From: Octopus bimaculoides
Lineage: Eukaryota
NCBI RefSeq assembly: GCF_001194135.2
Contig: NC_068995.1
Span: forward strand, 44,426,585 to 44,490,584
DNA: 64,000 bases
Direction: 5' to 3'
The translations under genes were made by a program, and so were the position numbers. Shown here piece after piece: positions 1 through 64,000 of the stretch; within the stretch, counting starts at the first letter, position 1, and the number at the start of each line of letters is the position of its first letter. The notes beneath the pieces were generated by a model. The model was given only the letters and a program-made list of their open reading frames with translations. It had not been told where the DNA came from and ran no database searches.

Positions 1-13640: not shown

Positions 13641-14599
13641 TTGTTTCAGTTCACCATCACAAAACTTTGCAATTAATTCTTCTGAATTAATTTACAGAAT
13701 TAAATCACTAACAATTACATTGCTTTTAATTAGAATTCATTATGGCCACAGTCCAATGAATGAAACCAGCACAAGACTACAATTATATCAGCGAGCAATA
13801 GATATGTATTACTGGCTGTTTCAGCTTTTCCAATGAACATACTGCGTCCTATGTCATTGTGTATTGGGATTAATTTATTCAACTAAACCCTTCAAGGCAA
13901 TACCCCAGTATTGCAGTCCAGTGACTGAAACAAGTAGAATACACATATATATCTCATGTCATTTTGGGAAGCATGGAGTTTTTAAAGGATGCAATACATA
14001 CATACATACATACATACATACATACATACGTATGTACATATATCTACACACGCACACACACACACACACACATGGATATCAGAATATCTGGCCATGAGAG
14101 TGAGCACTGTCTTAAACCCAGCAGGGAAATCAGAGCACTGGACACTATGGTATTTATCATCTATTGACAGTAAACCACAGAATATATAGATCAGAATTGG
14201 GCTGGTAAACTCATGAGGCTCCCAGGACAACTGACCAGTGTGCTCCTGCCTTAAGATGGCCCCTGAACATCATGCTCATTAAAATAATGGATAAATGACT
14301 GAGTATTGCACAGACACATGTGCCATAACATAACTCTCAGGCAGAATCCACATGACACTGCATATAATAAGGCTATATTTTTGAATTTACAGACACAGTC
14401 CATCTGACAGACTCATACAGCTTTCATTTCCCCAATTTTACTCACAAGGTCTGAGTTAATCCGAGGTTATAGAAACGACCCTTACCTAAGACACCATGCA
14501 GCAGAAGCGATTTCAGGCCCTCATAATTAAGAAACGTAATTTTTTACCATTCAGCCTTCTGTACCTACTTATATCATCATCATCATTATCATCATCATT

Positions 14600-14915
14600 G
14601 TGAAGGCACATGGCTCAGTGGTTAGAGTGTTAGACTCACAATCATGAAGTAGCGAGTTCGACTCCTGGACCAGCTTGTGTGTTGTATTCTTGAGCAAGAT
14701 ACTTTATTTCATGTTGCTCCAGTTCACTCAGCTGTAGGAATGAGTTGCGATGTCACAAGTGCCAAGCTGTATCGGCCTTTGCCTTTCCCTTGGATAACGT
14801 CGGTGGGCATGGAGAAGGGAGGCTGGTATACAAGCAACTGCTGGTCTTCCACAAACATCAGAGGGAAACTTTCTAGGTGCAATCCCATGGTCATTCACGT
14901 CTGAAGGTCTTCACC
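14600..14915 (+). mobile_element. tRNA-derived SINE (family D)
   Basis: A-box tggctcagtggttaga and B-box gagttcgactcc, followed by a non-tRNA body. Related heads occur at ~7503 and ~51615. Confidence 0.75.
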
Positions 14916-14959
14916 TTTATCATCATCCTCAAGACAGAAGTAAGGAGAGGGAGAGAGGG

Positions 14960-15603
14960 GAAAGAGAAAGAGAAGGGGAGTTCAAATTCCATGAAGGTTG
15001 ACTTAGCCAATTCTTTCTACTGTAGGCACAAGGCCTGAAATCTTGGGGAGGGCGTAAGTCAACTGCATTGACCCCAGTGCTTAACAGATACCTTATTTTA
15101 TCAATCACAAAAGAATGAAACACGAAGTTGACCTTGGTGGCATTTGAACTCAGAACAAAGAGACATGTAATTCTGCTATTTTGCCTGGCATGTTGGCGAT
15201 TCTGCCAGCTCACCACCTAAACAACAACAACAACAAGAAAAGCAAGGCCTGAAATTTGTGGGGAGGGGACCAGTCGATTACATGGACTCCAGTACTCAGC
15301 TGGTACGTATTTTATCGACCCCGAAAGCATGAAAGGCGAAAATCAACTTCAGCAGAATTTGAACTAAGAATGTAACGACAGACGAAATGCCACTTTCTAC
15401 TGGAAGCACAAGGCCTCAAATTTGGGGGAAGGGATTAAGTCAATTACATAGACCCCAGTGTGTAACTGGTACTAATTTTATCGACTTCGAAAGGATGAAA
15501 GGCACAGTCGACCTCGACGGAATTTGAACTCAGAACGTGGAGACGGACGAAATACTGCTAAGCATTTTGCCCGGCGTGCTAACGATTCTGCCAACTCGCT
15601 GGC

Positions 15604-15605
<2 letters not shown>
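14960..15605 (-). mobile_element. Stack of three head-to-tail tRNA-SINE copies (family E)
   Basis: The gagttcaaattcc...ctttcatcctttcggggtcgataaa...taccag motif is repeated. The same family occurs at 20192-20612(+), ~27985(+) and ~48780(+). Confidence 0.8.
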
Positions 15606-15685
<80 letters not shown>

Positions 15686-16278
15686 TAATAATTAGTAACA
15701 TAAATTAATCTCAAAACGTAAAGAAACACTGCTCAACACAGAGAGACAGACAGACAGACAAAGATGCTATAACCTATAAACCATATAAATGATTAACGCC
15801 CACATAGAAACTCTAAACTCATTCAGTCTTAAAACTTTGTACTCTGTTATCTAAGCTACCACAACTCGAATGCCACTAAAGTTTGTACAGTAAATATTGT
15901 CAAACATTTTAAAAACTATCACATCTGGCTGTATTCACTGCAGATTGTGACATAATTATCGGGTTTTAAAATTTTTTTATTTATTTGTTTTGTTTTTTTT
16001 CTTTCTGTTAAATGTTTGTTACGAGTGGAGTAAATGATGGACTGACATCTGGTTTCAATTTTTCATTGAAATCGTTTCAGAAACATTATCAAAGAAAACA
16101 TAATTTATCATTAAAAAGAAAAAAAAAATTTTTCTATGTCTGTTTTCGTTTTCATAAAATATTATTTCAAACCACTATTAATTATAACAAATGAATGAAA
16201 GAAGATTCGTTGAAGCTAAATAAAAGAGCTGAAGATAGAAAGGAAACAATTGAATTAAACTCAGAGTTAACTTAGTAT

Positions 16279-16340
16279 CCGGAAGCAAACGTACGTAACC
16301 GGACCGGAAGTTACAAGTATTATTTCCTGAATTTTTGGAC
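16279..16340. promoter_or_regulatory. Putative housekeeping promoter with tandem ETS/GABP sites
   Basis: CCGGAAG at 16279-16285 and ACCGGAAGT at 16303-16311, in a locally CpG-rich, repeat-free segment. Confidence 0.6.
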
Positions 16341-17704
16341 GCGCCCACTTTTATTATAATAATCGGAAATCAATAGAAACCTGTTGTTGTGTCAAGCTAC
16401 GATAGAAATTATCAATGGAAACAGCGAAGTGTCGATGTGTGGATAGGTGCGAATGTGTGGGATTTCTCTGGTAGACACAAGGCCATCTCCATGACTTAGA
16501 AAATATAAGTTTAGTGACACGAAATTCGATATATTACTGGTGCCTGTTAAATACTTCATTTCAATTTTTAGACATTATATATATTTTTTTAATTATCCTT
16601 TCACACCAGGTTTAGTATGTTTGGATTGACAGACAGACAGACAGATAGATAGATAAATATGAGTGCGTTCGCATTTAACAATTTTGGCTAAAAAAACACT
16701 TTTTTATACGGCGTCCAACCACACTATTTACACTAGATAAACCTCTGNNNNNNNNNNNNNNNNNNNNNNNNNNNNNNNNNNNNNNNNNNNNNNNNNNNNN
16801 NNNNNNNNNNNNNNNNNNNNNNNNNNNNNNNNNNNNNNNNNNNNNNNTATATATATATATATATGTATGTATGCATATATATATGTATATATATATGGGA
16901 GAATTTACGAAGAAATCAACAACAGACGAGGACAGGTGGTGTAAACAACAAAAGGATGTATTAGTTTAACGCTCAGGAGTAGAGAAAGTCTTTAACTGGA
17001 CTGGCTCCTGACTACCATTTTTTGAAGCATCTTGATGGTTTTCTGTGAGAGGAGTTTAAAAAAATCAAACTCTTGCTGAAATTCTGTTCAAATTGTTCAT
17101 CAGCTCCAGAACTCCAGATTTTTTATGTTACCAGAATAAACAAACTCGTTGGCAAAAATGTGTTGATTGTAATGATACTAACTTTGATGAATAAAATTTC
17201 CGCATTGTTGAAATATATTGTGATGAATTTCATGTTTCAAAACGTTGCTTACTTTTTACTCAGCCTGGTGTGTGCGTGTGCATGTAGGCATGGATGTGGG
17301 GTTAAGCTTGCTTCCTAACCACTTGATTCCCGGTTCAGTTCTACTATTCAGTCCAAGTTCAGTCCCTACTATAGCCCCAAGCCAACGAAAGACTTGTGAG
17401 TGGATTTGGTAGAAGGAAACTTAAAGAAGCCCATCATGTTCAGGCTTCATTTGTCTATCTTGGCATGGCTTCTATGTATAAATGCCCTTTCTAATGCAAC
17501 CACTTTTACAGAGTGTGCTGAGCGTTTTTAACATGGCACCAGTATGGGTGCTTCTTACATGGCACACTTGTGCCAGCAATAAATAAGCCCCCAGCACACT
17601 CTGTTAAGTGGTTGGTATTAGGAAGAGCATCCAGCTGTAGAAACCATCCAACCCATGCCAGCATGGAAAACGGACATTAAATGATGATTTCATATATATA
17701 TATA

Positions 17705-19114
17705 TCTATATATATAAAAATGAGAATGTGTGTGTGTCTGTCTGTCTGTCTGTGTGAATCCCTAAAACTCGAGAATTACGCAACCAATTTCATTCAAATT
17801 TTACACATGCTTTACTTAGGGTTCCAGTTGTGTTTTAGTCAAAAAAAATTTTTAACTTCTTGCAGAGTTCGAGCCCACGGCAACATAATATCTCCTCCAC
17901 TATTTAAGTATTACGTGTCAAAAGTGAAACAAAAACACTCCTGTCAAATACTTTCACTTTAAAAATGAAACTATTCTACTAACTGAAACAATCACATTTC
18001 GATACTGTAATGACAGATACTTTCAGNNNNNNNNNNNNNNNNNNNNNNNNNNNNNNNNNNNNNNNNNNNNNNNNNNNNNNNNNNNNNNNNNNNNNNNNNN
18101 NNNNNNNNNNNNNNNNNNNNNNNNNNNNNNNNNNNNNNNNNNNNNNNNNNNNNNNNNNNNNNNNNNNNNNNNNNNNNNNNNNNNNNNNNNNNNNNNNNNN
18201 NNNNNNNNNNNNNNNNNNNNNNNNNNNNNNNNNNNNNNNNNNNNNNNNNNNNNNNNNNNNNNNNNNNNNNNNNNNNNNNNNNNNNNNNNNNNNNNNNNNN
18301 NNNNNNNNNNNNNNNNNNNNNNNNNNNNNNNNNNNNNNNNNNNNNNNNNNNNNNNNNNNNNNNNNNNNNNNNNNNNNNNNNNNNNNNNNNNNNNNNNNNN
18401 NNNNNNNNNNNNNNNNNNNNNNNNNNNNNNNNNNNNNNNNNNNNNNNNNNNNNNNNNNNNNNNNNNNNNNNNNNNNNNNNNNNNNNNNNNNNNNNNNNNN
18501 NNNNNNNNNNNNNNNNNNNNNNNNNNNNNNNNNNNNNNNNNNNNNNNNNNNNNNNNNNNNNNNNNNNNNNNNNNNNNNNNNNNNNNNNNNNNNNNNNNNN
18601 NNNNNNNNNNNNNNNNNNNNNNNNNNNNNNNNNNNNNNNNNNNNNNNNNNNNNNNNNNNNNNNNNNNNNNNNNNNNNNNNNNNNNNNNNNNNNNNNNNNN
18701 NNNNNNNNNNNNNNNNNNNNNNNNNNNNNNNNNNNNNNNNNNNNNNNNNNNNNNNNNNNNNNNNNNNNNNNNNNNNNNNNNNNNNNNNNNNNNNNNNNNN
18801 NNNNNNNNNNNNNNNNNNNNNNNNNNNNNNNNNNNNNNNNNNNNNNNNNNNNNNNNNNNNNNNNNNNNTTTGGGTCTTTTTATTATCACTGCGACACACA
18901 TAGTCCCTAGTTGGTAACATTGATTTCAAGGCCCTCCTTGATGAGAGACTGGAATTCCACTTAATGTCTATGTTCCATGCTGGCATGGATTGGAGAGTTA
19001 TTAATGTAGAAATATGGTATCGTAGCTACTAACAGTTGAGGGTTGCGTAGTCTAGACGGCGTTTTTAGATTTCATTATTCTCTTTAACCCGGGCAAAGCC
19101 GGGTATTTCTGCTA

Positions 19115-19115
<1 letters not shown>
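17705..19115 (+). mobile_element. Non-autonomous Helitron-like element spanning an assembly gap
   Basis: A|TC 5' end followed by a (TCTG)n tract. 3' hairpin cccgg-gcaaag-ccggg (19088-19103) and CTAG|T terminus (19112-19115). Confidence 0.7.
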
Positions 19116-19150
<35 letters not shown>

Positions 19151-20614
19151 ACAGTCATTAATCCAACTTAGCATGGATGATGTGTTAGAACACAGGCTAC
19201 TGTAATATTTACCTTTAGAGGACCTCGCATATGGACTTGTGATGCATAAAAGCATGTGTCTGTGAGAGATAGTGTCTCCTTGTGTTGACATCGCATGGGG
19301 TGTTGTAAATGAATATCACCATCATAAAAACAGTGCCCTCTATTTCCAAACTTCAATGAGAACATGTCCAACCATAGGAATTATTACCTTCCTTGGATGA
19401 TATTTTTGGTGACAAAGAAAAAACATGTGACTGCAAAAAATCTGCCTTAGTAAATTGTTGTTAACTACTTTATAGCGTGTGTATGGTACACTTTTTGTTA
19501 CGCCAGTATTAGAGAGGTTGTCATGCTCTCACTATTCCCTCTAGAATAGAATAATTTGATGATTTTCTATCATGGTACCAGCAAAGGAGAGAAGGGATGG
19601 TGCCTTATATGTAAAAAATGAAAAATTATTTAAAAGTCTAAGACATGGACCAATAAGTCAGTGAAAATACAAGTGTTGACAGCTGAATGACTGAAAATAG
19701 GTGACTGGAGCATGAATGTAACTGTTGAGAGACTCAAAAACCTTGGACATGAACATTAGCTCAGGTGGAGGAGATTTGGAGACAGGACTATGTCATCAGG
19801 CAGAATTCAACGAGTGGTTGGGAAGGTCAGGAGTATGCTGTAAGAGGCAGGATTCTTTGAGATGTAGTCATGAGAGGGGTGATTGGCAACAGCAGAAGTA
19901 GGCAAAAAAGTGAGGGTGAGAGTTGGTGATGGCCAGCAACAGAGGGGGCCTACGGGGGAGACAGTGATGGCTGGTAGTAGAGAAGGCCAAAGCTCAACTG
20001 GTACTTTATCGACCCCCAAAAGGATAAAAGGCAAAGTTAACCATGGTGGGATTTGAACTTGGAATGTAATCCAGCTGAAATAAAGTACCAATCCTGAAAT
20101 CAGTATAATCAACTATGCTTTTTCTCCTAAAATTACTGCCCTTTTGCCAAAATTTGAAATTATTATTATTATCATTATCTAAGGCAGTGGGCTGGCAGAA
20201 TCGTTAGCATGCCGGGCGAAATGCTTAGCAGTATTTCGTCTGCTGTCATGTTGTGAGTTCAAATTCCACCTAGGTTGACTTTGCCTTTCATCCTTTCAGG
20301 GTTGATAAATTAAGTACCAGTCGAGTACTGGGATTGATGTAATCAACTATTCCCCTCCCACAAAAATTGCTGCCCTTATGGTAAAATTTGAAACCGATGT
20401 TATTATTAAGACAGTGAGCTAGTAGAATTGTTAACACACCAGGCAAAATGCTCAGCAGCATTTCGTATGTCATCTGAGTTCAAATTCTGCCAAAGTTGAC
20501 TTTGCCTTTCATCCTTTTGGGGTTGATAAAATAAGTACCAGTTGAGTACAAAGGGTCAACGTAATTGACTTAATCCGTCCCACAAAATTACTGCTAGTGC
20601 CAAAATTTGAAACC

Positions 20615-20980
20615 ATTATTATTATTATTGTTCAGTAGTTTTATTTTTATAACATGCTTTCACTTCACTACCGAGCGCAGCTCTGCGCCTTGGGTATGTG
20701 CTGTGGTTTGCTGTGGTGCTCTTATGTTTACTGTATTGAAAGTGTTTTGCGTAGAATGTGTGCAGTACCCAGTAGTGCAATTTTCTGTATGTTATATATA
20801 TTTGTAAGTCCTGGTGTTTTTGTTATGTATTTGTCTGAATATTTTTTTATTATACCTAAGGCACCTACTATGATAGGAATTGTTTCTGTTTTTAGATTCC
20901 ACATTCGAGTTACCTCTATTTCTAGGTCTTTGTATTTTGAAAGTTTTTCCATTTCTTTTAGAGAAACGTTGTCATCTAAT
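20615..20980 (-). mobile_element. 5'-truncated RLE-type (R4/NeSL/CRE-like) non-LTR retrotransposon 3' end
   Basis: EKLSKYKDLEIEVTRMWNLKTETIPIIVGALG...QKIALLGTAHILRK* is typical of the restriction-like endonuclease C-terminus. A (TAA)n tail follows. Confidence 0.8.
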
Positions 20981-21022
20981 GGCTTTGATTCCAGTAACAT
21001 TTTTTTTCTTTTGTTTTGCCAG

Positions 21023-21166
21023 AGTTTTTTAGGTTTTGGCCAGAGTGCTGAGATTGACATTGTATTAGATGGCCAAGAGAGCAGAAAAACTGCTGAAATT
21101 AAAACTGAAGAAGGCAAAAAAGAGAGACATTTTCTCTACTTTGATGGTGAAACAGTATCCGGCAAG
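21023..21166 (+). CDS. VPS26: VPS26 coding exon 2 (SFLGFGQ...TVSGK)
   Basis: ttttgccag| and AAG|gtgagt; 144 nt, phase 0/0. Confidence 0.95.
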
Positions 21167-24100
21167 GTGAGTTTTTATTGTTTAGCTGTCTTTTCTAAGA
21201 CATCTATTTGCTTTATTGTCATTTTTTTTATTGTTCTCATAATTTGAGCATTATTTTACTATTCAAACTTTATTGTTTTAAAGTAATTGTTTCTAATTTA
21301 GGTACAATTTAAATATAGATGTTTATTATTCTGTCTTGCAATAACGAGATCGTGTTTTACAAACTGTTATTTTTATTTAATATAAATTCTATGGTAACCA
21401 TCATCATCATCATCATAGCGGACGTTAAACGATGATGACGATGATGATGATGATGGTCACCATAGAATTTATATTAAATAAAAATAACAGTTTGTAAAAC
21501 ACGATCTCGTTATTGCAAGACAGAATAATAAACAGCATGTATTTAGAGCTTTCTGTGTATATATATATAAAAAAAAAGAAACCCCAGTCTTATTGTAAAC
21601 TTGTTACATAAAGACAGCAGCTGAGATTGTGATAAATCAAATATCCAAATAGCTAGACACCTGTGTCACAGCAACCATTATTGACTAAAGTATGCCTTTC
21701 ACTACAGAGCACTAAGACATCAACACCTTGTCAGCTATAACCCTGTTTGCCTCTGTACCAATTCAACATTTGTTATCCCAGAATGGGAATAGTGGATTAC
21801 AGATATTGATATTGTTTTACACTGTTTATACTTTGACAGGGTTATTTGATTACTAATTAAGGTGTTCCTTGAATAGTTAACTTACAGAATTATTATTGAG
21901 ACAGCAGGAGTTCAGATACTAGCATTACTCAATTAAGAAAATTATCCTTGATACTCTTTTACTTGTTTCAGTCATTTGACTGTGGCCATGCTGGAGCACC
22001 ACCTTTAGTCGAGCAAATCGATCCCAGGACTTATTCTTTGTAAGCCTAGTACTTATTCTATCGGTCTCTTTTGCCGAACCACTAAGTTACTGGGATGTAA
22101 ACACACCAGCATCGGTTGTCAAGCGATGTTGTGGGGACAAACGCAGACACACAAACACATACACACACATACATACATATNNNNNNNNNNNNNNNNNNNN
22201 NNNNNNNNNNNNNNNNNNNNNNNNNNNNNNNNNNNNNNNNNNNNNNNNNNNNNNNNNNNNNNNNNNNNNNNNNNNNNNNNNNNNNNNNATATATATACAT
22301 ATATACGACGGGCTTCTTTCAGTTTCCGTCTACCAAATCCACTCACAAGGCTTTGGTCGGCCCGAGGCTATAGTAGAAGACACTTGCCCAAAGTGCCACG
22401 CAGTGGGACTGAACCCGGAACCATGTGGTTGGTAAGCAAGCTACTTACCACACAGCCACGGATTACCTATTCATGGTAATCCAGGATTTGCTAGTGAATG
22501 CTTTAACTCTTTTGTTACTATATTTCTGTTGGAACATACTGTCTTTCATAATCATCATTTAACATCTACTTTTCCATGTTTGCATGGATCAGATAGCATT
22601 TTGATAGATTTGGGGCAGATGCCCTTCTTGTTGCCAACTCTCACCTGTTTCCAGGTAAAGTAATATTTTGCCAAGACTAAAAACAAACACTGCTTGTATG
22701 ATGGTGATGCTCAATTACAGTCATTACACGGTGTCAAGACAAGGGTGCGCACACACCCATACAGAGCTTCTTTCAGTTTTCATCTCCCAAATCCACTCAC
22801 AAGGCTTTGGTTGGCCTGAAGCTATGGCAGATGACACTTGTCCAAGATATCTTACAGAGGGAGTGAACTCAAAACCACATAGTTGGGAGGCAAGCTTCTT
22901 AATCACACAGCTATGCTTGTGTCTTTGTTTCAAAAAATGTACCAAAATTTGAAATCATTATTTGGTTAATTGGTACTGGTTGATTTCTTTGTTACAGAGC
23001 TGGCAGATTTAATAGTATCTGTTGGAACAAGTGTTTTCACCATCTGTAATATTCTTTATCTGAATAACATTGTACAATGACTTACATGAGGGTATCATCT
23101 TTATGTTACTGTGTGTTAATTACATTTACAATTTTACTTTGTTTGTAGAAGTATTGTTTTCTGCTATTTCTGTTTTAATAGATTCTCTTTTAATTCTCAC
23201 TTTTTTCTGTATTAGGTGAATGTCACCTTGAAAAAGAGTGGCAATAAATTGGAACACCAAGGTATTAAAATAGAATTTATTGGACAAATTGGTACGTAAT
23301 TCTTTTAAGGATTTTTACAATATCTACTAAAATAGTTTTTCTCATATCATTTTCAATTTGTTTAATCAACAATTTCTCTATGGTTCTGCTGTTAAAATGC
23401 TTTAAATAAAACAACCACTAACAGCAGTCATGTTATATGCAAAATTTCTCAGGCTGGTGAGTTTGATACTGTTAATGTTCTCTGGAGAAGATAAATGAAA
23501 ACTATATTGTACAACTTAGCTGAAAGGTTCTATTAGACATGGCCAAAAAGCTTTACTAATGACAAATCTAATCACATTGCTTTCACTGAGTTGTGTGATG
23601 TAGGACAACTTCAAGAAACCTCATTCTACAGAAACAGGAGTGGTGGTCACTGAGGTGGGAAAGAAGAAGAGGTTTTGTCTTCATCCCATTTATAATGTTT
23701 GAAATGAGTGATAGATGTGTGTGTTGCATTGGTAGTCATCGAGGTGAGTAAAGTTGTGCTTCATGGAAACACTTTTGTATGGATCTAAGACTGATCAATC
23801 TAGCAAAGATAGGCACTAACTGTTGATGTCCATGAATGGAAGAGACATTATCAAAACCAATTTCCATTTTGGGTTGAAGCAAACAAAATCATTGCAAACT
23901 AATAGAAACCTTTTTGATAAAAGATCAGAAGGTTTTGGTAGTAAGTTTGGAAATAATTTAGAGGCTGAGGAGAGGATAAGTGCTTTTGAAATGCTTGTTT
24001 TAGAAGTATGGTGGTGGTGGTGGTGGTGGGGAGTTCTTCCTGGTGTTGTCAGCAGTATTGTTGTCATTTTGTCCTGCAGAGTAAACCGCCATGGTGGTTT

Positions 24101-27100
24101 AGTAGCTGTGGTTAGTTGTATGAGATATATGTGGAGGAACGTAAGTCAGAAGATAGTATTCATCTCTGACAGCTGTGACAGGTTAGCTATAGACGAACAT
24201 TTGTTGCCAGGGGGAGTCAGTGGTGTAAAAGTAGCAGATAATTGACCAGCGGAGAGATTATGTGCTTTTGGGGTTAGGGGAGGTGAGGAGATTAACAACT
24301 GTCGATAGTTTAAGATGGTGGTAGTGAGGGGTTTACAGGAACCAAGATGTATTGATTAAATTCATTAAACACACACGTCATTTAATTAACATGTGGTGGT
24401 GGTTGTGGCTGGAGAAGCTTGGTAAGTAGAGGTAGATGAACTTAAAACCAGAGTAAGTGGATGTCTTTGTTGTTGAGATTCTGGTGACAAAAATTGATGG
24501 TAGGGAATGTGAAGGCACCACCTTTGAGTGAAGTTGAATTAAAGAGTGTTTCCTGGACAGTGGAGTTAGTAATATGGGATGAGAATGTTATCATCCGACA
24601 AATTTTTGTTGACGTTGTTGTTTTAATTTTATTGTTGATAATATAACACAAGTCCAACACCATCCAACTGTTACAAGTTATTTTCCACTAATTTTTTCAG
24701 TCATTGTTTATTCAGTTACGAGAGTTTGTTTACCATAGACACCAAGCCCATGCTTAATTCATCATGATGGTAAATTATTTCACCTCTTGATAGAAATATT
24801 AATAAAAGAGTAAAGATTAATTGAATCTAAGATTGTAAAGCTAACTTTATCACCACGTACGGTAAAGTGGTAAATATTTTGCAGTGTTGTTTGATGATGT
24901 TATCTCAGATAGATAAAGAAGTCAGTAATTGAGATAATACAAGAGTGAAAAGACAGTGAAATTTATTTAATAAGCAGTTTTTTTAGGTGATTGTTAAAAA
25001 TATATGCAACACTAGATTAGATTGTTAAACTAGCTGCTGCTTGTTTTTAAAGCCAGGTAGAGGGGAATGAATAAGTTGGTAGTTCTGGATGGATCTTGTG
25101 TGAAATGTCCTTGAGGCTGGATAAGGGTAAATACGCAAGTTGATGCATTTTAGCAGAAAACTTATCTTTCGACAGATATAGTTAAATCTGTAATAATTAC
25201 TACTTCATGCCTGATTTGAAACCTATTAATTCATTAATTAAACTATTTCAGAGTTGTATTATGACCGTGGCAATCACCATGAATTTACGTCACTTGTCAA
25301 GGAATTGGCTCGACCAGGTATCCTAACCCAAAGTACCAGCTACAATTTTGAGTTTTTACAAGTTGAGAAGCCATATGAATCTTATACTGGTGTCAATGTT
25401 AGGTTGAGGTATGTACACTCTCTCTTTCTGTCTGTCTCTCTTTTTAGTCTTGTCAAGGGTTTGGTAATCCTATCTGGTGACAGTGCCACAATAAAATACA
25501 TCTGGTATTTAAAGTGTTGGGTTGTGGTGACCCTTCAGTTTTGTCGAAGACACGACGACTCTGGCGGTGATGCCATGATATAATGCACCTAGTGCACCCT
25601 GTACAGTGCTTGGTGTCAGAAAGGATGTCCAAACATTGAAACTTATTAATGAGATCATCATCATCGTCATCGTTTAACGTCCGCTTTCCATGCTAGCATG
25701 GGTTGGACGATTTGACTGAGGACTGGTGAAACCGGATGGCAACACCAGGCTCCAATCTGATTTGGCTGAGTTTCTACAGCTGGATGCCCTTCCTAACGCC
25801 AACCACTCTGAGAGTGTAGTGGGTGCTTTTACATGCCACCTGCACAGGAGCCAGTCCAGCGGTACTGGCAACGAACTCGCTCGAATGTCTTTTCATGTGC
25901 TAGGAAGGTGACATTGGTAACGGTCATGCTCAAATGGTGCTATTTACATGCCACTGGCACGAAAGCCAGACAGCTGGTGCTCTGGCAACGATCACGCTCG
26001 GACGCTGCTCTTAGTGATTTACTGGTACTGGTGCCATCACGATTTCGCTTTCGCTTGCCCCAACAGGTCTTGGTTGAGATGTGGTTCTGTTACCTGTCTA
26101 GGAGGATAGTGACAGCCTGTCCAACTCGTCAGCATGGAAAGCTGACATAAAATCGATGGTTCATGATGATGATAACAATACATATGATGAGCCTTTACCA
26201 GTTACACTTCACTGACTTTAGCAATACCATTCCATCTCTGCTTCTCTAATTTCCATTTATATTGTCATTGAACGCAAACATCGAAATAAAACTCAAGTTT
26301 TAATAGTGAACTTCGTCTTCCAAGAAATGACGATTTGTTCTTTTCTCTTTTTTCCTTCTGTTCATTTTAAATGAATTTGTTTGTTGATTTGTGCAGATAC
26401 TTTCTGCGTGTGACCATTGTGAAGAGAATCACAGATGTAGTGAAAGAACAAGACATCATTGTACATACACTCTCACAGTATCCTGATATGAACAACAGCA
26501 TCAAAATGGAAGTCGGCATTGAAGATTGCTTACATATAGAATTTGAATATAACAAATCCAAGTAAGTTTCTGCGGATGTCCCTATCTGTCTGTCTAGCTT
26601 GATTGCTATCTATCTGTCTGTCTAGCTTGATTGTTTTCTGTTTGTTTATCTAGCTGTCATGAGCAGCATTTCCAAACCAGAATTTCCTGGAGTCTTAGGG
26701 TTCTGTGAAGGATCACTTGTGACTCCATGATAAATAGTAATAAATATGCTAATTATATGCAAATGTCTTTTGGTGTAATTTTATATTTGTAATTTTATTA
26801 TCTCTGCATGTTCATATTCAAAATCTAGGCATCTGTTGAAGTAAGGAGACCTTACAGGAACAGTAACCTCTTAACAGGCAATTGGGGGGGAATTTAGTTT
26901 TAGACAAACATTCTTTGTGGCATCTGATGGATTTAACACAAAGAGAAAGGAAAAGATTACTAAAGATAGATTTTTCTATAGAGTTTCCTGAGATATGGAA
27001 TTTACTCAATAAAATAGCAGGGAATTACTGGTTTAGAGAGACACCTATCAGCCTAGCAGGATAATTACTTGTGAAATAAAACAAATTTATAGAGCAATGA

Positions 27101-30100
27101 GCCATCTTCAGTCTCCTTGATAAAAATCCAATTGTTGATACAACACAACATTATGACTACTATTATTGTAATAGTCATGAGATGCAGACATGGCTATGCA
27201 GTTAAAAAGTTTGCTTCCCAACCACATGGTTTCAAGTTCACAACCATCATGTGGTATCTTAAGCAAGTGTCTTCTATTATAGCCTCAGGTCAACCAAAGC
27301 CTTGTGAGTAGATTTGCTAACTGGAAACTGAAAGAAGTCCAAGTGATTGTTATAAACAAGTGTTGCTGTCAATCAAGCAATGACCTTCATTTCCAGTACT
27401 TTAAAAAAACATGTCTGGCCATGGGGAAATATTACCTTGCTTGGGAACAGATGAGGGTTGGCAACAGGCAGGGCATCAAGCCGTATAAACTCTGCCTCAA
27501 TAAACTTAGTCTAACAAAAGTAAGCATGGAAAAATGGACATTAAAATGATGATGATGATGATGAGTCATGTACAGGAGTAATATTTTCAACAATTAGTAA
27601 ATTTTGTTACTAAATTCTGGGCTTTAAAAAAGGAGATCAAATCTCGCTATTTTTCACATTAATCATCAGTGGAATATTAACTACAACTGGTTATTTCTGA
27701 CCGTAAAATGGAATGATTGCAAGAAATATGTCTACACTGTTTGTGTTTGCTTTCTAGGTATCATTTGAAAGATGTAATAGTGGGCAAAATATATTTCCTA
27801 CTTGTCCGAATAAAAATCAAACACATGGAAATACAAATCATTAAAAGAGAGACCACAGGAACTGGTGAGTATTTATCTAGTTGTTATTGCTTTTATGTAA
27901 CCCCAGGCCTGTCCTGATCCAGCAGATGTATGATCAAGGACATTCCAGGAGTGACCATTCCATCATTTTAATTTTATTTGTAAAGGCAATGAGCTGGCAG
28001 AATTGTTAGCATGCCAGGAAAATTGCTTAGTGGCATTTTGTCTGTCTTTATGATCTGACTTCAAATTCTGCTTTGCCTTTCATCCTTTTGGGGTCAATAA
28101 AATAAATACCAGATGATCACTGGGGTCGATGTAATCAACTTACTCCCTCTCCCGAAATTGCTGGCCTTGTGTCAAGATTTGAGATCAATTTTATTTATTA
28201 TGTTTAGAGTAACATTATCCAGTGAGATTTTTTTACCCTTAAGACACTAGTATGTAATTTGTGGGGAGATTTGGTTGCTATTTCTAGCAGATAGAGCAAC
28301 CACAGAAATTCCTTTTATCCTCATCAGTAATAAAATATAAATGGTGATGAGTCTTGTAGACGTAAACTCTTGAGTTTTATCCTTGACTCAGTTTCAACTC
28401 CTAGTATTAAACTTTTCAGTGTGCCTTTGGAGACTGACCCACTCATTTTAACTTCCATTGTTTGGGCAGGCATAGCTTTGTGGTTAAAACTTTTGCTTCA
28501 CAATCATGTATGGTCAATTATATCATGGGCGTGTGCTTTATAACCTTGCCTTGGGTCAATGCAATATTTGCAAATACTAACTGGATTAACAAACTGTGGG
28601 GAAACAATGTTGAATGGCCTTGAGTAGGACAGTTAATTTATGTGCCCTGTTGAACACCATTACCACCTGGTTCTTCAGTGATTCTGACAGGGTCCATTGT
28701 CTTACAAAGTGTTCAGATCAGTTTTCTGGTCACAGGGTAACAAGACATCATCATATGCTACTTCCCATTGCAATAACAATTCATGTATTTTGGTTTCTTG
28801 CTTCTTTGACTAGTCTCGATGATATCAATCACTCGCTGTCTTGGAGGGTCTCTAAAAGTCTTCCTCTTAAGTAAAAGATACTTGCCCAGGGTGTTACATA
28901 GTGGGGCTGAACCCTAAATCTTGTCTTGCCCACCAGACACCACATGATATAGATAGGTTTGAAACATCCCCTCTATCGTCCTTGGTGAGGTAGTTATGGG
29001 GTTTTTTTCTTGGTAATTTAATCTTTTATCCTTTTAATATTTTTTCTTTCTTTTCTTCCTGTAAAAATGTTAATAAAATGATAATAATAAAAACGATAGT
29101 TTTTCTGTTTGACCCATAAGATGTGATGATATTTGTTCTACTTTCCAGGTCCCAATGTTTACAATGAGAATGAAACAATTGCAAAATATGAGATCATGGA
29201 TGGGGCACCTGTCCGAGGTATGATTAGTTTCATCAATGTTTTTTGCTGAATATCTGTTAAATATAATATGTTAGTAGACTCATGAATAAAAGTTGATAAT
29301 TATTGGTCTCTTAAATAAAATATCAATAGTTATTGATTCTTTTAAATATCTAATTATTAATCTCATAAATATATATAATTATTGATCTCATAAATAATAT
29401 CTATAATTATTGATCTCATGATTACATATTGATCCCTTAAATATAATATCAATTTGTTGACCTCTTGAGTAAAATATCAATAATTATTGGTTTCTTAAAT
29501 AAAACATAAAAAAATTATTGATCTCTTAAATAAAAACATCAATAATTATTGGTCCCTTGAATAAAACATAAATAATTATTGATCTCTTGAATAAAACATT
29601 AGTAATTATTGATCTCTTGAATAAATGTCTACAATTATTGGTTTTATGAATATCTATAATTTTTTTTTATCTATGAATTGAATCTGTTTAATATCTTCAG
29701 TTATTGACTTGATTAGATGTATCATTTGAATAATGCTTTATATTGATTAGAAATATCAAAGCTAATTAAGAGAGAGAATGTGAGTAGTTGTACATTCAAT
29801 CAAATATTGAGCAATTTCTGATGAAAGGTTACAACTTACTATTTGATGAGATATTTATTATGGGGTTTCATAGAGCAGTAGTACTTTTGGTAAGGTTCCT
29901 TCCAAAACTCTCACATTTGCTTTAATGAACTGTCTGTATGCGATAGTGCACCACCTCCTGGTCAATGACAATTGGCAGGCTGGCCAAACTAGGTTGAAAC
30001 TGACTAATGAGTGCCAATGACTTTATAAAATCTCTGTAAAATTCTGTAAGGGTTTGTCACCGTGCACACATGAACACTGGAAGTTGTAGTGTAGACAAGG

Positions 30101-33100
30101 GTAGTTGCAGTTACCCACCTGACCCTGTCCTCTGCTAGTGATACTCTTTAAGGTGTCAATGTTCAAAAGGCAGAGGTCTTTGTCAAGACAAAGTGTATTT
30201 GTTATCAATTTTGTTCATAGAATGATTGATTTTCTATGCTTGTATGGATTATTGTTGTTGGCACTCCGTCGCTTACGACGTTGAGAGTTCCAGTTGATCC
30301 GATCAACGGAACAGCCTGCTCGTGAAATTAACGTGCAAGTGGCTGAGCACTCCACAGACACGTGTACCCTTAACGTAGTTCTCGGGGATATTCAGCGTGA
30401 CATAGCGTGTGACAAAGCTGACCATTTTAATTACAGGCACAACAGAAACATGAAGTAAGAGCGAGAGAAAGTTGTGGTGAAAGAGTACAGCAGGGTTCGC
30501 CACCATCCCCTGCCAGAGCCTCGTGAAGCTTTAGGTGTTTTCGCTCAATAAACACCCACAACACCCGGTCTGGGAATCGAAACCGCGATCCTATGACCAC
30601 GAGTCCGCTGCCCTAACCACTGGGCCATTGCGCCTCCACTTGTATGGATTAGATGAAGACTTATTTCAGGCAAGATTTTATGGCCAGATACCCTTCCTGT
30701 CATCAACGTTTTGCCTTTCTTACAAGTAAAGAATTTTTTATTTCACAGTTCTTCAAAAAGAACAACCAACCATAACATTGACAAGGAATGCAAACATCAA
30801 TTCACTGTTTTACTCTGGCTGTAACAAGCAAAACTGTGAAATATCAGCATTCAAGCACATTCACATGCTCACACACACACTGCTATATATATATATATAT
30901 CATCATCATTGTTTAACGTCCGCTTTCCATGCTAGCATGGGTTGGACGATTTGACTGAGGACTGGTGAAACCGGATGGCTACACCAGGCTCCAATCTGAT
31001 TTTGCAGAGTTTCTACAGCTGGATGCCCTTCCTAACGCCAACCACTCTGAGAGTGTAGTGGGTGCTTTTATGTGCCACCCGCACGAGGGCAAGTAGGGCG
31101 ATACTGGCAACGGCCATGCTCAAAATGGTGTATTTTCTGTGCCACCTGCACAAGAGCCAGTCCAGGGTCACTGGCAACGATCTCGCTCGAAAGTCCATTA
31201 CACATACTACTCACAACATTGGTAAACCCAAGACAATTGCTCAAGGTGTTGTACAGTAGGACTCAGATGTAAAAAGAATAAGGCTGTGATTATTTCAAAT
31301 AATATAAAATGGAAGTATAACTATTTTTGAAGAAACCAGCCCTTTCCTCTCTCTAATACAAGAGGTATCAGGCTGATAGATCAACTTGACAAACTTGTGA
31401 AGTTTAATATAAACATTGTTAGAATATTCGTGGCTTTGTTTATATTTTCTTAACACTTTTCTTTGTTATTGTCCTGAATAGGTGAGTCTATACCAATTCG
31501 ACTGTTCCTAAGTGGATATGATTTAACACCAACTATGAGAGACATCAACAAAAAGTTTTCTGTCCGTTATCACCTTAATTTGGTTTTAGTTGACGAGGAA
31601 GAACGCCGTTATTTCAAACAACAGGTAACTTTTAATTTCTCCTAATTTTGCACTCGCTCTCTTTCAGAACTCTGACAAGAGCAGAGACATTGCCTTTGAC
31701 AATTCCTCAAAAGCATTGGTAACTCATGTATTCTCTCTCCCACGCTCACACAGTTTTGGAGCTAGTAAAAACATGATAGTAGTAGATAACAGGACTTGAT
31801 TCTTTGCAGTATCTAATACTCATTGTCCTCAACTCAAATCTCTTAAGTCTTTGCGGTTTTTAGTTTGAATGGGGTGAAGAAGAGATTGATGTCTGCAGGA
31901 GAAAACATAATCAACAAGATGTTTTAGAGCAGGGGTTTTCAAACTGTGGTCCGCGGACCACAGGGGGTCCGCAAGGACAAGACAGTGGGTCCGTAGACAG
32001 CAAATACTTTTTATGAGCAATTTGATTTTATATATGTTTTTTAATTGAAATCTTTTAATTGACAATAAACCTATTTGTTAAATACTGCTAAATAAATAAA
32101 TGTAAAAATATATGTTATTTTAAGCAAATATTTATGTATAAATTTCATAAGCGTTTATAACGGGGTCCCCAAGGTAAAGCCTGAAATATAAAGNNNNNNN
32201 NNNGCAGGGGTTTTCAAACTGTGGTCCGCGGACCACAGGGGGTCCGCAAGGACAAGACAGTGGGTCCGTAGACAGCAAATACTTTTTATGAGCAATTTGA
32301 TTTTATATATGTTTTTTAATTGAAATCTTTTAATTGACAATAAACCTATTTGTTAAATACTGCTAAATAAATAAATGTAAAAATATATGTTATTTTAAGC
32401 AAATATTTATGTATAAATTTCATAAGCGTTTATAACGGGGTCCCCAAGGTAAAGCCTGAAATATAAAGGGGTCCACAAGTCAAAAAGTTTGAAAACCCCT
32501 GTTTTAGAGGACTGCAGTTCTAAGGGAAACTTGAGTATTTTATGAACAATAGACCCAGTAATGAGGACACAAAAATAAAAAAACTGATTTGATAGGTAGG
32601 ACTCTGTAGTAGGTATAGGGTAAATTCAAAAGACCTGAGAAATGAGACTGTTTTACTGTTGTATCTATTTGCTTGTTGTAATGTTTTGGTAAATGGGTCT
32701 TTGCTAACCAGTCAACTGGCTTTATTTTGATTGTGTGTGCAGCATTCTTCTATATATGTAAGCACTACTTCAGTTTAACTATTCCCTTTAGTTTTGTTGA
32801 GAAATCCCAGTCTCTGGGATATAGTTTGGTAATATTTTGCTCCACTTAAATGTGGATGTTCTGTTAGAACAAACTATACTGCAGTAGATACCATGAGTAC
32901 AGTTTGTTCTAACAGAACATCTACATTTAAGTGGGAATATATATACTCTTTTACTCTTTTCAGTCATTTGACTGCGGCCATGCTGGAGCACCGCCTTTAG
33001 TCGAGCAAATCGACCCTGGGACTTATTCTTTGTAAGCCTAGTACTTATTCTATCGGTCTCTTTTGCCGAACCGTTAAGTGACAGGGACATAAACACACCA

Positions 33101-33559
33101 GCATTGGTTGTCAAGCAATGCTAGGGGGACAAACGCACACACACATATATACGACAGGCTTCTTTCAGTTTCCGTCTACCAAATCCACTCATAAGGCTTT
33201 GGTCGGCCCGAGGCTATAGTAGAAGACACTTGCCCAAGATGCTGCACAGTGGGACTGAACTCAGAACCATGTGGTTGGTAAGCAAGCTACTTACCACACA
33301 GCCACTCCTGCACCTATATATAGTTTTTGATAAGCTTTGGTATTGTTCTTATGTATGAGTTGAATCCATTTACTTATAGATGTTTTTTTTGTTTTTTTTT
33401 TTTTCCCCCCATCAGGAAATCACTATATTCCGGAAAGCTGACAAAGTACGTAAAAGCATCCAGGCCACATTGCAAGCGCAGCATGCTACAATGCAGAGAA
33501 TGACTTTTCGTCGGGAACAGGCTGAAGCTAATAAAGATAACAGTAGTGATGATCAGTAA
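21023..33559 (+). CDS. VPS26: Vacuolar protein sorting 26 (retromer subunit), coding exons 2-9; 335 aa if a single ATG exon is added
   Basis: Exons 21023-21166, 23216-23291, 25252-25408, 26397-26561, 27758-27864, 29149-29217, 31482-31624 and 33416-33559 join in frame with GT-AG introns. Hallmark peptides: [89 protein letters not shown]. Confidence 0.97.
21320..21534. repeat. 95-bp-arm inverted repeat with one mismatch and a 25-nt loop, in VPS26 intron 2
   Basis: 21320-21414 is the reverse complement of 21440-21534 except A21396/C21458. Confidence 0.95.
23216..23291 (+). CDS. VPS26: VPS26 coding exon 3 (VNVTLKK...FIGQI)
   Basis: attag| and G|gtacgt; 76 nt. Confidence 0.95.
25252..25408 (+). 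CDS. VPS26: VPS26 coding exon 4 (ELYYDRG...VNVRLR)
   Basis: tttcag| and AG|gtatgt; 157 nt. Confidence 0.95.
25663..26150 (-). mobile_element. SINE family A copy in VPS26 intron 4
   Basis: Matches the 7761 and 47491 copies. Confidence 0.85.
26397..26561 (+). CDS. VPS26: VPS26 coding exon 5 (YFLRVT...EYNKSK)
   Basis: gtgcag| and AA|gtaagt; 165 nt. Confidence 0.95.
27758..27864 (+). CDS. VPS26: VPS26 coding exon 6 (YHLKDV...ETTGT)
   Basis: ttctag| and G|gtgagt; 107 nt. Confidence 0.95.
29149..29217 (+). CDS. VPS26: VPS26 coding exon 7 (GPNVYNE...GAPVR)
   Basis: ttccag| and G|gtatga; 69 nt. Confidence 0.95.
29298..29660. repeat. Degenerate ~29-nt AT-rich minisatellite (taattattgatctcttaaataaaatatcaa) in VPS26 intron 7
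   Basis: About a dozen recognisable units. Confidence 0.8.
30253..30640 (-). mobile_element. Full-length tRNA-derived SINE (family C)
   Basis: Head ggaggcgcaatggcccagtggttagggcagcggactc...ggtttcgattccc and (CAA)n tail. Near-identical copies at 51952-52385(+) and 53178-53489(+). Confidence 0.9.
30899..31190 (-). mobile_element. SINE family A copy in VPS26 intron 7
   Basis: Matches the other family A copies. Confidence 0.85.
31482..31624 (+). CDS. VPS26: VPS26 coding exon 8 (GESIPIR...YFKQQ)
   Basis: gaatag| and CAG|gtaact; 143 nt. Confidence 0.95.
31930..32501. mobile_element. hAT-type MITE (~300 bp; appears doubled by an assembly overlap at the 10-N gap)
   Basis: Perfect 15-bp TIRs caggggttttcaaac / gtttgaaaacccctg and 8-bp TSD ttttagag (31922-31929, 32502-32509). 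Confidence 0.92.
33416..33559 (+). CDS. VPS26: VPS26 coding exon 9 (EITIFRK...SSDDQ*)
   Basis: Long polypyrimidine tract then catcag|; TAA at 33557-33559. Confidence 0.92.
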   Translation, partial: EITIFRKADKVRKSIQATLQAQHATMQRMTFRREQAEANKDNSSDDQ

Positions 33560-34125
33560 CGTTTTCTTTTTGCAGTGATTGCATGTGGAGACCGATAGCT
33601 CTGTCTGATGACAAACCCTGAAACAGTATATAGTGACTGATGATGCAAAAATTATGCTCTCAAAGGATATATATATATATGTATGTATATATATATATAT
33701 ATACACACACATATGAATGTATATGTTTAGGCAGTGTCTTAACATTGCTTCTGTTCTATTACAAAGAAGTATCCAAACTCTCTGTTGACCAAAAACTCTT
33801 ATCTAATCAAACCAAAACAAAACAAACAAAAAAAAAAACACTTTTTTTTTCTTTTTTCCTTTCTGTTTATCCCTCTGCTCTTTTTTTTTTTTTTTTAATT
33901 GATTTATTTGTAATTCTATATCAACTGAAATTATCATGGACATTTCAACATTTTTGAGGGTCTTTTTTTTTTCTTTTCTTTTCTTTTGTCTTGTTTTTTT
34001 CAAACATTGTTGTTATTCATTTTCCTCTGTTAATTTTTCCCCCAGGAAATGTCCTCATCCACCATACTGCTAAAGTTAACGAATAGTAATTACACATTCT
34101 CTTTCGACCCCATTCTCTCTCTCTT

Positions 34126-34196
<71 letters not shown>

Positions 34197-34327
34197 CTCT
34201 CACTCTCTCTCTCTCTCTCTCCTTTCCGTATTATATACAGTGTAAAAAAAAAAACACGAATAGCTGTTTTGAACTTGCTATTTCTTATGTTAATATGATA
34301 TACATCAATTTACATTATTTTATGAAA

Positions 34328-34333
34328 AATAAA
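34328..34333 (+). terminator. VPS26: Candidate VPS26 polyadenylation signal AATAAA
   Basis: First AATAAA I found downstream of the stop codon. Confidence 0.45.
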
Positions 34334-34902
34334 TATTTGAAAAAACACATTTCAAGCAGAAATCAATTATTTTGGACTAATGTGTAAAATGTGTGTGTGT
34401 NNNNNNNNNNNNNNNNNNNNNNNNNNNNNNNNNNNNNNNNNNNNNNNNNNNNNNNNNNNNNNNNNNNNNNNNNNNNNNNNNNNNNNNNNNNNNNNNNNNN
34501 NNNNNNNNNNNNNNNNNNNNNNNNNNNNNNNNNNNNNNNNNNNNNNNNNNNNNNNNNNNNNNNNNNNNNNNNNNNNNNNNNNNNNNNNNNNNNNNNNNNN
34601 NNNNNNNNNNNNNNNNNNNNNNNNNNNNNNNNNNNNNNNNNNNNNNNNNNNNNNNNNNNNNNNNNNNNNNNNNNNNNNNNNNNNNNNNNNNNNNNNNNNN
34701 NNNNNNNNNNNNNNNNNNNNNNNNNNNNNNNNNNNNNNNNNNNNNNNNNNNNNNNNNNNNNNNNNNNNNNNNNNNNNNNNNNNNNNNNNNNNNNNNNNNN
34801 NNNNNNNNNNNNNNNNNNNNNNNNNNNNNNNNNNNNNNNNNNNNNNNNNNNNNNNNNNNNNNNNNNNNNNNNNNNNNNNNNNNNNNNNNNNNNNNNNNNN
34901 NN

Positions 34903-34964
<62 letters not shown>

Positions 34965-37122
34965 ACTTTTACTGTTATGTCTATCTAAACAAGTTATCCC
35001 AAAACTAACAAAAATCTGAGGTTAATTTGTACATATTTTTACAAGTTTAATTTGAGACTAATTTGTACATATTTATTGAAAAGAATCTGGTCAAACAAAG
35101 ATTATAGTTTTTTTTTCTTTTGTTTTTTTATTTACTTTTTTAAGAAAATTGACTTTCAAAGCATTTAGATGGAAGTCTTTTCAAGTTTCTTCAAAGAGGT
35201 GTGAACCATTAACCTCTGCCTCAGGAAGCCTTTCGTTAGATGATGCTTTCACCAGGTTATTTCTTGTACTGCTACCTAAATTTTACCTGATGTTACAGCT
35301 TCTTTTGGATGAACACAAATATTAACAACACTAATAATTGTTATCTTTACTCCTTGTTAAGACTACAACAGAGTAAATATCTTAAAATTCTTCTGTTGAC
35401 ACTGGTATATTTGTGTGTGTGTGTGTGTATGTATGTGTGTGTATGTATGCACAACATTTTAATGAATGATTTTTATGGAGCTGTGCTGATCCCTCAAGTA
35501 TGTGTGGAGTTAGCTGAGTGCTTTACTTTGACTTTCTTCATTCCCACCCTCTACAACCCTTAAATAATTTTGAAGATTAGAAAACTTAAGAAGAAAATAA
35601 ATTTTATAAAATTGTATTTGTGTTTAGCTGTAATTTATTTCCCTCAAAACATAAAAACTCCACCATAAAGAATGGTGGCAGGTGTCGGAGCTATTTATGT
35701 TTCTTATTTACAACTTTTAGAGTGGCAGAAACCAGAAGCGTTAGCCTTCTGAGTTCAAATGTACTTAAGGGTTTATTCTAATTTGGGGATCAGTTCTATG
35801 GATCACTCCATGCAAGCATGGAAAAACAACAAAATAAAGGAATAATAAAAAAAAAAAGACGTAATATGTTGGTTGTGGCTGAGCTGTATAATATCTACAA
35901 TCATTGCCAGTGCGGGTGGCATGTAAAATACACCATTTTGAGCGTGGCCGTTGCCAGTACCGCCTGACTGGCCTTCATGCCGGTGGCACGTAAAAGCACC
36001 CACTACACTCTCGGAAAGTGGACGTTAAACGACGATGATGATGATGAAGAATCATGGCTGTCTCTTCTGTACCAGTGCTTCATTATATTCACCTTTTACC
36101 TATTCCCCATCTCTAACCACCTTTCATTCACCCTCACACTTTTGCAACATCTACCCACCTACACTCCATGTTCTCTAGCCCTCACTCACTTCCACTCTGA
36201 TACCTCCTCACCACTTTTTTTTATCTCTTTCCAGCTCAACCACAGTTACTCCTATTCTCTCTTCTATAATGTGAGTAGCCATGTAGCTCCTCTATACTAA
36301 GAAATCTGTTCTCTTCTGGCCCCTTGTACTTTAATCCATCAACTTTTAGCATAAAGGTGCCTCCCTCTCTATTGCAGCCCCACTCAGTGAGAGGGAATCC
36401 TTAGTCTTGCAAGCAGGGGTGCCACAACAAAAAAACCCACTATATTTTATAAAGTTATTAGTATTAGGAAGGCCAGCTAACCAGCCATAGAAATTACACC
36501 AAAGCAAACACTGGATCGCAATGCAGTTCTGGGACCTGTTGGATCCTGTTAAACTGTTCAACTCATGCCAGCATGGACATTAAATGATAAGCCTGCTGGC
36601 TATTTGCAAGGTCAGTGCTTGAAAAGTCACTGTAATTCTACATATTATTGGTGGTGAGGTTTGGTTGGTATACAGTGAGAAGACAGCTGTCACCGAAGAG
36701 ATGCATGAGGTTGAAATCACATGATTTGGCAGTTCCAGCACCCATAGCAGATGATTCTCCTCTGCCAACAGTATTAATGCACCATGCATCCATATGAGAG
36801 TTGAATACTTCGGTATTCAGCTTTCTAACAAAACATCCACTTTAAGCTGGATTTAATTATTACCTTTTGGTACTAATACGGTTTCTGTTGCTTAATATTA
36901 TATATATATAAGGCAAAATGATTAGCATGCTGGGCAAAATACTGACCAGCATTTAACCATCTTTATATTCTGAGTTGAAATTATGTTATGGTCAGCATTA
37001 TATTTCACTCTTTCAGGGTTGATAAAATAAGTACCAGTTGAGAACTCGAGTCAATATGACTCACTCCTCCCCCAAATTGCTGGCCTTGTGCCAAAATTTA
37101 AAACCAATAAATATAATATATA

Positions 37123-37304
37123 TAAAGAATAAAAAGTTTTGAATGGTACAACAATGCACAATAATACAACAAATGGACTATATACCTGTTGTAATTTAGT
37201 TATCTATAGTCCGGACTATTGATAACTTAATTACAACAGGTATATAGTCCATTTTTTTTGTATTCTAGTGCATTGTTGTACCATTCAAAACTTTTTATTC
37301 TTTA
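37123..37304. repeat. Loopless ~180-bp palindrome (foldback/MITE-like) centred on TCCGGA
   Basis: The ~90-bp arms are reverse complements with a few substitutions and indels. TA occurs at both ends. Confidence 0.9.
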
Positions 37305-37344
37305 CAAACAATACACAATGCTTCAAGCGAACTACAATACTATC

Positions 37345-37421
<77 letters not shown>

Positions 37422-38923
37422 GAAGGACTAATGTAGTGATGAGAATGTTTTATTTCTTCAAGAAGTCTGTTGTATACAATCAGAAATACTGAAATATTGA
37501 TTGTGTCCGTCTTGCCTCAGCAAAAATATTGAAAGTAAACAAAAAGTGAATCAATGCGCAAGTTAAGAATATGTCCTGACAATTCAAGTATTGTGCTGTA
37601 TCACCACCTTTCAGCTTTACAAATTTTCACAGATCTCCATCGTTTGACAAGAGCCCAATTATTCAACTGACTGAGTTATCTGCTCCTGAATTTCTGTGCA
37701 AGTGGCCAAGCACCCACAAGCATGTGCACCTTTCAGGTAATTCTCAGTATGAGACAATGTGACAAAGTCGTACCTTTTGAATTATTGGGACAATCCACCT
37801 GATGAGCTTCTATACAGTTTCCATTCACAAGGTATTCTTCAAGCGAAGGCCATAGAAAATTACATTTGACCAAGATGCCATGCTTTGGAATGGAACCCAC
37901 ATCCTTGTGGTTGCAAAGCAAATTTCTTACCCATTCTGCCATGCTGCACTTAGAAATTTTATGCCTTGAGAAAAAAAAAATGGCTATTCTTTATCTTTTT
38001 AGATTACTTATCAATGTCTAAATTTAGCAATCATGTAATGCATTTTTCTTTATCACCATGAAATTAATTAATGCCTGAACAAACAGTGGAGACATAAGAA
38101 ATGGTGAAAGGATTAGTACAAATGAATTACTCGTTTATTTGTTTCAGTCATTTTGACTGTGGCCATGCTGGAGCACCGCCTTTAGTCGAGCAAATCGACC
38201 TCAGGACTTATTCTTTGTAAGCCTAGTACTTATTCTATCAGGGTCTTTTGCCGAACCGCTAAGTTACGGGGACCTAAACACACCAGCATCGGTTGTCAAG
38301 CAATGTTGGGGGGACAAATACAGACACAAACACAAACACACATACATACATACGACGGGCTTCTTTCAGTTTCCGTCTACCAAATCCACTCACAAGGCTT
38401 TGGTCAGCCCGAGGCTATAGTAGAAGACACTTGCCCAAGATGCCACACAGTGGCACTGGACCCGGAACCATGTGGTTGGTAAGCAAGCTACTTACCACAC
38501 AGCCACTCCTACGCCTATATATATATATATATATATATAATGAAATGTAACAACAAAATACTGAGACCTCAATATTAGAAAAATAGAGGATTATATATAT
38601 GTATGTTATAATTTAGAACAAACAGTGAAAGGTTATCATTATAGTGCTTGGAGTTTAAAATGTCAGATCAAAGAGCTATGATACATTCTCGTCAGCTATT
38701 AATGGCAACAGATGCTATGAAAAAATAAACCCGTTAAATAAAAGGGAAGTAACTCTAATAGATGGAAAAAAAAATATGCTACTATATTCTCACAATACAT
38801 AGACATAAATCTCCTGCATTCATGTCTATATACGTACACACACACACAAACGTGTATGCACATGTACACACACAAACATATATGTATGTACATACTCATA
38901 CATACACATCCATACATACATGC

Positions 38924-38979
<56 letters not shown>

Positions 38980-39109
38980 TTTTATTGGCTAAACTGGCAA
39001 TATGACCATCCCCAAGTACAACAACATATATATATATATATTACAAATAAAAGGGTAAAGGATTATCAATTTGTGGTGAAGCAACTGTTGCTGATCCTTT
39101 AATTATGTT

Positions 39110-39154
<45 letters not shown>

Positions 39155-39536
39155 GCAACCTCATCCTCATATACACATAGTTGCTTACATGCATACACAT
39201 ATAATGCATATATATTCAGACATTTATACATGTATATATACAGACATACATTCGCACACCCGTATACACACATACCCTCCCATCACACACCTACACCCAC
39301 ATATATACAAACATAAGCATATCCATATAAATGAAGGGGGCATGTGCATGAAAGTCGCATAATAAATACATACTATAATAAATACAGTGTACTGAATGCA
39401 AGGGAGTCCCTCACATTCGGTACACTGTATTTATTATGGTAGTTTTGACTTTGAGTCCATCATAGCGTGAGGCATTTATGTGAAGAAATGCCCTTCATAT
39501 AAATAAATATATATATACACACACATATATATATAC

Positions 39537-39576
<40 letters not shown>

Positions 39577-40049
39577 CATATTAGCCTTGTTTTAAAATAT
39601 AATAGGTACAAGCATTGCACTTTGCAGCAAATAAAAATACATTCACTGGTGCAGTGCATTAAAAAAAAAAACCTGAAGTTTTCCTACGCTTCTAGAATTT
39701 GCTGACTCACTATGAAAACTTGTGATACACCAGCCTACCATGCATTGCAAAGTGGTCGAAAACATCTGGATTAAAGGAACAAAAAAAAAAAAAAGCCTTT
39801 AGATTTTTAGTTATCTCCCTTCATCTTCTAAGCTTAAATCCTCCCTCCTATGATCACCTTTATCATATATACTTCCTTTAGGCTTTGAATTTTAAATTAC
39901 TAGTCAATTTGTATAATATATCACTGACTATACAAGTCAAGTATTGGTATAAGCAAGGTTTTTTCCCCCCCACTCTATCTAAAATACCAATTATCATAAT
40001 TATTTGGTAAAACTTTGCCCAGTTTATTTGCATTACTCATCACAATGCT

Positions 40050-40350
40050 GCATAGTTTTGGAGAGGTCTACATGACAACGTCCTATATCTATACAACATG
40101 GGTTGATGAAGGTTCTCCTAGCTGACTAATCTGTGTATATTCATGCGAAGGTGTCCTTATGAATGTAGTACTAATGAGTTCTTATTAAGCTCTGCAACAT
40201 TCTTCTGCAAAATGTGTGTCTCTTTCTAATGATATCAGTGACTGTGAGAAGGCTGTCATCTGGTCTTTTGTTGGATGCATTTTCCAGGAGTTCTTCAGAA
40301 CAGCCCTTAACAAGCAGGAGTAAATGCCATCAAACCTTGTCTCAAGGTGT
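40050..40350 (-). mobile_element. Degenerate RTE-like LINE C-terminal fragment
   Basis: Minus translation VLKNSWKMHPTK...ELIS..F.RTPSH resembles the LNxSWxQHPTK...DELISDVLLWTPSHG region of RTE-type ORF2. Confidence 0.55.
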
Positions 40351-41663
40351 AAAAATTAAGTACTAGTGTTTGTCTATTGGCTTGACCAACTGATTGAGTA
40401 GCAGTGAGATTTTTAATGTTCTGCAACTTAGTAGATCAATACACAAATACCAATGGTATAAGTACCCTTCTTGGAAGCGAGGAGGGCTTGGCATCAGGGG
40501 AAAACATATGACCAAAGAATTCTGGAATTTTAGTAATGACAACAGGGCTATCTGAGCATGCACACTGTTAGACTTTCAGACGAAGGTTCCTTGTTAATAT
40601 CTCATCATTGGCATTGCTTTAAGAAGGCACCACAAGCAGTGCTATCTTAAAGCATCTACACTTTGGGCAGTTGTCTGAGCCCCCACCACCAACCTCACTT
40701 CCACAAGTCTGGTACATGGAAACTTTGCAGAAGCCCGTCATAAAATATATGTGTGTGTGTCTGTGTGCATCTTTATATTGGTTTTTCAACTCTTGATAAA
40801 CAAGTGTTGGTTTATTTACATCCCCTCAACTTATCACAGCTTAGTAAAAAGAGACCGATAGAATTAACATCAGACTTCAAAGTATACACTGGTCTTGATT
40901 TAATCTAGTAAAGCCATCAAAGAAATACTCCAGCATGACCACAGTCTATCGACTGAAAAAAGTACAAGCATTCAAAATACTTTTTAAATCTTTTACTTGT
41001 TTCAGTCATTACACTGTGGCCATGCTGGAGTACTCCCTTGAAGAATTTTGGTCAAACTTATTGATCCCAGTACTTATTGTGTGTGTGTATATATACATAT
41101 ACATACATATAGAGGGGCTGTGTAAGTAGCTTGCTTACCAACCATATGGTTCCGGGTTCAGTCCCACTGCATAGCACCTTGGGCAAGTGTCTTCTACTAT
41201 AGTTTCGGGTCGACCAAAGCCTTGTGAGTGGATTTGGTAGACGGAAACTGAAAGAAGCCCGTCGTATATATAAATATATATATGTGTGTGTGTGTGTGTG
41301 TATATGTTTGTGTCTCTGTGTTTGTCCCCCCCCCCCCNNNNNNNNNNNNNNNNNNNNNNNNNNNNNNNNNNNNNNNNNNNNNNNNNNNNNNNNNNNNNNN
41401 NNNNNNNNNNNNNNNNNNNNNNNNNNNNNNNNNNNNNNNNNNNNNNNNNNNNNNNNNNNNNNNNNNNNNNNNNNAACATCGCTTGACAACCGATGCTGGT
41501 GTGTTTACGTTCCCGTAACTTAGCGGTTCGGCAAAAAAAGACCGCTAGAATAAGTACTAGGCTTACAAAGAATAAGTCCTGGGGGCGATTTGCTCGACTA
41601 AAGGCGGTGCCCCAGCATAGCCACAGTCAAATGACTGAAACAAGTAAAAGAGTATATACATAC

Positions 41664-41713
<50 letters not shown>

Positions 41714-42454
41714 GGGCATATATATTTAAACGTACACATATCTAAATACATAAACCCATATATCCACATAAACACGTACACACACACAGATTGATAGATA
41801 TATGCAGATATGTATGTATATATGTATGTATGTATACGCCCATACATTTATGCATGCATAACACATTATATGTGAGTGTATATGTGCATCAGCACCTTAT
41901 GTTGTTACCTTTGTAGGTTCTCATTTAACAAAAAAAAAAAAAGAGAAAAAGAAAACACTCAATTGTATGCACTGAGTGCTACTCGTCTCGTTCGTAAAAG
42001 TAAAGTAACGTATATGTCTATCCACAAACATTACATCCTCCATTTGTAGGTGACTCCATCCTACCAATCTGCGATCATATATTATTGTATGAATGTCTAA
42101 CTATAACTTATTATTATATACATCCTAGTAAGTTGATTACATAAATAACTCCAATAGAGTGCCGACAATATTTCATGTTGCTATACATTACTTTACTACA
42201 CTTCCCTCAACTGACTGTCTGCCTCTCATCCCAATTAGTTTTTTCTTTATTATGGACTTTAATAGCAGATGTTAAGCTGTGTTGATCTGTGCGACATTTA
42301 TCATGTAACGTTATCATCCTTAGGTAAAATATTCACTATGTTATTTTACGTAATCGAGCGGCGACAGTTACCATGGTGCAGTGCTAATTTTAAATCGGCC
42401 CTCACATACATACATACATACATATATACACACATTTTATATACATTTACATAC

Positions 42455-42487
<33 letters not shown>

Positions 42488-45400
42488 CTCATACATATAT
42501 ATATACATATATATATACTTAAATATATATATATAAGTATATATATATATATACATATATATATATGTGTGTGTGTGTGTGTATATNNNNNNNNNNNNNN
42601 NNNNNNNNNNNNNNNNNNNNNNNNNNNNNNNNNNNNNNNNNNNNNNNNNNNNNNNNNNNNNNNNNNNNNNNNNNNNNNNNNNNNNNTATATATATACACA
42701 TATATATACACACATATATATATATATACACATATACACTAAGCAGATCTATGATCAAAGGCGTCCCAACCACGACCACATCGTCTCACACAGTTTAATA
42801 ATGACCTTGTTTTAAGACAAGTGTGATTTGGCTGATATTTCTAGCAGGTTGGCTACAACACAGGTTCGAGTTCTTTAGTTCGTAGTGTGCGATGTGTATG
42901 AGAGAAAGAGAGAGAAACGAACAGTCAGGCAGAGAGAGGAGGAACAGCGGAATTTGAAGAAGTATGTAACAAATGTTTGAAGAATTTAATTAAAAGTAGG
43001 CGTTCCTTTGGGGTCACAGTGTCGGGGAACGAACATAAACAGCGCACGACTCTAAGTCGCTGGAGCCGCTAGAAATAGGAACCAAATCTCCCATCCTTCC
43101 GTCTTAAAAGGAAATATTAATCTGGAAAAAATTCGGAGTGGCCATGGCTGGAACGCATTTGATTATATATCTGACCTGGGGCAAAACAATACCATGCGTT
43201 AATTAGAACGGAATCAGAACTAACCAACACACACGTGTGTGTGTGTGTGTGTGTGTTCGTGTAATAGCTATTCGCAGTTACGAAAACGGGAAGACCACTA
43301 CCAGAGTACGCAAAATTGGAAAGATATTGTACGAAGGTGCCGAAATTATAGTATCTAGTCGACAGCTGTTGAAGAGAATGTCACAAATGTTGCCGCTGTG
43401 TGTGTATAAGTCGAAATTTTTTACTACATGACGTTGGAACGTACTTCACTGAAATGATTCTGTAACAATATTAGTTACAAATATCGAACCAATTTAGAAC
43501 CAGAGAACAGAGAGATTTATTTAAAATGTCTCTAGCTTGAGTTAGGATCGAAATGGGGATCGATGATTTTGCTTATCTCTTTCCATGGAGTAGATAAAAT
43601 GAGCTGGCAGTGATGTAACACAGGTTTATACAATATCTGTCTTTGAGCGAATATAGGAAAGACAGTTGATAGCAAGTCAGAACGTAAGCAAATATTGAAG
43701 AAAGAAAAAAAAAAAAAAAATTAAATTCAGTCAAATTAATTGTTACTTAACGTTATTGTAAAGTAAAGGGCGGAGATCGTTATCTGTGACATACATATAA
43801 AATAGATTGGGGGAGGGTTAAACAGAACAGAAGCCATAGGATTTCATTTTCCATCATTGAAGTCTAGTTAAGTGTAAGGATTTTAATAACACCTACGGAC
43901 GTTACAACTACCATTATAAACTTGAAATAAGTGGCAGGTTTAGGTAAGAGAAATCGTGTTTTTCATCACTGAGGAAAAGCACGAATATCACAACATAACC
44001 ATGTCTCGCCTCCTCCTTCTAATGCTATTACGTCTCTCTCTCTCTCTATGTATAGTTTTATACAAATGTTATATAAAACTATCTTCTTTGAACTACGAAA
44101 ACTTCAATCGCATCGTTACTGTTAATAGAGGGTATCTTAATTAGACATTGACATGACGTGCGTGTGTGTGAGCGAGAGAGAGAGAAAGAGGTGGGTGTGT
44201 CGGTTAGTTCGGTGCCTCGTAAATTTGAGTTAGAGTTCGACAGAAAAAAATAAATAAAATAGAATAAAACAACCACCAGTTGTGTAAGCCATCGGTTAGC
44301 CTTGTTAATTGCTTCCCGAGAGTCTAAAATAGCAGTAATATTCTCGGATGTATTTCTAAGTCTCCACCACCGCCACCTGACACTCGAGCTTCAGAACAAC
44401 GACTCTATCGATAAATGAATGATAGCAAATTACTTTCATCGGATAAGTCATAATCTTTTAATAGTTCCCTCGAATGTACGACTGCTTCTTCGCTAGTTGT
44501 ACAAATCACGTTTACAAATTACGTCTGTGCAATGAAGAAATATAGAACATTATTCATCGAGACTTGGTACTTCCCAATTTGAGACATTCTGTCGGAATGT
44601 TATATATATATATATCCAAAGACTAACCGTTTATATGGCGTAATCCAGTAAATCATACAGTTTGTAACACAGATTCAGCCAATGCTATAATGGTCACTGT
44701 GTCCAACAAAGTGTAGACACCTATTTTTGACTTGGAGTAGAGCGTGGTGTTTGGATTAAAGCAATATTCTAGAGCCTAAGTAACATCAATGTAGCTTAAT
44801 GACCATAACATAATTTAAATGTAATCAATTGTATGCTGATATGTTATGGTAAAAATTCGGTCTTATGATTGTTAGATGTCTAGAAGCCTTGAAGAAACAA
44901 AAACTATAAATCCAAGATAATGTACACTGAAACAGTAGCCAACCTTGTCTGTATCAATTAGTCTTAGAAGAATATAGATTGTATGAGTATGTATGAATGT
45001 AGAGGTTTGTAGACGGTGTGACATACATTCAAACTTTATATTTGATGATTTTTCTAGTAAGTTACAAAACTGGTCAAGGTTCACATTACGTATAGATCAA
45101 GTTAAACCCTACATTGTCGCTTCAGTGTCGAGACGTCAACGAACCAGTAATACTCCAGGGTCGACTGAGATGACGATACCCACCCACACAAAAAAAAACA
45201 AAAAACAGGCTTATGTCAGGTGAAAGGAAGGGGGATCAGGGTGAAGTAAGTAATAAAATTAGTGAAGCTATATGTTGATATAGTGTATGGTGGATAATAT
45301 ATTAGCGAAACATAAAGAGGGGAGAGACAGTTGCTACATGTTTCATCCCCGATTTCAATATATCCAACAAAATCATCACATGATAGGTTAACCCACCCAC

Positions 45401-45590
45401 AAATTGTTTACAAAATAGCAAACACCCACCTCGATATATTGAACATAGAAGCTTTTAAATTAATAAAGACACAGATTAGATGGTAAAATATATGTTTCAC
45501 ATGAATATAGAATGTAGTGGTGGTGGTGCGTGTCAGTGTAAAATTGATTTTAGAAAGAGAGATAAGAGAGAAGACAAGAATTTGACTCAC

Positions 45591-45700
45591 CATTTTGTGA
45601 CCAGAAGTCGAGTTTGTCCATCAAACCTTGCTCAAAATGGCTGATCTCACACGGTAACGAGACTTCGTTGTCCGCCGCCACCTTCCAATTTTTCAATTAT
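45591..45700 (-). other. Orphan first exon ending in a lone start codon (cacaaaATG|gtgagt), divergent from U1A/SNF
   Basis: ATG at 45593-45591 with a strong context and a consensus donor, plus a YY1-like gccatttt upstream. The 5' boundary is approximate. Confidence 0.65.
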
Positions 45701-45880
45701 CAAACTCGTTATATTTTTAATCGAATTCTAAATATATTTCTTTCATTTGAATAAAGAGTTATAAAAATATAGTAGTAATTAAATAAATTTATCAAAAATC
45801 AATAAACTTTACCAAACAGGAAGTGAACGGATGACCCACGAGGCAGAGAGAAAAGCTGCTGTTTGTATTTGCTCTTCCGT
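45630..45880. promoter_or_regulatory. Putative bidirectional promoter
   Basis: YY1-like caaaatggc (45633-45641) and ETS caggaagtg (45817-45825). It is flanked by divergent consensus donors at 45590(-) and 46009(+). Confidence 0.6.
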
Positions 45881-45898
45881 GTGTTGAATAATACATAC

Positions 45899-45932
<34 letters not shown>

Positions 45933-46008
45933 TTATTTAGCACATATTGTTGCTGATATACACTTGAATATCTAAGTACAGTTGTTCATCATATATTTCT
46001 GTTAAAAG
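45830..46008 (+). other. SNRPA: Candidate non-coding exon 1 of U1A/SNF
   Basis: Donor AAG|gtgagt at 46008/46009. The next acceptor is ttttccag|46999. The start is approximate. Confidence 0.55.
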
Positions 46009-46093
46009 GTGAGTATTGATTCATTTATCAGATTTTATTCAGCAATTTTGAACTATTAACCGAATTTACCTCGATATGGCGTCGATTTCACTT

Positions 46094-46155
<62 letters not shown>

Positions 46156-47013
46156 CTTTATATGATCTGCAACGTGTGTGTATGTGCATATATATATATA
46201 TATATAAATAAATAAATATAGGTACTACTATAGACTATATATTATTAATTTAAAATACAGAGATGCCTATAGTAAGACATCTAACCCGCCAGAAAGAGCA
46301 GCCAAAAACTCTATACCACAATTAGGAATTATATAGCTTGCGCGGGTGCGCGTTGGGGACCATTCTTCTTTAGTGGTACCTATATATCCTAAATTTTGTG
46401 CAGATCTACGTATATCTCGTCTATAATTTCATTGTTTTACATAAGCTAAGTCTGAAACAACCGTTATTTTATATTTATTGAAAAAGAGCAACTAACTAGT
46501 AACATACAAGGGTCCCGGAATATTGACTTAACGTTACGAGGGGGTCAGACTCAATTTTTTTAAAGAAATACGAAATTTGCGTATGCCTTAAACAGTCTAT
46601 TGTTTTAGAATTATTTCGGTATTCTTTCGATTCAAGAATTCACAGAGGATGTTGTTGGGGGGGGGGGTCCTTGTATCCCACTAAACAAAGTGGTAAAATA
46701 GTAGGGGGTGGGAGAAGAATTCTTTAAATAAATAAAACTGAGGTCTGTTCCCATCCCCAGTTGTAATACAAGGGGGAACACTGATATTCTTATGAAATTT
46801 TAATCAACCGGGGACCCTGCATTGAGACAGTTTATACATGAGCTCATACACTTGTGCGTTTGAATAAGCTTTTTTAAAGGAAATTTTAAGTTAACAATTT
46901 GAAATCGATGTCATATATTCTACAGTCAACAACAATCCCTACTTCTTGAAACTCTCTAGTAATTAATTCTACTAATATTTCTTAAATTTCTTTTCCAGCC
47001 ATTTTCAACCACT

Positions 47014-47077
47014 ATGGACATCAGACCAAACCACACAATTTATATTAACAATTTGAATGAAAGTATTAAGAAAGATG
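47014..47077 (+). CDS. SNRPA: U1A/SNF coding exon (MDIRPNH...IKKD)
   Basis: ATG at 47014; G|gtaagt. Confidence 0.95.
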
Positions 47078-50000
47078 GTAAGTCGACTAGCTTTGCTTTG
47101 GAATTTAGTGAAGTATCATTCAGATGGTAACAGATTAACAAGGACCTAAAGACAAACTAGATTTCTTTTACAGGTCCAATAATTTGGGTGGTGATTAGAA
47201 GTTCCCATTATGTAATAACATTCCAGTATGTGGATTACTACAACTCTTGAAGTGTATTTAATGTAAGAACCTGGAATTTTGGGTTTCATAAATTCTTTTG
47301 GAGCCCCATCACATCTTCACTTTCTTTTGCTCACTCCAACTGAGTAGCCCCATATCTCCTCTACTGCAAGACCTTTATTTCTGTCCCTCTTCATACTATT
47401 AACCTCATCGCCTGGCACAAAGCCATCTCCTTCAATACTGCTACCCAAGAAGTTTTGCAAGTAACTTGGTGATGTCACTGCTGCCAATGCCATCATCATC
47501 ATCGTTGTTTAACGTCCGCTTTCCATGCTAGCATGGGTTGGACGATTTGACTGAGGACTGGTAAAACCAGATGGCTACACCAGGCTGCAATCTGATTTGG
47601 CAGAGTTTCTACAGCTGGGTGCCCTTCCTAACGCCAACCACTCCGAGAGTGTAGTGGGTGCTTTTACATGCCACCGGCATGAAGGCCAGTCAGGCGGTAC
47701 TGGCAACGGCCATGCTCAAAGTGGTGTATTTTACGTGCCACCTGCACAGGAGCCAGGAAGGCGATGCTGGGCACAGGTGCCATGACGGTTTCGCTTTCGC
47801 TTGCCCCACGTTTCCAATGAAGGAGACGACGTTGGCATGGGTGCCATGTAAAATGCATTCAGTACACTGTAAAGTGGTTGGCATCATGAAGAACGTCCAA
47901 CTGTAGAAAGTGTATGCTAAAACAGGTAGTAGAGATTGGTACAAGTTTTCTCACTTGCCTACTCCTGTCTCACTGCCCAACCCATGCCAGCATGGAAGGG
48001 AAGACATTGGATAATAATGATTCTACATTACGTTGCTTTGTCATGTTTGTTAGCCTTAATTTACTTCTGCTAACTCTTGATCTACATCCAATCTTTTCTA
48101 TTCTCCAATATATTTTTATATTTCTATAATTCTCTGATTGTACTCTGTATTTTTTTTTTTTCAGAACTAAAGAAATCTTTATATGCAATTTTCTCACAAT
48201 TTGGCCAAATTCTTGACATTGTTGCCTTAAAAACTTTGAAATGTCGAGGACAAGCTTTTGTAATTTTTAAAGACATCAACAGTGCCACAAATGCTCTCCG
48301 GTCAATGCAAGGCTTCCCGTTCTATGACAAACCAATGGTAAGATCAACATTTCATGTCTTCTTAATGTGTGTTTGTGTCTTTCTTACATGTGGCTAGATT
48401 TTATCAATTCTTAATCATCATTAATGCCTGGTTCTTTAAGCTTGCATGGGTCAGGTAGATTTTATGCAGCCAGATACCCCTTCCTGTTGCCAATCCTCCC
48501 CTGTTCCTAAGCAAAGTAATATTTCACCATGGAGGACAGTATATGAACAACATGGCTCATATGACAGTGATACTCATTTGCAATCATCATAGGATGTCTA
48601 CCCAAGGGGTACACACACACACGACAGCTTCTTTCAGTTTCTATGTACCAAATCTATCCACAAGGCCTTGGTCAGCCTGGGACTCTAATAGAAGACATCT
48701 TATGACCACTTATGTTTGGGAAACAAGCTTTTCAACCACACAGCCATGTCTGTACCTTCAACATGTACATATAAACGAGGTAGTGAGCTAGCAGAATTGT
48801 TAACATGTCAGATGAAATACTTAACAGCATTTCATTCATCTTTATGTTTTGAGTTCAATTTCCACCAATGTCGACTTTGCTTTTCATCCTTTAGGGGTTG
48901 ATATAATCAGCTTATGCCCCTCCCCTGAAATTACTGGCCCTGTGCCAAGTTTTGAAATCAATATACACATATAGAATTACACTGTCTGGTCAAAATCTTT
49001 GTTTTGCCTTTCTTTATGAAATCCTTAATATACAGGATTTGTCCTCTTTTTAATTCTTTTGATACCAAAAGAACTTGATGATACCCCAACTTCTATTTAA
49101 AAGGATCTGAATTAAAACCATTCCACAATCATTTATTTTCCAACTATCAGCTTAAGAATGGTAAAGTTATTTCACTAAATTTGTATCTCTTTTCTAAATT
49201 AATTGAAATACATTCACTGTGTTTTTGCAAGAATATTCTGCTTCTAATCACACTATAGTTTGGTTTAGAATTTTGCTTTACAACCACATCTTTGGCGTTA
49301 GGAAGGGCATCCAGCTGTAGAAACTCTGTCAAATCAGACTGGAGCCTGGTGTTGCCATCCGGTTTCACCAGTCCTCAGTCAAATCGTCCAACCCATGCTA
49401 GCATGGAAAGCGGACGTTAAACGATGATGATGATGATGATGATGATGTTAGCAAAAGGGCTAAGGACCCTATTATGTAGCTTTAGTCTTGTCTTTTCAAA
49501 CTGGAATGTATCCTTGATTTTGTATTTTTACTTGAAAAATAATAATAAATGGCTAATGTTTTCATTTGTTTTACCAGAGAATACAGTATTCCAAGAAAGA
49601 TTCTGATATCATTGCGAAGATGAAAGGTACCTATACAGAAAGACCAAAAAAGAAAAAAGATGATGAGCCAGAAAATAAGAAACGCAAGAAGGGAGCTTCC
49701 CAACAGGCTGTTGCCGCTGCTGCTAAGTGAGTCGGGGTTGTTTATTTATTTATTTTTTTATGTTACACTTCTTCATATTATATCGTATCTTAAAGCGTCC
49801 AAAGATGGCTGACCTGTCTCTCCAGGGATAAGAAATACTTCCAGCTGTAAGCAATTGTTGAGTCTGTATAAAGACCCAAATTCGTCACATAGTTGTATGG
49901 TTAAGAATTTTGCTTCACAGCCACATGATTCCTGGTTCAATTCCATTGTGCAGTTCCAGGTTTTTTTGGGGTTTTTTACTGCTGTTAAAGCCCACAATAT

Positions 50001-53000
50001 AGATCAAGTAATAAACTATCAATGGAACCTCTTTATGAATGCTTGATCTGCTAAATGTAGCAAGCTATTCTGCTTCTAATCACACTATAGTTTGGTTAAG
50101 AATTTTGCTTTACAACCACATGGTTCCTGGTTCAATTCCATTGTGTAGTTTGTTTTTTGTACTGCTGTTATAGCTCACAGTATAAACCAAGTAATAACCC
50201 AACATAGAAACCTCTTAATGGTTCCTTGATCTACTAATAGTTTCAACCAATTCTGCTTCTAATCACACCTTGCAGTTTTAAAGAAAAAATCACATGGGAT
50301 TGTCATGGGTGGGACGCCTTTGATTTAAAGGGCCTGCTGGGTTAAGATTGACTTGGGCTTGAACAAAAATTGAAGTGAAGTTGTCAAATGTTTTGATTAA
50401 AAACAGCTTTTTATGTCTTTTTTTAATTTTTTTATTGATCTGATATTATAAGCTATGTTTATGTTCCAGGGCCCAGGCAGCTGGTGTAGTACCACCTCCT
50501 ATCCAACCCATTTCAGCAATGGCTGGTCAACCAGTTCCTCAACAACCTGTACTACAACAATTACAGCAGCCAGTTGTTCAAAGTAAGTGATTGTTTATCA
50601 TTCATACTGTATAATCATCATCATCATTATCAATACTTGGAACTCAGTGTCTTCATTCAAATGCTGTTGTGCTTCCATGAATAAGGAAGTGTTTCTGTGG
50701 TCATAGCTTTTAGTTTTTTCTCAAACTTCCATCTCGTTATTTTCCCCCGTTTTTATGACCTAAACTCTTTTCAAGTCTAAAGTAAATTCATTCCTTTCGT
50801 CTTAATTTCTCCGTCTTCATAGTCCCTTACATTGAGTGGCTTCTTGCCTTGTTTGGAATTTTCAATTAAAACAATAAAGGGACCATTGACCGAGTAATGG
50901 CTGTTGACCAGTGCTGGCAGGAGTGGACATCTCTTTGTGGTTAAGAAGCTTGCTTCCTAACCATTTGGTTTTGGACTCGGTCTCATTTTGTAACACCTTA
51001 GGCAAATATCTTCAACTAGACCCTTAGGAGCCTTGTGGATTTGGTAGGTAGAAACTGAAAGAAGCCTGGTATGTGTGTGTGTGTGTGTGTGTTTATATTC
51101 ATGTCTCAACACCCTGTGATGGTTGTAAGTGTGCATCACCATCATACAAGTGATGTCGTTTGCTTCCAGTCTTCCATGTCTGGTCATGGGGAAATATTAC
51201 CTTGCATGGAAACCAGTGAGGGTTGGTAACAAGAAGGGCATCCAACCATAAAAAAAAAATCTGGCTCAAGGAATTCACCCTGACCCATGCAAGCATGACA
51301 AAGTAGATGGAGGGGTGAGAGGATATTTCTAATGAGATTTTGTTTATTACATCTAAGACAAGATGGGGGTCCCACTGCACTGATTCATCTCAACAGTTTG
51401 AGCTTCAGTACAGGCTCCACTTCTGTTTTTTTTAACATTGGTATGACTTAAGATATTACTGCAGTCTGATATAGGAGGCCCATCGCCATTGGAAGTGTCT
51501 CAAAAGTAGTTTAAAAAAAAAAAAAGGGAATCATGAATCAGTAAGACAGTTCCTAATTGGTTGATCCATTATTTATTTGTGGCATAAGCAAATAGAAAAA
51601 TTGATTTAAACAATGTGAAGGCACATGGCTTAGTGGTTAGGGTGTTGGACTCCTGATTGTAAGATTGTGGTTTCAATTCCTGGACTGGGCATTGTGTTGT
51701 GTTTTTGAGCAAAACACTTCGTTCCTTGTTGCTCCTTTCCACTCAACTGGTAAAATCGAGTAGTCCTGTGATAGACCAGCACCCTGTCCACAGAGGAGTG
51801 TATACACCAGAAAAACCAGGAAACTGTCCCTATGCTCCTTACAGAGTAGTGTGGACTACCCAATATATTTCAACAGGAATATGGTAAATGGTTGGTCATG
51901 ACTAGAACATCTTTGGTCATGTCTGCTCATTCATAGTTAAGCTCAAGCCTGTGGAGGCGCAATGGTCCAGTGGTTAGGGCAGTGGACTCATGGTCATAGG
52001 ATCGTGCTTTCGATTCCCAGACCGGGCGTTGTGAGTGTTTATTGAGCGAAAACACCTAAAGCTCCACGAGGCTCCGGTAGGGGATGGTAGCCAACCCTGC
52101 TATACTCTTTCACCACAACTTTCTCTCACTCTCTCTTCCTGTTTCTGTTGTGCCTGTAATTCAAAGGGCCAGCCTTGTCGCGCTGAATATCCCCGAAAAC
52201 TACGTTAAGGGCACACATGTCTGTGGAGTGCTCAGCCACTTGCACGTTAATTTCACGAGCAGGCTGTTCTGTTGATCAGATCAACTNNNNNNNNNNGCAC
52301 GTTAATTTCACGAGCAGGCTGTTCTGTTGATCAGATCAACTGGAACCCTCGACGTCGTAAGCGGCGGAGTGCCAACAACAACAAGTTCAAGCCAAACAGC
52401 CACAACTTAGTCTGGTGGAAGTAAATGGAATATTTCAGTAGTTTCTACAAGAATCCCCCGTTATTGTTACTGTATTTGTCTTTATCTCTAAAGTCCCATG
52501 TAACTGTGTTTAGTAACTAATTCACCCCATTTTCTATTGCAGATTCTACAAATATGGCAGCGCCAAATACCATTCCAGAACAGCCTCCTAACCAAATTCT
52601 GTTCTTAACCAACCTTCCTGAGGAAACCACAGAAATGATGTTGTCAATGTTGTTCAATCAGTAAGTCTTAGTTTCACATTGGAAGCATTTGACTTGTGTA
52701 TTTATGACAAGAGATCACCAGATTGGATAATGGACAGGCAATTAGATTTAATTAGTTGTTCATGTCCTGTTATTGCTCTGGAAATGGCACTTAACTGTCA
52801 ACAATCCAGTCCACTTAGTTGTAGCTCTGTGTCCTATGACAAGAGGTAGGTGAGGGTCACTGGATTGGATAATAGATGGACGACTAGATTAGTTGTTCAT
52901 GTTCTGTTATTTCCGTAGAAATGGCACTTAACTGTCAACAGTCCAGTCCACTTAGCTGTTAGCGGGTACCAGTGGAGTGTAACTGTACTGTATTTATGAC

Positions 53001-53889
53001 TGTAATGTCATCAACCCAATGAACTTTACTATAAGTAAATACCACAGTATGGTATACTTTACAATACTGTGTCAATGACCAAGATTGACACAGCTAAATG
53101 CACTGTCCAGAGTCCACCTAGCTGTAAATAGTTACCACAGTGTGGTGTAGCTCATTGCACTGTATGTATGACCAAGAAGTGGAAGCGCAATGGCCTAGTG
53201 GTTAGGGCAGCGGACTCGCGGTTTCGATTCCCAGACTGGGCGTTGTGAGTGTTTATTGAGCGAAAACACCTAAAGCTCTACAAGGCTCTGGCAGGGGATG
53301 GTGGCGAACCCTGCTGTACTCTTTCACCACAACTTTCTCTTACACACTGTGTCGCGCTGAATATCCCCAAGAACTACGTTAAGGGTACACGTGCCTGTGA
53401 AGTGCTCAGCCACTTGCACATTAATTTCACGGGCTGGCTGTTCCAGTTGATCGGATCAACTGGAACCCTCGACGGAGTGCCAACAACAAATGACCAAGAC
53501 ACTTAACTGTTGACAGCTCAGTCTGTGCTACTGTAAGTAGGTACTACTGTGGCATCAATGTGAAATTAGCAAGTGTTTTGTGGCTTACCAAACCATGCTT
53601 TTTTTTTTTTTTTTAGAATTTTATTTATTTATTTATTTATTTTACTGAAGGAAATCTATCAGAAATACACCAGTAGCTATGTCATCTAGTGATTTTTTTA
53701 TGGATTTTTTTTTTCCTTTCTCCTTTTAGATTTCCTGGTTTCAAAGAGGTCCGTTTGGTGCCTGGTCGGCATGATATTGCATTTGTTGAATTTGAAAATG
53801 AAATGCAAGCTGGTGCGGCAAAGGATGCACTTCAAGGCTTCAAGATTACACCAAACAATGCAATGAAAATCACATTTGCTAAGAAGTAG
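47014..53889 (+). CDS. SNRPA: U1A/U2B''/SNF-family snRNP protein (two RRMs, 258 aa)
   Basis: Exons 47014-47077, 48165-48337, 49578-49726, 50470-50582, 52543-52660 and 53730-53889 total 777 nt in frame. RRM1: [46 protein letters not shown]2: [47 protein letters not shown]. Confidence 0.97.
47491..47760 (-). mobile_element. SINE family A copy (antisense) in U1A intron 2
   Basis: Matches family A. Confidence 0.9.
48165..48337 (+). CDS. SNRPA: U1A/SNF coding exon (ELKKSLY...YDKPM), RRM1 core
   Basis: tttcag| and ATG|gtaaga; 173 nt. Confidence 0.96.
49292..49447 (+). mobile_element. 5'-truncated SINE family A copy (sense) in U1A intron 3
   Basis: ttggcgttaggaagggcatcc...gcggacgttaaacg(atg)n. 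Confidence 0.9.
49578..49726 (+). CDS. SNRPA: U1A/SNF coding exon ([18 protein letters not shown]...AAAA)
   Basis: taccag| and AA|gtgagt; 149 nt. Confidence 0.95.
50470..50582 (+). CDS. SNRPA: U1A/SNF coding exon (Pro/Gln-rich linker)
   Basis: ttccag| and A|gtaagt; 113 nt; phases fit the neighbouring exons. Confidence 0.9.
51952..52385 (+). mobile_element. tRNA-derived SINE family C in U1A intron 5
   Basis: Reverse complement of 30253-30640. Confidence 0.9.
52543..52660 (+). CDS. SNRPA: U1A/SNF coding exon (...[14 protein letters not shown]...LFNQ)
   Basis: ttgcag| and CA|gtaagt; 118 nt. Confidence 0.95.
53178..53489 (+). mobile_element. tRNA-derived SINE family C with TSD
   Basis: Flanked by the 10-bp direct repeat atgaccaaga (53168-53177, 53490-53499). 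Confidence 0.9.
53730..53889 (+). CDS. SNRPA: U1A/SNF last coding exon (FPGFKEV...TFAKK*)
   Basis: ttttag|; TAG at 53887-53889. Confidence 0.96.
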
Positions 53890-54013
53890 GACAAGAAAGA
53901 AGACAGTAAAAATATGATGAAAGAAATTTGGTGCATTTCAGTAAAACTTACAAAATAAACCATCAAATTCTGCACAACTTTGCTGCCAGATGGAATGGTA
54001 AGCAGCATCAATG

Positions 54014-54041
54014 CCATCGTCATTGCACCATCCGACGGTGG
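54014..54041 (+). promoter_or_regulatory. U1 snRNA SLII-mimic hairpin (predicted U1A/SNF binding site) in the U1A/SNF 3'UTR
   Basis: CCAUCGUC [AUUGCAC CAUCC] GACGGUGG: 8-bp stem with one G-U pair and a C-G closing pair. Confidence 0.8.
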
Positions 54042-54234
54042 ATTCTCATTTTACATTCTTCATTTTGGTGGGTGAGGGGGGGTGAAGTTAATTCGCAGTA
54101 TTCTTACCAAAACTCATTGACAGATTTCTTCCTTTCTTTCACCATTTCATAGTTTTTGTTTGTTCGTTTTTTTTTTTCCAACTGAGATATTTGTTTACTT
54201 TTCTTTTATATTGAAATACAAATTAGAGAATAAC

Positions 54235-54240
54235 AATAAA
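54235..54240 (+). terminator. SNRPA: Distal polyadenylation signal of U1A/SNF (a proximal AATAAA is at 53954-53959)
   Basis: AATAAA followed by U/GU-rich downstream sequence. Confidence 0.65.
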
Positions 54241-55059
54241 ATGACAAATTCTCTCTTAAAAACACTGGGAAAATTTTGTTTCTATTTAATGTGATCTTGT
54301 TTGTTTTTATAATTATCAATGTTCTTAATGAGCTTGATGTAGCCAGTAGTATATATCGGTGGGTACCAGAAATCTGTTGAAGTCCCACCAAAGATTTGGT
54401 CTTTCTCTGTAATATAACGAAAGAGGAGACATATTGCCTGAATGAATCCCTGCATTGAATGCTAAGTGAATCATTTAATGTTCTCCTTCCATGCTGGCAT
54501 GGATTGGACAGTTTGATGAGAGCTGGCAAGCCAGTAGACTGTGTAATGCTCTACTGTCTGTTTTGGCATAGTTTCTATGGCTGGATGTCCTTCCTAAAAC
54601 TAACCATTTTACAGAGTGTACTGGGTGCATTTTCTTGTAGTACCAGTGAGGCCAGCAAGTAACTTGCAAGACTTGACTCCTTAGCTAAGTAGGGGTTCTA
54701 GTATTGGAGGAGGTGACTTTGTGCGAGGTGATGAGTATGATAGAGAGACAGAAACAGGTGTCTTGTTGTAGGAGTCTACCCTCATGTTTCAGGGAGGTGT
54801 ATAAAAGTGAAGTGGTTTAAGCGATTGGATAAGGTGAGCAAGAGAAAGGAAAGTGGGAGATGGTGGGGAAGAGGTATGCAGTGAGTGAATACAGGTGGAG
54901 GGAAGGGGGTGTTAGGAACATACATTTTGGGAGTGGGAGAGGGGCATGCAGTGAATGGTGAACGCAGGTGGAATAAGCGGGTGTTAGGAAGATGAGTTGT
55001 TGGGGATAGATTGTGTACAGGTGCATTGGCATACCTTTAGGGCCTCAATTTTACTTGGA

Positions 55060-55410
55060 TGGGTTTTCTCAAGCACAACAAATCCCAATTGTCTCAGTCC
55101 TTTGTCATCTCCTCTGTGAGGCTCAACACCTGGAGGTCATTTTTCACCACTTGCAATCATTGCTTCATTATGTAGCTGTTATCATCCATATCATTTCTTG
55201 CTCACTACATCTGATGCCTCTCATACCTGGTTTTACTCTCAACTCACACTTTGTTAAAAATGCACATCCAGTGGGGAGCATGCTAGCTTCATTTCTTTGA
55301 AGCATGTTCTCTGCAGTCACAGCCCATGTTTCGCTGCTTTGCAGCGTATAACCTTCATACAATCTGTATTTTACTGTGAGGAGAAGCCTTTTGTTGGTCA
55401 CAAAGCTCAT
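55060..55410 (-). mobile_element. RTE-clade LINE ORF2 remnant (post-RT region)
   Basis: RLY...SETWAVTAE...RNEASML resembles RTE ORF2. Confidence 0.75.
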
Positions 55411-55448
55411 TTATTCCAGGCTTTACTTCCACGCCTTAAATTTCTTCT

Positions 55449-55700
55449 TTAATTACCTCCGCCAAGGAAGGAGGTTATGTTTTCATCAGCGTTGATTTGT
55501 CCATCTGTGTGCAAAATAATCCAAAAAGTTGTGAATGGTATTTGATAAAACTTGCAGGAAAAGTTGGTAATGACACAAGGGACAGATGGTGAAAATTTGG
55601 TAGTGATCCGGGAGTTTTTATGGATTCTTGAAGGATTTTTCATTTGCTATATTTACTTTACAATTTTACGTTCTTTGATTATCTCCCTTGAAAGCACGTT
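55449..55700 (+). mobile_element. Non-autonomous DNA element starting ttaattacctccgccaaggaaggaggttatg (possibly Helentron/HINE-like)
   Basis: A truncated second start occurs at ~56003 (ttaccccctgccaaggaggttatgtttt). The class assignment is inference. Confidence 0.4.
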
Positions 55701-56104
55701 CATCGTTTCCACATAACCTATGGTGGCGTTGCTGTTTAGAGACAGTGTTGATGATGATGATGGTCGAGATAAGTATGGGAGGAGGATAAAATAGTATCAG
55801 TGGTTATAATGGCGACAGGAACAGTGGTGTTGTGTGATGGTGGTCTTGTAATGGTTACACTGATTGTGGTGGTGAAAGTGACTGTAACAGTCATAACATT
55901 GATAGTGGTGTATGTGGTTGAACTGGAAGCAATGACAATGCTGCTGATGATGTTGGTGGTTGTGAACTGCTTTGGATGATCCCTGTTTTTAAAGGGGGGG
56001 GGTTTACCCCCTGCCAAGGAGGTTATGTTTTTGCTGGCATTGGTTTGGGAAATTGGGCGATTTTTCAGCCTGCGTGTATATGGGTGGAAATGAGCTGCTG
56101 TGTG

Positions 56105-56340
56105 GAGGTCTGCGCTCTCTGAGTGCTTTTCTAGTTCTATGAAAGATTCATCTATAAGAACAAGGTCATCAGTATAGAGGAGCTCCCACAGGCAACCCAT
56201 CTTAATCTCCCTTGTCATGGTTTGGAGAACTATGGTAAATAAAAGGGGCCTAAGAACCAAACCCGGGTGAACTCCTACCTTCACACTAAATTCAATGCCA
56301 TATTCATTGCAACTTTCATCCTGCTGATAGCACTCCTTTC
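56105..56340 (-). mobile_element. RTE-clade reverse transcriptase remnant
   Basis: FSVKVGVHPGLVLRPLLF...WELLYTDDLVLI (QGxxLSP and YADD motifs, degenerate). Confidence 0.85.
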
Positions 56341-56366
56341 TATTGCCCACAACAGTCAACTGTACA

Positions 56367-57208
56367 TACGAGATGGTATTAAAAAGTTCCTGAACTAGCT
56401 CAGTAGCACACCAACAGGTGACAGCACACGATTGCATGCTCAGTGAGAGCGAGCAGTGACCTTCATGAGGCAGTGTGCCGAGTGCCATTGCTGTGTTTAC
56501 TTTGCAAATTGTAAAATTTGTGTTTTTGCAATCATGTGTATGCTGTAGTCTGAGATTTTGTCATGGACATCCCATCAAAGTCTATCGAGATCTCTGTCAG
56601 TGTGCCGCTGATGACCCGTCCTTCATACCAAGGATTATCACCGGTGATGAGAGTTGGGTCTACGGGTGTGACCCTGGGAGGAAGCAGCAGTCATTGCAAT
56701 GTAAGAGGCCTTCATCTCCACAACCGAAGAAGGCATGACAGGGCTTGCAGCTCAATCAAGAGCATGCTTGTCATTTTTTTCGTTCATCCAAAGTGCATTA
56801 AGAATTTTCCCCCCAAGGCCAGATCGTCAATTGAGTGTTGTATTCTTTACAATGACAACACACCCTTTCGTTGAGCTCTCCTCACTGTGAGTTTCTCGCC
56901 AAAACCAAGATGGTATCATTTCCACACCTAGCCTATTCGCCAGATTTAGCACCTGCAGACTTCCACCTCTTCCCCAAGATAAAAATGCAGCTCAATGGTT
57001 GTCATTTTGACACTGTTGTCAAGATCCAGAGCGAATTGCAGAGGGTCTTCGGTTTGCTTGAGGAAAATGCTTTCCAGACCAGATTCCAAAAGTGGCAGGA
57101 ATGCTCGAACCGATGTATCGCTGCGCAAGGTGACTGTTTTGAAGGAGATGGTGTTGAAACTGAGGTAAATAAGTTATTTTTTTATTAAACGTAACTAGTC
57201 CAGGAACT
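56367..57208 (+). mobile_element. Internally deleted mariner element
   Basis: RIITGDESWVYGCDP and AYSPDLAPADFHLFPK motifs. TIR cores agttcctgaactag / ctagtccaggaact. Confidence 0.92.
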
Positions 57209-60200
57209 GCAATGAGTAACAACATAGTGCTTATAACTTGTAAGTTTCCTCATGGTGGTGTGAAACCAGGTGGTGAGTTAAATATGTTCCCATCTAGGCC
57301 AAAGTGAAATTTGAACTCGAAACTCAGAGCCAAAACAAATACTACAAGATATCTGGTACAACATCCTTACAGTTCCTTCATTCTACTGTCTTGGATTGGT
57401 ACTTCTTTTAATCAAGTTCAGAAACTGAAAGACAAAGTTGTTCTCATCATGATTTGAACTCATTGTAACATCATTATCATCATTTAATGTCCGTTTTCCT
57501 TGCTGGCATGAATTGTACGGTTTGACTGGAGTGGGCAAGTTGGAGAGCTGCACCAGGGTCCATTGTTTGTTTTAGCATGGTTTCTATGAGTGTGATGTCC
57601 TTCTCAGCTCTACCAAATGTTAACTTATTCAAAAAAGTGATCAGAAATAATCATGTTGTGAGAAAGTCATAAGGAAATGACAGTATTAATTCAATGATAA
57701 ACAATATTTGAATTTTGACAAGTGTGGTAGACCACTCTGAACATGTTCTGGTCTTGTTAGATCTCTTCAGCGAAGCATACACTTCACTTTACTTATCAAA
57801 GTAGTGATTAAAAATCATTGACTCGAGTGCAGTATTGTATAGGAGTAGGTATGAAATATTAGTGTATTTTAGAGAATAAATCACTGACATTGTTATTAAT
57901 GTTGGGGGTGATTGTAATGATGATCTAGTAGAGTAAGGAATGGATCGAAGTTTCTAGAGTTATTTTGTTTTGACCTTAAAGTGTGTTCTCTGTAAGAGGT
58001 TGACTATATGAAGTAAACCTAGGCTAACTTTGATCAAAGACCTTCTTCCCATGACCATCATCATAATTATTAGCTTATATCTACTTTCCATTGATTCAGC
58101 AGGATATCATGATCTGTGAAAGTTCTTATTCAATCTTGTTGTCCTTTTAGGTGTGGTCGAGGGATGACCTCTTGTTTTGTACATTTTATTTTGGGAGGGT
58201 TTAGGTGCAGATGTGGCTGTGTGGTTAAGAGGCTTGTTTCCCAACCACATGGTTTTGGGTTCAATCCCACTACATGGCACATTTGGGGAAGTGTCTTCTA
58301 CTATAGTCCTAGGTCTATCAAAGCCTTGCAGTAGATTTGGTGAGTGGAAACTGGAAGAAAGCTTGCATGTGTATGTCTCCTTGTCTTGACATCATGTGTT
58401 AGTTGTAAATGTGTCTCTGTCATAGAAGCAGAGTCATTCATTTCCAATGTTCTGCTTGTCTAACAACAAAGATTTCCTTGCTTGGAAAGAGGTTGAGGTT
58501 AGTGGCTAGAAGGGCATCTGACTATAGAAAATCTGTCTCGAATTTTAACCCAAGCAAGCATGGAAAGGTGGACATTAAAATGATGATGATGATGATAGTC
58601 TCTGGATGATTCTCTGTCTAATATCAACCATTTTGTAGAGTGTACTGAGTGCATTTTTATGTGGCACCAGCATTAGAAGGGATATCATGTCCTCAGTAAG
58701 ACTAAAGGCTTCTCTAAATTATCCATTGGTATCTGTTGTAACCAACCACTGTACAGAGTTACTGGGTGCATTTTAATGTGGCACCAGCACATGAGGTTGC
58801 TTTGTTAGACAAAAGTGTCTTTGCTGCTTAATTTTGTCTTCATTTATCCAGGACAACATGACCAAGAGAATGGATAGAAAAAATAAGGCAATTACAAAAG
58901 ATGATTTAAAGTGGAAGGGACAAATGGGAGAGATAGTGCTAGAGGAATAATGAGGTGTGTAATGGCAACTACATGATTAGTAGTAAGAGAGAGAGAGAGA
59001 ATGTGCGCAAGTGATAGAAAGTTGAATGCCAGTAAAAGAGTAATTTGGGTGAGAGAAGATGTGATGGCAAGCAGCTGAGTGAGGTAAACGGTGAGATGCA
59101 TTGGATATGAAGAGTTCTGGTGTAATCCCTCATTCAGGCATTGTGATGGGAGATAGGCAGTAATTGCAGGTGAAGGAGAGAGAGAGAGAGAGCAAGTACA
59201 ACTACATTATCCAAATGTGGTGTGATTTGAGGGAGATATGGCTGCTATTTCCTGTAGGTTAAGAGATCATGTAGAAACTTCCTTGTTAGCTTGATGCTAC
59301 ATGGTAGTGAGACACGAGTCGTTCAATGTGGAGGAATGGGGTGAGTATGATCTGCTTGAACATGGAGTATTGGCTGTGGAAGATCTGTTGAGACGAGAGA
59401 GAGAAATGGATGCGGTTTACTGAATATGTAATGTTAGTTTAGTTTTGTGCTTAAGGCATAGGTCTTTGAATGTCAGCAATTCTGTGGAGACTACAAATCT
59501 TCCACATTGAACAACTTGTGTCTCACTACCAATTAACATCAAGCCAAAGGGGAAGTTTCTACATGATTTCATAACCTATGAGAAATAGCTGCCATTAGTG
59601 CCTCTCTCCTATCACAATGCCTGAATAATGAGATTATATATCAATCTCATGTGGGTCACTCTGAGGTTCAAGAAAAGTAAGCTAAGATCTGCTGGATGGG
59701 TTGTCCTTGGTCCAAGCCAGTTCTTATTTCATGTTAGTACTTTCTTAGGTGGCACATCTCAACACATCCCCTTTTTAGCATGGTTTCTATATACCTGGAT
59801 ACTTTTCTGAATATCTGCCTCTTTACAGAGTATACTTATTTTTTTATGGCACCAGCACTAGAGACATTACTTATATTATGCTCTTAGCCAAACTAAAGGG
59901 GTCCACTTGACTCTGTATAATTCCTCAATCCATTTGCCAATCACTTAGAGTTTACCATATGCATTTTATCATGCCATCAACACAACTAGTTGCTTTGTGT
60001 CCCACAAATCTAGAGAGTCTTGACTATGTTATCTCTGCTCATTGAGGACAGTGTAACCAAGAGATAATTGCACAAGTAGGTGAGTTCTACAAGAGAGAGA
60101 GTGTCAGAGAGGCGAGAGGGCATAATGTATGTGCATGTGCATATATCTATGATAATCAGTCTACCTATCAGTATTGAATATTTTCTTTTGCTTAACTGCA

Positions 60201-60229
60201 TTTCACACTATTGAGTGTGTGTGTGTGTA

Positions 60230-60840
60230 CACCAAGTAATTCGGTGGGGAAAAAACTGAAGAAAAGTACACTTCCCCTTGGTATTTAAAAAACAAAAGTT
60301 ATTCAGTAAAACCATCCTCAATCTTGATGTGACTCTGTGCCAGAATAGTGATTCTAATTCCTGTTGCCCATTGTGTCTATAATGGCAGCCTTCAGCTGTT
60401 CTTATGTTGTTTAGCAAACGCTTCGACCAGATCACATAATTCTCTTGATCTTGCAGGACTTAAACTGTTCTCCCTTTTGTTATTTAGGACTTAATACTCG
60501 ATCTACTCATGCATCACATATCTGACAGTGGGCTCTGTTACCTTGAGCTACTTGGAAATGGCCCTCTTCAACTTCCTGAGATTCTCATTGACGATGTCTT
60601 GAAGGAACTTGACCCATCTTGATTGTGCCTAACCAGGGAGAATGTTTCTTGCATCTTGGCTGCAGTTGGTATGAGCTGCCAAAAGCCTCCAGATCTTTCC
60701 TGACCTTCAACATAATCTGACTGTGTTCAAGAAGCTAATAAACTCTGAATTACTTTGGCTGGTGGATGGAACCACAAGTACAGCCTGTCTTATCGTTTCT
60801 TGTCAGGCTGGAATCTGCCATGTTGATTTTGTTTGTGTAT
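60230..60840 (-). mobile_element. Highly degenerate Tc1/mariner-superfamily transposase remnant
   Basis: Frameshifted pieces NYVIWS, EQLKAAIIDTMGN and IEDGFTE* resemble DYYVW..LKAAI..EGGFIE* C-termini. Confidence 0.5.
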
Positions 60841-63800
60841 CTGAGAGAGAAATGAGAACATTAAAATTTGGTGCATATTTTGTTACATGATGTTAGATTG
60901 TCTACCCATTTATGACCCACTAAAATATAGTGTTCACAAAGACTTGGTACACTCTGTATGTGTATGTACACACATATTCTCTAATACAGATATGTACATG
61001 AATGTGTGACTAATTATTTAAACATCATCTTTTCTCTTTGTGCTTTCAGAAATGGACGCCTTCAGTAGTATGTAATCTACAATCAACAACTGACACATGT
61101 TGGGATATTAATCTCTTGACAATCCAACAGAAGATGGAACTATCAAATTACTGATAGCAATCAATATTTCACTGTCCTACAACAGTATGAGTGTGTTTGT
61201 GTGTGTGTATTCATTTGGTTTAACCAGAATAAGGAGGAGGGTCAGGCTCCATACAGCGGAAGGAACCGTAAATCATAAGATTGCTACAGTGGATCCTTTG
61301 TTTGGAGTCTTGGTCTAAATGTCTGCAACAGAATGTCCTCCATTGAAACACCAAGCATGATGTGATGGTGTTGAAGCAAGTAACCGACTGGGTCATCCAC
61401 CAACCAGGAACAGGTAAAAAGTCCAATAAGATTCCACACAGTTTCCCTGACCAAATTTCATTCACAATTGGATTAATCTTAGGTTATGTAGAGTGGAATC
61501 GAAGTTGGATTGGTGAAATGATGTATTATCTTTTTCAACATCCACTTTTCTATGCTTGCATGGGTTAGATGGAATCTGTTGAGACAGATTTTCTACAGCT
61601 GGATGCTCTTTCTGCCACCCACCATTACTTGTTTCCAAGTAAGATAATTTCTTTATGGCCAGACATGTTTTCGTAACAGTTTGGAAATGAACAAAATTGC
61701 TTGTGTGATGATGATAATGAGGCTCATTTTCAACTATCACGTAATTTCAAGACAGGGAAACAATGATACTCACACACACAAGATGGGCTTCCTTCAGTTT
61801 CCATCTACCAAATCCACTCAGAGGGCTTTTATCGGCCTGGAGCTATAGTAGAAGACACGTGTCCAAGGTGCCATACAGTGGGACTGAACCCAAAACCATG
61901 TGGTTGGGAAGCAAGCTTCTAAACTACACAGCCATACCTGCATTTCATTGTATATTCTATGTGATATGACTATGATACATCATATATCATAAATACACTT
62001 ATCATAACTTAGGATTTTACTATTCAGTTCAGCCCAGCATAGAGAAATTAATGGTTTCAATTCCTTACCTGTAGGTCTCATTGGCTTCTGGTTTAGGGAT
62101 GATTATCAGACACACACATAGTACTGTATAAGATCCAATACGTGTGATTTTTTTGAGAAATTTTAGCAGAAATATTCAAATCAATTCACAGGAACTGCAA
62201 GCCCCAACCTTGAGAAAAATCTGGTAGAACTCTCAGACACATCTGCAACATTCCAGAACACTGCTATAACTCAGTTTTAATAAATGTTATCTTTCCTACT
62301 CATAAAAACACACATACCCACAAAAACAACTGTAGCTTCTGTGTCTTTGTTAACCTTCAGCATTGTGCAAAGTTACATGATACCATTGGTGGTAGGTGCA
62401 GAGGAATGGGAATTATTGTATTCCAACCAAGTTGATCTGGTCCATCTCTGCTGTACCCAGCTCCAGAATCTGTACTTACACAGAAATTAATTGGACAATG
62501 GAGAAAAGGTAACATGTTCATATTATTATCACTCAGTAGTCCCTTTGATAAACATCATTATGTTTCTCTGTCCTGTGTGTTTTGTACCAGACTGAGGTAT
62601 GGTGTTTGGATCATCGGTTTTCTAAGTCTCAGTAGTTTGACCAATTCTCAGTATATCATCTAAGCTATTTCAATCTGTGACAATAACTAATAAAAACTAT
62701 TCAATTTACATATTTTTGTATTTGTATTTTTTCTTTGTAAATATATTAAACTTCAAGGTGGTCACATTAGGATTCAACTGGTCTATTCTGTTTTTGTTTC
62801 AGGGTTACACTCCTTCTCTAAGCTGAGAAGTTCTTGTCTTGTGAACTTGTGGGTGCTAGTGCCTCGTACAAAGCACCCAGTACACTCTGTAAAGTAGCTG
62901 GTGTTAGGAAGGGCATCCAGCCATAGAAACTATGCCAATACAGACAATTGAAGCCTGGTGTAGCTCTCCAGCTTGCTAGCTCCTATCAAACAGTCCAACC
63001 CATGCCAACATGGAAATCAGATGTTAAATGGTGATGATGATGACAATTACACATTACTGTTTTGGGGGAGTTCTTTGCCTTTTAAATTTGTGACCTGCCT
63101 AACTTTACTAGTACCACACTAATGGCTGTATAAGATATGAGAGGCTTTTCTGTTGTGCCCTGTACATTTTGATTTTTAATTAATTAGATAAGGACCAACC
63201 AACCATCCATGTGAATACTTACACTCATATTCTAGACAATGCCCAGTTTGAATACCTTAGTTTGTTCATTAATCAATTAGCCAAAAACACCCATGCCTAC
63301 CTGCATCTTACCTTTGGCCTTTTAGCATTCAGATTCTCTCAAATGTAATGCTTATTTATTCACATTGTTTTGATTTAATCATACATTATCTCAGTTTTAA
63401 GATTTCACTGATATAATTGTTTATTTTTAGAATCTGATCATTTTGGACATAAGATAGGGCTGGATATGGTCAGTTTAATGCCAAAGGGATAAATAAACCA
63501 CAGCATTTTCTAATTCAATGCTCCATGCTTCAATGGTTTTCTTAACTTTTCACCTGTTTCAACATGTACAATGGACTTTCTTTAGTTTTTATTTACCAAA
63601 TTCACTCACAAGGCTTTGGTTAGCCCAAGGATATACTAGAACTCACTTGCCAAAGGTGTCACACAGAGGGCTTGAACCCAAGACTATCTAATTAGAGCCA
63701 TTCAAAAAGTTATTTGTAACAAAGTCTCTCTCTGTGTTTTTGTTTCTTTTTCTGTTAGCAATATGTCATCATCATCATCATTATTTTAGCATCTTTTCTA

Positions 63801-64000
63801 TGCTTGTATTGGATCAAATGGGAATTCACTGAGGCAGATTTTCTACAGCTGGATGCTCTTCCTGTCGCCAGCCCTCACCTGTTTCCAAGCAAGGTAACGT
63901 TTCCCCATGTTCAGACACCTCCAACCTGGAATTTTTTCAAAACCAACAGTTTCCAAATTATGACGTCTGTACTGTGTAATAATGTATTTGATACAAATGT

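What the first reader, a model, noticed from the sequence alone, without database searches (positions are those of the whole stretch)
53995..54152. Well-formed 155-nt 3'UTR intron (or U1-binding site) enclosing the hairpin: possible splicing-NMD or U1-mediated feedback
Seen: a 5' splice-site consensus AUG|GUAAGC at 53997/53998, 16 nt before the hairpin. A branch-like cucauugac (~54113-54121) and a strong pyrimidine tract uuucuuccuuucuuucaccauuucauag| end at 54152. The +5/+6 positions of the site are paired in a 6-bp stem (ugcugc 53981-53986 / gcagca 54002-54007). Established: a junction >50-55 nt past a stop triggers EJC-dependent NMD (here 108 nt). U1 snRNP bound in terminal exons inhibits polyadenylation, and human U1A has a structure-masked U1 site acting with PIE. 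Inference: U1A/SNF bound at the hairpin could switch this intron between retention and splicing, or cooperate with U1 snRNP, to set its own level.
Basis: partly seen in the sequence, partly recalled or inferred. Interest (0 to 1): 0.78.

Follow-up and report, generated by a model that had tools for sequence, protein, structure and literature searches.

The report
Conserved splice donor beside U1A hairpin

Summary
The window carries the Octopus bimaculoides U1A/SNF gene. Its six coding exons splice exactly to XP_014783260.1, with the stop codon at 53887-53889.

The donor AUG|GUAAGC (53997/53998) is real. The 9-mer AATGGTAAG is invariant in three Octopus species, Argonauta and Sepia, while the spacer to the equally invariant AUUGCAC hairpin varies in sequence and length. 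Four independent cuttlefish RNA-seq contigs from at least two species are spliced exactly at this donor. An annotated O. vulgaris U1A-LRRC49 fusion model uses it too.

In every case the partner exon lies more than 10 kb downstream, never at a nearby acceptor. Eight other cuttlefish contigs, one with a poly(A) tail, keep the donor and hairpins unspliced.

The proposed acceptor (54125-54152) is the least conserved UTR segment among Octopus species. A donor/acceptor pair of this quality arises by chance for about 9-14% of donors. The stop-to-junction distance is 108 nt in Octopus but 25 nt in Sepia, so NMD coupling cannot be the conserved role.

Best reading: a U1 snRNP site plus a U1A hairpin repress the gene's own poly(A) site, as with the human U1 site plus PIE, and read-through RNA is spliced into downstream genes. 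This is a new variant of a known kind.

The parts
47014..53889 (+). U1A/SNF (SNRPA-type) gene. Six coding exons: 47014-47077, 48165-48337, 49578-49726, 50470-50582, 52543-52660, 53730-53889. Stop TAG at 53887-53889.
   Evidence: The spliced exons translate exactly to P0124, which is O. bimaculoides XP_014783260.1.
53954..53959 (+). AATAAA 39 nt upstream of the donor. Present in the three Octopus species only.
   Evidence: Absent at this place in Argonauta and Sepia.
53980..54005 (+). Possible weak stem that pairs the donor (53996-54005) with upstream UUGCUGCCA (53980-53988).
   Evidence: MFE folds of the window and of Argonauta give the same stem. z-scores are -1.1 and -1.7, there is no compensatory change, and Sepia has a different partner. 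Not established.
53990..53997 (+). ATGGAATG, the last 8 nt before the donor. The O. vulgaris fusion model uses it as an 8-nt micro-exon after acceptor CCAG|.
   Evidence: The P0122 peptide ...FAKK-WNE-MVAFV... is reproduced only by joining AAGAA + ATGGAATG + AAATGGTCGCCTTCG + TTTTGAAATG... in L014.
53995..54003 (+). 5' splice site / U1 snRNP-binding site AUG|GUAAGC, with the junction at 53997|53998.
   Evidence: AATGGTAAG is invariant in Octopus x3, Argonauta and Sepia. It is spliced exactly here in contigs L003, L004, L015 and L016 and in O. vulgaris model P0122.
54014..54041 (+). U1 snRNA stem-loop II-like hairpin. 8-bp stem (54014-54021 / 54034-54041), loop AUUGCACCAUCC (54022-54033). Presumed U1A-binding site.
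   Evidence: Fold energy -11.4 kcal/mol. The stem is kept in Sepia through two one-sided changes, U.G to U-A and G-C to G.U. The same motif recurs in the U1A 3'UTRs of other lophotrochozoans.
54067..54087 (+). G-rich stretch GGTGGGTGAGGGGGGGTGAAG containing a second donor-like site, TGG|GTGAGG. A similar GGGTGAGGTGGGG occurs in the Sepia UTR.
   Evidence: Role unknown.
54113..54152 (+). Candidate branch point (CTCATTGAC, 54113-54121) and pyrimidine tract plus TAG (54125-54152).
   Evidence: Present by sequence. Chance expectation is 9-14%. It is the least conserved UTR segment among three Octopus species, with a 6-nt indel. No transcript uses a near acceptor.
54235..54240 (+). AATAAA, the likely poly(A) signal of the main unspliced mRNA, 194 nt after the hairpin.
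   Evidence: Conserved in Octopus species. The Sepia mRNA contig L005 ends in poly(A) after AATAAA/ATTAAA at the corresponding place, about 200 nt after its second hairpin.

Best explanation
The GUAAG at 53998 is a genuine, splice-competent 5' splice site that binds U1 snRNP. In all coleoid cephalopods examined it sits 12-17 nt upstream of a U1-stem-loop-II-like hairpin that binds U1A protein, in the 3'UTR of the U1A gene itself.

The main mRNA keeps both elements and is polyadenylated about 200-250 nt further on. Proposed mechanism: U1 snRNP on the donor and free U1A on the hairpin together repress cleavage/polyadenylation at the gene's own poly(A) site. U1-70K and U1A are both known inhibitors of poly(A) polymerase when bound in a terminal exon. 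U1A output would then fall when U1 snRNP or free U1A is abundant.

Transcripts that fail to end there read through. The donor is then spliced to the first usable acceptor of the downstream gene, more than 10 kb away. This removes the hairpin and creates chimeric RNAs, which in Octopus would be NMD-eligible.

The 155-nt intron is not the event that happens.

Shown:
- The donor and the hairpin are conserved.
- The donor is used, always with distal acceptors.
- Unspliced polyadenylated mRNA is the common form.

Inferred:
- U1 and U1A bind these elements.
- Binding represses the poly(A) site.
- The result is negative feedback.
For: (1) Conservation. AATGGTAAG and CCATCGTCATTGCACC..C.GA.G.TGG are the only invariant blocks in 3'UTR alignments of O. 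bimaculoides, O. sinensis, O. vulgaris, Argonauta hians and Sepia. The spacer between them differs in sequence and length.

(2) Use of the donor. L003, L004, L015 and L016 come from four SRA runs. L004 is 100% identical to the S. pharaonis genome and the other three are 98-99% identical. All read ...AAAAAGAATG|ATGGCTGACACAAGC..., where the genome reads ...GAATG|GTAAGG. The downstream exon is absent from the 10 kb after the gene.

(3) Octopus. The O. vulgaris protein model CAI9733970.1 (P0122) requires this donor joined to an exon 11,566 nt downstream and then to LRRC49 exons. That annotation used Iso-Seq and RNA-seq through PASA and EVM (PMC10700109).

(4) Retention. Eight contigs (L002, L005-L011) keep the donor and hairpins, and L005 ends in poly(A).

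(5) Precedent. The human U1A 3'UTR has a 5'ss-like U1 site upstream of PIE, and the two act together to repress the poly(A) site (Guan et al. 2007 as described in PMC3157836). U1-70K and U1A inhibit poly(A) polymerase when bound upstream of AAUAAA (PMC2874999).

(6) Wider pattern. AUUGCAC hairpins lie upstream of the poly(A) signal in the U1A 3'UTRs of Pecten, Haliotis, Lingula, a chiton and two unidentified species, possibly bivalves.
Against: - No binding or polyadenylation assay exists for any invertebrate U1A.
- The hairpin lies about 194 nt from the AATAAA in Octopus and farther in Argonauta, whereas by my recollection human PIE sits about 20 nt from its signal.
- Octopus has only one hairpin, whereas human PIE needs two U1A molecules.
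- The unspliced, donor-containing mRNA is abundant enough to dominate the assemblies, so any repression is partial.
- The kind of evidence behind the O. vulgaris fusion model is unknown. It contains 8-nt and 15-nt micro-exons that could be annotation artefacts.
- No RNA contig from any Octopus species could be retrieved.
- The spliced cuttlefish isoform has its junction only 25 nt after the stop, so it may be a stable, productive alternative-3'UTR mRNA rather than waste.
Confidence: 0.5

Rival explanations
1. First reader's model. A 155-nt intron (53998-54152) is spliced in a regulated way. Removing it leaves an exon junction 108 nt past the stop and sends the mRNA to NMD, and U1A bound to the hairpin inside the intron sets the ratio of splicing to retention.
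For: - All consensus elements are present.
- Argonauta also has a pyrimidine tract plus CAG about 50 nt after the hairpin.
- The junction distances in Octopus (108 nt) and Argonauta (344 nt) exceed 50-55 nt.
- An NMD-sensitive isoform would be under-represented in assemblies, so its absence is weak evidence.
Against: - None of the 12 cuttlefish-type contigs uses a near acceptor, although four use the donor.
- In Sepia the near tract ends in AAG and the junction would be 25 nt after the stop, where NMD would not hide it.
- The acceptor tract is the least conserved UTR segment in Octopus (71%, with an indel).
- A pair of this quality is expected by chance in 9-14% of cases.
- A functional acceptor 155 nt away would normally out-compete acceptors 11 kb away, yet it is the distal junction that the O. 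vulgaris gene model carries.
- The gene's other introns are 743-1960 nt long.
Confidence: 0.12
2. A regulated alternative-terminal-exon switch of the IgM secretory/membrane type. The donor competes with the proximal poly(A) site. U1A on the hairpin 12-17 nt away sterically blocks U1 or spliceosome assembly, or instead blocks the poly(A) site. The choice is between a hairpin-containing mRNA and a hairpin-free mRNA with a distal 3' end, and both are functional messages with different stability or translation.
For: - Both isoforms exist in cuttlefish, 8 unspliced and 4 spliced contigs.
- The same distal exon is used in two species although its sequence has diverged, and it carries AATAAA near the point where contigs L015 and L016 end.
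- The junction is 25 nt after the stop in Sepia, so that isoform would escape EJC-dependent NMD.
- The hairpin is close enough to the donor for steric interference.
Against: - The distal partners differ between lineages: an HTH-like ORF exon in Sepia, and a 15-nt exon plus LRRC49 in Octopus. This looks like opportunistic read-through splicing rather than a conserved alternative exon.
- In Octopus the spliced product would be NMD-eligible and fused to another gene.
- There is no evidence of regulation.
Confidence: 0.25
3. The donor-like sequence has no function of its own. It is either a chance match or conserved only because it belongs to a larger U1A-binding structure.
For: Donor-like sites of this score occur about 0.4 times per kb per strand in this window. 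A weak stem could tie it to neighbouring sequence.
Against: - The 9-mer is invariant across octopods and decapods while the adjacent spacer is not.
- It is used precisely as a donor in four contigs from at least two species and in an annotated octopus model.
Confidence: 0.03

Closest known systems
Human/vertebrate SNRPA (U1A) autoregulation: PIE plus the upstream 'bipartite U1 site' (Boelens 1993; Gunderson 1994, 1997; Guan et al. 2007)
   Same: - It lies in the 3'UTR of the U1A gene itself.
- It has AUUGCAC U1A-binding loops.
- A 5'ss-like U1 snRNP site sits just upstream of the U1A site.
- Both elements lie upstream of the poly(A) signal.
- The logic is negative feedback on 3'-end formation (PMC3157836, PMC2874999).
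   Different: - Here there is a simple terminal-loop hairpin copying U1 stem-loop II, once in octopods and twice in decapods. PIE instead has two internal loops in one structure.
- Rfam gave no match at all to this region at E<=10.
- The U1 site is one contiguous canonical 5'ss, not bipartite.
- It is demonstrably spliced, to distal exons.
- The distance to the poly(A) signal is about 200 nt or more.
5' splice sites in terminal exons that inhibit polyadenylation through U1-70K (BPV-1 late 3'UTR; U1 interference/U1 adaptors)
   Same: It is an unspliced consensus 5'ss retained in a 3'UTR upstream of the poly(A) signal (PMC2874999).
   Different: This one is cellular and sits in the gene of a U1 snRNP protein. 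It is paired with a binding site for that protein, and it also works as a real donor on read-through RNA.
IgM secretory/membrane switch: 5'ss against poly(A) site competition, modulated by U1A bound near the secretory poly(A) site (Phillips & Gunderson 2003, 2004)
   Same: A donor and a poly(A) site share one exon. U1A sites lie nearby. Two mRNA 3' ends result (references in PMC2874999 and PMC3157836).
   Different: In IgM the choice changes the coding sequence and the downstream exons belong to the same gene. Here the donor is in the 3'UTR and the downstream exons belong to neighbouring genes.
3'UTR-intron / poison-exon NMD autoregulation of splicing factors (SR proteins, SmB/B', U1-70K). Cited from general knowledge.
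   Same: A splicing factor gene carries a regulated splice in or near its 3'UTR. In Octopus the junction lies more than 50 nt after the stop.
   Different: No evidence exists for the short intron. In Sepia the junction is 25 nt from the stop, and the partner acceptors are in other genes.

Membership tests
   ATG|GTAAGC gives six contiguous U1 pairs (-1 to +5). Its PWM score of 9.0-9.75 equals the gene's own donors.
   This holds for orthologues. Four Sepia-type contigs are spliced exactly at the donor, and the O. vulgaris model P0122 uses it. No O. bimaculoides RNA was available.
   The motifs are present. A comparable pair occurs for 9-14% of donors by chance. This is the least conserved UTR segment among Octopus species (71%, 6-nt indel). 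It cannot be aligned in Argonauta or Sepia.
   Zero of 12 cuttlefish-type contigs do so: 8 are unspliced and 4 are spliced to a distal exon. For Octopus itself this could not be tested, because no Logan RNA contigs were retrievable.
   108 nt in Octopus, 344 nt in Argonauta, 25 nt in Sepia. Whether cephalopod NMD depends on the EJC is unknown.
Vertebrate-type U1A autoregulatory module (PIE + U1 site) | Located in the 3'UTR of the U1A gene, upstream of its poly(A) signal | tested here: met
   The stop is at 53889, the elements at 53995-54041 and AATAAA at 54235. The Sepia mRNA is polyadenylated downstream of the elements.
Vertebrate-type U1A autoregulatory module (PIE + U1 site) | AUUGCAC loop(s) closed by a C-G pair, as in U1 stem-loop II | tested here: met
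   Loop AUUGCACCAUCC on an 8-bp stem with a C-G closing pair. Actual U1A binding was not tested.
Vertebrate-type U1A autoregulatory module (PIE + U1 site) | PIE architecture: two internal AUUGCAC/AUUGUAC loops in one stem that bind a U1A dimer | tested here: not met
   Octopods have a single terminal-loop hairpin and decapods two separate hairpins. Rfam gave no match at all to this region at E<=10.
Vertebrate-type U1A autoregulatory module (PIE + U1 site) | 5'ss-like U1 snRNP site just upstream of the U1A site | tested here: met
   The donor lies 12-17 nt upstream of the hairpin in all five cephalopod species. It is contiguous rather than bipartite.
Vertebrate-type U1A autoregulatory module (PIE + U1 site) | Inhibition of poly(A) polymerase / 3'-end formation by bound U1A and U1-70K | not testable with these tools
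   This needs in vitro polyadenylation or reporter assays.
5'ss versus poly(A) site competition with read-through splicing | Both outcomes are observed: unspliced RNA ending at the proximal site, and RNA spliced from the same donor to downstream exons | tested here: met
   In Sepia-type contigs, L005 is polyadenylated and unspliced, while L003, L004, L015 and L016 are spliced to an exon more than 10 kb away.
5'ss versus poly(A) site competition with read-through splicing | The balance responds to U1A or U1 levels | not testable with these tools
   This needs perturbation experiments.

The most novel reading that the evidence does not exclude
A U1 snRNP site combined with U1A-binding AUUGCAC loops in the U1A 3'UTR is an ancient bilaterian homeostatic module, shared by vertebrates (U1 site + PIE) and lophotrochozoans. 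Cephalopods reduced the hairpin array to one or two copies and fused it to a fully splice-competent donor. Failure to polyadenylate is thereby coupled to read-through splicing into the next gene. The gene would sense assembled U1 snRNP through the donor and free U1A through the hairpin.
Probability: 0.3. Interest if true: 0.78.

Novelty: new variant of a known kind. Interest (0 to 1): 0.62.

Why it matters
U1A autoregulation through PIE is a textbook case of feedback at the polyadenylation step, but it has been treated as a vertebrate feature. I found no paper describing an invertebrate counterpart.

The data here show that U1A genes across Lophotrochozoa carry U1-stem-loop-II mimics in their 3'UTRs. 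In cephalopods a canonical, truly used 5' splice site has been held immediately upstream of the hairpin since octopods and decapods diverged.

This gives a natural system for testing how U1 snRNP and free U1A cooperate on one RNA. It could also show whether suppression of a poly(A) site is coupled to read-through splicing into neighbouring genes, and whether the vertebrate U1 site plus PIE is ancestral or convergent.

There is a practical point as well. U1A-LRRC49 'fusion' gene models in octopus annotations are probably read-through products of this donor, not real fusion genes.

Tried and rejected
- **Rfam scan** of 53700-54500 at E<=10. There was no match at all to the region of interest, only two chance lncRNA matches upstream.

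- **Octopus RNA contigs.** The exact O. sinensis protein is found only in genome assemblies. A search with the octopus C-terminal 104 aa returned arthropod and vertebrate fragments, none from octopus. A search with the fusion-junction peptide found no independent fusion ORF.

- **'...FAKKW...' hits** are translations that read TGA as W. P0257 is the unspliced Sepia UTR read with TAG as Q. Neither is evidence of splicing.

- **Distal Sepia exon.** It is not within 10 kb downstream in S. pharaonis and has no counterpart in the window or in the O. sinensis, O. vulgaris or Argonauta loci. Its 151-aa ORF has no Pfam match. Its 'GRP' helix-turn-helix look is only my impression.

It is not conserved in that register and is not better than shuffles.

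- **AATAAA at 53954 as the functional signal.** It is restricted to the genus Octopus.

- **Donor-like sites in other lophotrochozoan U1A 3'UTRs.** There is no consistent strong donor upstream of the hairpins in Pecten, chiton, Haliotis or Lingula. Only the unidentified P0005/P0006 species pair has a conserved TGG|GTAAGC.

- **Guan et al. 2007** (PMC2080603) is not held in the library, so it is cited through PMC3157836.

Full report
**What is at the coordinates**

The window is eukaryotic, AT-rich DNA with N-gaps. A U1A/SNF-type gene lies on the + strand. tblastn with human U1A found the exons (I wrote the human sequence from memory, so it served only as a probe). Six coding exons (47014-47077, 48165-48337, 49578-49726, 50470-50582, 52543-52660, 53730-53889) splice exactly into P0124, which is Octopus bimaculoides XP_014783260.1. 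The stop codon TAG is at 53887-53889.

- ATG|GTAAGC, with the junction at 53997|53998.
- TGCTGC at 53981-6 and GCAGCA at 54002-7.
- CTCATTGAC at 54113-21.
- A pyrimidine tract ending in TAG at 54152.
- The hairpin CCATCGTC-ATTGCACCATCC-GACGGTGG at 54014-54041, beginning 16 nt after the donor G.
- AATAAA at 53954 and at 54235.

**Is it more than chance?**

I scored donors with a simple metazoan PWM, using frequencies from general knowledge. The UTR donor scores as high as the gene's own exon 1 and exon 2 donors, ATG|GTAAGT and ATG|GTAAGA.

Across both strands of the window, 46 GT sites score at least as well. Sixty acceptors are at least as good (YAG preceded by 80% or more pyrimidines). Four of 28 plus-strand donors, or 4 of 46 overall, have such an acceptor 60-300 nt downstream. 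A 'well-formed' short intron is therefore expected for roughly one strong donor in ten. The pairing alone is not evidence.

**Comparative evidence**

A protein search and exact-sequence look-ups gave these loci:

| Locus | Source |
|---|---|
| L001 | O. sinensis genome |
| L014 | O. vulgaris genome |
| L012 | Argonauta hians genome |
| L013 | Sepia pharaonis genome |
| L002-L011, L015, L016 | Twelve Logan RNA-seq contigs encoding the decapod protein or its C-terminal part |

In the 3'UTR alignment the only invariant blocks shared by octopods and decapods are AATGGTAAG and the hairpin CCATCGTCATTGCACC..C.GA.G.TGG. The spacer between them varies in sequence and length: GCAGCATCAATG, GCTGCATTAAAAG and GGAAGGCA. 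The hairpin stem in Sepia keeps pairing through two one-sided changes. The donor is therefore under its own purifying selection.

Among the three Octopus species, identity by segment is as follows:

| Segment | Identity |
|---|---|
| Donor + hairpin | 98% |
| Middle of the putative intron | 94% |
| Proposed pyrimidine tract + AG | 71%, with a 6-nt indel |
| From there to the poly(A) signal | 91% |

The proposed acceptor is the least constrained part of the UTR. Argonauta has a different T-rich tract ending in CAG about 50 nt after the hairpin. Sepia has one ending in a poor AAG. MAFFT does not align either with 54125-54152.

**Transcript evidence**

Eight decapod contigs (L002, L005-L011) run unspliced from the stop through the donor and two AUUGCAC hairpins. 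L005 continues to AATAAA/ATTAAA and a poly(A) tail.

Four contigs from four different runs (L003, L004, L015, L016) read ...AAAAAGAATG|ATGGCTGACACAAGC..., where the genome reads ...GAATG|GTAAGG. L004 is 100% identical to S. pharaonis exons. The other three are 98-99% identical and carry a diverged copy of the same downstream exon. The junction therefore recurs in at least two species and is not an assembly chimera. That downstream exon is not in the 10 kb after the gene.

In O. vulgaris the annotated protein CAI9733970.1 (P0122, 1090 aa) is U1A fused to LRRC49. Its junction peptide FAKK-WNE-MVAFV-LKCYFYISK is reproduced only by four pieces joined in order:
1. AAGAA, followed by the donor GTAAGA, which overlaps the stop codon.
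2. The 8-nt ATGGAATG that ends at our donor.
3. A 15-nt exon 11,566 nt downstream, with a good acceptor.
4. An extended LRRC49 exon.

This rests; one search reproduced the peptide only through ...MVAF because I started the last exon one base early, and the final LRRC49 join was checked by hand. That annotation combined Iso-Seq and RNA-seq (StringTie, PASA), protein alignments and ab initio models in EVM (PMC10700109). I cannot tell which kind of evidence supports this isoform.

No RNA contig from an Octopus species could be retrieved. The 53997^54153 junction is therefore untested in the window's own species.

**What follows**

The donor is real, conserved and used. Wherever its use can be seen, the partner is a distal exon of a downstream transcription unit, and the common mRNA leaves the donor unspliced. 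A competent acceptor 155 nt away would normally win over one 11 kb away.

The stop-to-junction distance is 108 nt in Octopus, 344 nt in Argonauta and 25 nt in Sepia. EJC-dependent NMD therefore cannot be the conserved reason for keeping the donor.

However, the z-scores are -1.1 and -1.7, Sepia would use another partner, and there is no compensatory change.

**Mechanism proposed**

Known biology supplies the parts. U1 snRNP bound to a 5'ss in a terminal exon inhibits poly(A) polymerase through U1-70K. Free U1A bound upstream of AAUAAA does the same (PMC2874999). In the human U1A 3'UTR a 5'ss-like U1 site upstream of PIE acts together with PIE to repress the poly(A) site (Guan et al. 2007, as summarised in PMC3157836).

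The cephalopod arrangement, with a canonical 5'ss 12-17 nt before a U1-stem-loop-II mimic and both upstream of the poly(A) signal, is the same logic in a simpler form. My inferences are these:
- The two elements jointly damp 3'-end formation of U1A mRNA.
- RNA that reads through is spliced from this donor to the next available acceptor. This explains the Sepia distal-exon isoform and the octopus U1A-LRRC49 model.

A variant reading is a regulated choice between two functional 3' ends. In that case the hairpin-bound U1A would act on the nearby donor, as in the IgM secretory/membrane switch. The data do not separate these two readings.

**Comparison and membership**

It works like the vertebrate U1 site + PIE module but is not a detectable member of the PIE RNA family. 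Rfam gave no match at all to this region at E<=10. The U1A site is a terminal-loop hairpin, present once in octopods and twice in decapods. The U1 site is contiguous and splice-competent. As a short NMD-coupled 3'UTR intron it fails two defining tests that could be run, conservation of the acceptor and the existence of the junction in orthologous transcripts.

**Wider context**

U1A 3'UTRs of other lophotrochozoans all carry 'cagcATTGCACnnngctg'-type hairpins upstream of a poly(A) signal:

| Species | Hairpin-type motifs |
|---|---|
| Pecten maximus | 3 |
| Haliotis rubra | 3 |
| Lingula anatina | 3-4 |
| Chiton Liolophura | about 15, in a 50-nt tandem array |
| Two unidentified species, possibly bivalves (P0005/P0006) | 4-5 |

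A strong donor directly upstream of the hairpins is not general in these taxa. The P0005/P0006 pair does share a perfectly conserved block containing TGG|GTAAGC upstream of its hairpins. Literature searches found no description of any invertebrate U1A autoregulatory element.

**Verdict**

The donor is significant, the acceptor is not. This is a new variant of a known regulatory kind. Its interest is moderate to high, because it extends U1A autoregulation to invertebrates and couples it to a donor that is really used.

Noticed in passing
L022 (Pecten), L023 (chiton), L024 (Haliotis), L025 (Lingula), L017-L021 and L026-L028 (unidentified species, possibly bivalves): 3'UTRs downstream of the U1A stop: Every lophotrochozoan U1A/SNF gene examined has several 'cagcATTGCACnnngctg' U1-stem-loop-II-like hairpins in its 3'UTR, upstream of a poly(A) signal. 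U1A-binding sites in the gene's own mRNA therefore look ancient, not specific to cephalopods or vertebrates.
   Followed up: partly
L023 7170-7899: The chiton (Liolophura) U1A 3'UTR holds a tandem array of the hairpin: a 50-nt period with 11.7 copies, plus a 42-nt period with 3.2 copies.
   Followed up: partly
L017 and L026, about 60-105 nt after the stop: In two related unidentified species, the block GATGGGAGCTGTGCAATGATATAAGCTGGGTAAGCTT is perfectly conserved while the flanking UTR diverges. It contains TGG|GTAAGC and a reverse-complement GTGCAAT, and it lies upstream of the hairpin cluster.
   Followed up: partly
window 53886-53989; L014 13416-13519: The O. vulgaris fusion model implies a 104-nt intron whose donor overlaps the stop codon. 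The donor is AAGAA|GTAAGA in O. vulgaris and O. sinensis and the weaker GTAGGA in the window. Its acceptor CCAG| lies 8 nt before the conserved donor, which leaves an 8-nt micro-exon. It could be real or an annotation device to keep the frame open.
   Followed up: partly
window 20981-33556 (+ strand): All Vps26 coding exons lie on the + strand, with the first exon farthest from U1A. In Argonauta Vps26 is on the opposite strand, head-to-head with U1A, and the gene calls in the other octopus, Sepia, chiton, Haliotis and Lingula loci say the same. This may be a flipped contig between N-gaps or a real inversion.
   Followed up: no
window 54067-54087; L005 about 1115-1135: A G-rich element with the core GGGTGAGG(N)GGGG, itself donor-like, is present downstream of the hairpin(s) in both Octopus and Sepia UTRs.
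   Followed up: no
window 54205-54221: TTTATATTGAAATACAA matches 16 of 17 nt of TTTATATTAAAATACAA, which sits right at the Sepia poly(A) cleavage site. In Octopus it lies just before the AATAAA at 54235.
   Followed up: no
L004 901-1356; L015 and L016 after the junction: The distal exon joined to the Sepia donor begins exactly at an ATG and encodes a 151-aa ORF with no Pfam hit. The ORF is degenerate in the second species. It may be the first coding exon of a downstream, possibly transposon-derived gene.
   Followed up: partly
L015 1-330, L016 1-244: The two contigs spliced at the 3'UTR donor still carry at least 244-330 nt of the intron preceding the penultimate coding exon. Either the 3'UTR donor is spliced before that intron is removed, or these RNAs start inside it.
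   Followed up: no

What the first reader, a model, noticed from the sequence alone, without database searches (positions are those of the whole stretch)
54014..54041. U1 snRNA stem-loop II mimic in the 3'UTR of the U1A/SNF gene: candidate invertebrate autoregulatory element
Seen: 125 nt after the stop, CCAUCGUC-AUUGCACCAUCC-GACGGUGG forms an 8-bp stem whose loop begins with AUUGCAC directly after a C-G closing pair. Established: U1A RRM1 recognises AUUGCAC plus a closing C-G in U1 SLII (loop AUUGCACUCC) and tolerates a variable 3' linker. Vertebrate U1A autoregulates through PIE, which has two AUUGC/UAC internal loops just upstream of the poly(A) signal. Inference: this gene carries its own protein's binding site as a single snRNA-like hairpin ~195 nt from the distal AAUAAA. 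That would be a differently built, possibly independently evolved feedback loop. I know of no description of such an element in molluscs.
Basis: partly seen in the sequence, partly recalled or inferred. Interest (0 to 1): 0.88.

Follow-up and report, generated by a model that had tools for sequence, protein, structure and literature searches.

The report
U1A-binding hairpin in U1A's own 3'UTR
The octopus gene for the spliceosome protein U1A/SNF carries, just after its stop codon, a conserved copy of the RNA hairpin this protein normally grips in U1 snRNA; the same device appears in squid-like cephalopods, chitons, oysters, abalone, a worm and a lamp shell, so a feedback loop known from vertebrates is probably widespread in invertebrates.

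Summary
At 54014-54041, 125 nt after the stop of the U1A/SNF gene, an 8-bp stem with a C-G closing pair presents a loop that starts AUUGCAC.

It is not chance. About 0.02 such hairpins with a stem of 6 bp or more are expected per window, and none of 300 simulations gave 8 bp.

It is under selection. Apart from the coding exon, the only significant Octopus-Argonauta match around the gene's 3' end is a 74-nt block. That block holds the hairpin and a GGUAAG splice donor 16 nt upstream. A Sepia-like species keeps the hairpin through two pair-preserving stem changes and adds a second one.

C-closed AUUGCAC hairpins (1 to about 16 copies) also follow the stop of the orthologue in chiton, oyster, abalone, Capitella and Lingula, and in many metazoan-like metagenome transcripts (45 sense versus 3 antisense motifs). 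They are absent in a Drosophila species and in Ixodes.

The invariant features are the published determinants of SNF/U1A RRM1 binding. The best reading is negative autoregulation by free SNF. It is like vertebrate PIE in logic but not a PIE member.

Binding, feedback and the repressed step are untested. I found no prior description.

The parts
47014..53889 (+). Coding part of the U1A/SNF gene. Six coding exons: 47014-47077, 48165-48337, 49578-49726, 50470-50582, 52543-52660 and 53730-53889. The product is 258 aa. At least one 5'UTR exon lies upstream of the acceptor at 46997.
   Evidence: tblastn with human U1A and with O. sinensis P0001. The splice-site model gives a 258-aa ORF identical to O. 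bimaculoides XP_014783260.1 (P0124). RRM1 matches solved U1A, U2B'' and SNF structures at E = 2e-57.
53890..54260 (+). Presumed 3'UTR up to the distal poly(A) signal region.
   Evidence: Runs from the stop at 53887-53889 to the AATAAA at 54235-54240, which is followed by a U/GU-rich stretch. The segment 54205-54241 resembles the sequence just before the poly(A) tail of the Sepia-like mRNA. The octopus mRNA 3' end itself was not observed.
53954..53959 (+). Proximal AATAAA, upstream of the hairpin. This is a possible alternative poly(A) signal that would give an mRNA without the hairpin.
   Evidence: It is present in O. sinensis at offset 66, but no AATAAA or ATTAAA lies at a comparable distance from the stop in Argonauta, where the first is at offset 354. 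No U/GU-rich sequence follows it.
53981..54053 (+). Conserved non-coding block of octopods. It holds an acceptor-like CCAG, the 8-nt ATGGAATG, the donor and the hairpin.
   Evidence: Apart from the coding exon, this is the only significant blastn match between the region around the gene's 3' end in the window and Argonauta. It is 74 nt long at 90.5% identity (E = 1e-23), against 83.8% for the last coding exon (alignment).
53997..54002 (+). GGUAAG, a 5' splice site (junction 53997|53998) 16 nt upstream of the hairpin stem.
   Evidence: AUG|GUAAG is conserved in Octopus, Argonauta and the Sepia-like species. Two Sepia-like contigs from different runs (L004, L005) share the junction GAATG|ATGGCTGAC at exactly this position, and L005 has 7 CDS differences. 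The O. vulgaris conjoined model P0122 reads ...AKK-WNE..., which needs this donor.
54014..54021 (+). 5' strand of the hairpin stem (CCAUCGUC); its last C is the loop-closing C.
54022..54033 (+). 12-nt loop AUUGCACCAUCC. AUUGCAC is the U1 SLII-type recognition heptamer and CAUCC is a variable linker.
   Evidence: The heptamer is invariant in all cephalopods, while the linker is CGCCU in the Sepia-like species. The published determinants of SNF/U1A binding are the closing C:G and loop C7.
54034..54041 (+). 3' strand of the hairpin stem (GACGGUGG).
   Evidence: The Sepia-like version is GAUGAUGG. This turns U-G into U-A and G-C into G-U, so both changes keep the pair.
54235..54240 (+). Distal AATAAA, 194 nt after the hairpin, followed by U/GU-rich sequence.

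Best explanation
The hairpin is a binding site for the gene's own product. It presents the two features that SNF/U1A RRM1 reads in U1 snRNA stem-loop II: a C-G closing pair and a loop beginning AUUGCAC.

Proposed mechanism: when SNF exceeds what U1 and U2 snRNAs can absorb, free SNF binds this hairpin on its own pre-mRNA or mRNA and lowers its output. This is negative feedback by mimicry of the snRNA target.

The most likely repressed step is 3'-end formation, meaning polyadenylation or choice of the terminal-exon fate. In cephalopods the single hairpin probably acts together with U1 snRNP bound at the GGUAAG donor 16 nt upstream. This would parallel the way a 5'ss-like U1 site adds to PIE in the mammalian U1A mRNA.

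Shown here:
- the structure and its position in the gene;
- its conservation, with pair-preserving changes in the stem;
- recurrence of the same motif in orthologues of four lophotrochozoan phyla or classes;
- real use of the adjacent donor in Sepia-like transcripts.

Inferred, not shown: SNF binding, the sign of the effect and the step affected.
For: 1. Anatomy and chance.

2. Selection in cephalopods.
- The 28 nt are identical in Octopus and Argonauta, although the hairpin sits 133 versus 370 nt after the stop.
- The 74-nt block is more conserved than the coding exon.
- The Sepia-like hairpin keeps pairing through two stem changes.
- A second hairpin, CCAGC-AUUGCACCUC-GCUGG, lies 61 nt downstream.

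3. Recurrence in orthologues.
- Chiton: about 16 copies, including an 11.7-copy array of 50-nt units and a 3.2-copy array of 42-nt units.
- Oyster: 3 copies, also present in a transcript contig.
- Abalone: 3 boxes in one very stable structure, z = -6.5.
- Capitella: 1 copy. Lingula: 3 copies.

4. The 80 metagenome loci that encode relatives.
- 45 ATTGCAC on the sense strand of 46,290 nt of 3'UTR, against 3 antisense and 10 in 179,630 nt of the rest.
- 40 of 43 distinct sites are preceded by C (p = 3e-26).
- 21 of 43 have an uninterrupted stem of 4 bp or more, against 13% expected.

5. Independent model. A covariance model built only from non-cephalopod hairpins ranks 54015-54040 first in the whole window (16.1 bits). 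It also finds the second Sepia-like hairpin (25.4 bits).

6. Match to binding determinants. The invariant features are the published ones: the closing C:G and loop C7 give SNF RRM1 high affinity for U1 SLII without U2A' (PMC5992148). The octopus RRM1 is about 85% identical to human U1A RRM1.

7. Precedent. Vertebrate U1A represses its own polyadenylation through U1A-site mimics in its 3'UTR, helped by a 5'ss-like U1 site in the same terminal exon (PMC5071671).
Against: - No binding, expression or transcript-end data exist for Octopus.
- Octopods have a single hairpin. In vertebrates one bound U1A does not inhibit poly(A) polymerase efficiently; two are needed.
- The hairpin is 194 nt from the distal AAUAAA, and 50-200 nt in other taxa. 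PIE lies just upstream of its signal.
- A proximal AAUAAA at 53954 could give mRNAs that lack the hairpin.
- The element is absent from the 3' flank of the gene in Drosophila biarmipes and Ixodes, so the loop is dispensable in some lineages.
- Tethered U1A can also raise expression (PMC9136276), so the sign of the effect is not certain.
- The covariation count on the cross-species hairpin alignment is inflated, because those hairpins were selected for having a stem.
Confidence: 0.7

Rival explanations
1. Splice or polyadenylation switch specific to cephalopods. The hairpin's main job would be to control the GGUAAG donor 16 nt upstream. SNF bound next to the donor would help or hinder U1 snRNP there. 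That would shift the balance between two products. One is the normal mRNA, unspliced and polyadenylated about 200-300 nt downstream, with the hairpin retained. The other is a read-through form spliced to a distant exon, with the hairpin removed; in Octopus the junction lies 108 nt after the stop, so it could be an NMD target or a conjoined transcript with the downstream LRRC49-like gene. This would still be feedback, but through isoform choice rather than poly(A) polymerase inhibition.
For: Donor and hairpin form one conserved block. The donor is used in two Sepia-like runs and in the O. vulgaris conjoined gene model. The spacing is only 12-16 nt, close enough for steric or cooperative contact with U1 snRNP (inference).
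Against: Other phyla have the hairpins without an enriched 5'ss-like motif: 15 sense versus 16 antisense 9-mers with 7 or more of 9 matches. The donor therefore cannot be the general mechanism. In the Sepia-like species the junction is only 25 nt after the stop, too close for the usual 50-nt NMD rule (established knowledge). The relative abundance of the two isoforms is unknown.
Confidence: 0.18
2. SNF binds the hairpin, but the effect is not negative feedback. It could instead stabilise or enhance 3' processing or export of the mRNA, or use the mRNA as a platform or reservoir for newly made SNF.
For: Recruiting U1A to reporter and cellular transcripts more often raises than lowers expression in human cells (PMC9136276). 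A single bound U1A does not inhibit poly(A) polymerase efficiently. Mature polyadenylated mRNAs keep the hairpins.
Against: Positive feedback on an abundant housekeeping snRNP protein has no known precedent and would be unstable (inference). The copy number ranges from 1 to about 16, and orthologues of many phyla keep sites through turnover. This fits a dosage sensor better. The vertebrate orthologue uses such sites for repression.
Confidence: 0.09
3. Not a functional element. It would be a chance hairpin, a fragment of a U1 snRNA pseudogene, or a motif read by something else, such as a site related to the miR-25/92 family, whose seed is the same heptamer.
For: The element is short. The local folding energy is unremarkable. 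The covariance-model E-value in the window is only 0.1.
Against: The chance expectation is 5e-5 or less for this UTR. The block is more conserved than the coding exon across octopods. The motif recurs in orthologues of several phyla with a strong strand bias. Rfam finds no U1 or any other family here, even at E = 10 or less, and the stems differ between taxa, so this is not a U1 fragment. A miR-25/92 target would be the complement GUGCAAU, which is the depleted strand (3 versus 45).
Confidence: 0.03

Closest known systems
Vertebrate U1A polyadenylation inhibition element (PIE; Rfam RF00460; Boelens et al. 1993, van Gelder et al. 1993, as summarised in PMC5071671)
   Same: It lies in the 3'UTR of the orthologous gene. 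It contains AUUGCAC-type mimics of the U1 SLII loop that the gene's own protein binds. The logic is sensing of free protein. Other invertebrates have two or more boxes. In abalone, two boxes face each other across a helix, much like PIE's internal loops.
   Different: The octopus has one box in a terminal hairpin loop, not two boxes in internal loops of one stem. It lies 194 nt from the AAUAAA, not just upstream of it. There is no match to the Rfam model. Cooperative binding of two proteins and poly(A) polymerase inhibition are unproven, and unlikely for a single site acting alone.
U1 snRNA stem-loop II, the natural site of U1A/SNF RRM1
   Same: A C-G closing pair followed by AUUGCAC. The 3' loop residues are variable, consistent with their spacer role. 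This is the U1 type (C at loop position 7), not the U2 SLIV type (G7, U-G or U-U closing pair), so no U2A' should be needed.
   Different: The loop has 12 nt rather than 10. The stem sequence is unrelated. It is not part of an snRNA gene or pseudogene. It sits in a protein-coding transcript.
5'ss-like 'U1 site' in the terminal exon of mammalian U1A mRNA that synergises with PIE (Guan et al. 2007, RNA 13:2129; cited in PMC5071671, paper itself not held)
   Same: A U1-complementary GGUAAG lies next to the U1A-type site, downstream of the stop codon of the same gene, and is conserved across cephalopods.
   Different: In the Sepia-like species it is a real, used splice donor, not only a docking site. 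It is not found as an enriched motif in other invertebrate orthologues.
Feedback on U11/U12-65K and U11-48K mRNAs through a conserved U11 snRNP-binding enhancer (PMC5473595)
   Same: A spliceosomal snRNP component is controlled through a conserved snRNP-related element that changes 3'UTR or isoform fate. 65K is a relative of the U1A/U2B'' family.
   Different: That element is recognised by snRNA base-pairing (U11), not by the encoded protein's RRM binding a hairpin mimic.
Autoregulation by target mimicry in ribosomal protein mRNAs, such as yeast L30 and bacterial S8, L1 and S15 (own knowledge)
   Same: The mRNA carries a copy of the structural-RNA site that its product binds, so surplus protein shuts down its own synthesis.
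   Different: Different proteins, different RNAs and a different regulated step (splicing or translation).

Membership tests
Vertebrate U1A PIE (RF00460) | Lies in the 3'UTR of the U1A (SNRPA)-orthologous gene | tested here: met
   Gene model and identity. The hairpin lies 125 nt after the stop.
Vertebrate U1A PIE (RF00460) | Two 7-nt boxes (AUUGCAC and AUUGUAC) held as internal loops of one stem structure that binds two U1A molecules | tested here: not met
   There is one box, in a terminal loop. No second box, even with one mismatch, has a C before it and a stem in 53890-54600. The Sepia-like species has two separate hairpins.
Vertebrate U1A PIE (RF00460) | Sits immediately upstream of the poly(A) signal (47-nt conserved region just upstream of the PAS) | tested here: not met
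   194 nt to the distal AATAAA; the proximal AATAAA is upstream of the hairpin.
Vertebrate U1A PIE (RF00460) | Matches the curated covariance model | tested here: not met
   No Rfam match at the gathering score in the window, nor at E = 10 or less in 53880-54400.
Vertebrate U1A PIE (RF00460) | Bound U1A inhibits poly(A) polymerase through its residues 103-119 | not testable with these tools
   The octopus protein has a basic stretch at the same place ([18 protein letters not shown]), but activity cannot be judged from sequence.
U1 snRNA stem-loop II type U1A/SNF RRM1 site | Loop begins AUUGCAC (C, not G, at position 7) | tested here: met
   Invariant in all cephalopod copies.
U1 snRNA stem-loop II type U1A/SNF RRM1 site | Watson-Crick C:G pair closes the loop | tested here: met
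   C54021 pairs with G54034. A C precedes 40 of 43 boxes in the metagenome 3'UTRs. Its importance for SNF binding is described in PMC5992148.
U1 snRNA stem-loop II type U1A/SNF RRM1 site | 10-nt loop (heptamer plus 3-nt spacer) | tested here: not met
   The loop is 12 nt in the window and in Sepia-like hairpin 1. It is 10 nt in Sepia-like hairpin 2 and in 18 of the 39 stemmed ATTGCAC sites collected from the non-cephalopod loci. The spacer is known to tolerate changes in length (own knowledge).
U1 snRNA stem-loop II type U1A/SNF RRM1 site | Is part of a U1 snRNA gene or pseudogene | tested here: not met
   No U1 match, and the stems are unrelated between taxa. It is a mimic, not an snRNA fragment.
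U1 snRNA stem-loop II type U1A/SNF RRM1 site | Bound with high affinity by the RRM1 of the species' own SNF/U1A | not testable with these tools
   Needs EMSA, filter binding or ITC.
[quoted passage not shown] | Two RRMs, with the N-terminal RRM closely matching U1A, U2B'' and SNF RRM1 | tested here: met
   E = 2e-57 to human U1A (3pgw_A) and 3.9e-56 to U2B''; also matches SNF structures 6f4g. The protein is identical to XP_014783260.1, 'U1 small nuclear ribonucleoprotein A [Octopus bimaculoides]'.
Terminal-exon U1 site acting with PIE (mammalian U1A) | 5'ss-like sequence next to the U1A sites, downstream of the stop | tested here: met
   GGUAAG at 53997-54002, conserved in Octopus, Argonauta and the Sepia-like species.
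Terminal-exon U1 site acting with PIE (mammalian U1A) | Acts by docking U1 snRNP without being spliced | tested here: inconclusive
   It is used as a real donor in two Sepia-like contigs, while most contigs are unspliced there. Which state matters is unknown.

The most novel reading that the evidence does not exclude
Feedback of U1A/SNF on its own mRNA through U1 stem-loop II mimics is not a vertebrate invention. It would be an ancient device, at least as old as Lophotrochozoa and possibly Bilateria. It would be maintained by constant turnover of short hairpins: 1 in octopods, 2 in a cuttlefish-like species, 3 in oyster, Lingula and abalone, and about 16 tandem copies in a chiton. It would have been lost in lineages such as drosophilids and ticks, and remodelled into the two-box PIE in vertebrates. 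In cephalopods it would be fused to a live splice donor, so that free SNF and U1 snRNP jointly decide the fate of the terminal exon.
Probability: 0.4. Interest if true: 0.85.

Novelty: new variant of a known kind. Interest (0 to 1): 0.76.

Why it matters
U1A autoregulation through PIE is a textbook case of an RNA-binding protein controlling its own 3'-end processing, but it is described only for vertebrates.

This element shows the same logic in a different architecture: terminal hairpins, variable copy number, a position far from the poly(A) signal and, in cephalopods, coupling to a splice donor. It occurs in the single SNF-type gene of animals whose one protein serves both U1 and U2 snRNPs.

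If confirmed, it would do four things.
- It would date the feedback loop to long before vertebrates.
- It would give a natural series of one-, two-, three- and many-site variants for asking how many bound proteins are needed and what they inhibit.
- It would explain why the loop was missed, since it is absent in Drosophila.
- It would offer a simple genomic signature for finding snRNP-protein homeostasis elements in non-model animals.

Tried and rejected
- Rfam, at gathering scores on the whole window and at E = 10 or less on the 3'UTR, found nothing. There was no U1 and no U1A_PIE match.
No octopus transcript contig was obtained, so the octopus mRNA 3' end is unknown.
- I searched the window, O. 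sinensis and Argonauta flanks for the exon that follows the donor in the O. vulgaris conjoined model (peptide MVAFVLKCYFYISK, LRRC49-like exons). Nothing turned up within about 10 kb, so the acceptor was not located.
- I tested whether U1-complementary 9-mers are enriched in hairpin-bearing 3'UTRs of other taxa. They are not: 15 sense versus 16 antisense. The donor is therefore treated as a cephalopod feature.
- Arthropods: the Nasonia protein had no contig on record. D. melanogaster SNF had no contig listed, so D. biarmipes was used. It and Ixodes lack the motif downstream of the stop. The intronic ATTGCAC in Ixodes do not form convincing hairpins.
- A MAFFT alignment that included 11-12-nt loops was misaligned (A3). 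The model was therefore built from thirteen 10-nt-loop hairpins only (A4). The covariation count on A4 is biased by the way those hairpins were picked, and I give it little weight.
- Guan et al. 2007 (PMC2080603) is not held, so I used the account in a review.
- Six literature searches found no description of such hairpins in invertebrate SNF/U1A mRNAs. The library is incomplete, so this is not proof of novelty.
- Considered and rejected: a U1 pseudogene fragment, a miR-25/92 site (wrong strand), and a chance hairpin.
Full report
**Observation.** The sequence at 54014-54041 is CCATCGTC-ATTGCACCATCC-GACGGTGG. It forms an 8-bp stem with seven Watson-Crick pairs and one U-G. A C-G pair closes a 12-nt loop that begins AUUGCAC. 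RNAfold places this hairpin in the MFE and centroid structures of a 76-nt and a 371-nt context. The folding energies of those stretches are ordinary (z -1.0 and -0.3), so stability alone proves nothing. The stop codon is at 53887-53889, which puts the hairpin 125 nt after it. The distal AATAAA is at 54235, 194 nt further on. There is also a proximal AATAAA at 53954, upstream of the hairpin.

**Host gene.** tblastn with human U1A and with the O. sinensis protein, followed by splice-site modelling, gives six coding exons on the + strand: 47014-47077, 48165-48337, 49578-49726, 50470-50582, 52543-52660 and 53730-53889. They encode 258 aa. The product is identical to XP_014783260.1, 'U1 small nuclear ribonucleoprotein A [Octopus bimaculoides]'. 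Its RRM1 matches solved U1A, U2B'' and SNF structures at E = 2e-57. The hairpin therefore lies in the presumed 3'UTR of the gene whose product is expected to bind such a hairpin.

**Chance.** The window has 8 ATTGCAC on both strands, and only this one has a stem. In 300 first-order Markov simulations of the window, C-AUUGCAC hairpins were expected 0.19 times per window with a stem of 4 bp or more and 0.017 times with 6 bp or more. None appeared with 8 bp or more. For the sense strand of one 371-nt UTR the expectation is 5e-5 or less.

**Cephalopods.**
- The 28 nt are identical in O. sinensis (L001) and Argonauta hians (L002). This holds even though the hairpin sits 133 versus 370 nt after the stop and the rest of the UTR barely aligns.
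- Apart from the coding exon, blastn finds one significant Octopus-Argonauta match in the 2.3 kb compared around the gene's 3' end. It covers 53981-54053, 74 nt at 90.5% identity, against 83.8% for the last coding exon.
- Transcript contigs of a decapodiform were also recovered. Their protein cluster includes a second, named member (accession CAE1235518.1) whose species I could not read from the record. I call the species Sepia-like from memory of that accession, not from a tool result.
- These contigs carry CCAUCGUC-AUUGCACCGCCU-GAUGAUGG. The heptamer and closing pair are kept. The U-G becomes U-A and a G-C becomes G-U, so both pairs survive. The 3' loop residues differ.
- The same transcripts have a second hairpin 61 nt downstream, CCAGC-AUUGCACCUC-GCUGG, with a 10-nt loop. 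RNAfold predicts both.
- One contig ends in poly(A) about 200 nt after hairpin 2, so mature mRNA contains the hairpins.

The conserved block starts with ...CCAG|AUGGAAUG|GUAAGC.
- The GGUAAG at 53997-54002 is conserved in Octopus, Argonauta and the Sepia-like species, 12-16 nt before the stem.
- Two Sepia-like contigs from different sequencing runs (L004 from SRR8281681, L005 from ERR4030425) leave the common sequence exactly at G|GUAAG. Both continue with the same foreign sequence, GAATG|ATGGCTGAC. L005 has 7 silent CDS differences. This is a used splice donor, and splicing there removes the hairpins.
- The O. vulgaris gene model CAI9733970.1 fuses U1A to the downstream LRRC49-like gene with the peptide ...AKK-WNE-.... 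This can be read as AAGAA|GTAAGA...CCAG|ATGGAATG|GTAAG, so it uses the same donor. This evidence is indirect.
- I could not find the acceptor exon within the window.

**Beyond cephalopods.** I fetched the orthologous locus or transcripts for several named species and scanned downstream of the stop.

| Taxon | Locus | What follows the stop |
|---|---|---|
| Chiton Liolophura sinensis | L016 | About 16 hairpins CAGC-AUUGCACAUU-GCUG, in an 11.7-copy array of 50-nt units and a 3.2-copy array of 42-nt units |
| Oyster Saccostrea | L017, L018 | Three hairpins, also present in a transcript contig |
| Abalone Haliotis rufescens | L019 | Three boxes within one very stable structure, z = -6.5; two boxes face each other across a helix and the third sits near the tip |
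| Capitella | L020 | One hairpin: AUCAGC-AUUGCACCUA-GCUGAU |
| Lingula | L021 | Three hairpins |
| Unnamed species, protein P0004 | L013 | Three boxes, none with a 4-bp uninterrupted stem; one GGUAAG upstream |

**Metagenome loci.** A scan of JGI metagenome contigs gave 80 loci that encode relatives.
- Their 3'UTRs hold 45 ATTGCAC on the sense strand in 46,290 nt. There are 3 on the antisense strand and 10 in 179,630 nt of the remaining sequence, counting both strands.
- Of 43 distinct sites, 40 are preceded by C (p = 3e-26).
- 21 have an uninterrupted stem of 4 bp or more, where 13% are expected.
- Positives are concentrated in the metazoan-like loci with 57% identity or more: roughly 23 of 38 with at least 100 nt of flank, by my count.
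- Two of these loci are caenogastropod-like and one is chironomid-like by best named hit.
- Related loci inflate the counts somewhat, but not the direction of the result.
- Drosophila biarmipes and three Ixodes loci (two assemblies) have no such motif downstream of the stop.

**Independent model.** A covariance model built only from 13 non-cephalopod hairpins ranks 54015-54040 first among all positions of the window on both strands (16.1 bits, E about 0.1). It also detects the second Sepia-like hairpin at 25.4 bits.

**What the invariants mean.** Across all these taxa the stem sequence, the stem length, the 3' loop residues, the copy number and the position all vary. The closing C-G and AUUGCAC do not. 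Structural and mutational work on Drosophila SNF shows that the loop-closing C:G pair and the C at loop position 7 give RRM1 its high affinity for U1 SLII without U2A'. U2 SLIV, with G7 and a U-G closing pair, binds up to about 100-fold more weakly on its own (PMC5992148). The conserved fingerprint of the 3'UTR hairpins is therefore the recognition code of the encoded protein. This is the main reason to infer binding. No binding was measured.

**Mechanism.** The best-supported reading is negative autoregulation by target mimicry. SNF not absorbed by U1 and U2 snRNA would bind its own transcript and reduce its output. The precedent is vertebrate U1A.
- Two U1A molecules bind PIE, a 47-nt element just upstream of the poly(A) signal, and inhibit poly(A) polymerase through residues 103-119.
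- One bound U1A is not enough.
- A 5'ss-like U1 site in the same terminal exon adds to the repression (PMC5071671).

The octopus has one hairpin 194 nt from the signal, so a simple copy of the PIE mechanism is doubtful. A single SNF bound next to a U1 snRNP on the adjacent donor could supply the needed multiplicity, because U1 snRNP brings U1-70K and another SNF. Alternatively, the bound SNF could shift the choice between polyadenylation and splicing of the terminal exon. I put about 0.7 on SNF-dependent negative feedback of some kind. Within that, I put roughly 0.3 on direct polymerase inhibition and 0.2 on control of the donor as the main step. Rivals are a positive or platform role, since tethered U1A can raise expression (PMC9136276), and non-function. 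The comparative data largely exclude non-function.

**Comparison with known systems.** The element works like PIE but is not a member.
- It fails the two-box internal-loop architecture.
- It fails the position next to the poly(A) signal.
- It fails the Rfam model.

It is a mimic of U1 SLII, not an snRNA fragment (the stems are unrelated between taxa). The donor-plus-hairpin pair resembles the mammalian U1-site-plus-PIE pair, except that the donor is really spliced in some transcripts. The abalone structure, with boxes facing each other across a helix, shows that PIE-like geometries also occur in molluscs. This blurs the line between 'hairpin' and 'PIE' designs.

**Novelty.** Six full-text searches and several papers on U1A, SNF and PIE gave no description of such elements in invertebrates. 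The reviews read speak of conservation of the U1A 3'UTR in vertebrates. The library lacks many subscription papers, so prior description cannot be excluded. I class the finding as a new variant of a known kind.

**Limits.**
- There is no octopus transcript evidence and no binding or expression data.
- The species behind most metagenome contigs are unknown.
- The cross-species covariation statistic comes from hairpins chosen for having stems, and should not be over-read.
- No deuterostome invertebrate, cnidarian or Nautilus was sampled, so the age of the element and its relation to PIE remain open.

Noticed in passing
L016 6670-7399 (Liolophura sinensis, downstream of the U1A-like gene): There are tandem arrays of 11.7 copies of 50 nt and 3.2 copies of 42 nt. 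Each unit carries one CAGC-AUUGCACAUU-GCUG hairpin, giving about 16 U1A-type sites in a row after the stop codon. This could act as a strong sponge or sensor. Whether the whole array is transcribed is unknown.
   Followed up: partly
L019 6755-6850 (Haliotis rufescens, about 270-365 nt after the stop): Three AUUGCAC boxes sit in one very stable irregular hairpin (-45.5 kcal/mol, z = -6.5). Boxes 1 and 3 face each other across the helix, each after a closing C, and box 2 is near the tip. The geometry is reminiscent of vertebrate PIE.
   Followed up: partly
window 53882-53892 and 53981-53997: The stop codon overlaps a donor-like AAGAA|GTAGGA (GTAAGA in O. sinensis). CCAG|ATGGAATG|GTAAG looks like an 8-nt micro-exon. 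The O. vulgaris model CAI9733970.1 appears to use both, which removes the stop and fuses U1A to the downstream LRRC49-like protein. It could be a real conjoined transcript or an annotation artefact.
   Followed up: partly
L005 901-1356 (also the start of the L004 tail): The exon spliced to the 3'UTR donor in Sepia-like transcripts carries a 151-aa ORF (MADTSSYSLEERLL...) with no Pfam match. Its identity and genomic position are unknown.
   Followed up: partly
window 20981-33556 (+): A Vps26 orthologue (8 exon hits, 78-100% identical to the Sepia-like protein) lies upstream of U1A on the same strand. In Argonauta, Lingula, Ixodes and the Sepia-like contigs, Vps26 is head-to-head with U1A. This suggests old microsynteny with a possible inversion in Octopus.
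   Followed up: no
window 25699-25755, 30938-30994, 47534-47590 (all -), 49339-49395 (+): Four near-identical short stretches translate to [19 protein letters not shown]. They look like a dispersed repeat in the introns of Vps26 and U1A. They turned up as spurious tblastn hits.
   Followed up: no
window 4001-6000 and 18001-20000: Very AT-rich stretches (GC 0.19 and 0.23) with strong positive GC skew (0.39 and 0.22). They are probably simple or low-complexity repeats.
   Followed up: no
L028 3'UTR boxes at offsets 388 and 630 (gastropod-like metagenome transcript): Two C-AUUGCAC boxes without local stems are predicted to lie on opposite strands of a long-range helix that spans about 240 nt. This could be another internal-loop design. 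It rests on one MFE prediction only.
   Followed up: no
L013 3'UTR (species of protein P0004): Besides three AUUGCAC boxes there are two GAGC-AUCGCA... variants with GCU(G) downstream. A GGUAAG lies about 78 nt before the first box. This may be a second lineage that combines a donor-like motif with U1A-type sites.
   Followed up: no
window 53154 and 39612-39625: There are two other C-preceded ATTGCAC. One is in the last intron of the gene (no stem). The other is about 7.4 kb upstream of the start codon (GCAUUGCACUUUGC, 2-bp stem, second-best model hit at 13.4 bits). Both look like chance.
   Followed up: partly
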